From Octopus sinensis (taxonomy: Eukaryota), in NCBI RefSeq assembly GCF_006345805.1, contig NC_043006.1, positions 85,994,001 through 86,058,000 of the forward strand: a stretch of 64,000 nt of DNA, in the 5' to 3' direction. Positions 1 to 64,000 of this stretch are shown in pieces. Each line of letters opens with the position of its first letter. Position 1 is the first letter of the stretch. Below the pieces are notes generated by a model that saw nothing but the letters and a program-made list of their open reading frames with translations, searched no databases and was not told the origin of the DNA. The translations under genes were made by a program, and so were the position numbers.

Positions 1-300
1 TTCTGGGTTCAGTCCCACTGCATGGCACCTTGGGCAAGTGTCTTCTACTATAGCTATAGTAGAGCCATGTGAGTGGATTAGGTAGATGGAAATTGAAAGA
101 AGTCCATCATATGTGTGTGTATCAGTGAGTGACCCCCCACGACTGTTTGACAACCAATGCTGGTGTGTTTATGTCCCTGCAACATAGTGATTTGGCAAAG
201 AGACTGATAGAATAAGTAGCAGGATTAAAGAAAAAGAAAATAAATACTGGGGTCAATTCATTTGACTAAAAATTCTTCAAGGCAATGCCTCAGCATGATA
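1..300 (+). mobile_element. tRNA-derived SINE family A, 5'-clipped by window edge
   Basis: B-box GGGTTCAGTCCC, body GGCACCTTGGGCAAGTGTCTTCTACTATAG, (TG)n and tail homologous to the full copies at 7354 and 47476. Confidence 0.85.
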
Positions 301-359
301 AGAGAAAAAAAAAATACATAAGTGAATGGGTGGAAAATAAAATGGTAATTTTGAAAGAA

Positions 360-463
360 GTATGTGTAAGACTAGTTTTTAAACATCAAATAACAACGAG
401 GGTCCACCAAAATAAAATAGTAATCAAAGGGGTCCATAGATAAAAAATGGTTGAGAGCCCCTG
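360..463 (-). mobile_element. hAT-like MITE terminal fragment
   Basis: GGGGTCCATAGATAAAAAATGGTTGAGAGCCCCTG is the reverse complement of the left end of the MITE at 17360. Confidence 0.6.
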
Positions 464-600
464 CTTTAGTAGACCTGCAAAGATTAACCTACTCAAGGTG
501 AGTAGAAAAGAGGCTCCATGGGCACACTGTGGCACAAGGGACATTCTGAATGGCACACCAATGAAAAATTACCTTGAATTTATTTACTAATGCATCCCAC

Positions 601-680
601 CTGACGATGAGACATGTCTTGTGCCACCTGCTTCTTGAAAAAGATTTCCCATAACTGCTTTATATGGTGGCTTGATCCTG
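601..680 (-). CDS. Putative exon of an unidentified minus-strand gene
   Basis: Minus strand: ctatctccag|CAG (NAGNAG) acceptor and CAG|gtggga donor in non-repeat sequence. Two frames are open (RIKPPYKAVMGNLFQEAGGTRHVSSS or GSSHHIKQLWEIFFKKQVAQDMSHRQ). No homology recognised and the donor is weak. Confidence 0.3.
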
Positions 681-707
681 CTGGAGATAGCAGTAAATTA
701 TTGTTTG

Positions 708-1200
708 TATGTGTGAGTGTATGTATGTATGTATGTATGTATGTATGTATGTATGTATGTATGTATGCATGTATGCATGTATGCATGATGTATGTATGTG
801 TGTGTGTGTGTATGTATGTATGTGTGTGTGTATGTATGTGTGTGTGTATGTATGTATGTATGTGTGTGTATGTATGTATGTATGTGTGTGTATATATGTA
901 TGTATGTATGTGTGTGTGTATATATGTATGTATGTATGTATGTGTGTGTATGTATGTATGTATGTATGTGTGTATGTATGTATGTATGTATGTGTGTGTG
1001 TTTGTATATGTGTATGTATGTGTGTTTGTATGTGTGTATGTATGTGTGTTTGTATGTGTGTCAGTGCAAGTATGCAAGTGAATGTTTGTGCATGTTGTGT
1101 ATAGATATGCATGTATATATGTATGTATATTTGTATGTGCATATGTATCTATATATGTATGTGTGTATATTATGTATGTATGTATGTATGTATATACGTA
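708..1200. repeat. Compound (TATG)n/(TG)n microsatellite
   Basis: Directly visible; source of the spurious His/Thr/Tyr and Val/Cys/Met ORFs. Confidence 0.95.
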
Positions 1201-1287
1201 TATTAACTGAAGTACAGTTGAAATATAGGCACAAAATTCATGCAAGATAAAAAAAAAACTACCATTTTAAATTAAAATCTAATCTAC

Positions 1288-1625
1288 AGTCATCAGGAGT
1301 GTCATGGAGACATCATCATTGCCATCATCAGAGCTGTCGTTGCCATTGTTGCTCTTATCATCATCACTGCCATCATCATCATTGCTGTCATCATTGTAGT
1401 TGTCATCATCATCATCATCAACACCATCATTGTTGTCATCATCATCATTGTCATCATCAGAATTGTAGTTGTTGTCATCATCATTGTCATTATCATCATC
1501 ATCATCATCGTCGCCATCGGCATCGTCGTCATCGTCATCGTCATCGTCATCATCATCATCATCAATATCATGGAAATAATTATCACCACAATCATCATTC
1601 ATCACCTTAACTGTAATCATTGTTG
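1288..1625. repeat. Degenerate (ATC)n/(GTC)n trinucleotide repeat
   Basis: Directly visible; yields poly-D, poly-H and poly-M ORFs. Confidence 0.95.
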
Positions 1626-2274
1626 CCACTAGCATAAATGTTACAATGTAAAAAAGAAAAGAGAGTAAGAGGGAGTAATAGAGAAAGGGAGAGGGGGAGA
1701 GAAAGAGAGAGAAAGAGAAAAAGACAGAGAGAGAAAGTGCAACTTCAATATTTTCTCCCCACCCCCTTTTGCCTTAGCACTTCATAAGTTTGTAATTTTA
1801 TAACATTTCGTGAACTTCCTGTCAAAAATATGCTGATAACCAGGTCAGGAAATTTAATGACTTTATGTCAGTATGATTTGGCACCAGTATATCTGCCCTA
1901 TTGTTTTATGGTAGCACCAGCTGGACACAAAGAATCAATTTACAAAACTTAGAGCTAATTGCTTATTAAGGCAAATGTTGAAATACAGCACCATCTTAAA
2001 TATAAATTTGCTTTGTGTATGGATGTGTAGATACTGGCATGTCTGAGTGGTTCACCAGCTTGACTTGGAACTGTGAGATTCTGGGTCCAACCCCATGCCT
2101 TGATGTGTGTGTGTGTGTGTGTGCGCGTGCCTGTGTATGAGCATGTGTATGTGTGGGTTTATCTTTCTATTGTCTTGATATTTGCTTATTGTCACGGGTT
2201 GCTTATTGTCATGGTACAGAGCATATACCTGCAGTTTGAGAAGTACAGGAGATTGATTCTCTGAAGCACCTACT

Positions 2275-2485
2275 GGCAGCGAGCTTGCAAAATTGTTTGC
2301 AGACTGGACAAATTGTTAGTGGTATTTTATCTGTCTTTATGGTCTGATTTCAAATTCCTTGAAAGTCAACTTTTCCTTTCATCCTTTCAAGGTTAGTAAA
2401 ATAAGTACTAGTTGAACACTGGGGTTGATGTAATCAACTTATCCCCTCCCCAAAACTGCTGGCCTTGTACCAAAATTTGAAACAA
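2275..2485 (+). mobile_element. SINE family D (GGCAGCGAGCTGGCAGAA head)
   Basis: Homologous copies at about 44757-44965, 52438-52630, 52665-52800 (+) and 53010-53200 (-); B-box-like GAGTTCAAAT in the other copies. Confidence 0.75.
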
Positions 2486-3374
2486 GTATTATTTGATTCT
2501 ATAGTAATAAATGCGAAATTCTGTCTGTCTGTCCATCTGAGACACTTGTATCTCAGTCTGCATCAGTTCTATATAGACATTATATCTTTTTGGAATCAGG
2601 ATGTACCCGGGATTGAAAATCTGTCCTTTATTTGGTTCTTGAACATCCGGCATTGAGATCAGGTCTGAATGAGGATTTGTTATATACTAACAGTTGAAAA
2701 TTCAAATTTTAAAAGAACTCTGGAAATTTGTGAACTTAAAGTTTTTCCTTTAAACTGAATTTAAAGTCACACCATATTGGTAGGGTAATACCATATCGGT
2801 AGGGTACCAATAAATGCTTTATTATTATTGCTTTCTTTAGTTTTGATCCGCAGGAGCTAGCCTAAATGTCTTCACTGGGCACAGCTTTTAAGCTAGTGCT
2901 GCATAAAAGCAATAATCAATACCACAGTCTGTCAATAATATTCCAAAAGACCTTAAAGGAGAAAAAGACCCCATAACATTGAAATTGTACCTGGAAAATT
3001 TCTCCAAGAAATACTAGACTAACCATCAATTCAGTAAACAACAACTTTCAACTTAAATAGGTTATGATGTCCTAAGACATGACTTAAAAGACAACCCCAT
3101 GTGATGCTATTAGGTTAGACTTGGCCTGGGCCAATAATGTCCAAAACATAAGTTAATAGTGTCTTTGCAAAAACATATCTAGTCTTTGAGCTGCTTGTTG
3201 TTTGTAAAACTAAAGGAAATGCTACTTTTCTTGGTAGGATTGGGAACAGGGAGAGCATCTGGCCATAGAAAAACTGTTTTATTAAGTTTCATTTGATCCA
3301 TTCAAGTAGATGACAATGTCAATGATGGTGGTGGTTGTGGTAGTGATGGTGATGCTGCTGCTGCTGTTGCTGTT

Positions 3375-3717
3375 GAGCGAACGGTCTTCGTCCCAGAGCT
3401 CACAAGATGGGAGAAGTCTGAAACGTGGTCCTTGGCTATTCGTAAGACCCGCAGAAGAAAAAGCAGGTCAACTCCCGACACTGAGAGCATCGATGGATGG
3501 ATGAATGCGCATCCAGGCTCAGCGGTTGCGTAGGAAGTCGGGGACAAGAAACAGGAAGAAAGAGTGAGAGAAAGTTGGAGCGAAAGAGTACAACAGGGGT
3601 CGTGGAGCTTTAGGTGGTTTTGTTCAATAAACACACACAATGCCCGATCTGGGAATCGAAACCGCGATCCTCTGACCGTGAGTCCGCTGCCCTAACCACT
3701 GGGCCATTGCGCCTCCA
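3375..3717 (-). mobile_element. tRNA-derived SINE family C, tail type 1
   Basis: Minus-strand head GGAGGCGCAATGGCCCAGTGGTTAGGG...GTTTCGATTCCC (A and B boxes) shared with 11091 and 58478. Confidence 0.85.
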
Positions 3718-4076
3718 TGCTGCTGCTGCTGATAATGATGGTTGTAGTTATTGTTGTTGTGGTGGTGCTGCTGCTGCAGCTGATGATGATGATGATTTAA
3801 TTTTACCTTAGGGTTGACACCTGTAGATGATTAAGCTGTGTATCAGCTATATTAATCTCTCCCCATCCTGTTTATGATGACACTTTTTCTTTTATGGAAT
3901 TACATTAGTTTGTGATTCTGGCTGAGAAAATCTGAAGGCTATGGTTCAACTGTCAGCTGGTGTTTCACTATAACTCTTTAAAATGAAGGGAGAAAACCCT
4001 TCTTCATTTATTTCTATTTTGTGCTGGAATTATTATAGTACTGGGTTTTTGACTTAGATAATTTTCAACAGGATGT

Positions 4077-4640
4077 TAACCCTTTATTTGCAATATTTCA
4101 GTTGAAATACACTTTCTTTCAAATAATTTTGAAAATAATGAAGAATTTAGTAAAATACTTTTGTCCTGATTAAGCTTGTGCTTGGAACATGAATTAACAT
4201 GAAATTTTGATGAAACATTTTAATTTAGAACACTTTAAAACAAGAACTGGTATCATAGAGTCAAGGGTGGTCTCAGGCAGGTTGGTATTCAAAAGTTATG
4301 GGTTAATGCACTAGACAGTCATTTACAATCTCTCTTCCCTGTGAGTAGAAAAAGAGGGACCAGCTGCCAAGAATGTATTATTAATGCAAATCAGGTTATC
4401 TGATTTAATGAAGCTCTTAACCGTTTGACACTAACCCACTTAAGACCACCCTGGGTTCTATAATGCAAAATTTCTCACTTAAAGTGATCAAAATTAAAAC
4501 CTGCCACAATTTCATGTTAGTTTATGTTTCAATACCAACTTAACAACAAAGTTATTTTATTAAATTATTTGTGATTTTCAAAATTAATTCAAATAACGGT
4601 AGTGTATTTTAGCAGAGATAGGGTAACAAAGAAGAGCAAA
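4077..4640. mobile_element. Two inverted copies of a piggyBac-like MITE
   Basis: TTAA|CCCTT...GGG|TTAA ends on the first copy (4077-4305); 4200-4290 is reverse-complementary to about 4430-4530. Confidence 0.4.
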
Positions 4641-5482
4641 TAATGATTTCCAACATTGGAACAGAGCTAAATATTTGAGGGGAGAAGAACATTTGATCAA
4701 TTGGCATTTTATTTTATCAACCCTTAAGGTATAGAAAGCAAAGACCTTGGTGAGATTTGATTGCAAATAACAGAATCTTCAAACTATTGAATTAGTTCTT
4801 GAAAGTATCTGAGAGAGCCTAAGAAAAGTTTGTACAAGATAGTGTTAACTTGCATAAGATACAGTTTGGATTTATGTCAGAATATGGAACTATAGATACT
4901 ATAATAAGTTCTCGACAGAGAACAAATCATTTTACTGTGTCTTCATTGATCTAGACCCTTGAAATCAGTGAGAATCAATGCTACTTAAGGGTATTAAAAA
5001 TATAAGTTTAGTTTAACAGCTTGCAATAGCAATAGAAACTATGTTTTTAAGCACAGTAAGCAAGATAAGGTTTAGCAATAAATTCAATGATAAATTTTCT
5101 ATACAGGCTTCCCAGCCATGTGGTCTTGGGTTCAGTTCCACTGCACAGCACTTTAGGCAAGTGTCTAAACTCAATCTGACCAAAGCCTTGTGAGGGGTTT
5201 TGGTAGTCCATTATATAGGTGCATGTGTGTGTGTGCTGTGTGTGTATGTATGTGTGTGCTTATATGTACGTCATTGTTCAGTTTTATTTCAAGATTTCTT
5301 GCCAATTGAGAAAGAGTCAGTTTCTAGCTTAGACCCAAGGCTCCTTCACTGGAATTTCAACATCAACAACAGGTTATGTATGTATGTATGTATATGTGCA
5401 GATTTGTATGTTTTGTTTTATGTATGTATTCTCATGCATAGAGTTGTATATCTAGACATGCTCATATATAATTAGATATAAT

Positions 5483-6180
5483 TAAATGCTAAACTTCTGA
5501 ACGGTTTTACAGATTTTTAGAGTTCCAGTAATGGATTGGATCTGTAGCCTTCAAATTAGCTTTCTCCTTTCTGGTTTTGAGAAGCCTAATTTCTCAAGAT
5601 TGATATTTAGGCAGTGTGTTACACATCCTAGAGCCCCAATAATTACAGGTGTAAACCTGAACTTGTAATCTGGATAGAGTAACTGCAGATTTCGCAATAG
5701 TTCAGCACAGGTGTTCTTTTTTTCACTGATCTTCAGCTTCATGTTAACATCCGCTGGGCAGCTAATTTCCACAACTGTGCACAGTTTCCCTTCTTTAACC
5801 CAAAGCATTATATCAGTTCTGTTGTGCTTACATTTTATTGAGGTCTTCACTGGGATATTACACCAGTACTGCTTTTTATTATGAGTGGCTATGGCTTCTA
5901 CCATACTGTTTTTATTTCTTTGTTCTTGGGATTATCCTTTTGACAGATTTCATTATAGAGTATCCTAGCTACAACATCATGTCTCATCAGTAGACAATGT
6001 CATGACATTTTCAGACAACTGCTTATGATGTGGGTGATACCTTCGGTGTAAACTCCACAAAGTCTGCTACAGTTGTCACATTTTACTGCTTTTCCTGCAT
6101 CTCTATCCGTTTTGTGCATGAGATACTTGGTTGATATTTCCTGTTCCTGGATTGCAAACGCATATGGCAGTAATCCGGTT
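5483..6180 (-). mobile_element. 3' fragment of R4/Dong-like (RLE-type) non-LTR retrotransposon, degenerate
   Basis: Translates AIQEQEISTKYL..., a zinc-knuckle region (RLC...HIISSC), RHDVVAR, then HNRTDIMLW...VEISCPADVN...PVIIGALG (restriction-like endonuclease); contains stops and frameshifts. Confidence 0.85.
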
Positions 6181-6214
6181 ATATGTATTTATGTATGTAT
6201 GTATGTATGCGCAT

Positions 6215-6577
6215 ATGTATGTATATCGTTACCAGCGTCACCTTACTGACACTCGTACCCATGTTAGGAAGGTGCCAAGAGCATCATTTGAGCGTGATCG
6301 TTACCAACGTCGCCTTACTGGCACCTGTACCGGTGGCATGTGTAAAAAGATTCGAGCAAGGTCATTGCCAGTACCGCCTGACTGGCCCCCATGCCGGTGG
6401 CACGTAAAAAGCACCCAATACACTCTCGTAGTGGTTGGCGTTAGGAAGGGCATCCAGCTGTAGAAAGATTGGAGCCTGGTGCAGCCATCTGGTTCGCCAG
6501 CCCTCAGTCAAATCATCCAACTCATGCTAGCATGGAAAGCGGACATTAAACGATGATGATGATGATGATGATGATGA
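6215..6577 (+). mobile_element. Isolated 3' UTR/tail of the RTE-PHD LINE
   Basis: GTGGCACGTAAAAAGCACC repeat, GGTTGGCGTTAGGAAGGGCATCCAGC and (GAT)n tail match the end of 19789-22523; many further short tails across the window. Confidence 0.85.
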
Positions 6578-7229
6578 TATATATATGTTAAGATTTTGCT
6601 TACACATAGTGATATTAACTTGTTAGAACTCTATATGCATATGCTTCAGAATAAAGCATTGAGCTTATTTTAAAGGCTCTGAGAAAGTTCTAAGGCGATG
6701 CACAAGCACTCATCTCTGGGTGCTCTACATCTTATAGTAGAAATAGCTGTAAACTAATAAAGTTGATTACATAATTCCTGTTCCGTTGTCAGTTTTAACT
6801 TTCATGTATGTGTGTGTGTGTTCGTGTGCACATGTTTCAACCCTTGTCTCGACACCATGTGATGGATGTAAACAAGCATCACTGTTATACAAACAATGTG
6901 GTTTGTTTCCAGTTTTTTGTCTTCTGATATGAGAAACATGTCTAACCAAGGGGAAATCTTACCTTGCTTAAAAACAGGTGAGGGTTGACAACAGGAAGGG
7001 CATCTAGCTATAGAAAATTTGCTTAGATGAATTCTGTTTGACCCATGCAAGCATGGAAAAGTAGACATTAAATGACGGCAATGATGATAATGACAGTGAG
7101 GACAACAATATATACATGACAGGCTTTCATTGATTCAGAGCTGTAGTAGAAAACACTTGCCCAAGATTGCAAAGCAGAGGTCTTAACCACACAGCTATAC
7201 CAACAGCTGTCTGTCTGTCTATCTATTTA

Positions 7230-7329
<100 letters not shown>

Positions 7330-7353
7330 TGTATAAATAAAATATCATATATA

Positions 7354-7523
7354 GGCGTAGGAGTGGTTGTGTGGTAAGTAGCTTGTTTACCAACCACATG
7401 GTTTCGGGTTCAGTCCCACTGTGTGGCACCTGGGCAAGTGTCTTCTACGATAGCCTTGGGTCGACCAAAGCCTTGTGAGTGGATTTGGTAGATGGAAACT
7501 GAAAGAAGCCTGTCGTATATATG

Positions 7524-7579
<56 letters not shown>

Positions 7580-7796
7580 ATATGTTTGTGTGTCTGTGTT
7601 TGTCCCCCACCATTGCTTGACAACTGATGCTGGTGTGTTTACGTCTCCGTAAACTTAGCGGTTTGGCAAGAGAGACTGATAGAATAAGTACTAGGCTTAC
7701 AAAGAATAAGTCCTGGGGTTGATTTGCTCGACTAAAGGCGGTGCTCCAGCATGGCCACAGTCAAATGACTGAAACAAGTAAAAGAGTAAAAGAGTA
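7354..7796 (+). mobile_element. Full-length tRNA-derived SINE family A with CR1-type tail
   Basis: A-box TGGTTGTGTGG, B-box GGTTCAGTCCC, internal (TA)n(TG)n, 3' end GGCGGTGCTCCAGCATGGCCACAGTCAAATGACTGAAAC. Confidence 0.9.
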
Positions 7797-8654
7797 TATA
7801 TTTAGAGAGAGAGAGAGAGACACACACACACATCTACACACACAATATACAATATATTCCTGTGTTTAAAACACAGCAGTTTTGCTGCAAAGTCAGCTTG
7901 TCAGCAAAGATACACCGACAAATAATTATCAGTGTGAGACTGTTAAATCTCAACTAGTTTTTCTGCAGCCAATCTTCTGCTTTGCCAGATTTTGTCTCCA
8001 ACTAGTTAGCAAACAAACTGCAAACTACAACTGCTGGTATGAGTCTGACAACTTGTTTACAGATAATCTAATATATCTCAGTGACATTGTGGAATGGAAT
8101 ATCTGTGGCTGAGTAGTAAATTTACTATAGAACACACACACACACTCATACATGAGCACACATGCACGCTATTGTAAAATACAATATAAATAAAGGAATA
8201 CAACAGAGAATGTTCGTTTTTTATGGCCAATATATCTTCCTGTCTGTCTGATTAACTGTCTATGTGCCAGTCTGTTGGTCTATCTACATGCCTCTCAGTC
8301 TGTTAATCTATCTGCCTCACCCACTTCTTCCCTGTCTATCTGCCCATCTGTCTGTCTACACACCAGCCTGTCTATCTACCCGGCTGTCTCTGCCTTCTAT
8401 TCATCTCTGTTTATCTGCCAGTGTGTTTACCTGCCTGTCTGCTTGTCTGCCTGCCTGGCTGCTACCCTGTCTATCTGTTTGTCTACATATCTGTCTGTTT
8501 GTCTCTCTGTCTGACTATGTTTATTTATCTATTTACCTGTCATTCTAGCTGTCATATATTAGCCACCTGTTCATTGGAAGAGGACAGTCTATCAACAAAA
8601 AGAGATCATTTTTTTAAAAGCAAGTTTTCAATTAAGCAATTTAAAATAGTGTAA

Positions 8655-9270
8655 TCTATATATATAAAACTAAGAATGTGTGTCTGTCTGTCTGTGTGTA
8701 TGTGTGCATCACAAAAACTCGAGAACCATCCTACCGATTTCATTCAAACTTTACACATGCCTTACTTAGGGTTCATGGAGTGCCATGGGCCAAAAAAATT
8801 TTTCAACTTCTTGCCTAATGCAAGCCCAGAGCAATCTCTTAGACCGTTTCAGTATTATGTGTCAAAAGTGAAACAATAGCATCTCTAGTGTAATGTGATA
8901 GAATAGTTTCACTTTCAATTGTTTTACTGTTAATAGTTTCACTTTTAATACTTTCATTTCTATTAGTTTCACCTTGTATATATATATATATATATCTTTA
9001 ATTTTATTTGTTAGGGAATAAAAATTCCAGCATAACAGGGGTTCAAATCATTCTCAATGAGGAAATATATATTTTCATTTAGAGATAGTGGGCCCCTTCA
9101 TCCCACCATATAAAAGAATTTTAATTTAAATACTTACTACTTATATCTCGGCTACATGTGTTTCTTGAGGTTCATTTCCTGGTTCCTTGCTGGAACCTTT
9201 CTTAAAATATAACCCAAATCATCAGGCCTCTATATCACTTTATCATAGTTTGATACTAAAAACTATATTT
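8655..9270 (+). mobile_element. Non-autonomous Helitron 5' portion
   Basis: A|TCTATATATATAAAA...TGTCTGTCTG start like the complete Helitron at 27494; no 3' CTAG end found. Confidence 0.55.
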
Positions 9271-9284
9271 TAATTTTTTAAACA

Positions 9285-9321
<37 letters not shown>

Positions 9322-9727
9322 TAGGGAAGAGGATTTGAAAATGCAGAAGTCTTTTAAAGATATTTATTGACTTGACCAGTTTCACATCTTTTTAAAACAG
9401 ATTTTTCAAAAGTAAAGTGTAAGGCTTTGTGTAGACTTTGTGGCGTTAACATAGATGTATTAAAATACAGTGATAGAGTATTTGACAATGATAAGAAAAT
9501 GTTAAGAGAAGCTTTGTGTTTAAACAGTTTACATAAAAGTGTTCAAAATAGGCAATAAAATAAGTTCATAATTGTTTATTAGTTCATCAGAAATCATAAC
9601 TGTTTATACAGAAAGAATTCGTAGACAGTATTTGATAGGAGAAAGCATGTATTGCTTTGTCAAAAATTCATCAGAAATCATAAGTTTTTATAAGAATTTT
9701 TGGCGAATGACCAACCTTTTTTCTTTA

Positions 9728-9770
<43 letters not shown>

Positions 9771-10026
9771 CCCCAGCATGGCCACAGCTCGTGAGCTGAA
9801 TCTAGATGAAATAAAATTTTTTTAAAATATATAACTGATGAGTGGTTGGTGTTAGGAAAGGCATCCAGCCATAAAAACCCTGCCAAAACAAACACAGAAG
9901 CCTGGTGCAAGCTCCTGCCTCGCCAGCACCTGTCAAACCATCCAACCCAGCATGGAAGGTGGACATTAAATGATTATTATTGTCATTATTATTTTTATTA
10001 TTATTATTATTATTATTATGATTATG

Positions 10027-10059
<33 letters not shown>

Positions 10060-10064
10060 AACAA

Positions 10065-10625
10065 TCAGACCACATCTGATACCTCTTACTCCTCACTTTT
10101 CTCTCAAGATGCTTACACTTGGTCAAACATGCACACTGACATTGCACATCCAGCGATGCATACTGGCTTCATTTCTTTCCAGCCAACACATAACCTCAGC
10201 TGCTACAACCTATGTTTCACTGACATGTAGCATAGCTGTTCGCACACAGGCATCAAACAATCTGCCTTTCACTCTGAGAGAGAGGCTCTTTGTTGCCAGC
10301 AGGGGTAGGAGCTCTTCTGAACTTTGCCCATCCCAATCTTATTCTCACAGTTATGCTCTCAGAGCATCCACCTCCACTACTAACTTGGTGACCTAGATAA
10401 TAGAGGCTATCTACTATCTCCAGCTTGCCCCACTGGCAGTTGATGGAGTCTATTTTCTGTCCATTTACAGCATTTATTGTGCCTGTGCATCTTCCACATA
10501 CAAAAGCTATTTTCCCTGTTATCCTTCCGCCGATATTGTTGCACCTTGTATGTGTCCAAAGCCTACCCTGGGTGTATCTTATGGAGTTTCTACCTACACC
10601 TTTTCTACAGATTGAGCAAGGCCGT
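10065..10625 (-). mobile_element. Degenerate RTE-PHD LINE fragment
   Basis: Minus strand encodes PCSICRKGVGRNSIR...WTH.RC...FVCGRC and downstream RTE sequence homologous to 21178-21700. Confidence 0.85.
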
Positions 10626-10649
10626 GTGAGTATATATTCTTTGTAAGCT

Positions 10650-10960
10650 CAGTATTTATTCTATTTTCTCCTTTGCTGAACCGCTAAGTTATGGGGATGT
10701 AATCACACCAACATTGATTGTCAAGCGATGGAGTGGGGAGGACAAATACAGACACAATAACACACACACACACATAAATATATACATATATACATACATA
10801 TATATGATGGGCTTCTTTCAATTTCCATCTACCAAATCCACTCACAAGGTTTTGGTCTGCTCAAGGCTATAGTGGAAGACACTTACCCAAGGTGCCATGT
10901 AGAGAGACTGAACTCAGAACCATGTGACTAGAAAGTAAGCTTCTTACCACACAGGCATGC
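10650..10960 (-). mobile_element. SINE family A copy
   Basis: Reverse complement of family A head and tail. Confidence 0.8.
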
Positions 10961-11090
10961 CTATATATATTCTTTTATTTGTTTCAGTCATTTGTCTGCG
11001 GCCATCCTGGAGCACCACCTTATGATATATATTCAGCTTATGCAACAGAAGTAGCTCTATAATATAAATATTATTAATACCACATACAGT

Positions 11091-11395
11091 GGAGGCACAA
11101 TGGCCCAGTGGTTAGGGAAGCGGACTCGCGGTCAGAGGATCGCAGTTTCGATTCCCAGACTGGGCATTGTGTGTGTTTATTGAACAAAAACACCTAAAAG
11201 CTCCATGAGGCTCCGGCAGGGGGTGGTGGCGACTCCTGTTGTACTCTTTCGCCACCACTTTCTCTCACTCTCTCTTCCTGTTTCTTGAGACATGCTGCGA
11301 TGGACTGGCATCCCGTCCAGCTGGGGGGGAACACATACGCCATAGAAACCAGGAAACCAGGCCCATAAGCCTGGCTAGGCTTGAAAAGGGCGAAA
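11091..11395 (+). mobile_element. tRNA-derived SINE family C, tail type 2
   Basis: Same head and body as 3717; distinct 3' part GCGATGGACTGGCATCCCGTCCAG. Confidence 0.85.
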
Positions 11396-11759
11396 GGAAG
11401 AATACCACATACTACTTAAATATATATGTGTTGTTTAAATGCTAGAAGCTGTAGTTTTCCTTCTAGTGAAATCTCTTTAAAGATGTTTAGTGTTACAAAA
11501 CAATATATGTCAGAGCTATGTGAAACAAAATAGCCCCAGAAGTGATCATGAAAGCATCAGACATTGTATTTCACTGTAGCTGTGGATCATCAATACCACA
11601 TATTCACGTTACTTCTAAAACAAAATAGAAATCACAAGACTGAACTATTTACATATAGTGTTTAAACTATTTGCTGGTCTGCAATTATACTGCATCAGTA
11701 GAATAAATTGAGAATATGCAACAGAAGCAGTTCAATAATATAACACTATCAATATCACA

Positions 11760-12270
11760 TACCGTAAATTCTTGAGTATAGTCCACCCTTGAGTATAATA
11801 CGCAGGGGATTTTTAGGGGGCTGTACCTCTGAAAAACCTAAACCTTGTGTATAATACGCACCCCTTCTCTAACTTGAGTCAAGGAGGTCGATATAACATC
11901 GTTGGTTTGTAAAAATGTATACAGTAATGTCCTTTATTATTATTGTATATATAACATAATGCAAACGTGTAGCTTTTTTGTGCATTTTGTTTGTAGAAAA
12001 TAAAGAAATAACAGTAATAACGTTTAATAAATGTTGCTTATTGCAAGTTATGGATGATTCTTTTATGACTTCTGCTTTCAGGCTTAGCTTAAGGCATTTT
12101 CATGCCCGACATCACAAAATGTGTCTGAATAAACATTGCTGGACAGCAAATAGAGACTTGGACATTGCTTAGAAAATATTTTTCATTTTTAACCTCGTAT
12201 ACAGTATGCGCTAGGGATTTTGACCTTTAAATTTTGGGAAAAAAATGCAGATTATACTCGAGGATTTACT
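11760..12270. mobile_element. Non-autonomous Tc1/mariner (pogo-like) element
   Basis: Imperfect TIRs TACCGTAAATTCTTGAGTATA ... TATACTCGAGGATTTAC. Confidence 0.6.
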
Positions 12271-12289
12271 TAATGTATGTGTGTTGTTT

Positions 12290-13445
12290 AAACATCACAG
12301 AGAAGATCTTTTTAAAGACATGTAGTGTTAATAGAGATTGTATTTGTGATGCGTGTGTTAGTTGGTTGATTTATATTTCTGAAAATCCCAGCTTATCCAG
12401 ATTGTCACTTGGGCATTTACTCACAAAACCAAATGCACCAATTATTATTGGTATAAACGTGAATTTATAATCTGGACATAGGAGCTGAAGGTTTCGAAGT
12501 AGTTGTCTGTAGATATCCTTTTTCTCTTTGAAAGAGATATTCACATTAGCAGGGCAGCTGACCTCTATGAAGTTTGTATTTGGTAGAAGTTATGATGGGA
12601 ATGTTCCACTAATATTCTTTGTGTTGATGTTCTATATTTATCCCAGGACAGTCTTTATTAGGATGGCATTTTTGGGAAGCTGATGATCACTTGTAGGATG
12701 TCTTCCATGAAAGTGTGACATAATTGACATTTTTGATTGTATCAAGTGCTTCACTGTCTCTTTTATCTATTAGGTATTTTGTAGCAATCTTCTCTCCTTC
12801 AAAAGGTGATGTATTGAAGCTGTCGTGAGTCCAAGTGAAGCTGCATTTCATGTTGATGTTACCATAATCTTCAAGTCTTCAGGAAATTAGACTTTTTGTG
12901 GTATGCAGAGTGTTTCACAGTCAGGTCTTCTTTCAGGTATGTTAGTCCAGCTAACTTGGGATTGTTTAGGAGGTCATCAGAAATAGAGTGCTTCTTAAGG
13001 AGATTACTGCTGACATATAGGATGTTGCTAGTACCTGATAAACAAGAGAGACAAAGGTACCACCAAAACTCCACATTGTGATAAAAAAATAAATCAACTC
13101 TGTTATACCAGTGTCAATGCTGCTGTTACACTCTAGCTTACAGGATATGTACCCATGCATTGCTTTTTGTTGGTACGATGCTAGCTTGAGTATGCATGGA
13201 ATGTACTAATTTCTTTCTTTACTGTTGAGCAGGTGTTGTCTGAGTGATACAATGCGACATTCAAAGGCTGTTTGGACTGATCTTCTGCCTCTTCCGGCAT
13301 CGCTTCATCTCACATAGATCCTATCAGTGTTGCAATGTTGGTAATGTGGAAGTTGCCAGTGGTGATCAGTGTCTTTCTGATTTTGATGCCCTGACCGTGT
13401 ATCTCATCGAGTGTCCAATCCAGTATCCCAAATGTTGATACTAGC
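12290..13445 (-). mobile_element. Second R4/Dong-like (RLE-type) non-LTR fragment, degenerate
   Basis: Minus strand gives TFGILDWTLDEI...GNFH...DRIYV and FIEVSCPANVNISFKEKKDIYRQLLRNLQLLCPDYKFTFIPIIIGAFG, homologous to 5551-5904. Confidence 0.85.
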
Positions 13446-14052
13446 ACATGTGTGTGTGTATGCATGCATGTGTGTTTGTCCCAGAGGAATGTAAAACACA
13501 GTCTATATTGACTGGATTTGAACACAGAATGTAGCAGGACTGAAGAAAATACTGAAAGATATTAAAAAAACTAAATTACCATGTATAATTACCAGTACTG
13601 GTGTCAGGTAAAAAGTACTCAGTCCACTCTGTAAGGTGGTTGGTGTTAGGAAGGGTATCCAGCCATAACAAAACACGTCAACACAGTGAAGCCTGGCGCA
13701 GGCTTTTGCCTAGCCAGCCCCTGTCAAACGATCTAACCCATGCCAGCATGGAAAACGGACGTTAAATGATGATGATGATGATGGTGAATTACCAAGGGTC
13801 GTGTATAAGAATAGTAAATTTGTTGGAAACATGTTTAATGTAATTATTATTGAAAACAACTGGCATTACAAATAATTAGCATCGAAATATAGATAGTATC
13901 TAAATACGTAATTAAAATACTTATGAAGTGAGAAAAAGACATTGCTTCAATAACTAATATTATTACAAGGGCAACGTGGAAAATGTTTATAAGCCATTTA
14001 AGAACACGCAAAAATCTGTTGGATTCACTTCAACATTTAAATTTAATTTGTC

Positions 14053-15235
14053 AAAATATTTGGTTAATGTTTACATCTTGACCCGGAAATCCCCCTCCCC
14101 CCCAAAATACTGGAATGGGTGTAAGTCAATGTGTAGGAAACGAATATGGAAAAAAAATGCGTGCAAAGCAACGGGAGGGTGGGGTGAGGGCTTTGGAAAA
14201 TTCGCAAGATCCGAGCTTTTCCCTCACAACTTTTAGGAAAATGGCTTTTTTTTTTCAATGAAATTCTATAGAAATATCTTTCAAACGACATACATTACAA
14301 TTATAAAGAAATTTGTGGGGAAAATCTTTTCCAAGGGGGTGGGGAGAGAACTTCGGAATATTCACAAAATCCGAGTTTTTCCCTCGTAGATTTTAGGAAA
14401 ATGTTTTTTTTTCAATGAAATTTTATAGAAATACCTTTCAAACGGCATACATTACGACTATAAAGTAATTTGTAGGGAAAATCTTGAGGTGGGGAGAGGA
14501 CTTTCGGAAAATTCCCAAGATCTGAATTTTTCCTCGTTATATTCCGAAATCACATTCAATTTTTTAAAGATACAGATAGCGTAGTACTACTACACTACGT
14601 AGTGTTTATTTCTACCCACTTTCAATAATTTTAAGTGTTTTGGCTTCAATTGTGTTTCATTTTCAATTATTTTTACGCTTTTTTAACCCTTCGTCGTTAT
14701 TCTCATTCACTCGTTATTACTTTCTCTCTCTCTATATATATATATATACACATATATATACACACACACACGCATATACACACACATATACACACACACA
14801 CACACATATATATATATACATATATATACACACACACACATATATATATACATACACACACACACATATATATATACACATGTATATATACACATGTATA
14901 TATACACACATAGTTATGAAGGAAAACTTGGATCTTGTAAATTTTCCAAAGTTCTCTCCCCACTCTTTGGAAAAGATTTCCCCCACAAATTACTTTATAA
15001 TCGTAATGAATGCCAGTTGAAATTTCATTGAAAAAAACCCTCCATTTTTCTGAAAGTTATGAGGGAAAAACTCGGATCTTGTGAATTTTCCGAAGTCCTC
15101 TCCCCACCCTCCCGTTGCTTTCCGCGCTTTTTTTTTTTCATATTCGTTTCCTACTCATTGTTTTACACCCATTCCAGTATTTTTTTTTTCGATTTTCATT
15201 TTCGGGTCAAGATGTAAACATTAACCAAATATTTT
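14053..15235. mobile_element. Foldback-like structure with long inverted arms containing about 160-bp tandem subrepeats
   Basis: AAAATATTTGGTTAATGTTTACATCTTGACCCG at 14053 is inverted at 15203-15235; subrepeat units at about 14180-14545 are mirrored at about 14913-15120. Confidence 0.75.
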
Positions 15236-15377
15236 CGTCGCTTCGAAACCGCGACCTGTTCACAGACAAAACTTGTTGCATCACATTTAATCATTATGTC
15301 AAGTACGGGAGACAACATCGGACACTTTTCGTTCTTATTAGACCTCTTCAACAAAACATACGTTTCACAGTACTTAC

Positions 15378-15866
15378 CGATATCTTAATGAAAGAACGAC
15401 TGAGTAGATAGATATACAATTAGTATCCAGACAGGAACATAAAAGATGGCGTATTAAAAAAAAATCCAACCACGAAAGGTGATAAAAGATATTTGGTAAA
15501 GGTTTCCTCTGTTTATATAAATCTGGCAAGTCCACTGTAAATTTTTATTAAGTTTCAATGTACAGCCTTCCATAGGTTCCGTCTCTGTCCAATCAGAACA
15601 ATCGTCTTGTTCGCTGCATATGGCGCTTGCTTCAAACATCGACCATCGACCTATTGCAATATAACCGACTAAAAGTATTCGTATTTCTACATTTTTCTTT
15701 CTAAAATTCATTCAGCTCTACTAAGATGGCATAATTATAAGTTCCTGGGATTGTTGATACCTTCATAACTTATTTTGTCTCTCTGAAATATCCGGGCTAC
15801 TTTATCGATGATGTGAAAAACATTAAACAACATAAAAAAAATACTCAGGTAACAAAACAAAGCCAG
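15378..15866. promoter_or_regulatory. Candidate bidirectional promoter with two divergent non-coding first exons
   Basis: Repeat-free and visibly CpG-enriched; CCAAT 15589-15593; YY1-type AAGATGGCG 15443-15451 and AAGATGGC 15723-15730; minus-strand donor TCG|GTAAGT (intron from 15377); plus-strand donor CAG|GTATGT (intron from 15867). Confidence 0.5.
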
Positions 15867-15949
15867 GTATGTGTTCACCCTAACTCTATATTAACAATCC
15901 AAGTAACAAAACTAAATCAGGTTTGTGAACCTAACCATACATTCACAAT

Positions 15950-16018
<69 letters not shown>

Positions 16019-16050
16019 TTTATTTAAAGCAGCAGAAAATTCAACAAAAC

Positions 16051-16088
16051 CTGTTACTCTGAGTTTCCCGTTGCCGTTCATCGGACAG
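16051..16088 (-). ncRNA. Minimal type I hammerhead-ribozyme-like motif (variant core CCGAUGA)
   Basis: Minus strand: CUGU-CCGAUGA-ACG GCAA CGG-GAAA-CUCAGAG-UA-ACAG. Confidence 0.55.
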
Positions 16089-16111
16089 TTTTTGCTAGTT
16101 TCTAGCAAAAA

Positions 16112-16149
16112 CTGTCCGACGAACGGCAACGGGAAACTCAGAGTAACAG
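16112..16149 (+). ncRNA. Minimal type I hammerhead-ribozyme-like motif (variant core CCGACGA)
   Basis: CUGU-CCGACGA-ACG GCAA CGG-GAAA-CUCAGAG-UA-ACAG: stem I CUGU/ACAG, GNRA-capped stem II, self-complementary stem III ACUC-A-GAGU, GUA triplet. Confidence 0.55.
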
Positions 16150-17319
16150 ATTTTGTTGAATTTTCTGCTGCTTTAAATAAAGCATATTACTCTACCACTG
16201 GTATTTGAGTACTCTTTTTTCCACCTTGTTTCACATTTATGTGTTTACTCCGGTATATATATATATCCAGGTAGTGCCCCAGCGTGACCGCAGTCTAATG
16301 AGTGAAACAAGTAAAAGGTAAACGATATATATACATACACACGCACATTTATATGTGCATACATATACATACACGCCTATATATATAGGTTCAAAATCGT
16401 ACATAAAGAACACAAAAAGCAAAACAGACAGGTGAGGCAACAACAATCAAGGTGTATTAGTTTGACTAATATATATATATATATATATAATTGTGTGCTC
16501 CGAGGCAAGTTGTGACTTGATAATAACTTCTATGGTCTTTATTATATATCTGTTCTACACAAACCGTATAATTTGTATATATGGCCAAATTGTTAATCCC
16601 AAAATCAAACATTTCCGTTGAGTTATAAGTATATCGTCTTTATTTTTGTATTGCACCTTCATTTCAAATCATAGATTTATTTACAAAAGATTATTTTTTT
16701 GTAAATTAATTTGTAATTAAAACGGAAATCAAGAAATAATCAAAAATACGGATGGAAACACCCTTAAACTGCAAGCCAAGGGAAACTGGTGTTCCCCTCG
16801 AAAAGTTTTGTAGACTCACAACATTTGTATTTACTTATATTTGAGTACAATTGAGATTGATGTGAGAGACTTTGCCATAAACCGTTAATCATTTGATCTA
16901 AGTAATCATGTTATTGGAAAGGCATTAACACAATTCCTTACTTTATAAATATTAGATTTCTGCAAGAAATTATTTATGCTCCAGGTCTTTGTTTATTTTT
17001 ATATTATTCTGTTATTATCGGTTGCGAGATGTCCAGTTTTCAAACAATAAACACTTCTACAACAGTAACTACCTGCCTGTAGGTGCTAGAAATAACTGCC
17101 AATCAATCTGCCGATCAGTTTAACTCTTCCACCTGGTCTTTCAATGGCTTTCTCGGACAGTTTGCTATAAATTCATCGTATGTAATTTTATCAATTGGTA
17201 AGTACATCGCACACTAATCACATTACCCGGTATTTCTTTACATTACAAGGTACAAGGTAATCTCAGTGAAAACCAATATATCGCCAACAAATCCAGTGTT
17301 ACTCTCTTATCATCATCTT

Positions 17320-18260
17320 TATCATTTAGCGTCCACTTTCCACGCTGGTATGGGTTAATCAAGGGGTTCTCAACCATTAAAAAAAAAAAATTAATCTATG
17401 GACCCCTTTGGTTATCATATTATTCTGGTGGACATCCATAACCATTTGGTGTTTAAAAAGTTTTATAGATATTTCTTTCAAAATTTCTGTTTTGTTTTTC
17501 ACACATTCGCTGGTGTAGGTTGAATTATGTAGACTGTTAGAGAAATAATCCTAGCTGTTTCTTGCGATACATACCAATACATCCATCTGAAGCAAAATTT
17601 TTTTAGGTGCCATTAAAATACTATTGTGGATCTCCAATTTACTATTTTGTTGCATAGACCCCCTCCCAAAATCTTATATGGACCCTCAGGGGCCATCTGG
17701 TCTCTGGTTGAGAACCACTGGGTTAGACGGTTTGACTGGAGCTGGTAAGCCAGAGAGCTGTACCAGGTTCCAGTCTGATTTTGTCTTTGTTTCTACAGAT
17801 GGATGCCCTTCCTACACTCCATGAGTATAGTTGGTGCCTTTTATGTGTCACCATCCGCAACTACGATTTCACTTGGCTTGATGAATCTTCTGAAACATAA
17901 CAAATTGCCATAGGTCTTGATCACTTGTCATCACCTCCATAAGACCCAACATTAGAAGATCATGTTTCACCACCTCATCCCATGTCTTCCTGGATCTACC
18001 TCACCCACAGGTTCCCTCCACAGTTAGAGATCAGCACTTATTTACGCAGCTGTCCATATCCATTACATGATCATTCATCTCTCTTGCACACCAAATATGA
18101 TGCCTCTTATGCCCAATTTTTCTCTCAAGATGCTTACACTCTGTTGTACATGCACACTGACATTATACATCCAGTGAAGCATACCAACTTCGTCTTTTTC
18201 ATCTTTCGCATGTCCTCTGCAGCCACAGCCCATGTGTCACTCACTGCTGGGTAGCATGAC
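17320..18260 (-). mobile_element. RTE-PHD LINE 3' fragment and tail, interrupted by hAT MITE
   Basis: Minus strand ETWAVAAEDMRK...CFTGC and RTE tail sequence split at 17360-17720. Confidence 0.8.
17360..17720. mobile_element. hAT (Charlie-like) MITE
   Basis: TIRs C(A)AGGGGTTCTCAACC...GGTTGAGAACCACTG; degenerate GGTTAATC/GGTTAGAC flanks consistent with an 8-bp TSD; splits an RTE tail. Confidence 0.7.
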
Positions 18261-19059
18261 TGTTCGCACACAGGAATCATACAGTCAAGAGGGAGACAAA
18301 ATACATTGTTCAACATTGTTTAAATTTTGCATCTGCATAATAAATGCTTCCCTTCTCATCAACAATAGAAAAGAAATTCAAAGATAGGAAAATGTTATTC
18401 TACTATTTGGAATTTTTTTAAAGAAATTTTGAAACACTGGAGTTATCATGAAATGATTTATTTATTGAACAATAAATCTGATGTAGAAATCCACATCACA
18501 AAATCAAATAAGATAGATGCAGGCATGGCTATGTGGCTAAGATGTTGCTTCCCAATCACATGCTTTCAAGTTCAATCCCTCTGTATAGCACTTTGGGCAA
18601 CCGTCTACTATAGCCTCAGGCGCTATAAATAAGTCATGTGAGTGGATTTGGCAGATGAAAACTGAAAGAAGTCTGTTGTACATGTATGTGTATATGTGTG
18701 TGTATGATTATGTCTCCCAGTAATTGTAAAGAAGTGTCACTGTTATACAAGTGGTATCCTATTTTCTATATTTCATGAAAACACGTTTGGTCATGGTGAA
18801 GTATAACCTGCTTGGAATCAAGTGGGGGATTAGCTACTTGAAGAGCATCCAGCTATAAAAAATGCATCCCAATAAGCACAGAAAAGTAGACATTAAAAAA
18901 ATGCAGTTCCTGATGAAGATGATGGTAATACAGTATAAAATTCAGTGCTTCATCAAGAATGATGCAAACTCATGAAACACCTGGTTGATTAAAGGACTGG
19001 TTCTGGTGATAGGCATTTCTTGGAAAGACTCATGCACCTCAGCGAAACTGAGTCTTGGT

Positions 19060-19540
19060 AGTGTTATATTTATATATATAGTGTTATATATATCACACTT
19101 AAAGTTTGCATCACCAGTCTGGAACTCCTATCTTGCTCAGCATATCAATCTCCTGGAAACTAATTAGTAAAGTGCAACCAAACGAATACCTTCCATCAAG
19201 CATCTACCTTACTCTGAACATCTTACTTCCCTAGGCATGGACACAATAAAGCTCCGATGTCTGTCAACTTATTTGATAGACACCCACAAGATTATCCACT
19301 ATCTTTCCAACAACAATCTTGGGCACCTGTTTGAATTCCATATGTCTAACACTCGTGGACATGCTTACAAAATCCAAAAAACAGTACAGCACCCATGATT
19401 TTCGAAAACATTTTTTCTCACTCAGAATTGCTGAAGTATGGAATAAACTAACCACATCAGTTGTTAATTACTGTGACACTACATCCCTCAAAACTTCCAT
19501 GTTTCCTCAAATTTGCTACCAGCACACCTTATACCACCTC
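19060..19540 (+). mobile_element. CR1-group LINE 3' fragment, degenerate
   Basis: LYISHLKFASPVWNSYLAQHINLLE ... HFFSLRIAEVWNKL, typical CR1/L2 ORF2 C-terminus. Confidence 0.8.
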
Positions 19541-19788
19541 TCCCTTTTTTTTTCTTGAACAATTCATTCACTCTTATCTTTTTTTCAGTCATTAGAGTCC
19601 GATCATGCTGGGGCACTGCCTTGAAGAATATTAGTCAAACAAATTGTCTCTAGTTCTTATTTCTTTGTAAAGCCTGGTACTTATTCTATTGGTTTCTTTT
19701 GCTGAACTACTAAGTTATGGGGAGGTAAACACCAAAACCAGTTGTCATGCAATGGTGGAGGACAAGCACATACACTAGCATATATATA

Positions 19789-22523
19789 TGCTTCTGACAA
19801 CTGGACGCTTCTGACAACTGGACGCTTCTAAGGGACAACCTGCTGAAAGCCACTGACCAGATCTGTGGCTGGTGAAAAGTCCCCTCAAGACCCAAAATAA
19901 CGTGGTGGTGGAACAATATTGTTGACAGGGCTATTAGACAAAAGAAACAGGCTTGGAAGGACTGGAAGAACGGTGGTAGCAGGGAAGTGTATCAGATTGC
20001 CAGAAGGGAAGCTAGGAGGCAGGTGTATTTAGCCAGAGGGGAAGCAGATGAGAAAAAATTTGCCAATGTTCTGCGCCGTGAGGATGAAAGACTTGAGATA
20101 TTTCGTGTTGCAAGACAGTGTGTGAGAGAGAATCGTGACGTGGTAGGAGAGAAATGTGTTCGCAAGGATGACGGTTCACTTGTGCTAAATGAGGATGCAA
20201 AGAGAGAGGTTTGGAGATGCCACTATGAAAGGTTGCTGAATGAGGAAAATGAAAGGGATAAAGAGAGTCTGCCGAATGTTGACCCAACAGAGGGACCAGC
20301 AATCCGAGTTGACAGTTCCTTAGTAGTTAAGGCAACTAGAAGCATGAAAACAGGGAAAGCCCCAGGCCCATCAGGAATTACTGCAGAGATGCTCAAAATA
20401 TCTGGTAGTGTAGGCTATAGCCTAGTCACCCGTATAGTTAACCAGGTGATACACGAAGGAGTCATTCCCAATGACTGGTGTAGCAGCATAATAGTCAACT
20501 GCTACAAAGGTAAAGGTGACGTCCTAGATACAAATAACTACAGGGGTATCAAGCTGCTGGATCAGGTAATGAAGGTTATGGAGAGGGTTATAGCCCAACT
20601 AATTAGAGAGAGAGTTAGCTTAGATGAGATGCAGTTTGGGTTCGTGCCAGGGAAAAGTACTACTGATGCTATATTCCTGGTAAGACAGCTGCAGGAGAAA
20701 TACCTAGCCAAAGATAAGCCCCTGTACCTGGCTTTTGTTGACATGGAGAAAGCCTTTGACAAGGTCCCCCAATCCCTTATCTGGTGGTCAATGAGGAAAC
20801 TAGGGATAGATGAATGGTTAGTGAGAGCTGTGTGAGCCATGTACAGAGACGCTGCTAGTAAGGTGAGGGTTGGCACCGAGTACAGTGAAGAATTCCGGGT
20901 GGAGGTTGGGGTCCACTAAGGCTCAGTCCTCAGTCCCTTCCTATTTATCATAGTCCTCCAGGCAATAACGGAGGAATTCAAGACAGGTTGCTCCTGGGAG
21001 CTCCTCTATGATGATGACCTTGCTCTAATTGCTGAGTCACTATCAGAACTGGAGGAGAAGTTTCAGGTGTGGAAGCAAGGATTAGAATCGAAGGGCCTTA
21101 GAATCAACCTAGCCAAAACCCAAGTCCTAATAAGTAGGAAGGTAGACCAATCACAAACGCCTTCAGGTAGATGGCCCTGCTTGATCTGTAAAAAAGGTGT
21201 AGGTAGAAACTCTATAAGGTGCACCAAGTGTAAGCTATGGACACATAAGAGGTGCAGCAATGTCAAAGGAAGGCTAACTAGGAAAATAGTTTTTGTCTGT
21301 GGCAGATGCTCAGGAGCAATAAACACTGAAAATGTGCAGAGACCAACTTCTACCACGTTCCAGGGAGAAAAACTAGAAGTAGTTGATAGCTTCTGCTACC
21401 TAGGTGACCAAGTCAGTGGGTGTGCTGAAAGTGTAACTGCTAGAGTAAGAATAGCCTGGGCAAAATTCAGAGAGCTCTTACCCCTGCCGGTGACAAAAGG
21501 CCTCTCACTCAGAGTAAAAGGCAGACAGTATGATGCATGTGTACGAACAGCCATGCTACATGGTAGTGAAACATGGGCTGTGACTGCTGAGGATATGCGT
21601 AAGCTCGCAAGAAATGAAGCCAGTATGCTCCGATGGATGTGTAATGTCAGTGTTCATAATCGACAGAGTGTAAGTACCTTGAGAGAAAAGTTGGACCTAA
21701 GAAGCATCAGTTGTGGTATGCAAGAGAGACGTTTGCGCTGGTATGGTCATGTGACGAGAATGGCTGAAGATAGTTGTGTGCAAAAGTGCCACACCCTAGC
21801 GGTTGAGGGAACCTGTGGAAGAGGTAGACCCAGGAAAACCTGGGATGAGGTGGTGAAGCACGACCTTCGAACTTTAGGTCTCACCAAGGAAATGACTAGA
21901 GACCGAGACCTATGGAAGTATGCTGTGCGTGAGAAGACCCTGCAAGACTAGTGAGACCATAACCCGTGGCCTCTATCTGGTATGTAGCCAGTCGACTTAT
22001 ACATACCTTTCCTTCTTGGGACACAAAACTCCACTTGTGAAGACCCGTTGAGGCAAGTGAAAATCAGAATCAAACCAAATCAAATTAGATATCAGAAGGC
22101 AGCACCAAAATCGAAGTTGATCAACATCAATGGAAATTGCAGCTGTGATACCAGTGCCGGTGACAAGTAAGCGAACCATCCGATCGTGGCCATTGCCAGC
22201 TCCGCCCCGACTGGCCTCCGTGCTGGTGGCACGTAAAAAGCACCATCCGTTCGTGGCCGTTGCCAACCTCGCCTGGCCCTGGTGCTGGTGGCACGTAAAA
22301 AGCACCATCCGTCCGTGGCCGCTTGCCAGCTCTGTCTGGCACCTGTGCGGGTGGCACGTAAAAAGCACCCACTACACTCACAGAGTGGTTGGCGTTAGGA
22401 AGGGCATCCAGCTGTAGAAACACTGCCAGATCAGACTGGGCCTGATGCAGCCTTCTGGCTTCACAGACCCCAGTTGAACCGTCCAACCCATGCTAGCATG
22501 GAAAGCGGACGCTAAATGATGAT
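19789..22523 (+). mobile_element. 5'-truncated RTE-clade LINE with PHD finger inside ORF2, inactivated
   Basis: One frame with several in-frame stops: NYRGIKLL, QFGFVPGKSTTDA, FVDMEKAFD, YDDD (YADD mutated), C4HC3 finger 21178-21309, ETW, RGRPRKTW; repeat-containing 3' UTR and (GAT)n tail. Confidence 0.95.
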
Positions 22524-23077
22524 ATATATATATATATATATATATGTACCGCTAAATCCTTTGCATCATGTTTTTATTTTGATAAATATACTCTATCACC
22601 TACACCAGTAAATGTCATACACAGGTGCTTACAATTATCAAGTATTCACCCTGAATTTTTTTATATATGTATATATATGCTGGTGTATTGAGAGAGAAGT
22701 TAGGCACAACAGGAATTAGATGCTGTGTGCAAGAGAGAAGACTGTGCTGGTTTAGTCATGTGATGTGCCAATCTCTCAAAGTAGATAGAACATGTGGAAG
22801 TGGGAGATTCAGGAAAACATGGGACAAAGTACTGAAGGACAACATCAGGATGCCGAACCTTTCAGGTGAGATGACAAAAGACCGAGATGCCCGGCATCTT
22901 GCTGTACTCAAGAAGACCTGTACTTTGCAGCAAAAGTGTTAAGGCCAGTCCTCCTGATGAAGAAGATTGGCCTGCAAAAGTCCTGTGCTGATGCCACATA
23001 AAAAGCACTTGTGCTGGTGCCATGTAACAACACTACTGTGGTATTACGAAGCAACATGCACACTCTGTAAAGTGGTT

Positions 23078-23177
23078 NNNNNNNNNNNNNNNNNNNNNNN
23101 NNNNNNNNNNNNNNNNNNNNNNNNNNNNNNNNNNNNNNNNNNNNNNNNNNNNNNNNNNNNNNNNNNNNNNNNNNNNN
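23078..23177. other. Assembly gap (100 N)
   Basis: Run of N. Confidence 1.
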
Positions 23178-23528
23178 GTGGTGCCTAGGACTCCAAATTT
23201 GCCATCAAGATGTGGACAAGATACTGTGATAGCCTGGGCTTCGAGGCCCACAGCTCTTCAATATCCTCCCGAAGAACCTAAGAGGCCTGCATGGGGTGGA
23301 TGCAGATGTCTTTAAAATGAAACTGGATCTCTTCCTGTCAGGTATCCCAGATGAACCAACTTCACGGCAGGAGGTGCAGATGAGGGCAGCTGCATCAAAC
23401 TCTCTCATGCACCAAATGGCAGTTGCTAAAAAGCTTTCGTGAAGTAAAACCATGTAGCAACACCAAATGGCGGTGCCCCAGCATGGCCACAGCTCATAAG
23501 CTGAAACTAGAATCAATCAATCAATCAA
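23178..23528 (+). mobile_element. 3' end of CR1-group LINE with (ATCA)n tail
   Basis: Encodes GPQLFNILPKNLRGL...FKMKLDLFLSGIPDEP; ends GGCGGTGCCCCAGCATGGCCACAGCTCATAAGCTGAAAC then (ATCA)n. Confidence 0.85.
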
Positions 23529-23997
23529 TCATATATATATATATACATATACACATGATGATCAATGACACCATTCAGCCAGTTTTGAAACATTGAATTC
23601 TAGCTTTCTGTTTTTTCATGGTATTACTGCTTGCATCTGGCTTTTAGCTGTGACAGCACTTTATAAATATTTCTTTCTTCATTCATTTTTCTTGATAGCA
23701 TTGCTTTAGCTGTTATCTTTTCTTAATCTAAGATGGAATGGTGGTGGGGGTGAAGAGGAAGACAACATGAATTATTTTTACCGTATCTAGTTGCAAACTT
23801 GGTTGTATAGTTAAGCTGCTTGCTTCCCAACCTTGTGGTTTCGGGCTCAGTTCCACTGCATGGCATCTTGGGCAAGTCTTCTACTATAGCTGCAGGCTGA
23901 TCAAAGTTTTGGGAATGGTGCTGGTAGATGGAAACTGAAAGAAGTCTGTTGTATGTGTGTGTGTGTGTGTGTGTATGTATATATATATATATATAGC

Positions 23998-24228
23998 GGA
24001 GTAAATACATAAATGTGAAACAAAGTGGAAAAAAGAGTACTCAAATACCAGTGGTAGAGTAATATGCTTTATTTAAAAGCAGCAGAATTCAACAAAACCT
24101 GTTACTCTGAGTTTCATATTCCCGTTTGTCGGACAGTTTTTGCTAGAAAAAACTGTCCGACGAACGGGAACAGGAAACTCAGATTAACAGGTTTTGTTGA
24201 ATTTTCTGCTGCTTTAAAATAAAGTATA
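23998..24228. mobile_element. Penelope-like terminal remnant, family 1, second more decayed copy
   Basis: Reverse-oriented homologue of 16013-16252; hammerhead-like motifs at 24153-24190 (+, CCGACGA, stem III damaged) and 24099-24136 (-, CCGACAA). Confidence 0.7.
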
Positions 24229-25679
24229 TATATATATATATATATACATGACAGGCTTCTTTCTGTTTCTGTATATTAAAGCTATTTACAAATCTTTGGT
24301 TGGCCCAAGGCTATAGTAGAAGACACTTGCCCAAGGTGCCCTACAGTGAAACTGAACCTGGAACCATGTGGTTTTGAAGCAAACTTCTAATCATACAACC
24401 ACTAAGTTCTGCTAACATGATGGTTGTGTATAAACTTCATTAAAAAACCACTACGAATCTCTCTGCTAATGGATTTTCTATTGAGTCGTTTGCAGAAAAT
24501 ATTTTGTTACGCACATTCATGGTTGTTTAATCAACTCCATTTCTAGAACAATTACAATGTAACTTTATAGTTGGTACATTTTGACTTGTGAATGCATATT
24601 TCTCTGTGTACAATGGTTCCAAATTTTTCTCTTGATAAAATTAGTTCAGATATTACAATTAATATACATATATATATGTATATGTATATATAGCAAAAAG
24701 AAAAGTTTTAAATCTAATATTTCCTTGTGTGTAGAGACAAAACAAAGTGTCTTTTTAAAGCATTGAATTACTGTTAGGAATAACTAAGCTATTGTTAACA
24801 ACTAGTCTAAGGTGGTGTGTACGAGGAATTTCTCATAAGTCACTCTGACAAAAAAATAAGTTGGTGTATGCATCTGCGTGTATATCTCTGTATATGTTTA
24901 TATGTGAGTATGTACGTCTGTGTATATGTGCATATCTGTGTGTATATGTATGTGTGCATATCTCTGTGTGTTTGTGTGCATATCTCTGTATGCATGTGTG
25001 TATGGGTGTATATCTGTATATGTTTATCTATGTGTGTATGTCTGAATGAGTATGTATATCAGTGTCTGTGTTTGTATGTATGTATGTATGTATGTATGTA
25101 TATATATATATATACACACATACATATATGTGTGTGTGTGTGTGTGTATTTGCATGTGTGTTTATGAAAGTATGTCTGTTTGTCTATGGATGGATGTATA
25201 TCTCTGTGGGCATATCTGCTTGTTTATGTATGTGTGTATATCAGTATGTTTATGTATGGGTGTATATCTCTGTATGCATATCTGTTTGTTTCTGTATGTG
25301 TATATATTTGTATGTTTATGCGTATGAATTAAATAGTTGGAATTTTTTGTCGTATTTAAAATTTGTTATGTGGAGTTTTAAGTCTGTGCAACTATCAATA
25401 GACTACTGAATTTGAAAAACAAGTAAAAAAAAAACATAGTATAACAACACTGTAACTAATTAGTTTGGTATATTGTAGTTTTTAAATTATATCCCTGTGC
25501 AACTCGGGCAGAACAAATACTGTACAAGGTATTTTCATTGAAGCATATTTAAATGTTTTTTTTTTCTGATGTCTACATCTTTACATCTTTTAGCAATATA
25601 CATCAGTAACAGATAGATATATGCACACACACACATACACACACATGCGTGTATATATATCTAAAATAAATAACTGGTA

Positions 25680-25982
25680 CTCCATTGGTTACAATGAATG
25701 TTCCAGTTGATCTGATTAATGGAACAACTGCTCATGAAATTAATGTGCAAGGGGCAGAGCACTCAACAGACACATGTGCCCTTCATGTAATTCTCAGGGA
25801 GGTTCAGCAAGACACAGAACATGACAAGGATGATCCTTTGAATTACAGGCACAACCCATTTTTGCCAGACTGGAGCAGACTGGAGCAGTGCAAGATAAAT
25901 AGTCTTGCTCAAGGACTCAAAGTGCTGCAGGCAATCACTCATGATTGTTTGCTGAGTACCCTAACCACTAAACCACATGCCT
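25680..25982 (-). mobile_element. tRNA-derived SINE family E, degenerate
   Basis: Minus strand GGCATGTGGTTTAGTGGTTAGGG head, CCTTGAGCAAG body, tail related to 63950-64000. Confidence 0.6.
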
Positions 25983-26648
25983 CTCTACACAGATGCATGC
26001 ATCCACACACACACACACACAGTTTGCTTCCTAACCATATTTTGGATTCAGTCCCACTATGTGTTACCTTGGCCAACTGTTTTCTATAGATATGAGCCAA
26101 CCAAAGCTGACCAAAGGTTTGTTTGTAGATTTCGTAGATGGAAACTGAAAGAAGATGGTCATATATCTCTTATTATAAAAGGCAGATTTTATCTGCCTCC
26201 CTTTGGGAGTTATACAAATCTACAATATAGGATTTCTTCAATTACAATTTACCTAGCATTTTTGAGAGTACAATGCATCGCGTCATGCCAGGTCCAGTTT
26301 TTAAAATTTAAACTCCAATTAAGCAAAATTTACAGAAAACTCACATTCTGGTGTGTGTGTCAAATGCTTTTCTTAGTCTGGTTTTACACCACACGCAAAC
26401 GCAACCACACAGTGGGCAACGAATAAAGTGAAACTAGATGTAATATTTGTTTCTCTCTATCACGCTGATAGATACATGAGTAAAATGTATGGGAAGCTAA
26501 CACATAAGTGTGAGTGAAAATGTTCTTGGAAGAGAGTAAATAGCCAGAGATAGTGATTTGAGGAAGACTTTACATTAAATAACCGTAGTGGCTTGTGTTA
26601 GTAATAAAGTAAACATACATACATACATACATACATACATACATACAT

Positions 26649-26679
<31 letters not shown>

Positions 26680-27039
26680 TACATACATACACACACACAC
26701 ACATACATACATACACACATACATACATACATACATATACATACATACATATACATACATACATACACACACATACACACACACACAGTATTGAAGCTTG
26801 AGAACAATCAGATACATTTGCAACACATCTGTTGAAAATATTATTGTTCACACACATACATATACATATATACATACAGACAGACAGACAGATAGACACA
26901 CACACACACACACATGATCCAGCATGGCCACAACCTCAAGGCTGAAACATATAAAAGAATAACAGAATATAAATGTGTGCATGTGTGTGAGAGAGAGAGT
27001 GTGTGTGTATATGTATGTATGTATGTATGTATGTATATA

Positions 27040-27470
27040 TAATAATGCGGTTTTTTCAACAGCTTGAACTAAAAGTCAGAGGGGAATGGGATAAACTACT
27101 ATATTAACTTGCTATAAAAGCAGGTAGTAATTTTATCTTGTCCTTATTCATAGTGCAAGTTTTGAAGAGTGCATTTCGATTTTAACAGCTATTTTTTTCA
27201 AAGCTATATTGGAACAGCCTAGAAGACGAGCCTCATCCTGAAAGATCTGTAGAACTCGACAAGGACATCCTGAAAACCCTGGTGGAACAAAATCTCATCG
27301 TAACTGTTGAGGAACTAGCAGAGAAGCTTGGATTTGGTCATTCAACCATTCATTGAGACCTGTGTGCTATCGGAAAAGTCAGCAAATTGGGTCAATGGGT
27401 TCCTCACGAACTTTCCGAGTCTAATTGCATGCAGAGAGTGAATGTATGCTTTTCTTTGCTGTCAATCTCA
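27040..27470 (+). mobile_element. Mariner transposase 5' fragment
   Basis: DEPHPERSVELDKDILKTLVEQ...TVEELAEKLG...LGQWVPHELS (mariner WVPHEL motif) with a stop. Confidence 0.85.
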
Positions 27471-27493
27471 CCACTACTACTGCGCTATGTATA

Positions 27494-28129
27494 TCTATAT
27501 ATATAAAACTGTAGTTGTGTAAGTGTCTGTCCCCTTCGATTTAGATTCCTAACTACTCCCACATTTTGCGGTGCAGTTTAACCAAATTCGGGTAGCTTAT
27601 AGTCGTGATTCATATCGAGCCCGTCTGAGTATTAGCGCGCGTCTACGATGAGTCTACGATTTTAAAAATAATTTAACATCATTTTTTATTCCATTTTAAT
27701 GCATAATTTTTCGTGTGTCGATGGCGGCGGAGTTGGCGTCCACGCTCACACCTGCACCTGTGGGGAAGGGAGTGTAAGGAAATCAACGTCGTAATGCGTT
27801 GTCAAGGAGACCAGCGTTCTTTTAGAACAACGACTTCATGGCTTGAAGACACCAAAACAGAAATGGCTAAAAAGCGTCTACATGAGTCTACGATTTAAAA
27901 AAAAATTTACCATCGTTTTTTTTCCATTTTAATGCATTTTTTCGCTATTATATAAGGGAAGTAACTCTCTAAAAATGTCTACGATGAGTCAACGATTTTT
28001 CAAAAAATTTACCATCATATTTTTTCCATTTTTAATGCATTTTTTGCTATTTTTTGGCTATAACTCTCTAAAAATGCTTATATAGTTATTTCCCTTACAA
28101 ACCCGAGCAACGCCGGGCGATACTGCTAG
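27494..28129 (+). mobile_element. Complete non-autonomous Helitron (636 bp)
   Basis: A|TC start, subterminal hairpin CCCG-AGCAACGC-CGGG (28102-28117), CTAG|T end; three internal GTCTACGATGAGTCTACGATT-type repeats. Confidence 0.9.
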
Positions 28130-28149
28130 TATATATATATATATTATAT

Positions 28150-29197
28150 ATATATATATATGCAGACTGTATGACGCATGTGTGCAAACAGCCATGCTAC
28201 ATGGCAGTGAAACATGGGCCATGACTGCTGAGGATATGCGTAAGCTTGTAAGAAATGAAGCCAGTATGCCTCGTGGATGTATGTCAGTGTTCATACCCGA
28301 CAGAGTGTAAGTGCCTTGAGAGAAAAGTTGGACCTAAGAAGCATCAGATGTGGTGTGCAAGAGAGGTGTCTACGCTGGTATGGACACGTAGTAAGAATGG
28401 ATGAAGATAGTTGTGTGAAAAAGTGCCACACCCTAGCGGTTGAGGGAACCTGTGGAAGAGGTAGACCCAGGAAAGCCTGGGACGAGGTGGTGAAGAACGG
28501 CCTTCGCGCTTTAGGTCTCACCGAGGAAATGACCAGAGACCGAGAAGACCCGGCAGGACACGTGCGCGAGAAGACCCGGCAGGACACGTGAGGCCACAAC
28601 CCATGGCCCCTACCTGGGACGTAGTCAGTCCACCTGTGCATACCATCCTTCTTGGGACACTTGTGAAGACCTGTTGAGGCAAGTGAAAATCAAAATCAAA
28701 CCAAATCAAAATAGATGAACATCAATGGAATTTGTAACTTTGTGGTACCAGTGCCGGTGGCACATAAGAAAACCATCCGAACGTGGCTGTAGCCAGTACC
28801 GCATCGACTGGCCTCCGTGCTGTGGGCACGTAACAAACACCATCCGATTGTGGCCGTTCGCCAGCCTCATCTGGCACCTGTGTCGGTGGCACATAAAAAA
28901 CACCATCCGAGCGTGGCCGTTCGCCAGCCTCATCTGGCACCTGTGTCGGTGGCACATAAAAAACACCATCCGAGCGTGGCCGTTCGCCAGCCTCGTCTGG
29001 CACCTGTGTCGGTGGCACATAAAATCACCCACTACACTCTCGGAGTGGTTGGCATTAGGAAGGGCATCCAGCTGTAGAAACACTGCCAGATCTGACTGGC
29101 CTGGTGCAGACTTCGGGCTCCCCAGACCCCAGTTGAACCGTCCAACCCATGCTAGCATGGAAAGCGGACGTTAAACGATGATGATGATGATGATGAT
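28150..29197 (+). mobile_element. RTE-PHD LINE 3' fragment with expanded 63-bp UTR array
   Basis: LREKLDLRSIRC...RGRPRKAW; CCAGCCTC units at 28861, 28924, 28987; (GAT)n tail. Confidence 0.9.
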
Positions 29198-29214
29198 ATG
29201 CACACATACACGCG

Positions 29215-29511
29215 AGTACTGTCCAAATCTCCGACCAATCACATACAGCTAGCTGGCATTCAATTGGCGTATCAAGTTTCGGGCATTTTGATTGGGTTTT
29301 GGATAGAAAATTCACAAGAAAGTCACTTCTATTGATTTTTTAATGGTTTTGTGGGGTGACTGGGGAAATGTAAAGATGTGCACGACCACCCTTGGACGGT
29401 TTTGAATGACCATAGAAAGTTCGAGCCCTCTAACTGAAAAATTGTGGATTTGTATAAAGGACACACACATACACACACAGACAGACATTTTGCTGTTTAT
29501 ATATATAGAGA
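29215..29511 (-). mobile_element. Helitron 5' fragment
   Basis: Minus strand A|TCTCTATATATATAAACAGCAAAATGTCTGTCTG. Confidence 0.55.
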
Positions 29512-30559
29512 TATATATAGTGTAAGTGACCATGATCATTATACATGCGGTGTAATCTTTTCTATGTCTGGTTATGAGGAAATAATGCCTTGCTTGGAAA
29601 CAAGTGCGAGTTGGCAGTCTAGGAACAACAGGAAGAGCATTTAGTTGTATAAAATGACAGCATGGAAAAGTGAATGTTAAAATGCTTTGTAAACTGAATT
29701 TGAATGCCATAGTAAAAATCACTGCCCCAAAGTGCTGCTCTGTAGATTGAACTTAGAACTGCATGGCTGGGAAGTGAATTTCTGAATTGTACAGCTATGC
29801 CTTTTCACATTTCTCTATTTAAAACATTTATACACCCACTAAAATATTTTTTAATCTGTTAGCATTCAGATAACTTTGTCAAATATAATGCCTTATTTTT
29901 CCTTTGTTTTGAATTAATTATCTATAATCACAAAGCTTTGAGGTTTCAATGTGGGGATTGTTTATTTTTAGAATGACATTGTAGAATGGGTGTGAGAGGT
30001 CAGATTTGACCAGTTTAAACATAAATCATGTAGAATATTTGAGCTGGGCAAGGTTGGTTTAAATGCTAAAGGGTTAAACATGTAAACATGTATATGCACA
30101 ATAATAGCAGCATGGTTAAGAAGTTTGCTTTGCAACCATGTGGTTTCATGTTCAATCCCATTGCACAGCACCTTGGGCAAGTATCTTCTACTATAGCCCC
30201 AGTCTGAGTAGAGCCTTATGAATTTGGTAGACAAAAAAGTGTAAGACGCCCATTGTATACATCATCATCATCATTGTTTTAACATCTACTTTTCCATGCT
30301 TGCATGGGTTGGATGGAATTAATTGAGGCAGATTTTCTTCAGCCAGATGCCTTTCCTAATTACTAACCCTCACCTATTTTCAAATAAGGTAATGTGTCCT
30401 CATGGCCAGACATGCTTTCATGGAAGATTGTAAATGAAGGATACTACCTGCATAATGGTAATGCTCATTTACAGCTATTATGTAATGTCAAAGCAAGAAG
30501 ATAGTAACACACACACACACGTTAAAAAGCACCTAATACATTCTGTAAAGTGGTTGGCT

Positions 30560-31290
30560 TAGGAAGGGCATCCAACCATAGAAATAATACAAAAGATGAC
30601 ATTGGAGTTCAGTGCAGTCCTTCAGTTCACCAGTTCCCTGTCAGACCATCCTACCCATACCAGCATGGAAAGTGGATGCCAAATGATGATGATCATCATC
30701 ATTTGATATCCGCTTTCTATGCTGGCATGGGTTGGATGGTTTGACAGGAGCTGACCAGGCTCCATGTCTGTTTTGGTATGGTTCCCATGGGTGGATGCCC
30801 TTCCTAATGCCAACTACTTTACAGAGTGTACTGGTTGCTCTTACGCACCACCAGCACATGTGCTTTTTATGTGGCAACAGCACCTCTGTGCCTGCAAGAT
30901 TAGGGATGCTCAGCTGGGGAGGGTTCCAAGGGATGAGCTTGTATGCAACGGCAACCATGCTTTTACTTAGCACAGCAAACTGCCAGGAGCCTCAGTCTCT
31001 TGTCATCCCTTCTGTGAGTCCCAATGTCTGTAGATCCTTTTTCACCACTTCGTCCCGCGTCTTCCTGGGTCTATCCCTTCCTCATATTCCCTCTATAATT
31101 AGAGATTGGTTCCTCTTGATGCAACTCTCTTCATTCATATGTATTACACAGCCATACCAGTGCAGTCTTCTCTGCTGCACACTGCATCTGATGCTACGTA
31201 TATCCAGTTTTTCTCTCAAATCGCTTACACTCTGTTGTATATGCACACAGACTACCCATCCTGTGAAGCATACTGGCTCCATTAAAGTAT
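30560..31290 (-). mobile_element. RTE LINE 3' fragments and tails
   Basis: LREKLDIRSIRC..RRLHWYG and RTE tail sequence on the minus strand. Confidence 0.75.
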
Positions 31291-31329
31291 ATGAACTAAC
31301 AAAAAATTATCATCATGATCATCATCATC

Positions 31330-31715
31330 ATTATTGTTTTATGTTTACTTTTCCTTGCCTCTATGGTTCAAATGAAGTTTATTGAGGCAGATTTTCTACG
31401 GCTGGATGCCCTTCCTGTTGCCAACCCTCACCTGCTTCCAAGCAAGGTAATATTTCCTCATGGGTAGATATGTTCTCAGAGAATATTGGGAACAAATTAC
31501 TCTGCTTGTAAGACAGTGACAGTCATTTACAACTATCATGTGATGTCAAGACAAGGACGACACACACACACACCCACAACAGGCTTCTTTCAGTTTCCAT
31601 TTACCAAATCCATTCACAAAGCTTTGGTTGGTTTGGAGCTATAGTAAAAGATAGTTGCCAAGGTGCCATGCAGTAGGATTGAAACTGGATGTATGTGATT
31701 GGGAAGCAAACTTAG
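31330..31715 (-). mobile_element. SINE family B (family A head with RTE-type tail)
   Basis: Same head as family A but 3' end GGTGAGGGTTGGCAACAGGAAGGGCATCCAGCC; other copies about 18520-18900, 48190-48600, 50160-50520. Confidence 0.8.
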
Positions 31716-32371
31716 CATACAGCTACATCTGCATCTAATGGTCATACCTCTGCTTAATACAGTAATAGTATTAATTACCATGTTTTATGATAATTATTTT
31801 GACAAATTTCCACCTGCAACTTTTCTTTACAGTTTCTCTATTAATAGTGTTTTGTAGTCTCTGTTGTTGCATCTGTTGGCTTGGATAAAAGCCTCAAAAC
31901 TGTTGATATGATTCAATAATGTGGTCACTTTATTCTAAGCCATTGTTGAAGATTAGGAGTTATAACCCCAATATTATTCTGCTACAAGAATAAATGTTTT
32001 AACCCTTTAGTATTCAGTCAAATATAATGCTTACTTATTAACACTGTTTTGAACTAATCAAGCATTATTTTGTAGCTTTATCAAAATCAAAATCAAATTC
32101 GATGACTGGCGTCCTTGCTAGCAGGGTGCAAAGAGCACCATTCGAGTGTGATCATTGACAGAGCGGCTAACTGGCTTCCATGCCAGTGGCACTTAAAAGG
32201 CACCATTCAAGCATGATCATTACCAGCGTCGCCTTACTGGCACTTGTGCCTCTGCTAGTAGGATGATGATGATTTACTTTTAGCACAGCATTGTAGTTTA
32301 GTTGTGATGTCAATGAATTGATGTAATCCTCCTCCTCTACACTTACTGGCCTTGTGCCAAAATTTGAAACC

Positions 32372-32542
32372 AGTTACCATGTTATGTAGTTGATAGCAAA
32401 CTAATTAGTTATCATGTTGTATAGTTGTTAATGAACTAATTAACTACCATGGAATAATTATTCACCGTGGTAAGTGGTTATTACCAAACAAATTAGTTAC
32501 CATGTTGTGTGGTTGTTAACCAATTAATTAGTTACCATGTTG
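32372..32542. repeat. Degenerate about 33-bp minisatellite
   Basis: AACTAATTAGTTACCATGTTGTRTRGTTG-type unit, about 4-5 copies. Confidence 0.7.
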
Positions 32543-33499
32543 CACATATATTTGTGCGTACTTTTGTCTTAACATAATGTTGGAGCTTCACCGTCACACA
32601 AGTGGTGCTGTTCATTTCCAATATTCCATAAGAAACGTCTAGCAATGAAGAAATATTACCTTACTTGGAAACTGGGGAAGACTAGCAACAGGAAAATCAT
32701 CAGGCTATGCAAAGCGTGTCTCAACAAATTTTGTGTTATCCATGCAAGCATAGAAAAGTGACTGTTGCAGTGATGATGGTAAGAAACATGTGCACATAAT
32801 GAATTGTCAATGAGTTTCTTTTTCATTTCTGGCTGTGGCTGTTTCTCTTGTTTGTAATAATCCTTAGCCCTTTCACTGTGAAATTAAATTACTGTATTTT
32901 AATGTGTATAAGGAACCCCCTAATTTTTGGGGCTTAAAATTTGGAAAAAAGGTTTTGTAAGGGATTAGATAAATTTTTATAAGTGCACCCGCACTTATCA
33001 GGTAATGCGTTTCATTTTTGTGTGGGGAGAGAGAGAGAGATGAGAGACTGTGGATATAGTAAGGAAGAAAGGGCCTTCTGTGAAAGAGAATGTTGTACTT
33101 CATGGAGATTTGAAGTTTGAGAAATTAAGTAAATTATTAATATCTATAATACTATCCATGTGTAAGAAACTCCCATATTTTTCTAACCAAATTTTTGACA
33201 ATAATGGGTTCCTTACACATGTTAAAATATGATATATGGTTATTCCTGTAATATCTGTCAAAAAAATACAATTGTTATTTTCAGTTGGTCATGTTGCCTC
33301 AATAAAGTTGACATATCTTAACAAAAATTAGTTTTAAACATGACATTTCTCAACAAAAGATAGTTTGGTATATGAAACTGATTTCTGCAGTAAAAGGGTT
33401 AACAAAACTAATGTCTGCAGTTCAGGAGAGATTCCAGTTTGGTTGTTGAAATAACATATACAAGAATTGAAAAAGAATAACCATTTAATAATTAGTGCT

Positions 33500-34568
33500 A
33501 CCACTACTGACTTTGGCTGAGCTTGATCTGATACTCTCAAACACAACATTATGGGTTCTGTTCATCAGGAAACACTTTATCCACTGCAGCAGCTTTCCAT
33601 GGACTCCAGTGTTCGACAGCTTCTTCAGCAGGATTTTATAGTCCATTTTGTCAAATGCCTTTCTGAAATCGAGGTATATGACATAAGTGTTGGAGCCTTC
33701 CCCCAAAGCTTTTAAGATGTCATCAACATGGGACAGAAGCTGCAGCAGGCAGTCCCTGTCATCACAGAAACCATGCTGGTTGGGGTTCAGCAGATTGTCT
33801 TTGAGGGGGTGGATTATTTGCGATCTCACTACCCTCTTAAATGCGTTAATAATATGAGAGGTGAGTGAAATCGGACGGTAGTTCGCTGCAAGAGATTTGT
33901 TTCCCTTTTTGAAAGCTGGAATGACAGATTGGGAAAGAAAGTGATCAGAATGTAGCCTGCATCAAGTGAGTTCCTCCAGAACTCAGCTAGAGGGGTTGCA
34001 ATTTGATGTCAATACCTTTTCAGGACTGTAGCCAGGAACCTATCGGGACCTACTGCCAAGTTGTGCCTGATCTTATTTATTACTGTTAGGATATCAGGAG
34101 CACCAAAAGTTATATCAGGTATAGTTGAGGGTTTACATCACTGATACTAGCCAGATCAACTGCATTAGTGTTATCAAAAACAGAGCAATATTTCTGCACA
34201 TGGATTTTGCATCATCATATAGAGTGTTCTCATCAACCAGAGAACCAACAGCGGCTTTGTTTTTTTTTGCAAATGAAAAGAACACTTTGAGATTGAGTTT
34301 TATTTTCTAAGTGGCCCAGTTCCCCTCAGCTGCTCCTTGTTTGTTAATGATGGTCATCATGCCTTTTGGAGGTTCTGTTTTTTCGATTTGAGTGATGCAG
34401 TGGCAGTCAAATGGGTGCATTGGTGCTGGCAGTATTTAAGTTGGTTGATTTTTCTTGTTAGTTCTTTTTATTTTTTTGATAATTTCTCTTCTATTTTGTC
34501 TGCTGTTGCCTACTCCTACAAGGATTGCACTTGTTTTTTGTTCCTGATTTAACTCCGATTTGTCCTAG
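33500..34568 (-). mobile_element. Old CR1-group LINE, inverted segment part 1 (linker to RT VSSG)
   Basis: KVFFSFAKKNKAAVGSLVDEN, QHGF, YLDFRKAFD, KVSSG on the minus strand. Confidence 0.9.
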
Positions 34569-34604
34569 AGCCCATAGAAGATTGTTTTTAGTCAACCATC
34601 CATC

Positions 34605-35750
34605 ATGTCAGCTACCTACGGATCGAAACTGAGATCTGCAAGAAGGGCTTCTCATCAAGATGATGATCCTACCAATAGTCAGCTCAACGAGCAGTTGCTG
34701 TTGCTCAAACAAGAGGTCGAGCACCTAAAGTCTGTTGTTGCTCTCTTACTGAATAAACAGTCTCCTGTTGACACAGATTCACCCTTGATTTCTTCCCTGG
34801 AGACGTCCAAACCGAAGGGAACAAAATCGAAGCGGCCAAAGAAGGTGAAGGAACTGGCGGTCGTTTCTGCACATGATCATTCCTGTGCGGATTCTTCCTC
34901 ATCTGCCTTTTCGGTCCCGGAGGTTCCCCAACCTAATTTGAGGAGCGTAGACTCAAACCCTCCTGAAGACCGTTGTTCTCCCCAAAAGAAGAAACGTAGT
35001 CAAAACTCCAGAGGGGCAGATTTGGCTATGAAACCTGATCACAATAAAATCCGTTTGGATTCTCCTTCACCTGTCCTTCCCATTAATGCCATTGCTCAAC
35101 CAATTCTGAACGATCTCGATGTGAGTTCATCTGGGGAGTGGCGCTCCCCCAAACCGAAGAAGAGGCAATGCAGTTCCAAACCAGGCGGGAAAATTATGAC
35201 CACTAAACCCATTCCGATCGACCCCACAGGCCGACATAAGTCCGATGGCTATGAAACCACCCTTTCGAAATCCTCCAATGAAGAATCGAATACCACAGCT
35301 CATAGTAGAGAACATTTTGCCCACTCAAGATCAGCAATAATTTACGGACAGGCATAAACCGCCTAAAAGATGACATTAATTTTGTTTCCATTTTGGTTGG
35401 AGAATTGTTCTCTGTGAACGAAAAGGTCAGTGTCCTTAAGGTCGCTCGGCTAGGAAGATTCCAAGCGAACCCAACCGCAGATACTAGACCACGCCCAATA
35501 AGGGTAATCTTTTCTTCTGATCGGGAGGCTTCAGTCTTTCTGAACAGAGCTCAGACGCATGCCTGGGAGGACCCCAATATGGGTTTTCGCGAGGAATACT
35601 CACTAAGAGAGAGAATTCGCCGGAGAAACCTGATATCCGAAAAAAGATGAGGAAACAAATGGGAGAGAAGGGTTTACGAATCCAAGATGGACAGATAATC
35701 AAGTCCTACCTCTGGTCCCATGCTGTAGTGCTGACAGGGAAAGTGATGTG
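34605..35750 (+). pseudogene. LINE ORF1, disrupted by frameshifts or a deletion
   Basis: Segments 34605-35357, 35393-35650 and about 35640-35750: coiled coil, Ser/Lys/Pro-rich region, SAIIYG, RLGRF...PRPIRVIF (RRM-like). Confidence 0.8.
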
Positions 35751-38629
35751 AGGGCAAATCGAAGTGAAGTTGATACCCCCGTCAACGATGCTATATCTGA
35801 TACCCCTTATTCTGCTTGTTCCCCAACTCCCGCCCCTCAGACTTCACAGCTCAGCATCGTCTACACCAACTCGTGCTCCTTATTCCCAAAGTTCAGTGAA
35901 CTATTTACACTGGCCATACGTGACCCCTGATGTGATAGCTATCACCGAGACTTGGCTGACTCCAGCAGTAAAGGACTCAGAAATCCACCTGCAGGGCTAC
36001 GTCCTTTTCAAATGTGACAGAGGAAAAAGGCGAGGTGGAGGTGTTGCTGTGTATGTTAAGTCTGAGCACAAACCGTCCAGCGGTATTCTACCCACTAATG
36101 CTCAGCCTACAACAAAATTCGATGCTGTCTATTGCAAGCCTATCTAAGTTTTGCCTGCCCGTGTTGGCTGTCTACAGGCCGCCTCTTGCCGACCCCCAGG
36201 ACGATGCTCATTTACTCAAAGCGATAAGATTCGTTTCAGCTTCGCATGACTGTTTGGTACTAGGAGACTTCAACGCTCCCACAATCGATTGGCCCGCATC
36301 AATTTGTACTACATCTTCCCGGTTCGGCTGGGCCCTTCTTGACGTGGCTGAAGATTGTTTTCTATCGCAACATGTTGAATATCCGACAAGGCATCGGTCT
36401 GGGCAGCAGCCATCTATGCTAGATCTGGTATTCTCCCGCTATCCAAGATCAGTGTCAGACGTATTTGTGTGCGCCCCTCTTGCCAAGAGTGATCATGCGG
36501 TCCTGAAGTTCGTCATGCACACAACTTTTTCTGCGCCCACGACTACTTCGCTGCCACGTAGAGTCTTCTCTGCAATTAATCTTGAAATTCTAACCGAGGC
36601 TTCCGTGCTTCTGGACTGGCGATCCCTGATGACGTTGTCCTCAGTTGACGAACTATGGTCATCCCTCAAAGCATATGTAATCTGTTTGACTGACCAGGCA
36701 GTTCCCGTTGGGCTTCCCAATAGGAAGAAACACAAGCCCTGGGTGACGAAGAGGGTTAAACGAGAACATCGACTCAGAGATATTGCTTGGGCTGAATTCA
36801 AAAATCTGGATTCGACTGCAGCTTTTGAGGTGTACAAAACACAACGAGACCGAGCTGTGAAAATCAAAAAGAAAGAACGCTTCAGTTATGAATACAAAAT
36901 CGCGGCAAATGCCTGTAGCAATCCAAAAACCTTCTTTGCCCATGTCCAGCGGAATTCCTGCTTGAACAACCAGATTGCAACGTTGGTAGACTCAACAGGC
37001 GTATCGATTGAGGACCCTTATCAACAGAGTCAATTATTTGCCGAGGCTTTTTCAACTATTTTCAAACAAGATGATGGTCGTGAACCCCCTCCATTTGATA
37101 GATCGGTACCTCCAATGCTTCGATTGGTCATCACACAGGACGAAGTCAAACTTGTTATTCAAGGCCTCGATGTCAACAAGGGTCACGGCCCTGACGGCAT
37201 ACACCCACGAGTTATCAAAGCGTTGGCTCCGGTCATCTGCGAGCCCTTAACGCGACTATTCAATATGTCATTGGCGACGGGTGTTATATCTGCAGACTGG
37301 AGAACAGCGATAATCTGCCCAATTTTCAAGAAAGGGAGCCGCGAAGACCCGCTTAACTACCGACCAGTTTCCCTTACATCAATAATCAGCAAGATGTTCG
37401 AAACTATCCTTAAGAAAAGTATGATGCTCCACCTCCTAAACACAGCCTCTATCTCTGATTCCCAACACGGCTTCGTGCCGAAGAGATCATGTTTGACCAA
37501 CTTACTAGTAATGGAAGAATTGGTGACGCGCATCCTCGATGATAGTGATGCTGTTGACATCGTTTTACTGGACTTTGCCAAAGCTTTTGACTCGGTAAAC
37601 CACCGCCTATTACTTGTCAAGCTTCAAGCATATAGTTTCCATCCGGATATTGTACGATGGGTTGGTGCCTTCCTCTCAGATCGCTCCTTCCAAGTCCAAG
37701 TTAATGGTTCGCGGTCCGACGTCTCCAGTGCGAGCAGTGGCGTGCCTCAAGGTTCAGTGCTTGGGCCCTTGTTGTTCTTAGTCTTCATAAATGACTTGCC
37801 CGACGACCTCACGCAACACACCCTTCTATTTGCCGACGATATCAAACTGGTCGCTCCTCGCGGTAATATAGAGGATCTTCGTCGATGCCTCCACCAAATT
37901 TGGAAGTGGTCTAACGATTGGGACCTGTGTCTGAACGTGTCAAAGTGCTGTCATCTGCCTGTCGGCTCTACTCCTGCAACTCAACTTGATTTCAAGCCGG
38001 GTCGTCTGCTGCTGGAGAGGACCGATCAGGTAAAGGACCTAGGTATCTTGGTGGATTCCTCCTTTTCGCCTTCGGCCCAGTGTGTCCATGCTGCCAACAA
38101 AGCACGCGGAATTCTGTTCTTGATTCGACGGTCATTCGGAATGCTCACAGCAGCCATATTCCTACCACTCTATGTCACGCTGGTGAGACCCATATTGGAG
38201 TATGGGATTCAAGCCTCTTCTCCTTATCTCCTCAAAGACATACAGCATCTCGAAAGAGTCCAGAAGCTGGCTACCCGCATGGTTCATGGTCTCAAAAATT
38301 TGTCCTACGAAGAAAGGCTGAGGACGCTCAACCTTTATTCTCTTGAAAAACGCCGCCGCCGTAGTGATCTCATTCTCGCCCACAACATCATAAGCGGAAA
38401 GTGTAACCTCTCAAAAGAGCTGTTCTTCACTCCTGCTCCAGAGCGTCGGCTGCGGGGTCATTCCGAAAAGCTCTACCTGCGACGATTTCATCTCAATCGA
38501 AGGAGAGGAGCTTTCTCCGTCCAGGTTGCGGATCCGTGGAACAAGCTGCCAGACGAGATGGTAAAGATGCCGACGACCGCTTTGTTCAAAGCCTCCCTGG
38601 ACCTCAAGTGGCCTGAACTCTTTACATGA
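35748..38629 (+). pseudogene. LINE ORF2 (APE endonuclease plus RT); two frameshifts in APE, RT intact
   Basis: YTNSCSL / IAITETWL / GGGVAVYVK / VYRPP / GDFNAP / SDH; NYRPVSLT, QHGF, LDFAKAFD, GVPQGSVLGP, FADD. Confidence 0.95.
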
Positions 38630-38724
38630 ACACCACCCTGTACTTAACTCCATGTCCCCCTACATGGCCTTGCTATTTGCTTTTGAGCCAAATTAACTAA
38701 CTAACTAACTAACTAACTAACTAG

Positions 38725-39043
38725 TGATTCTGCACTTAGATTTGTTTACTGATCTTAATTGGGTGTGTTTTGCGCATATATTTGTTACAGTTTCTACTAA
38801 TATCTGCCATGATGTGTTAATGTTGGTGGGTGTGTGCGCGTGCATGAAGGCCCAATCAACTTGTGAAAAATCATGATTGATTACATCTCTGTTTGCATTA
38901 TGAAAATCCAGAGTGTCAAATGGATGGGCTGGAGAGATGTCATTGGGTTTGATCTTTGGATGGTAGAATCTCAGATCACAGAGAGTCATGTCACGGTCTG
39001 AAAGTAGTGGTGTTTTTCCATCTGTAATATTATGGATAGTGTC
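38725..39043 (-). mobile_element. Old CR1-group LINE, inverted segment part 2 (end of APE)
   Basis: LLSDRDMTLCDL...FHNANRDVI...; reading continues across the nested insertion into 34568. Confidence 0.8.
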
Positions 39044-40070
39044 TATCTACATCTATGACATAGTAGACGTCATCAAACATTGTACATTGAAAATTTTTGT
39101 AGATGATTCCAAGCTCTAGAAGGCCATAAATGGTATGGGAGACTGAACATGCCTTCAGTCGCATCTGTTTACTGTTGTCCAATGGGCGGAAAAGAACAAT
39201 ATGCTTCTAAATGAAGATAAGTTTCATTTGATCCACTTTAAACAAGAGGATCCTCTGAAACTACCATATGCCCTTCCCTCGGGCGACTCCCTAGTGTCAT
39301 CCAACAACACCAGAGACCTTGGAGTAATTGTTGGTAACAGTCTAAGCTGGAGTTCCCATGTAAACAGCAAGGTTGACTTGGCCTGCAAGATGTGTTCTTG
39401 GATTCTGAGAACTTTCTGGTCTAGAGATGCTCACACCATCATCCTTCTCTACTCTACATTTGTTCAACCCCACCTTGAATACTGTTGCCCACTGTGGTCT
39501 CCCCACACGAAGTAATTCATTATGAAAGTGGTAGCATTCCCGAGGTTAATAACAAGAAAGATAGACGGCATGACAGCATTGACTATTGGAGTCAATTAAA
39601 AAGTCTCAATCTCTACTCTCTCCAATGCTGCCATGTGAGATGTGGAAAATATTCCATCAATATTGCACAAATTATGTTGGTATCAATTTTAAAATCCACC
39701 CAAGACTTGGTCCCTATTCTGTCCGCCCTTTACAAAAATCCAACTCAAGACCCATAATAACATTACAACGCAACAACTTTACCTCAACCAGTCCAGCTCT
39801 CTTTAATATTATACCAAAATACATCAAAACAGAAACAGATCCCATAAAATTCAAAAGTTCTCTGGACAAATTTCTCCCAAAAAATCCTGGACCAACCTCC
39901 TATACCCAGATATGTCTCCAACAATAAATAACTCTTTGCCACAGTGGGCCATAGTGTTCCATATATGACTGAGGTGTGAATCACAATCTAAAAGATTTCA
40001 CCAGGTGGTGCTATTAAGTTAGACATGGCCTGGGCCTATACTAGCTGAAGCCTGTCTAAGTTATCATGTA
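39044..40070 (+). mobile_element. Old CR1-group LINE, sense 3' segment
   Basis: IYIYDIVDVIKHCTLKIFVDDSKL, RDLGV, PHLEYCCPLWSPH, FKSSLDKFL. Confidence 0.9.
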
Positions 40071-40464
40071 AAAAGCATTCAGTCCACACTGGTTGGCATT
40101 TGGAAGGGTTTTCAGCTGTAAAAACCATGCCAAAACTGACCTCACCTGTGCTGGTGCCATGTAAAAAGTACTCAGCCCCACTCTATGGTATTAGTTGGTG
40201 TTAGGAAGGGCATCCAACCATAAAACCTATGCTAAAACAGATACCGAAGTCTGGTGCAGTCTTCTGCCTGGCCAGCTCCTATCAAACTGTCCAACTCCTG
40301 CCAGCATGGAAGGCAGACATTAAAAGATGACAATGATGGTGATGCATTTGTTTTCCAAGATTCCTGATGTGAAATTGTGTGTTAAAACAGATATTGTTAT
40401 ACTTGGGGGATAGTCATCTTTTACCAATTAAATACGCACACCATATATTTGATCTTCATTTCAG

Positions 40465-40699
40465 CTTTATTATTATTATTATTTTAGTGTCTTTGTTTAA
40501 GCTCTTTTGTCATACATCCTGTGATCTCTTCAGCAATCCTCTATTCCACATGTCTCCACTTGTTCTGCTTATTCTGTTTCAAGACAAAATTGAATAAGCA
40601 GAACAGAAGGAGGCGTGTGATAGAGAGTTGCTGATGAGGTCGCAGTATGTGTGATGAAAGAACGTAGACAATGATACTAAAATAATAATAATAATAAAG
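40465..40699 (+). other. 235-nt intronic hairpin upstream of CCDC61 start exon
   Basis: Hand pairing: 108 positions = 89 Watson-Crick, 11 G:U, 8 mismatches, plus one 2-nt bulge and a 17-nt loop (40575-40591). Confidence 0.85.
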
Positions 40700-40782
40700 T
40701 ATTTAATAATCTTTTCATCTTGTTTTATTTTTGAAGGTAGAACTCTGATAGTGGAAAGTAATTTCCAAATTACCTCCCCAAA

Positions 40783-40942
40783 ATGATGTCCAGTGAACAG
40801 AGCATCTGTTCACACTTCCATTTACGCGGCATTGAGTATGTAATTTCAATGATGTATGGAGAAGGAACGGGCAATAATTTCACCATTGAGGTCCTCAACA
40901 ATGGGACTTTGGATGTGTGGTGTGGTACATTTGATGTAGAAT
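40783..40942 (+). CDS. CCDC61: CCDC61 first coding exon (exon 40737-40942 including 46 nt 5' UTR)
   Basis: Acceptor ttttgaag|40737, in-frame upstream stops, AAAATG start, donor T|GTAAGT; HFHLRGIEYVIS...FTIEV...WCGTFD matches my recollection of the CCDC61 N-terminus (YVFRGVEH...LEVED...WRGEFD). Confidence 0.9.
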
Positions 40943-42210
40943 GTAAGTTTTGTATGTCTATTTTTCAGTTTATTATTTTTTTTTTTCTTTGGACTTGCAT
41001 GAATTGTTCCATATGCAATACTTCTTTGAAAACAAAAATGTCAATCAAGAATATTTGTTATTTGAATGTCTATTTATTTCATGGGAATCTGGTAAATAAC
41101 ATTAATTACTTCACTGTACATAGCTTGAGATTAAATTGATCACCTAATTAAATTAGATTAAAAAATTAGAATTATACAAAATGAATTTACTAATTCTAAA
41201 TGAAAGTTGGATTCAGAAGTCGTTCTGTTCATATTTTTCCTTGGAGAGATTTAAAAATAAAAATGAGGTAAACTGGTTCCATCAAGAAATGAAAACAGAT
41301 CAGACCTTGCTATACAATAATTCACTGCTTGTCTAGCATCCTGCAACCATAAACATGGTCTATGCATTTATTCATGGCATTGTTACCAACCCTTATTGAA
41401 ACAAAAATGTATGCATGTATCTAAATTGGCAATGATCTTCAATTTGATGAATAAGCAATAACTGTGAAGTTATTTCATTCTATTTAGCTGCAAAGATGGG
41501 AGAATATCTTCCTGTTAAGGTGGTAGAATATTTCATCAAAGATTACCCTTCCATGAGGAAAAGAAGCGAAAATGACCATAAAAAGAAACAATTCAACCAA
41601 ATTTTTTTAATAGTTATAAATATTTTGATTTTTGTTAACTTTGCTAATGGCATGTGTTTGTAACTCTTAACAGCAACCATTATCTACATAGTCAAACTTT
41701 GTCAGAGCCATCATATATGTCCTTTAGAAAAGGCTTTTGTGTAGGTAGCTGACAACAGGTACCACCAGTGCTGCCTTAAGACAAGGGCACATATATTGGA
41801 CAGTTGCCCTGGTGCCCCTTGGGTTTAGGGCCCCAGTATGAATGCTGTGGGCCCTAGTGCATTGCTTTGAGTATCCATCTTACAGTTAAGATGGCCCCAA
41901 GTTCTGCTTGCACTTTACAGCTGAGTGGTTAGTTGTAGGAATAGCTTCCACTTATAAAGATATCACATTTCCCTTTGTTTAATACTGGTTTTTAAACTTC
42001 ATGTTTTTGAGACGAGGGAGAATTTTACATAAACCCTTGATAGTTAGGTAAAATATCAACTTTGGGTTTGAGTCATACAGGTGACACATGTGTACCCATA
42101 GTTTTTTTTTTGTACTGTAACTCTCTGAATTAAGAAAGCTATTCTGGAAATACGAGGGCCTTTTTGCCAATGGTATAATTTTATTTTACAAATTTGATAT
42201 TTTAGCACTA

Positions 42211-42390
42211 TGACAATTTCAAAGACTTTGAAACTTATTTACTTTAACCTTTAACACACAGCATTTTATCTAGAATTGGTTCCCCTGGCACTGCCCTGTT
42301 ACTACAGGGGATAAAACTCATACGATGATATGATGCACCTACAGTGTGCTAACGGTTAAAGTAAATAAGTTTCAGTCTTTGAAATTGTCA
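42211..42390. mobile_element. Small foldback/MITE with about 50-bp inverted arms
   Basis: TGACAATTTCAAAGACT(TT)GAAACTTATTTACTTTAACC on both ends, inverted; inner TTAA|CC...GG|TTAA. Confidence 0.7.
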
Positions 42391-42622
42391 CACATAGAAA
42401 TCTGGACTTTGCAGTTGAGTGATTTTTGCTCATAATCATTAGGTCCAAATCAAAGATTAGGATAGATTTAAATATTTTATTTTTGAAAATCTTGATTCAC
42501 TTCCAGATGTACTTTAGGAATATACATATATAGATACATATATATGTATCTATATATACATACATATATATACACACACATAGGTTGGACAATACATACA
42601 TATATATATATATACACACACA

Positions 42623-43871
42623 CATAGGTTGGACAAAATAATGGAAACACCTTAAAATTTCAAACAAATTTATTTTAATATGGGGTAGGATCACCTTTGG
42701 CAGTAATTACAGCTTGAATTCTTTGAGGTATGGACTCGTACAAAGCTTGAATTGTTTCCAAAGGAATTTTTGTCCATTCTTCAGCTAAAACAGTCTCCAG
42801 TTCTTGTAGTGATGATGGTTGAGGATATCGACTCCTTACCTGTTTTCCTAAAATGCACCATAAATGTTCAATAATATTGAGATCTGGGTATTGTGGTGGC
42901 CAGATAAGATGTTCACCTTCACTAGAATGTTTCTCGTGCCATTCAATAACAACTTTAGCTGTGTGAATTGGTGCATTATCATCCTGAAAGATTGCGTTTC
43001 CCTCCAGAAGCAGTTCTGCATCCATAGGATGAATTTGATCAGATAAAATGCTTAAATAGTCTTGACTATTAATTCTGCCATAAAGGGAAACCATTGGGCC
43101 GGTGGATTTCCAAGAAATAGCCCCCCCCCCAATCATCACAGATCCTCCTCCGTGTTTAACAGTTGGAAGAAGGCAGTCTGGGTCAAATGCTTCTTTTGGC
43201 TGTCTCTACACATGGTGGTCAGAAATAATGTAAAGGATGACTCATCTGAGAAAATAACATTCTTTCACTGCTCTAGGGACCAATTCTGTAGGTTTTTACT
43301 CCACTCTAAATGCTTTGCAACATTTGTTTTTGAAAGTAGTAGTTTTTTAATTGCAGCCCAACCATGAAATCCGGCTTTGTGCAACTCCCAGCGAACTGGG
43401 TTCTCGAGGTGGTCATTAAGCTCTGCAGTAATTTTGGGAGCTGTACTTGTGTGATCCTTTCTAACAATTTGTGTAAGAGTTCGACAGTCCCTATCTGAAA
43501 GTTTTGGTTTTCTTCTGGAGTTTTGTTTCAATGAGGAGGTTTTTCCCTCTTTATCAAAGGCTGTCATTACTTTCAAGACAGTACTTCTTGATATACCAAA
43601 CATTTCAGCTGTTTTCGTTACGCTAGCACCTGCCATATGAGCATCAACAATATGACCTCTTTGAAAGTCTGATAGATCTGTAATTTTAATGAATTTTAAT
43701 TACCTTTTTCTGATGATATCTGAAAAGAAACAGCAATTTTAACAAAACATATTTAGCGACACTAATAATAAATAAAAAAACAAAAATAAACAAGCTTTTG
43801 ACGGTTTTATAGATATTTCAAAATTATGATGCTATGATGCTAGGTGTTTCCATTATTTTGTCCAACCCCTG
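42623..43871 (-). mobile_element. Tc1-family DNA transposon with DD36E transposase, inactivated
   Basis: 26-bp perfect TIR core GGTTGGACAAAATAATGGAAACACCT (42627-42652; 43842-43867); HTH, FSDESSF, FQDDNAPIH and PDLNIIE with 36 residues between D and E; a stop and a frameshift. Confidence 0.92.
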
Positions 43872-45396
43872 TATATAGTTTGCTATGGTTTTAAAGTTTC
43901 TATGACAAGTTACTGAGATAGAAAAATCTAAAACTATTAAATATTTTCCTGTTTCAGGCCTGCTATAAAAGTGGAGTAGATGGAGTGCTTTAAACATATG
44001 GTCATGGCGTGAGGGCTTCTTAAATTTTGAAATTTTTGAAATTGCATTTTTTTAGATGTCTTGTCCTGTAAATTTTCATTGGCATCTAAGTTAAAACAAT
44101 TGGTTCTAACTGATTTTGAATCACTTTTGGATGGAGATCAGAGAAACAACCTTACCAAGGCTTGTAACAAACCCAATTTCAACAAGCACTCCTCCAAAAT
44201 TGGTAAAAATTCAGTGGAAATTTTCAAAAAAATCTTTAAAATTTTAAATAAGAACAGTTAATCCTCTCAGGCTGCAATTTTCCAGATTTACTTCTCATAG
44301 AAATATTTCTCATCTTTGAAAAAAATTTGAGGATTTTCAAGAAGTTGCTATTTGAGGACCTTGGTGAAATTGGTTGGAACGACCCCTGTGTACTATGCAT
44401 GTATTTGTAGCTTTTATTGTTGGCTTTACTTTATTTATGATTGTTTTCTATCCCTTCTTTTAACCTTTGCAACAAGTTGTAGTGCATTTGAGGATCACGC
44501 AATAAAATCATTATCATCGTCACCATCATTATTATACTCTTTTCTTAGAATCTTCTTGCATTAACAGCATTAAGATTTGAATATATGACTACGTGGTCAA
44601 TAGTATAGTGCATTAATCTCAGTTATTGTATCCTGTTGTATACACAAAATCTGTTCTAACACATTCTGCTCCAAGGTTCAGGCAGTAGTTGTTCCTTGGT
44701 TCACTCATACTCTGTTGAATTATTCTTGATTTCATCAATATTTAATCTTACTTCAAGGCAGCGAGCTGGCAGAATTATTAGCACGCCAGGCAAAGTGCTT
44801 AGTGGCATTTTGTTTTTCTTTATGTTCTGAGTTCAAATTCCACTGAGGTTGACTTTACTGTTCATATTTTTGGGATCGATAAAATAAGTACCAATTGAGT
44901 ACTGGGATTAATCTAATTGACCTATGCCTCCTCCAAAATTGCTGGCCTTGTGCCATAACTTGAAAGCAATATTTGATCTTGCATCCTTGTTCCTGTTTTT
45001 ATGTTTTTGTTTGTCACATGTGCTTGCTTGTCTGTCATACTTTTGGTCCCTCAACATCTGGCATAAAACCATCCCCTTTTTCAAATTCACTCCCTACTCC
45101 TTAGTCAAGATTTTCCCTTTCTTTTCTTGTTGTGCAAGTTACTTAGCAACCTCACAAGTGCTGGTATCATGAAAAAAAAAAAAAAAAAACCCTGCACCCA
45201 GTACACACTGTAAAGTGGATGGCATTAGGAAGGGCTTCCAGCCATAGAAACCATGCTTAAGCAGATACTGGAGCTTGACACAGCCCTGCAGCTTGCTGGA
45301 TCCTGTCAAACTGCCCAACCAAAGTACACATGGAAAATGAATGTTAAATAATAATGGTGATAATAGTTTTTAAATGTTTTTCTTTTTTACTTCTAG

Positions 45397-45479
45397 ATAT
45401 TGAAAACCTCACCCATAAAACAGGAAACTTTAAACAATTTTCTATATTTTCTAACATGTTGAAAACAGCTTTACTTAAG
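45397..45479 (+). CDS. CCDC61: CCDC61 coding exon 2
   Basis: ttacttctag|AT...AAG|GTGAGT; (Y)IENLTHKTGNFKQFSIFSNMLKTALLK, the CCDC61 signature; phase 1 to 0 matches neighbours. Confidence 0.97.
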
Positions 45480-46070
45480 GTGAGTTCTACCATTTTTTTT
45501 TTATTGTTATTAACTTTTTTTTTTATGATGTTTAGCCCCAGGTCAGCTCTGATTGAACAAATCTAAGATCAGCAGCATTCCAGTCATGGTTATCTTGTCA
45601 TTTCTATTTTTTTTTCTTTTTATGTGGTTATAGTATACCTAGGTCTATATTATCTAGTGTGTCCTTTTATTTTTAGACTATAGGATTCGGGTTAAGGGAG
45701 ATTTGGTTACCATTTCTAGTGGGTAAAGCTTCCTTCTTGGTTTATTTATCGTGTTGCTATTTAACTCTAGCTCAGCTCTGAGATTGCATAGATCTATTCT
45801 CAGTCTTTCCAACTGCTTCTACCCTGTTATTTTTGAAATGTAGTGTATCTAGAGCTACATTATTCAATGTGTTCTTCCTTTTTTTAAATCAGTAGGGTGT
45901 GATAGAGATAGATTTCAAGGAGATAGATTTGGCTGCTATTTCCTGCAGGTTGAGCAACATTATTGAGGCTCCGTCTTCATTATTGTTTAGCTAAATTAGC
46001 TAACCTAAGCTCTGATCAATTAGACGTTAGATTTAAAGCATTCCATTCATAACCATCACAGCTTTGTTAC

Positions 46071-47414
46071 TGTTACGGAACGGACTGGAATCGCCCGTCG
46101 TCGCTCGCCCCGAACGGCTCACACACAAGTTCCGCCACGGAGCCCAAGGAGGCGGAGAGAGGAGATACAGATAGACACTGCCACAACCTCAACAGCACAG
46201 AGATACAGAGGCACAACCCGAGATACAACCCAAAGAGGCACAGAGGCAACAGAGACACTGGCTTATATTCAACAACTACTAGTTTATATGACAATCAATT
46301 GCTACACATCAAATACATTTAAGGCAGACATTTAAAGGAAGACATGCACGTGACTACTCAATATAACAGTGTTCGGTAACGACACAAAAAGTCATATATA
46401 TCAGCAACAGATCAACGCATAATACAACATCATTTCAAGAGTACACGTCCGAAGACAACAGTTCTTTAAAGTCTCTTTCTGAACATCACAGATAAAGTCA
46501 CATCAACAAGTCCTTTACTCAATTCTGAACATAAATACCACAACTCGATAATCGACATATCGACAGAGTCCTTGACTGTTCTCTTCACTGTTCAATACAC
46601 CGTGACACATATCAATGCACAACACATACCTCAATTCCTAATTGAATCTGCCAGTGTCCCATTCCTCTCAATCCTGCCAATTCCTCTGAATACTGCCAAA
46701 TCCTTCTGTACATATCCCTTCTGCATATTCCAATCGCTTGCTCCTCAAATCCCAAGATCCCTGCTGATCTATCCAAGATCCGTCTGTGTTCTTCCACGAC
46801 CGCTCAACCGACCGCAAGATCCGTCTGTGTTCTTGGACGACCAACTACCAACTGCTCAGATCCGTCCTTCCTGACGACCAACTGCGAACTGCCCTTCTTG
46901 ACGACCAACCACGAACTGCCCTTCTTGACGACCAACTGCGAACTGCCCTTCTTGACGACCAACTGCGAACTGCCCAGAACCTCACTTCCTTGTCCTGACT
47001 TCCACTCCCTCATCTCCCTCTGTCTATATCGCTCCTACCCTTTCTAACTGCTCTCTGATTCCTTACTCTATCTATATCGCCTCAATCCCTTAGCCTCTCT
47101 ATCTGTCCCTTACTGCTTATCCTTTCTATTTGCCCTCTGCTCTTACTCTATCGCTATCGCCTGCCAGACTCTCTTGCTGTCAATACCCTCTCCATCTGCT
47201 CTTAGATTCCCTTAATCTGTCTTCCTCTTCACTTCTTCAAGGGGTGCTTAGAGCGAACTTTGGTTCACCTGAAAGGGGTCGTAGTTCCAAACAGAACCAA
47301 TTAATCCACCTAAATCTGACAGGACAATGGGTTTATCCTAATGTAGGTCACTGGGACATACTACACTGGCTAACCCAGGTCACTGGGACATACTACACCA
47401 GCTGGCCTGTAACA
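46071..47414 (-). mobile_element. Solo LTR (1344 bp), likely Gypsy-type
   Basis: TGTTAC...GTAACA termini; 4-bp TSD TTAC (46067-46070; 47415-47418); 27-bp x4 repeat 46872-46976; orientation inferred only. Confidence 0.88.
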
Positions 47415-47475
47415 TTACTGATAGTCTGTATTTTATGTGATCTCTATGAATCAGTTTTGTTGTATTTTATAAATT

Positions 47476-47639
47476 GGGTGCAGGAGTGGCTGTGTGGTAA
47501 GTAGCTTGCTTACCAACCACATGGTTCCAGGTTCAGTCCCACTGCATGGCACTTTGGGCAAGTGTCTTCTATTATAGCCTCAGGCCAACCAAAGCCTTGT
47601 GAGTGGATTTGGTAGACGGAAACTGAAAGAAGCCCGTTG

Positions 47640-47691
<52 letters not shown>

Positions 47692-47895
47692 GTGTGTGTG
47701 TGTTTGTATTTGTCCCCCCAACATCGCTTGACAACCTATGCTGGTGTGTTTATGTCCCTGTAACTTAGCGGTTTGGCAAAAGAGACCGATAGAATAAGTA
47801 CTAGGCTTACAAAGAATAAGTCCTGGGGTCGATTTGCTCGACTAAAGGTGGTGCTCCAGCATGGCCGCAGTCAAATGACTGAAACAAGTAAAAGA
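47476..47895 (+). mobile_element. Full-length SINE family A
   Basis: Very similar to 7354-7796. Confidence 0.9.
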
Positions 47896-47909
47896 CTCAC
47901 TAATTAGTA

Positions 47910-48150
47910 GCTCATTGAGTTAGTGGTCATAACATTTTCCAGATGGTTAGCCTGTGTACTTCAAAGATTGGGTGGTGTTCTCATTGAACTTGGTCCTCAA
48001 GCCATGGGATTAATAATTTTATCATTTCTTCAGTTATCCCAATGGTTTTTGGTGATGATTCTAGATTTAATGGATGCAGATATCTTCACTGCATCACTGG
48101 TCCAGTGCTTGTCCTTTAGGATGGTTGAGATTGTTGACTGAGAAAAACTG
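47910..48150 (-). mobile_element. Pogo/Tigger-like transposase HTH fragment
   Basis: SQSTISTILKDK...ITEEMIKLLIPWLEDQVQ (CENP-B-type HTH). Confidence 0.65.
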
Positions 48151-49523
48151 TAATCATGGTAAATCCTGAAACACTGTTTGTTTTATAGGTGCAGGTATGG
48201 CTGTTTGGGGAAGAAACTTGTTGTCCAGCCATGTGGGTTGGGGTTCAGTCTCACTGTGTGGCACCTTGGGCCAGGGTCTTCAACTATAGCCCCTGGCTGA
48301 CCAAAGCCTTCTGAGTGGATTTGGCAGACAGAAACTGAAAGAAGCTCATGTGTGTGTGTGTCACTATCTCTGCCTTGATTTCATATGATTGTTGTAAATG
48401 AATGTCACCAACATGCAAGCCGTGTCCTTTGTTTCCAATCTTCTGTGAAAATGTGTCTGATCATGGGGAATATTAACTTATTTGGAAACAGGTGAGTGTT
48501 AGTAACAGGAAAAGCATCTGGCTGTAGAAAATCTGCCTCAACAAATCCATCTGACTCATACAAGTGTGGAAAAGTGGACATGAAATGATGATGATAAGGA
48601 TGATATATGTAGATATAAGCACCCACTACACTTTCAGAGTGGTTGGTGTTAGGAAGGGCATCCAGCTGTAGAAACTCTGCCAGATCAAGATTGGAGCCTA
48701 GTGCAGCCATCTGGTTCACCAGCCCTCAGTCAAAATCGTCCAACCCAAGCTAGCACGGAAAGCGGACGTTAAATGATGATGATGATGTGTTTGTGTGTGT
48801 ATGTGCATGTTTGTGTGTGACTCTTGTTTTGACTACCACCTTCATTCAAAGCACCATTGTCCATTTCTGTGCCTTCTGTGGAAAACATGTCTAGCCATAA
48901 ACAGGTGAGGGTTGTTGACAGGAAAGGCATCCATCCATAGAAAATCTATCTTTTTCTACAAATTCTGTCTGACTTATGCAAGCATAGAAAAATGGATGTT
49001 GAATGGTGATGATGATAATGTTGAGCAATTATCTTTGATATAGGTTCCAAATTTTTTGATTTCTACATTTTTCCCCTACCAGTAGGAAATTCATTGTTAT
49101 ATTAGCCATGTTTTGGGGCTGATTCACAACACACACACAAAAAAGAAATTTAACTTAGAAGCCAAACTGAAATGAGAACTGCATGATGCAGTTGTTGTAC
49201 TCTATTGTGTAAGCTCGTTTGTATTGGGATGTACTGTCATATACATTGAAATAAAATCATATCATCATTTGATCATTACAACACATTTGTAAAGCTGTGT
49301 GTCTTCTACATATCATCACTATCATAGTGGAATTGTAATCACTAAAAATAATAATACAAATGACCATAAGTTGCAGAGTACCTGTAATATATTGTTTAGT
49401 TTTTGTTTTTCCTTTTTGTGTCTTTGGTGTTATTTTAAATGTTGCAGTTTTTTTAATATTTGGTTTCTTGTCTTATTTCTGTATTTTATAAATGTTTTTC
49501 ATCTTCATTTTTTCTTGCCCTAG

Positions 49524-49681
49524 CAAAGTGAAAGTGTGACCCTTGATTTACTAACATATGCTGATCTGGAGCAGCTCCGGCTACAGCGCTCTGGTAACCG
49601 AACAAATGCTGAGAAACAGACTCCTGCAAACCTTAATACCAAGCGCTATTTAATACTAACTTACACTGTTGAATTTGATCG
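49524..49681 (+). CDS. CCDC61: CCDC61 coding exon 3
   Basis: ttcttgccctag|CAA...GATCG|gtcagt; QSESVTLDLLTYADLEQLR...LNTKRYLILTYTVEFD(R); phase 0 to 2. Confidence 0.97.
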
Positions 49682-50585
49682 GTCAGTACAGCTTAAAGTT
49701 TTCTCTTCTAGGTGTTAGTGGTTTATGTCATTCACTTAATGCTACACTAATGATTTGTTTTAGAAGGTGTCACATTGGTGTGTGTGCTGGTGTCACATAA
49801 AAAGCACTAGTGCTGGTACCATGTAAAAAGCGCTGGTACTAGTTCCACATAAAAAGCACTGATGATGGGTGCCTTGTAAAAACCACGCAGTGCACTCGGT
49901 GGAGTGGTTGGCATTAGGAAGGGCACCTAGCTGTAAAAACCAAGCCAAAAACCTGGTGCAGCCCCTGGTCTTGTCAGTTCCTGTCAAGCTGTTCAACCCA
50001 TGCCAGCATAGAAAATGGATGTTAAATGATGATGATGAGTCTCACAGGTACCCTTCGGCCTTTTTTTTATCTAAGGTGTTTTTTAATTCAATATTGTCAC
50101 CATCATCACCATTTTAATGTTCACTTTTCTATGCTTGCATAGGTTGGATGTATTTCATTGAGGTTTAGTTCCACTGTGTACCACCTTGGGAAAATGTATT
50201 TTACAACAGCCTATGGCTGACTAAAATTTGTGAGTGGATTTGCTTAATGGAATCCGAAAGAAGCTCATTGTATACATACTTATGTGTGTGTATTTATCCT
50301 TGTCCTGACATTACATGATAGTTATAAACAAGCATCGCTTACATATTTTAGTGGTGTCGTTCATTTTCAATCTTTTGTGAAAATATACCTAGCCATGAGA
50401 AAATATAAGTTTGTTTGGAAATAGGTGAGAGTTGGTGGCAGGAAGAACATCTGGTTGTAGAAAATCTGACTCAACAAATTCTCTCTGCTCTGTACGAGTA
50501 TGGAAAAACAAAAAATAATGATGATAATGGTATATATCTATATTCAACTGATTTGTACATTTTTAATCATATGTAAATAAAAATA

Positions 50586-51130
50586 CTAGCTGAGTATCCC
50601 GTCGTTGCTGGGTAATTTTCACAATAGAATGCCTTCATTTCAATTTTTTTTATTCTATGTCAGTCCAAGTCTTCCCTGATGGATAAACCTCTTAGTCAGA
50701 ATGGATTTTTGCATTATTTTGGGCATTTTGATAAACAAAGTTTTTTTGTTTTTCTATTTTGTGCATAGATATAAAGATTTTCCTTTATTTCCTACTCTTC
50801 AACATCCAACATAAAGCTGACCATGGTTGAAGCAGGGCTCTTCAAGGTGTAAATTGGCAACCAAAAATGTTTACCCTTGTGATTTGTTGATGGTCATGGC
50901 AAAACCAAGACTAACTGGAAATTGAAGTAATTTTAATTTTAATGGGACACCATATCTTGTGTCCATGTGACAGAGGCTCTTGTGCACTTATCATCTAATT
51001 GATGCATCCTATGTTGGGGCATCTCATGAGATCATGTGACAGAAGCTCATGTTCACATATCATCAAGTCTATTCCTTCTCAGTTTGGGTGTTTACTGAGC
51101 TCGCCACTGATAATTGTGAGGGTCTTTCTA
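50586..51130 (-). mobile_element. Helitron 3' portion
   Basis: Minus strand hairpin CCCAGCAACGACGGG followed by ATACTCAG-CTAG|T; inner boundary uncertain. Confidence 0.65.
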
Positions 51131-51738
51131 CTCTGTCACCCTAATGAAATTTCTTACACACACACACTCAGTATGAAAGATATACGTATACAGAGAAAGA
51201 ATGGGAGGGAATGTGGTTAAATATATATACAATGCGAAAAATGTAAAAGACAGAGAGAGAGAGATAAAGAGAGGGAATCTTTTCTGTTGCTGTCATAGAT
51301 TTTGAAATTTTAGAATTAAATGAAAATTTTCAAATTGGCTATCTTGATGTAATTTTTCCATGCTGAATCTGATTTCGTGATCCATTCATTCCAGAAAAAT
51401 TTTAGAAAAAAGTCACAGATATTTAAAGTTTGATAATTTTTTTTCCTGGTCAGAAAACAGCATTTTCTGTGATAGCTGTCTATCACAAAATGAAAGCAAA
51501 AATAATACCATGATAAAGTTCTAAATAAGATAAAAGAAATTACATGTCATGTCAAGAGAGAGAGAGAGAGAGAGAGTGAGAGTGGGAGCAGAGATATATA
51601 TACAGAGAAGAATGCGAGTATAGTAAGTATATATAGGAGGGAGGAAAAGCAGAAGAGACAGATTGGAGAGATAGAGAGAAATAGATACTGTGATCTAAAA
51701 TTAACAATGGATGTTAAATGATGATGAGGATACATACA

Positions 51739-51773
<35 letters not shown>

Positions 51774-53976
51774 CATCATCATCATCATCATATATATATA
51801 ATTACCTTTTAACATCAATTTTTAATGCTGGTTTGTGTTGGGCATATATTCAGCTAATTTATACATATGTGGACGTGTAAAAATTTTAAAACTTTAAGTA
51901 AGCAGTAGTATGATGTATGGACAAATACAGATTGTGTGAGCAAGAAAACTGTAACTGAAATTCAGATGTTCATATTCTGTTGCAAGCATTTATTTCATTG
52001 GCTGTTTCTGGGCAGAAGGTTAATATTCTTTTGTACAGAACATAAGAATCTTTAATTTTCTCAACTAAAATAGACATATCTAATTTTATATTTTAAAAGT
52101 TGTGTTTACAAACAATGTTTTCTTGTTAAGAAGCCTAATTCGGTCTGCTCAAATAACTAATTAAACATTTATGGCTGACCTCCAGAAATACCACTTATGC
52201 TTCTGGTTTTTGGAACACTGCATATTTTGTCACTCCATGTTTGACCTAGTAGAGTGCAGTCAAATAATTAGGGTGTGTTGCATCAAACTTACTGTTTGTT
52301 CTGAAAGGGGTTAAGCTAATGACTACAATGCATGTTTTATAAATTCCTTAATTATTAATAATGGTGGAAGGGTGGTGGATAGTAGCATTTATTAGAGCAT
52401 TGGAAAAATTGCCTTGCAATATCTAGTTCCATGTAAGGTGGGGAGCTGGCAGAATTGTTAGCATGCTGGGTAAAATGCTTAGCAGCATTTTGTCTAGCTT
52501 TATGTTCTGAGTTCAAATGCTGTTGAGGTCGACTTTGTCTTTCGTCCTTTCAAGGTTGATAGAATAAGTATCAGCTGAGGGCTGGGATCAATGTAATTGA
52601 CTTACCCTTTCACCTGAAAGGGTAAGTGCCAAAATTTAACATCGATATTTATTTCCTTGTAGCACTTTACATCCTGAGTTCAAATTCCATCAAAGTCAAC
52701 TTTGCCTTTCATCCTCCCCATGGAATTGATAAAATAAGTATGAGTCATGTACTGGGGTTGACATAATTAACTATTGCTGAACCCCAGATTTCAGGTCTTT
52801 TGGGTAATTTTTTTTAATCTGTTAGTCAGGAGGGAAAGCAGTGCCCATGACTTATACTGGGCCTCTGAGATTGAGGGAATGAAGGTGTTTGCAGAATGGA
52901 AACCTTGTCCAAATGCTTGCAACAGAGTTGGATACCTCTACTGAAGGTACTCAGGGGTAATGGGTTAAATCTACCATCCAAAATATTGAAGAAACAATTA
53001 TTAATAATTCTTTCTAATTTTGGCACAAGTCCAGGACTTTTTTGAGGGGAAGGGAAGTTGATTATATTGATCCCAGAGTGCAACAGCTACTTATTTTATT
53101 GACTCCAAAAGGATGAACAGCAAAGCTGACCTTGGTGGTATTTAAACTGGGAACATAAAGAGTTAGAAGAAATGCTTCTATGCACTTAGCTGAGTTAGAC
53201 TCAGTGTATAACGATATTTAGTTTTCTCCCTTTCAGTTTCAAGTTCAAACCCTGCTTAACCCTCTAGCATTCAGATTACTTACTCAAATATTATGCTTTC
53301 TTATTCACATTGTTTTCTTATTCACATTGATTTGAGTCAGAAAAGTACTAACTTTATTAGCAAATAATTCATCTTGAACATTTAAATAATTATTCATACT
53401 TGATGATAATCGATAGTGTATAATTGTATTTTTTTTTTATTGTATTGCATTTTATTTTTGTTATATACATCATCATCACCATTTAATGTCCATGTTCTAT
53501 GCTGGCATAAACTGGGCAGTTTGACAGGATCTGATGGGGCAAAGGATTGTATTGTGTTCCCTTGTCTACTTTGGCATGGTTTCTATGGCTGGATGTCCTT
53601 TATAACGTCAACCACTTTCCAGCAACTTGTGAAACTACAAATCCTGAGAGAGACAGCTTTATGCTTGGAGATGAGGGATTAAAGTGAGAGAGAAAGGTGT
53701 CAGAGAAGAACAGGTTTCATGTTGTAGAGGGACTACATGGTCATTTACATTTTTTGGAAGAGATGGTAGGGGATGATCAGGTTGGAGTGGGAAAAAAGAT
53801 GAAATAGTAGTTATGAGGTATCAGAGTGGACCATCTGGGTACAAGGTGTGTAGGAGTATATAGGGGCAGAAGAATTGGGAGTGTGAGTAGATAGAGGTTG
53901 CAAGAGTGTATGGAAAAGTGAGAGATGGAAGGGGGTGAATGTAATGAATAAACAAATGTTGAATGGATGATATATT

Positions 53977-54016
<40 letters not shown>

Positions 54017-54066
54017 TATATAAGAATTCCTGTTCTTTATTGAAATACTGTTTCCTACTGTTTCAG

Positions 54067-54172
54067 AATACATTATCCACTTCCTTTACATCAAAAACTG
54101 ACGGCTAACAACACTTCTCTACAACAGATCATTGTTAATCTAAGATCTGAAGTAGAACAACTTAAAGATGAG
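54067..54172 (+). CDS. CCDC61: CCDC61 coding exon 4
   Basis: ctgtttcag|A...GAG|gtattt; (R)IHYPLPLHQK...LQQIIVNLRSEVEQLKDE, start of the coiled coil; phase 2 to 0. Confidence 0.95.
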
Positions 54173-54564
54173 GTATTTATTGTCCAAATATGGATTTTAG
54201 TTCTAATTTTTATTACTCCTTCCAGACATTCTTTCACCTCCATTGTTTAAAAATATCTCTTCAGTAGCTACAAACCCCTTTATTTTGCATTCTTTGCTTT
54301 TCGTTTGTAACAATAATTTATGAGCAACCATTTATGGTTTATTTGTATTGTGTCCATTTTACCATTCTGGATGGGTTGGATGTAGCATTGCTTTACAGCT
54401 GGAAGCTCTTCCTGATGCTAACCTTAAAGGAATTATCTAGTCTACTTGTCTCGTGAAGCATGGGGCTGGCAAATACTATGTTGACAGAAAATGTCACAAT
54501 TTTTAGCTCTACACTTGCATGCAGATACAGAATGTAAACATTCACTTAGACACACATCTGCACA

Positions 54565-54619
<55 letters not shown>

Positions 54620-55321
54620 TCTTTGTCTATCTCTTTCCCCCTCTTGTTCTTCATCCTTTCTGGTTTTCTCTCCCACCCTTCCCTATTCTTCTCTCCTCTT
54701 CACCATTCCCTCTCTCTCTCTCCTCCTCCTCAACTCTCTCGTCACTGACACGTGACGAACGAGAATCTATCTTTCTACCCACAACCTTCATAAAGACTAA
54801 ACATGCTTACACTGTCTCTTTCATAAGCTTGTCTTCCTAAGCGTTCAGAATAATTTTTCCATCGTCTTGGCTTAACAGCCCTCACCGTTTGTTTTTACTG
54901 TTTTGTTCTCATTGTTCTGTCTTTTACTGTTTTTACTTTTTTATTGTTTTTACTGTTTTGTTCTCACTGTCCTGTTCTTGTTACCACTTTCACCCTCTGC
55001 AAAATATCCCAAATATTTTATTTAATTTGCTTTGCGGGAAGGACTGTTTCAATGAAGTTGTGTCTTGTCCTTGCCTTCGAAATGTGGAGTAGTTGAAACA
55101 GGGACAACTGAAGAATGGTAACATTCTTTATGTTGTATGTCTCATTTCTCTGTTTGTTGTTTTTCGTTTCTATGTTTTTGTTTTTATGTTTTCGTTTCTG
55201 TTGTGTTCAATGTTTTTTTGATGTCCTGTACCCATATATGCATGTATATATACATATATATGTAGGTATGTACAAACATGTATGTATATATGCATATATT
55301 TATATATTATTTATATTATTT

Positions 55322-55352
<31 letters not shown>

Positions 55353-55570
55353 TGTATGTGTGTGTGCATGTGTGTATACATATATATATATATCTTAAGC
55401 TTGACTACATCCTTTGCACCATAAAAATGAATTGTTGTATGTATGTATGTACGTATATATGTGTGCATCTATTTATACACACACGCACACGCGCGCACAC
55501 ACACACACACACACAAGTAAGCTCATAGGTGCAAAACAAGGTGAAAAAATAGTATTCAAATATATATATA

Positions 55571-56690
55571 TCACTTGATCACTTTGACCAACCAGTCCGT
55601 CGCGTCCATTTGACACCGCTGGTCACAGCACGCTGTCCACTCCTCTCTGGATCGCGCCTCTCTCATCCACGTGATCCCAATCGTCCTCCTAAAATCATAA
55701 CTCCGCCGTCGTGGAGGTCTTCCGGGTGGTCTTTTCCGCTCACGCGGGTACCACTCGATAACTGCGCGTGTCCACTGATTATTGGTGAGCCGGGCGACGT
55801 GTCCAGCCCATTTATACTTGCTGCGTGTATACTCTGCGATGACATCTCTCACGCCGGACTTCTTTCTGATGATCTTGCTACTTATGTACTCTCTCAACGA
55901 GATACCAATCACTGACCTTTCCATGGCTCTTTGAGCCGTTACCAGTCTTTGCTCTTCTCTCTTTGTGGTAGCCCATGTTTCACTACCATATAACATTGCA
56001 GGCAGAACTGCACTGTTAATGAGGTTGGCGCGGGTGGTCCTGTCCAACCTTCCCTTGAGCACATCCCTTATGCCATTGAATGCCTTCCATCCGGCCCTTA
56101 CTCTCCGTGAGATCTCCTTTTTGATATCCTGGCACATATTTACTTCCTGTCCCAGGTAGACATATTCTCTCACCTCCTCTATTTCATCACTGCCGATCAC
56201 CATTCGACCTGTTGGTACATTGTCTGACCGCATGAACTTTGTTTTCATGTGGTTCATCTTGAGACCTACTGCAGAACTTTTGATGTCGAGCTCCGTCAGC
56301 ATGGTTTAAAGCTGATCCATGTTTTCAGCGATGAGTACGATGTCGTCAGCGAAACGGAGGTGAGTGAGGAGCTCGCCATTGATGTTGACACCACCTTGCC
56401 ATTCGATGCCTCTCATGATCTGTTCGAGACATGCAGTGAAAAGTTTTGGGGAGATTGTATCTCCTTGCTTCACTCCCTTCTCGACCGGCACTCGTATGGG
56501 TGATGACAGTAGAGCTATGTCGGTGGTGCATCCGGAATTTGCCTCTCTGAGCAGCTGCACATATTGCGCTTCGATTCCTTGCCTCTGCAGCGAGTTCAGC
56601 ACTGCGTTGGTTTCGACGCTATCGAAGGCCTTCTCATAATCTATAAACGCAACGCAAAGAGGCAGCTTGTACTCATTTGCTTGCTCAAGC
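55571..56690 (-). mobile_element. 5'-truncated classical RTE LINE (no PHD), single premature stop
   Basis: FIDYEKAFD, GVKQGDTISPKLF, LRFADD, YVYLG, YGSETW, KWAGHVAR, RPPGRP; TAA at 56306-56308; (CAAGTGAT) tail; (TA)n on both sides. Confidence 0.93.
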
Positions 56691-56878
56691 ATATATATAT
56701 AGTACAAAGTAAGATAAGGGTTATGAGGGTAACCCACTATAGGATATCAGTTATCCAATATACTGCTGGTGAAGCACCCAAATATTAAATACATAAATGC
56801 TTATAATTGCAATGCAATTAATTCATTTATTGTATTGGATGGGTGAAGGTAAAATATTTTACCGTAAATTCATAATAC

Positions 56879-57224
56879 AAATAAGAAAATGGAGGAACAA
56901 ATTCATTTCGATCATCAACTTACAGATATTACAATTTCATATTATTTATTAATTATATAAATAGGAACATGAAAATCGAACAAAACAATATACATCAATA
57001 TGCAAATTAATAATACAATAAAAATAATGCAAATACACTGCTCCTTACAGCTGTTTCAGCCTATGGTTAAGAGGCAATCCACCTTAAATTACTCATATAT
57101 GCCATTATAGTATAGTCTTAGGCATTAAAGATTATATTTATCTGTTTAAATAATCAAAGGCCTCATCAGAGGATATACATAATTACAAAGTTCGAAACGA
57201 ATTTGTTCCTCCATTTTCTTATTT
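56879..57224. mobile_element. Penelope-like terminal remnant, family 2
   Basis: 33-bp inverted repeats 56879-56911 and 57192-57224 (1 mismatch) around a hammerhead motif. Confidence 0.7.
57042..57173 (-). ncRNA. Type I hammerhead ribozyme with canonical core
   Basis: Minus strand: UCCU-CUGAUGA-GGCC[97 nt]GGCU-GAAA-CAGCUG-UA-AGGA; loopless palindromic stem III ACAGCUGU; predicted cut between 57046 and 57045. Confidence 0.8.
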
Positions 57225-57259
57225 ATATATATATATATATGACAGACTATACTATATAT

Positions 57260-57480
57260 ACATGTGAGGGGGGTACCAAAAAGAAACTGGAATTTTGCAA
57301 TATTATTTTATTTACTTAGTTTTACATGCTTACACTCTACTGCTTTCAAATATTCTCCATTTGAAGCCATGCATTGGTTCAGACGCATTTTCCACTCTTC
57401 TTCGACCTCTTGCTAAGTGATGCTTTTAATGCCTCCATTGTTTTTTTATTTTTGTCACTTCTTCCACATCTGCAAAACAG
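57260..57480 (-). mobile_element. Mariner-type terminal fragment
   Basis: GAGGGGGGTACCAAAAAGAAACTGGAA TIR-like end followed by transposase C-terminal-like sequence. Confidence 0.45.
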
Positions 57481-57896
57481 TTTTTTATTTGATGCCGGTA
57501 CCACCCAACTGGCCCACGTGCCGGTGGCATTTAAAAGCACCCACTACACTCTCGGAGTGGTTGGCGTTAGGAAGGGCATCCAGCTGTAGAAACTCTGCCA
57601 GATCAGATTGGAGTCTAGTGCAGCCTTCTGGTTTGCCAGCCCTCAGTCAAATCGTCCAACCCATGCTAGCATGGAAAGCGGACGTTAAATGATGATGATG
57701 ATATATATATATATATGTATATATGTAAATGTGTATATATATATTTGTATGGATGAATGGATTATCCTATGTTTACTGTTAACATGGAAAATTCAATAAA
57801 CTGTTACCAGGGTAGCAAAATTCACGTCAGAAACACAGTTGAAATGACCTATCCAAAGGTAGAAACTCCGGGTTAATGTGCAGTAATTTGTGTGTT

Positions 57897-58102
57897 ATAA
57901 ATGAATAAATAAATAAATGGAGTTGAACAAAGATGTTAATAAAATTCTTTTACTTTCGACATATGTTTTTTTCCTCACGAGAAGATTGCATTTTACACCG
58001 TTTATTCCTTTGGAATAAAACCATGTTATCTTCGAAACATATGTCGAAAGTAAAAGAATTTTATTAACATCTTCATTCAACTCCATTTATTTATTCATTT
58101 AT
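57897..58102. mobile_element. Penelope-like terminal remnant, family 3
   Basis: About 70-bp inverted arms 57897-57968 and 58035-58102 around a hammerhead motif; (TA)n on the right. Confidence 0.7.
57969..58050 (+). ncRNA. Type I hammerhead motif with G5C core substitution, probably inactive
   Basis: UUUUC-CUCACGA-GAAGAU[...]AUCUUC-GAAA-CAUAUG-UC-GAAAG; 6-bp stem II, palindromic stem III ACAUAUGU, GUC triplet. Confidence 0.65.
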
Positions 58103-58106
58103 ATAT

Positions 58107-58171
<65 letters not shown>

Positions 58172-58218
58172 GTTTATATGTATACATGTATATATGTAAA
58201 TGTATATATATATATATC

Positions 58219-58478
58219 ACGTGACCGACCAGACCATCAGATGTTGTTACACATCGAATGATGCCACCCCGCTGGCTAAGCGAGCAGGCCAACAGAAGAA
58301 AGAGTGGGAGAAAGAGTGGTGAAAGAGTACAGCAGGGATCACTACCCCCTGCCTGAGCCTCGTGGAGCTTTTAGGTGTTTTCGCTCAATAAACACTCACA
58401 ACGCCCGGTCTGAGAATCGAAACCGCGATCCTATGACCACGAGTCCGCTGCCCTAACCACTGGGCCATTGCGCCTCCA
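58219..58478 (-). mobile_element. tRNA-derived SINE family C, tail type 3
   Basis: Same head and body as 3717 and 11091; different 3' part. Confidence 0.85.
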
Positions 58479-58479
58479 C

Positions 58480-59000
<521 letters not shown>

Positions 59001-59411
59001 AGGCATCCATACAGTTTCTGTATACCAGCCTCACTCACACGGCATTGGCTGGCCAAAAGCTACAGCAAACACACATGCCTAAGTTGCCATGCAGTGCCAT
59101 AGAACTTGTGATTATATGATTGCAAAGTCTGTCACATATCCACAGAATCATACTTGCACCTCATCAGATTGCTAGATTTAATAATTAACTTTTTCATCTG
59201 ACGCTCTTGTAATCTAGACACTTGGCCATTACAATGTCTCACCTGTTATATACTTCATAACATGATAGCCTAACCATATTTATTTCTTAGAAAATGGTTT
59301 CCTATATTTATTTCCTTCAATGACTCAATTCCAAAACTGATTTTAATCATTTCATCATTGAAGCTAGATATTTTCCTTTATATTGATTCTGTTTTAATGT
59401 TCACCTTTCAG

Positions 59412-59449
59412 TTGAAACATAAACCTAAAGATTTGGATAAGTTGAAAGA
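59412..59449 (+). CDS. CCDC61: CCDC61 coding exon 5 (38-nt exon)
   Basis: ttcacctttcag|TTG...GA|GTAAGT; LKHKPKDLDKLK; phase-0 start matches exon 4; assigned by splice signals and phase rather than homology. Confidence 0.75.
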
Positions 59450-59796
59450 GTAAGTATTACTTTCATGTACTTTTTATAAAAATCAGCTATTTTATGTATT
59501 ACACATTCTTAAAGATGCAGGTGTGGCTGTGTGCTTTCCAACAACATGAGCCCAGGTTCAGTCCCACTGTGTGGCACCGTAAGTGCCTTTTCCTATACCT
59601 TGGGTTGACCAAATCCTTGTGAGAGGATTTCATAGACGGAAACTGACAGAAGCCCATCGAATAATTGTCTGTCTGTCAGTCTGTCTGTCTATCTATCTAT
59701 CTATCTATATCTATTTATCTATCTATCTCTATCTATTTATCTATATGTCTATCTATCTATCTATATCTGTTTATCTATCTATCTATCTATATCTGT

Positions 59797-59858
<62 letters not shown>

Positions 59859-59911
59859 CTCTATCTATCTATGTTTATCTATCTATCTATCTATCTATAT
59901 ATGTTTATCTA

Positions 59912-59977
<66 letters not shown>

Positions 59978-60019
59978 GGTTTTCTATCTATCTATCTTCT
60001 GCTGCTACAGATGCCTCCT

Positions 60020-61325
60020 CTGCTACTGGCAAAACCATCACCACTACCACCACCAGTGTCAACGACAAAAACAAATCCAACTTTGCCGAAGCCCTAAAAC
60101 AAAAGAAAACTACATTACATTTCACTATGGAACAAATAAAACAAAGTCCCTATTAACCCAACAAGGCTCGAACTTACAACTTGACATACCACAAAATGTC
60201 ATAGACACCATACAAAAAAGAACCATAGTTTACAAAGTAATTAACACAAAAATACACAGACCAGAGCAAACGTCACCGGAACTAATAGAACAATGTTTGT
60301 GTTTGATATGGACATACAAAACTATGTGAACTGGTGGAACAAATACACGACAATACAAGTTCACTTCAGCAGCGAAGAAAAAGCAAAAGAACTTTCAACA
60401 CTCACCCTACAGTCTGAAAAATTAATTTTGGTCCCAACCTACCTTGGACAATGCGTGACCAAAATATCCATAAAAAATGTCCCTCTGGAAGTAGAACCAC
60501 AATGGCTGTTATCCGCCAATTGTTACTATATGGAGGAGAGCACAAATATAAACATCCTAAAGTTTTCTGCCTTAGAGCAGCAAAACTGGTCTGGTAAAAC
60601 AATCCAGGCCTTGTTGCAAATAAACCAAAATTCAATCAACACTATCCCACATCAAATTGAGCTGCCAAATGGCCATAACCTATACGTGATGGTGGAAGGT
60701 AGGAGGCCTTGATGTTACGCATGTGGAAGCGAAGAGCACTTCAAAACTAAGTGCCCAACAGCAATGAAATAACAAAAACAGCAAGAAAAAGACCAACAAC
60801 AACTACAACAAGGAAAAATCAAAAGGAAAAAAGAACCCTTACTACCCACACTACCACCAACACAGAAGACAAGCAAAAGGAGTACGACAAAAGAAACACG
60901 CAAACCAAATATGCCAACGCCAACAAATTAACATACACCAACACCTGGAAAAACGCCAACAAAACAACAACTAAAGAAATAAAAAAACCAAAAGAAAACA
61001 CAAAAACTTATAATACCCTTTCCCCTATATCACATACACCACACAACCAGCCAACAACCAACATCAATGAAAACAGCAACACAACCACTTACACAAACAA
61101 TCATAGAAGCTTACAACATGCCCCTACCCCCATCCGATTCCTCAGAAATTTCATCAGAAGACAAAACCAGTGAGGAATGGCAAATAGCCAGAAAAGGAAA
61201 GAGGAACAGGAGCAAAAAAAACAACCAAACCAAATGCAAACGCAAACAAAGCAGGGGGATATACATCTCCTGAAGACATTTTGAAACCTACCACAAACAA
61301 CAGCAACACCAACACCACAAAAATA
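60020..61325 (+). mobile_element. L1/Tx1-like ORF1 (gag-like) fragment, degenerate
   Basis: ...KNVPLEV...VMVEGRRP*CYACGSEEHFKTKCP: CX2CX4HX4C knuckle after VEGRRP, then a basic low-complexity tail; no ORF2. Confidence 0.75.
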
Positions 61326-61336
61326 TATAGAGCAAA

Positions 61337-61600
61337 CTGAAAGAAGCCCATCATATATATGTATGTATATATATATGTATGTATGTATGTGTGTGTATAT
61401 GTTTGTGTCGGTGTTTCTCCCCCCAACATCGCTTGACAACCGACGATGGTGTGTTTACATCCCCGTAACTTAGTGGTTCGGTAAAAGAGACTGATAGAAT
61501 AAGTACTAGGCTTACAAAGCCTAGTGGTCGATTTGTTCAAATAAAGGCAGTGCTCCAGCATGGCCACAGTCAAATGACTGAAACAAGTAAAAGAATAAAA
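61337..61600 (+). mobile_element. 5'-truncated SINE family A
   Basis: Starts mid-body at AAACTGAAAGAAGCCCATC; CR1-type tail. Confidence 0.85.
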
Positions 61601-61636
61601 TAGTCTATATATAATATATATAAGATGTATATATAT

Positions 61637-63836
61637 ATCATCATCATCATCATCATCATCGTTTAACGTCCGTTCTCCATGCTAGCATGGGTTGGACAGT
61701 TCGACCGGGGATCTGGGTTGCCAGAAGGCTGCACCAGGCTCCGGTCTTCTCTGGCAATGTTTCTACAGCTGGATGCCCTTCCTAACGCCAACCACTCCGT
61801 GAGTGTAGTGGGTGCTTTTTACGTGCCACCTGCACTGGTGCCAGGTGAGGCTGGCATCGACCACAGTCGGATTGGTGCTTTTTACATGCCACCGACACGG
61901 AAGCCAGTTGAGGCGGCGCTGGCATCGTCCATGATTCAGATAGTGCTTTTTACGTATCTCCAGTCCAGGGGTCCTGGCATCTGCCGGGTGCCAGTCATAG
62001 GATTGGTTCAATTTCGATTCCGATTTCACTTGTCCCAACAGGTCTTCGCAAGCAAAGGGGGGTTGGCATAGGTGCCTGTCGTTGGATGAGGTTCGATATC
62101 GACTTCGCTTGCCTCAACAGGTCTTTGTGTCCAAGGGAGGAAAGGCATGCATAAGTGGGCTGGGCTCACTTGTCCTGCCTGGTCTTCTCACGCACAGCAT
62201 ATTTCCAAAGGTCTCGGTCGCTGGTCATTTCCTCAGTGAGGCCTAAAGTTCGAAGGTCGTGCTTCACCACCTCGTCCCAGGTTTTCCTGGGTCTACCTCT
62301 TCCACGGGTTCCCTCAACTGCTAGGGATTGACACTTTTTCACACACCTATCTTCATACATTCTCGCCACATGACCATACCAGCGCAATCGTCTCTCTTGC
62401 ACACCACAACTGATGCTTCTTAGGTCCAACATTTCTCTCAGGGTACTAACGCTCTGTCGAGTATGTACACTGACATTACACATCCATCGGAGCATACTGG
62501 CTTCATTCCTCGCGAGCTTACGCATGTCCTCAGCAGTCACGGCCCATGTTTCATTGCCATGTAGCATGGCTGTTCGTACACATGCATCATACAGTCTGCC
62601 TTTTATTCTGAGCGAGAGGCCTTTTGTCACCAGCAGAGGTAAGAGCTCCCTAAACTTTGCCCAGGCTATTCTTACTCTAGCAGTTACACTTTCAGCACAC
62701 CCACCCCCACTACTGACTTGGTCACCTAGATAACGGAAGCTATCAACTACTTCTAGTTTTTCCCCCTGGAAAGTGACGGAAGTTGTTTTCTGCAGATTTT
62801 CAGAGGTTAATGCTCCCGAGCATCTGCCACATACAAAAACTATCTTCCCAGTTAGCCTTCCTTTTACATTGCTGCACCTCTTATGTGTCCATAGCTTACA
62901 CTGGGTACATCTTATAGAGTTTCTACCTACACCTTTTTTACAGATCGAGCAGGGCCATCTTTCTGAAGACATTTGTGGATTGTCTACCTTCCTACTTATT
63001 AGGACTTTGGTTTTAGCTAGGTTGACTCTAAGGCCCCTCGATTCTAAACCCTCCTTCCACACCTGGAACTTCTCCTCCAGTTCTGATAGTGACTCAGCAA
63101 TTAGAGCAAGGTCGTCAGCATATAGGAGCTCCCAGGGGCAACCTGTCTTGAATTCCTCCGTAATTGCCTGGAGGACTATGATAAATAGGAGGGGGATGAG
63201 TACTGAACCCTGGTGGACCCCAACCTCTACTTTGAATTCTTCTGTGTACATGTTGCTAACCCTAACCTTACTTACAGCATCCCTGTACATGGCTTGCACA
63301 GCCCTCACCAGCCATTCATCTATCCCTAGTTTCCTCATTGACCACCAGATAAGGGATTGGGGGACCCTGTCAAAGGCTTTCTCCATGTCAACAAAAGCCA
63401 GGTACAGGGGCTTATCTTTGGCTAGGTATTTCTCCTGCAGCTGTCTCACCAGAAATATGGCATCAGTGGTGCTTTTCCCTAGCATGAAACCAAACTGCAT
63501 TTCGTCCAAGTTGACTCTCTCCCTAATCAGTTGGGCTATGACCCTCTCTGTAACCTTCATCACCTGATCCAACAGCTTGATACCTCTGTAATTATTTGTA
63601 TCTAGGGCGTCTCCTTTACCTTTGTAGCAGTTGACTTGTATGCTGCTACACCAGTCATTGGGTATGACTCCTTCGTGTATCACCTGGTTAATTATACGGG
63701 TGACTAGGTTATAGCCGACACTGCCAGATATTTTGAGCATCTCTGCAGTAATTCCTGATGGGCCTGGGGCTTTCCCTGTCTTCATGCTTCTAATTGCTTT
63801 AACTACCAAAGAATTGTCAACTCGGATGGCTGGTCC
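61637..63836 (-). mobile_element. 5'-truncated RTE-PHD LINE with uninterrupted RT-PHD-C-terminal frame
   Basis: Open frame 63836-62166 with YADD intact; PHD 62820-62951; 3' UTR and (GAT)n tail; (TA)n on both sides. Confidence 0.95.
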
Positions 63837-63862
63837 GATGAATATATATATATATATGATAA

Positions 63863-63903
<41 letters not shown>

Positions 63904-64000: not shown

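What the first reader, a model, noticed from the sequence alone, without database searches (positions are those of the whole stretch)
40465..40699. 235-nt G:U-biased hairpin ending 37 nt upstream of the CCDC61 start-codon exon
Seen: 108 paired positions, with 89 WC, 11 G:U and 8 mismatches (only 3 of them A-C), one 2-nt bulge, a perfect apical 14-bp stem and a 17-nt loop. No other copy is in the window. A neutrally decaying DNA palindrome should give G:U and A-C about equally; 11 versus 3 has a one-sided binomial p of about 0.03, favouring the + (CCDC61 sense) strand. It abuts a candidate branch point (TTAAT 40703-40707). Inference: a structured intronic RNA such as an ADAR substrate, pri-miRNA/hpRNA or splicing regulator; cephalopods are known for extensive A-to-I editing and novel miRNAs.
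Basis: partly seen in the sequence, partly recalled or inferred. Interest (0 to 1): 0.7.

Follow-up and report, generated by a model that had tools for sequence, protein, structure and literature searches.

The report
Decayed palindromic insertion before CCDC61 exon
The 235-base hairpin is real, but it looks like an ordinary, ageing palindromic mobile-element-type insertion, one of several in this repeat-rich window, and its excess of G:U pairs is not clearly above the local background.

Summary
Window 40465-40699 is a 235-nt palindrome with 89 Watson-Crick pairs, 11 G:U, 8 mismatches, a 2-nt bulge and a 17-nt loop. It folds at -133 kcal/mol on the + strand (z = -20) and -104 on the - strand. 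It ends 37 nt before a candidate acceptor of the first coding exon of a CCDC61 homologue. No second copy is in the window.

The functional reading is weakly supported. The 11:3 G:U excess is nominal (p = 0.029 one-sided, 0.057 two-sided). In-window controls put the neutral G:U-type fraction at 0.50-0.60, which gives p = 0.03-0.12.

Tight palindromes are common here: at least seven others of 105-527 nt in 64 kb. Per-arm divergence (0.10) lies within the range of SINE copies (0.03-0.25).

An 18-nt imperfect direct repeat (14/18, empirical p about 0.008) abuts both ends of the hairpin, and the outer ends are (TTA)n and (AAT)n. This points to insertion as a unit with a target-site duplication, which also explains the adjacent branch-point motif.

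If transcribed, the hairpin would be a default long dsRNA and a plausible ADAR substrate. It does not look like a canonical pri-miRNA or mirtron. An hpRNA role is unlikely in a mollusc.

Copy number, orthology, editing and small RNAs could not be tested: the available collections gave no match to this organism's probes.

The parts
40465..40574 (+). 5' arm of the palindrome (pyrimidine-rich); starts with C + (TTA)5.7 at 40467-40483
40575..40591 (+). 17-nt apical loop TGTTTCAAGACAAAATT
40592..40699 (+). 3' arm of the palindrome (purine-rich); ends in an (AAT)n tail (40670-40697) + AAG
40446..40463 (+). Left copy of the flanking direct repeat (target-site-duplication-like): TATTTGATCTTCATTTCA, ending 1 nt before the palindrome
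   Evidence: local alignment 14/18, shuffle p = 0.015; anchored scan of the whole window, p = 0.008.
40700..40717 (+). Right copy of the flanking direct repeat: TATTTAATAATCTTTTCA, starting immediately after the palindrome. It contains the candidate branch-point motif TTAAT (40703-40707).
40718..40736 (+). Pyrimidine-rich tract and candidate 3' splice site (…TTTTATTTTTGAAG|G). The acceptor is inferred from sequence only.
   Evidence: no RNA data
40737..40942 (+). First coding exon of the CCDC61 homologue. ATG at 40783, GTAAGT donor after 40942, phase 1. Further exons lie at about 45397-45479, 49524-49682 and about 54068-54170.
   Evidence: The concatenated 169 aa hit CCDC61 proteins, E = 1e-39 to Lymnaea stagnalis, 50% identity.
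40134..40348 (+). Old copy of SINE family A (K2P 0.25 to the in-window consensus), 116 nt upstream of the hairpin. Context only, not part of the hairpin.

Best explanation
The hairpin is a single palindromic piece of DNA that was inserted as a unit just upstream of the branch point, polypyrimidine tract and acceptor of the first coding exon of CCDC61. Since then it has decayed at about the neutral rate.

Shown:
- It is a near full-length palindrome with microsatellite outer ends, (TTA)n on the left and (AAT)n on the right.
- It is flanked on both sides by an 18-nt imperfect direct repeat.
- The two arms differ by K2P 0.21, or about 0.10 per arm.
- It sits in a repeat-dense stretch where tight palindromes are frequent.

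Inferred:
- The direct repeat is a target-site duplication. The duplication regenerated the segment from branch point to AG downstream of the insert, which would explain why an insertion so close to an acceptor was tolerated.
- The length of the duplication and the simple-repeat end fit retroposition by a LINE enzyme better than a cut-and-paste MITE. One possibility is a head-to-head inverted dimer of a retroposon 3' end made by snap-back synthesis. This mechanistic sub-claim is the weakest part.
- If the site is transcribed within the CCDC61 pre-mRNA, the RNA folds into about 108 bp of dsRNA and is probably edited promiscuously by ADAR, as other repeat-derived duplexes are. That would be a by-product, not a selected function.
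- The G:U excess on the sense strand is sampling noise on top of a mild local excess of C-to-T over G-to-A on the + strand.
For: - Palindrome and fold.
- Flanking repeat 40446-40463 / 40700-40717: 14/18 matches, abutting both ends. Shuffle p = 0.015; anchored empirical scan of all window positions p = 0.008.
- Simple-repeat outer ends. The CR1-like LINE 1.7 kb upstream also ends in a simple-repeat tail, (AACT)7, so such tails are a local retroposon feature.
- The window is repeat-dense: LINE EN+RT ORFs, a DDE_3 transposase remnant, and 12 and 13 copies of two SINE families.
- Other tight palindromes: 16013-16187 and its copy 24062-24229, 57889-58115, 42211-42390, 30525-30842 (an inverted SINE dimer), 4094-4620 and 55288-55571.
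- Per-arm divergence is 0.10, against 0.03-0.25 for SINE copies.
- G:U-type to A:C-type background on the + strand: 153:120 in eight control inverted TE pairs; 50:50 summed by me from the nine other intervals listed; 50:33 in SINE copies inside the gene. Per-site C>T is 0.104 against G>A 0.049 in the gene, giving an expected G:U fraction of 0.50-0.60. The resulting P is 0.03-0.12 and Fisher's test gives 0.08 / 0.16.
- The perfect runs of 14 and 24 bp are expected by chance (P = 0.76 and 0.15).
- Palindromic ~220-bp Harbinger repeats in Xenopus self-fold and are the most edited family there (PMC5625713).
Against: - No second copy was found, so membership of a repeat family is not shown. Only 64 kb of this genome was available.
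- The 18-nt flanking repeat is imperfect, AT-rich and only moderately significant.
- An 18-bp duplication fits no classical MITE superfamily, and the snap-back inverted-dimer origin is conjecture.
- The 11:3 bias is the strongest G:U-direction bias among the palindromes examined. The other palindromes in the same gene show none (18:21, my sum). A real sense-strand constraint is therefore not excluded.
- Whether the site is intronic, and so transcribed in sense, is itself inferred.
Confidence: 0.7

Rival explanations
1. A selected, sense-strand structured RNA in the CCDC61 pre-mRNA. It could recruit ADAR or act as a splicing regulator that loops out 235 nt next to the branch point. Pairing would be maintained at the RNA level, so G:U is tolerated and A:C is purged.
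For: - 11 G:U against 3 A:C on the + strand. The + strand fold is 29 kcal/mol more stable than the - strand fold.
- Other palindromes in the same gene show no such bias (18:21, my sum).
- The hairpin sits 4 nt from a branch-point-like motif and 37 nt from the candidate acceptor.
Against: - The bias has p = 0.03-0.12 against in-window backgrounds, and Fisher's test gives 0.08 / 0.16. The strand and the palindrome were chosen after the fact, among roughly ten candidates.
- Five transversion and three A:C mismatches plus a bulge persist.
- Arm divergence equals that of neutral SINE copies.
- The proximity to the branch point is explained by the flanking duplication.
- No conservation data are available.
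Confidence: 0.08
2. A small-RNA precursor: either a pri-miRNA (apical ~70 nt, 40548-40618) or a long hpRNA that Dicer processes into endo-siRNAs.
For: - A long, stable hairpin with a perfect 14-bp apical stem and a 17-nt loop.
- Weak covariance-model similarity to several miRNA precursor families (25-30 bits).
Against: - All Rfam hits are far below gathering scores (70-108 bits), and most also match the - strand, so they reflect generic hairpin similarity.
- From established knowledge of Microprocessor substrates: the stem of about 108 bp lacks the ssRNA basal junction about 35 bp from the loop that Drosha/DGCR8 measures.
- The hairpin ends do not coincide with a splice site, so it is not a mirtron.
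- Molluscs, O. bimaculoides included, show no siRNA-class Ago or Dicer and almost no Dicer-pair reads (PMC12479628).
- The candidate mature sequences are not found in the paper library.
Confidence: 0.04
3. A local, non-mobile inverted duplication. This could arise by replication template switching or fold-back repair of a break in the intron. It would be neutral and unrelated to any transposable-element family.
For: - It is single-copy in the window.
- The whole length is palindromic rather than only the termini.
- No terminal motif or TSD of a known DNA-transposon superfamily is present.
Against: - Fold-back duplication does not create a direct repeat on both sides of the palindrome, yet one is seen (p about 0.008).
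- Neither arm resembles the adjacent unique sequence.
- The outer ends carry simple-repeat tails like those of retroposons in this window.
Confidence: 0.15

Closest known systems
Self-folding palindromic MITEs, such as the ~220-bp Harbinger-derived repeats of Xenopus tropicalis described in PMC5625713
   Same: Size (221 nt there, 235 nt here). The palindrome runs the full length and folds on itself with a short loop. No inverted neighbour is needed. The location is non-coding and transcribed. The expected outcome is promiscuous ADAR hyper-editing.
   Different: No 3-bp TWA duplication directly flanks the ends; the flanking repeat is about 18 nt. No second copy and no family consensus are available. 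Editing is untested.
Inverted pairs of SINEs in introns, such as inverted Alu pairs in primates. The tail-to-tail SINE-A dimer at 30525-30842 in this window is a local example.
   Same: Repeat-derived long intronic dsRNA. The arms decay neutrally. It is an ADAR substrate by default.
   Different: Here the two arms abut through a 17-nt loop and match no SINE or LINE family seen in the window. The simple-repeat ends face outwards (head-to-head). A single flanking duplication encloses both arms, which implies one insertion event rather than two.
Drosophila hpRNA loci (endo-siRNA hairpins)
   Same: A long, nearly perfect hairpin of hundreds of nucleotides transcribed by Pol II.
   Different: hpRNAs need a Dicer-2/AGO2-type pathway, and that pathway was not detected in molluscs (PMC12479628). 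No small-RNA data or target gene is known here.
Canonical animal pri-miRNA and mirtron
   Same: An intronic hairpin with an apical loop of at least 10 nt.
   Different: The stem is three times too long, there is no basal junction, and no family match reaches threshold. The ends are not splice sites.

Membership tests
Canonical animal pri-miRNA | Stem of about 33-35 bp between a single-stranded basal junction and the apical loop | tested here: not met
   Continuous stem of about 108 paired positions with no basal junction at about 35 bp
Canonical animal pri-miRNA | Match to a described miRNA family at or above its curated threshold | tested here: not met
   Best Rfam hit 29.8 bits against a gathering score of 76; most hits occur on both strands
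Canonical animal pri-miRNA | Discrete 5p/3p reads with 2-nt 3' overhangs | not testable with these tools
   No small-RNA data available
Mirtron | Hairpin ends coincide with the splice sites | tested here: not met
   The 3' end of the hairpin is 37 nt upstream of the candidate acceptor
hpRNA / endo-siRNA locus | Long inverted-repeat hairpin transcript | tested here: met
   235-nt hairpin, -133 kcal/mol. Transcription is inferred only.
hpRNA / endo-siRNA locus | Host has a dedicated siRNA Dicer/Ago pathway and makes endo-siRNAs | tested here: inconclusive
   Literature only: not detected in 32 molluscs, including O. bimaculoides (PMC12479628). The taxon of the window was not verified.
MITE (non-autonomous DNA transposon) | Terminal inverted repeats | tested here: met
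   Trivially met, because the whole element is a palindrome
MITE (non-autonomous DNA transposon) | Short target-site duplication of superfamily-specific length (TA, TWA, TTAA, 8 bp, 9-11 bp) directly at both ends | tested here: not met
   The flanks are …TTTCAG| and |TATTTAA…. No such short duplication is present; an 18-nt 14/18 repeat is seen instead.
MITE (non-autonomous DNA transposon) | Many dispersed, similar copies | tested here: inconclusive
   None in the 64-kb window. Control scans with a 23-mer that occurs 6 times in the window find nothing in the metagenome, viral or prokaryote-genome collections, so the nulls for the hairpin carry no information.
Non-LTR retroposed insert (target-primed reverse transcription) | Variable-length target-site duplication of about 7-20 bp enclosing the insert | tested here: met
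   18 nt, 14/18 identical, abutting both ends. p = 0.015 by shuffles and 0.008 by empirical scan. Suggestive, not decisive.
Non-LTR retroposed insert (target-primed reverse transcription) | 3' end is an A-rich or simple-repeat tail | tested here: met
   (AAT)n at 40670-40697. A local CR1-like LINE ends in (AACT)7. The mirror-image (TTA)n at the 5' end needs an extra inverted-dimer step, which is conjectural.
Repeat-derived ADAR hyper-editing substrate | Long, nearly perfect intramolecular dsRNA with a short loop | tested here: met
   100 of 108 positions paired and a 17-nt loop
Repeat-derived ADAR hyper-editing substrate | Clusters of A-to-G mismatches between RNA and DNA | not testable with these tools
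   No RNA-seq available

The most novel reading that the evidence does not exclude
The hairpin is a lineage-specific exapted insert. Its sense-strand RNA duplex, kept paired through G:U-tolerant evolution, acts next to the branch point of the first coding exon of CCDC61. It could act as an ADAR-binding or editing-dependent switch, or as a looping element that controls use of the acceptor.
Probability: 0.06. Interest if true: 0.5.

Novelty: new member of a known kind. Interest (0 to 1): 0.13.

Why it matters
As it stands, little. It is one more repeat-type palindrome in a repeat-rich intronic or upstream region.

Two points have modest value. First, the G:U versus A:C test for RNA-level selection needs a local, strand-aware neutral baseline. 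Here C-to-T exceeds G-to-A about two-fold on the sense strand inside the gene, and that alone moves the expectation to about 0.6. Second, the case shows how an insertion 37 nt from an acceptor can be tolerated: the target-site duplication rebuilds the branch point and polypyrimidine tract downstream of the insert.

If RNA data showed heavy editing or an effect on splicing, the locus would be a compact model of a single-insert dsRNA next to a splice site.

Tried and rejected
- **Orthologous loci.** The 53-aa exon-1 peptide shared no words with any of 5.8 billion proteins. The 169-aa four-exon CCDC61 query found nothing above 51% identity. No close relative of this organism could therefore be reached, and the orthologous site could not be examined.
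- **Exact-protein look-ups.** Look-ups of the ORF through the hairpin and of the exon-1 read-through ORF found nothing.
- **Taxon.** The 871-aa LINE ORF found only relatives of 51% identity or less, in birds, flatworms and a gastropod. The cephalopod origin stays unverified. My recollection that SINE family B resembles an abundant octopus SINE is a lead only.
- **Other copies via spurious ORFs.** phmmer of the 72-aa hairpin ORF against 1.84 billion representatives gave two satellite-repeat ORFs. They match mostly the non-hairpin part of the query and are spurious.
- **DNA pattern scans for the hairpin apex.** There were 0 hits in the metagenome, prokaryote-genome and viral collections. A SINE 23-mer used as positive control also gave 0 hits, so these nulls are uninformative.
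- **Sequence strings in the paper library.** Only an unrelated rat primer matched.
- **Other checks.** No tRNA-like element was found. The perfect apical 14-bp and terminal 24-bp runs were tested as possible signs of constraint, and both are expected by chance.
- **Classical MITE assignment.** I considered it and set it aside because no short superfamily-type duplication flanks the ends.

Full report
**1. Observation**

The sequence at 40465-40699 is a 235-nt palindrome. The inverted-repeat finder reports its arms.

RNAfold gives one uninterrupted hairpin on the + strand at -133.1 kcal/mol. Two hundred dinucleotide shuffles average -45.9 ± 4.3, so z = -20.4. The - strand folds at -104.1 kcal/mol, z = -14.3.

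I aligned the 5' arm to the reverse complement of the 3' arm. Adding the apical C40574:G40592 pair read, the counts are:
- 89 Watson-Crick pairs
- 11 G:U-type and 3 A:C-type transition mismatches
- 5 transversion mismatches
- one 2-nt bulge
- a perfect 14-bp apical stem and a 17-nt loop

Relaxed blastn of the hairpin against the window finds only itself and (ATT)n microsatellites near 10,000.

The exon 37 nt downstream does begin a CCDC61 homologue. Four exon-like blocks on the + strand lie at 40783-40942, about 45397-45479, 49524-49682 and about 54068-54170. They concatenate to 169 aa that hit CCDC61 proteins; the named best hit is Lymnaea stagnalis, E = 1e-39, 50% identity. That the hairpin is intronic is inferred only from a pyrimidine tract and an AG at 40735-40736. 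No RNA evidence is available.

**2. Is the G:U excess meaningful?**

The value for 11 against 3 is p = 0.029 one-sided and 0.057 two-sided under a 50:50 expectation. I built three neutral baselines from the window itself.

- **SINE substitutions.** I took substitutions in 25 copies of two SINE families relative to their in-window consensus and mapped them to the + strand. G:U-generating changes (C>T, A>G) against A:C-generating changes (G>A, T>C) are 176:150 overall and 50:33 for copies inside the gene. Per site, C>T is 0.104 against G>A 0.049 inside the gene. A palindrome of this composition would then have an expected G:U fraction of 0.60. The figure is 0.50 upstream and 0.53 overall.
- **Control inverted TE pairs.** Eight pairs, most of them kilobases apart, give 153 G:U-type, 120 A:C-type and 146 transversions on the + strand.
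- **Other tight palindromes.** The nine other intervals sum to 50:50. The four inside the gene sum to 18:21. Both are my sums of that output.

With p0 between 0.50 and 0.60, P(>=11 of 14) is 0.029-0.124. Fisher's test against the control pairs gives 0.08 one-sided and 0.16 two-sided.

The hairpin shows the strongest bias in the G:U direction among the palindromes examined. With n = 14, about ten palindromes and two strands to choose from, this is not evidence of selection. An interval at 51699-51803 shows 1:8 in the opposite direction. The perfect runs of 14 and 24 bp are expected by chance (P = 0.76 and 0.15).

**3. What the surroundings say**

The window is dense in mobile elements:
- a CR1-like LINE with an intact 871-aa endonuclease and reverse-transcriptase ORF at 36014-38629, ending in an (AACT)7 tail
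- other reverse-transcriptase fragments
- a DDE_3 transposase remnant at 42675-43139
- 12 and 13 copies of two SINE families, one at 40134-40348, just upstream of the hairpin

Tight self-complementary palindromes are frequent:
- 16013-16187 (175 nt, -141.6 kcal/mol) and a second copy at 24062-24229
- 57889-58115 (227 nt)
- 42211-42390 (180 nt)
- 30525-30842 (318 nt, a tail-to-tail SINE dimer)
- 4094-4620 and 55288-55571

The hairpin is therefore not an unusual object in this genome. Its arm-to-arm K2P distance is 0.207, or about 0.10 per arm. That lies in the middle of the 0.03-0.25 range of SINE copies, so its decay is compatible with neutrality.

**4. Evidence for insertion as a unit**

Immediately left of the palindrome lies TATTTGATCTTCATTTCA (40446-40463, 1 nt from the first paired base). 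Immediately right lies TATTTAATAATCTTTTCA (40700-40717). They match at 14 of 18 positions, about the same identity as the two arms.

Shuffled flanks reach this score in 1.5% of trials. I also applied an anchored version of the test to every position of the window, microsatellites included. It reaches 14/18 in 0.8% of positions.

I read this as a decayed target-site duplication. Joining the flanks gives an empty site in which the branch-point-like TTGAT/TTAAT motif lies 30 nt from the AG, exactly as it does today. The duplication would thus have rebuilt the acceptor region downstream of the insert. This explains both why the insertion was tolerated and why the hairpin "abuts" a branch-point motif.

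An 18-nt duplication and a simple-repeat end ((AAT)n) fit LINE-mediated retroposition better than any cut-and-paste superfamily, whose duplications are 2-11 bp (established knowledge). The mirror-image (TTA)n at the other end requires that the inserted molecule was already an inverted dimer, for instance through snap-back synthesis. That step is conjecture.

**5. Function**

If the site is transcribed in the pre-mRNA, about 108 bp of nearly perfect dsRNA with a short loop is the standard substrate of promiscuous ADAR editing. Hyper-editing across Metazoa falls mostly on repeat-derived dsRNA. Octopus CNS shows more than a million hyper-editing sites. In Xenopus, ~220-bp palindromic Harbinger repeats that fold on themselves are the most edited family (PMC5625713). 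This is a default consequence, not a sign of selected function.

The other proposed roles fare worse:
- **pri-miRNA.** This is unlikely. The stem is three times the canonical length with no basal junction. Rfam gives only sub-threshold hits, mostly on both strands.
- **Mirtron.** This is excluded by the 37-nt distance from the acceptor.
- **hpRNA.** This is unlikely if the organism is a mollusc. A survey of 32 molluscs including O. bimaculoides found no siRNA-class Ago or Dicer and almost no Dicer-pair reads (PMC12479628).

**6. Limits**

No collection available here gave any match to this organism's probes.
- The exon-1 peptide, CCDC61 and the LINE ORF have no close relatives.
- A SINE 23-mer present six times in the window has no match in the metagenome, viral or prokaryote-genome collections.
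- The null scans for the hairpin are therefore uninformative, as are the spurious results of the ORF-based search.

Copy number in the genome, the orthologous site, editing and small RNAs all remain untested. The cephalopod attribution is also unverified: the best named CCDC61 hit is a gastropod at 50% identity.

**7. Verdict**

The structure is real and its description accurate. The most likely identity is an unclassified palindromic insert of mobile-element type, decaying neutrally, that would form a dsRNA if transcribed. The case for a selected structured RNA rests on a borderline count and is not supported by the controls. Interest is low.

Noticed in passing
window 16013-16187 and 24062-24229 (within the larger repeat 15996-16266 / 23983-24246): Two copies of a ~170-nt, almost perfect palindrome (84 WC against 3 mismatches; -141.6 and -111.7 kcal/mol). 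Each is bounded by TA-rich sequence and the two lie in inverted orientation. They look like a young Stowaway/mariner-type MITE family.
   Followed up: partly
window 30525-30842: A 318-nt hairpin (-189 kcal/mol) formed by two SINE family A copies joined tail-to-tail. It shows that inverted SINE dimers occur in this genome.
   Followed up: partly
window 57889-58115 and 42211-42390: Two more tight palindromes (227 nt, -103.9 kcal/mol; 180 nt, -75.8 kcal/mol) inside CCDC61 introns. The second lies about 300 nt from a DDE_3 (mariner-like) transposase remnant at 42675-43636 on the - strand. Neither shows a G:U bias (3:4 and 2:2).
   Followed up: partly
window 36014-38724: A CR1-like LINE with an uninterrupted 871-aa endonuclease and reverse-transcriptase ORF and an (AACT)7 3' tail. 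It may be recently active. The closest database relatives are only 51% identical or less.
   Followed up: partly
window 20293-21959 and 62161-63836: Two copies of another LINE, 90% identical over 1.7 kb and in opposite orientation. The copy at 62166-63953 keeps a 595-aa reverse-transcriptase ORF on the - strand.
   Followed up: no
SINE copies at >40.7 kb (CCDC61 gene body): On the sense strand, C>T substitutions occur at about twice the per-site rate of G>A (0.104 against 0.049; 34 against 18 events). The asymmetry is weaker upstream of the gene (0.151 against 0.108). This is compatible with a transcription-associated mutational asymmetry, but the counts are small.
   Followed up: partly
window 40462-40464: A better-consensus acceptor-like motif (CATTTCAG|C) lies immediately before the hairpin, inside the left copy of the flanking repeat. 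If it were used, the whole hairpin would lie in the 5' UTR, 84 nt before the ATG. Which acceptor is used is unknown.
   Followed up: no
window 58100-59050: About 1 kb of TA/TATG-type microsatellite that dominates any inverted-repeat scan of the window.
   Followed up: no
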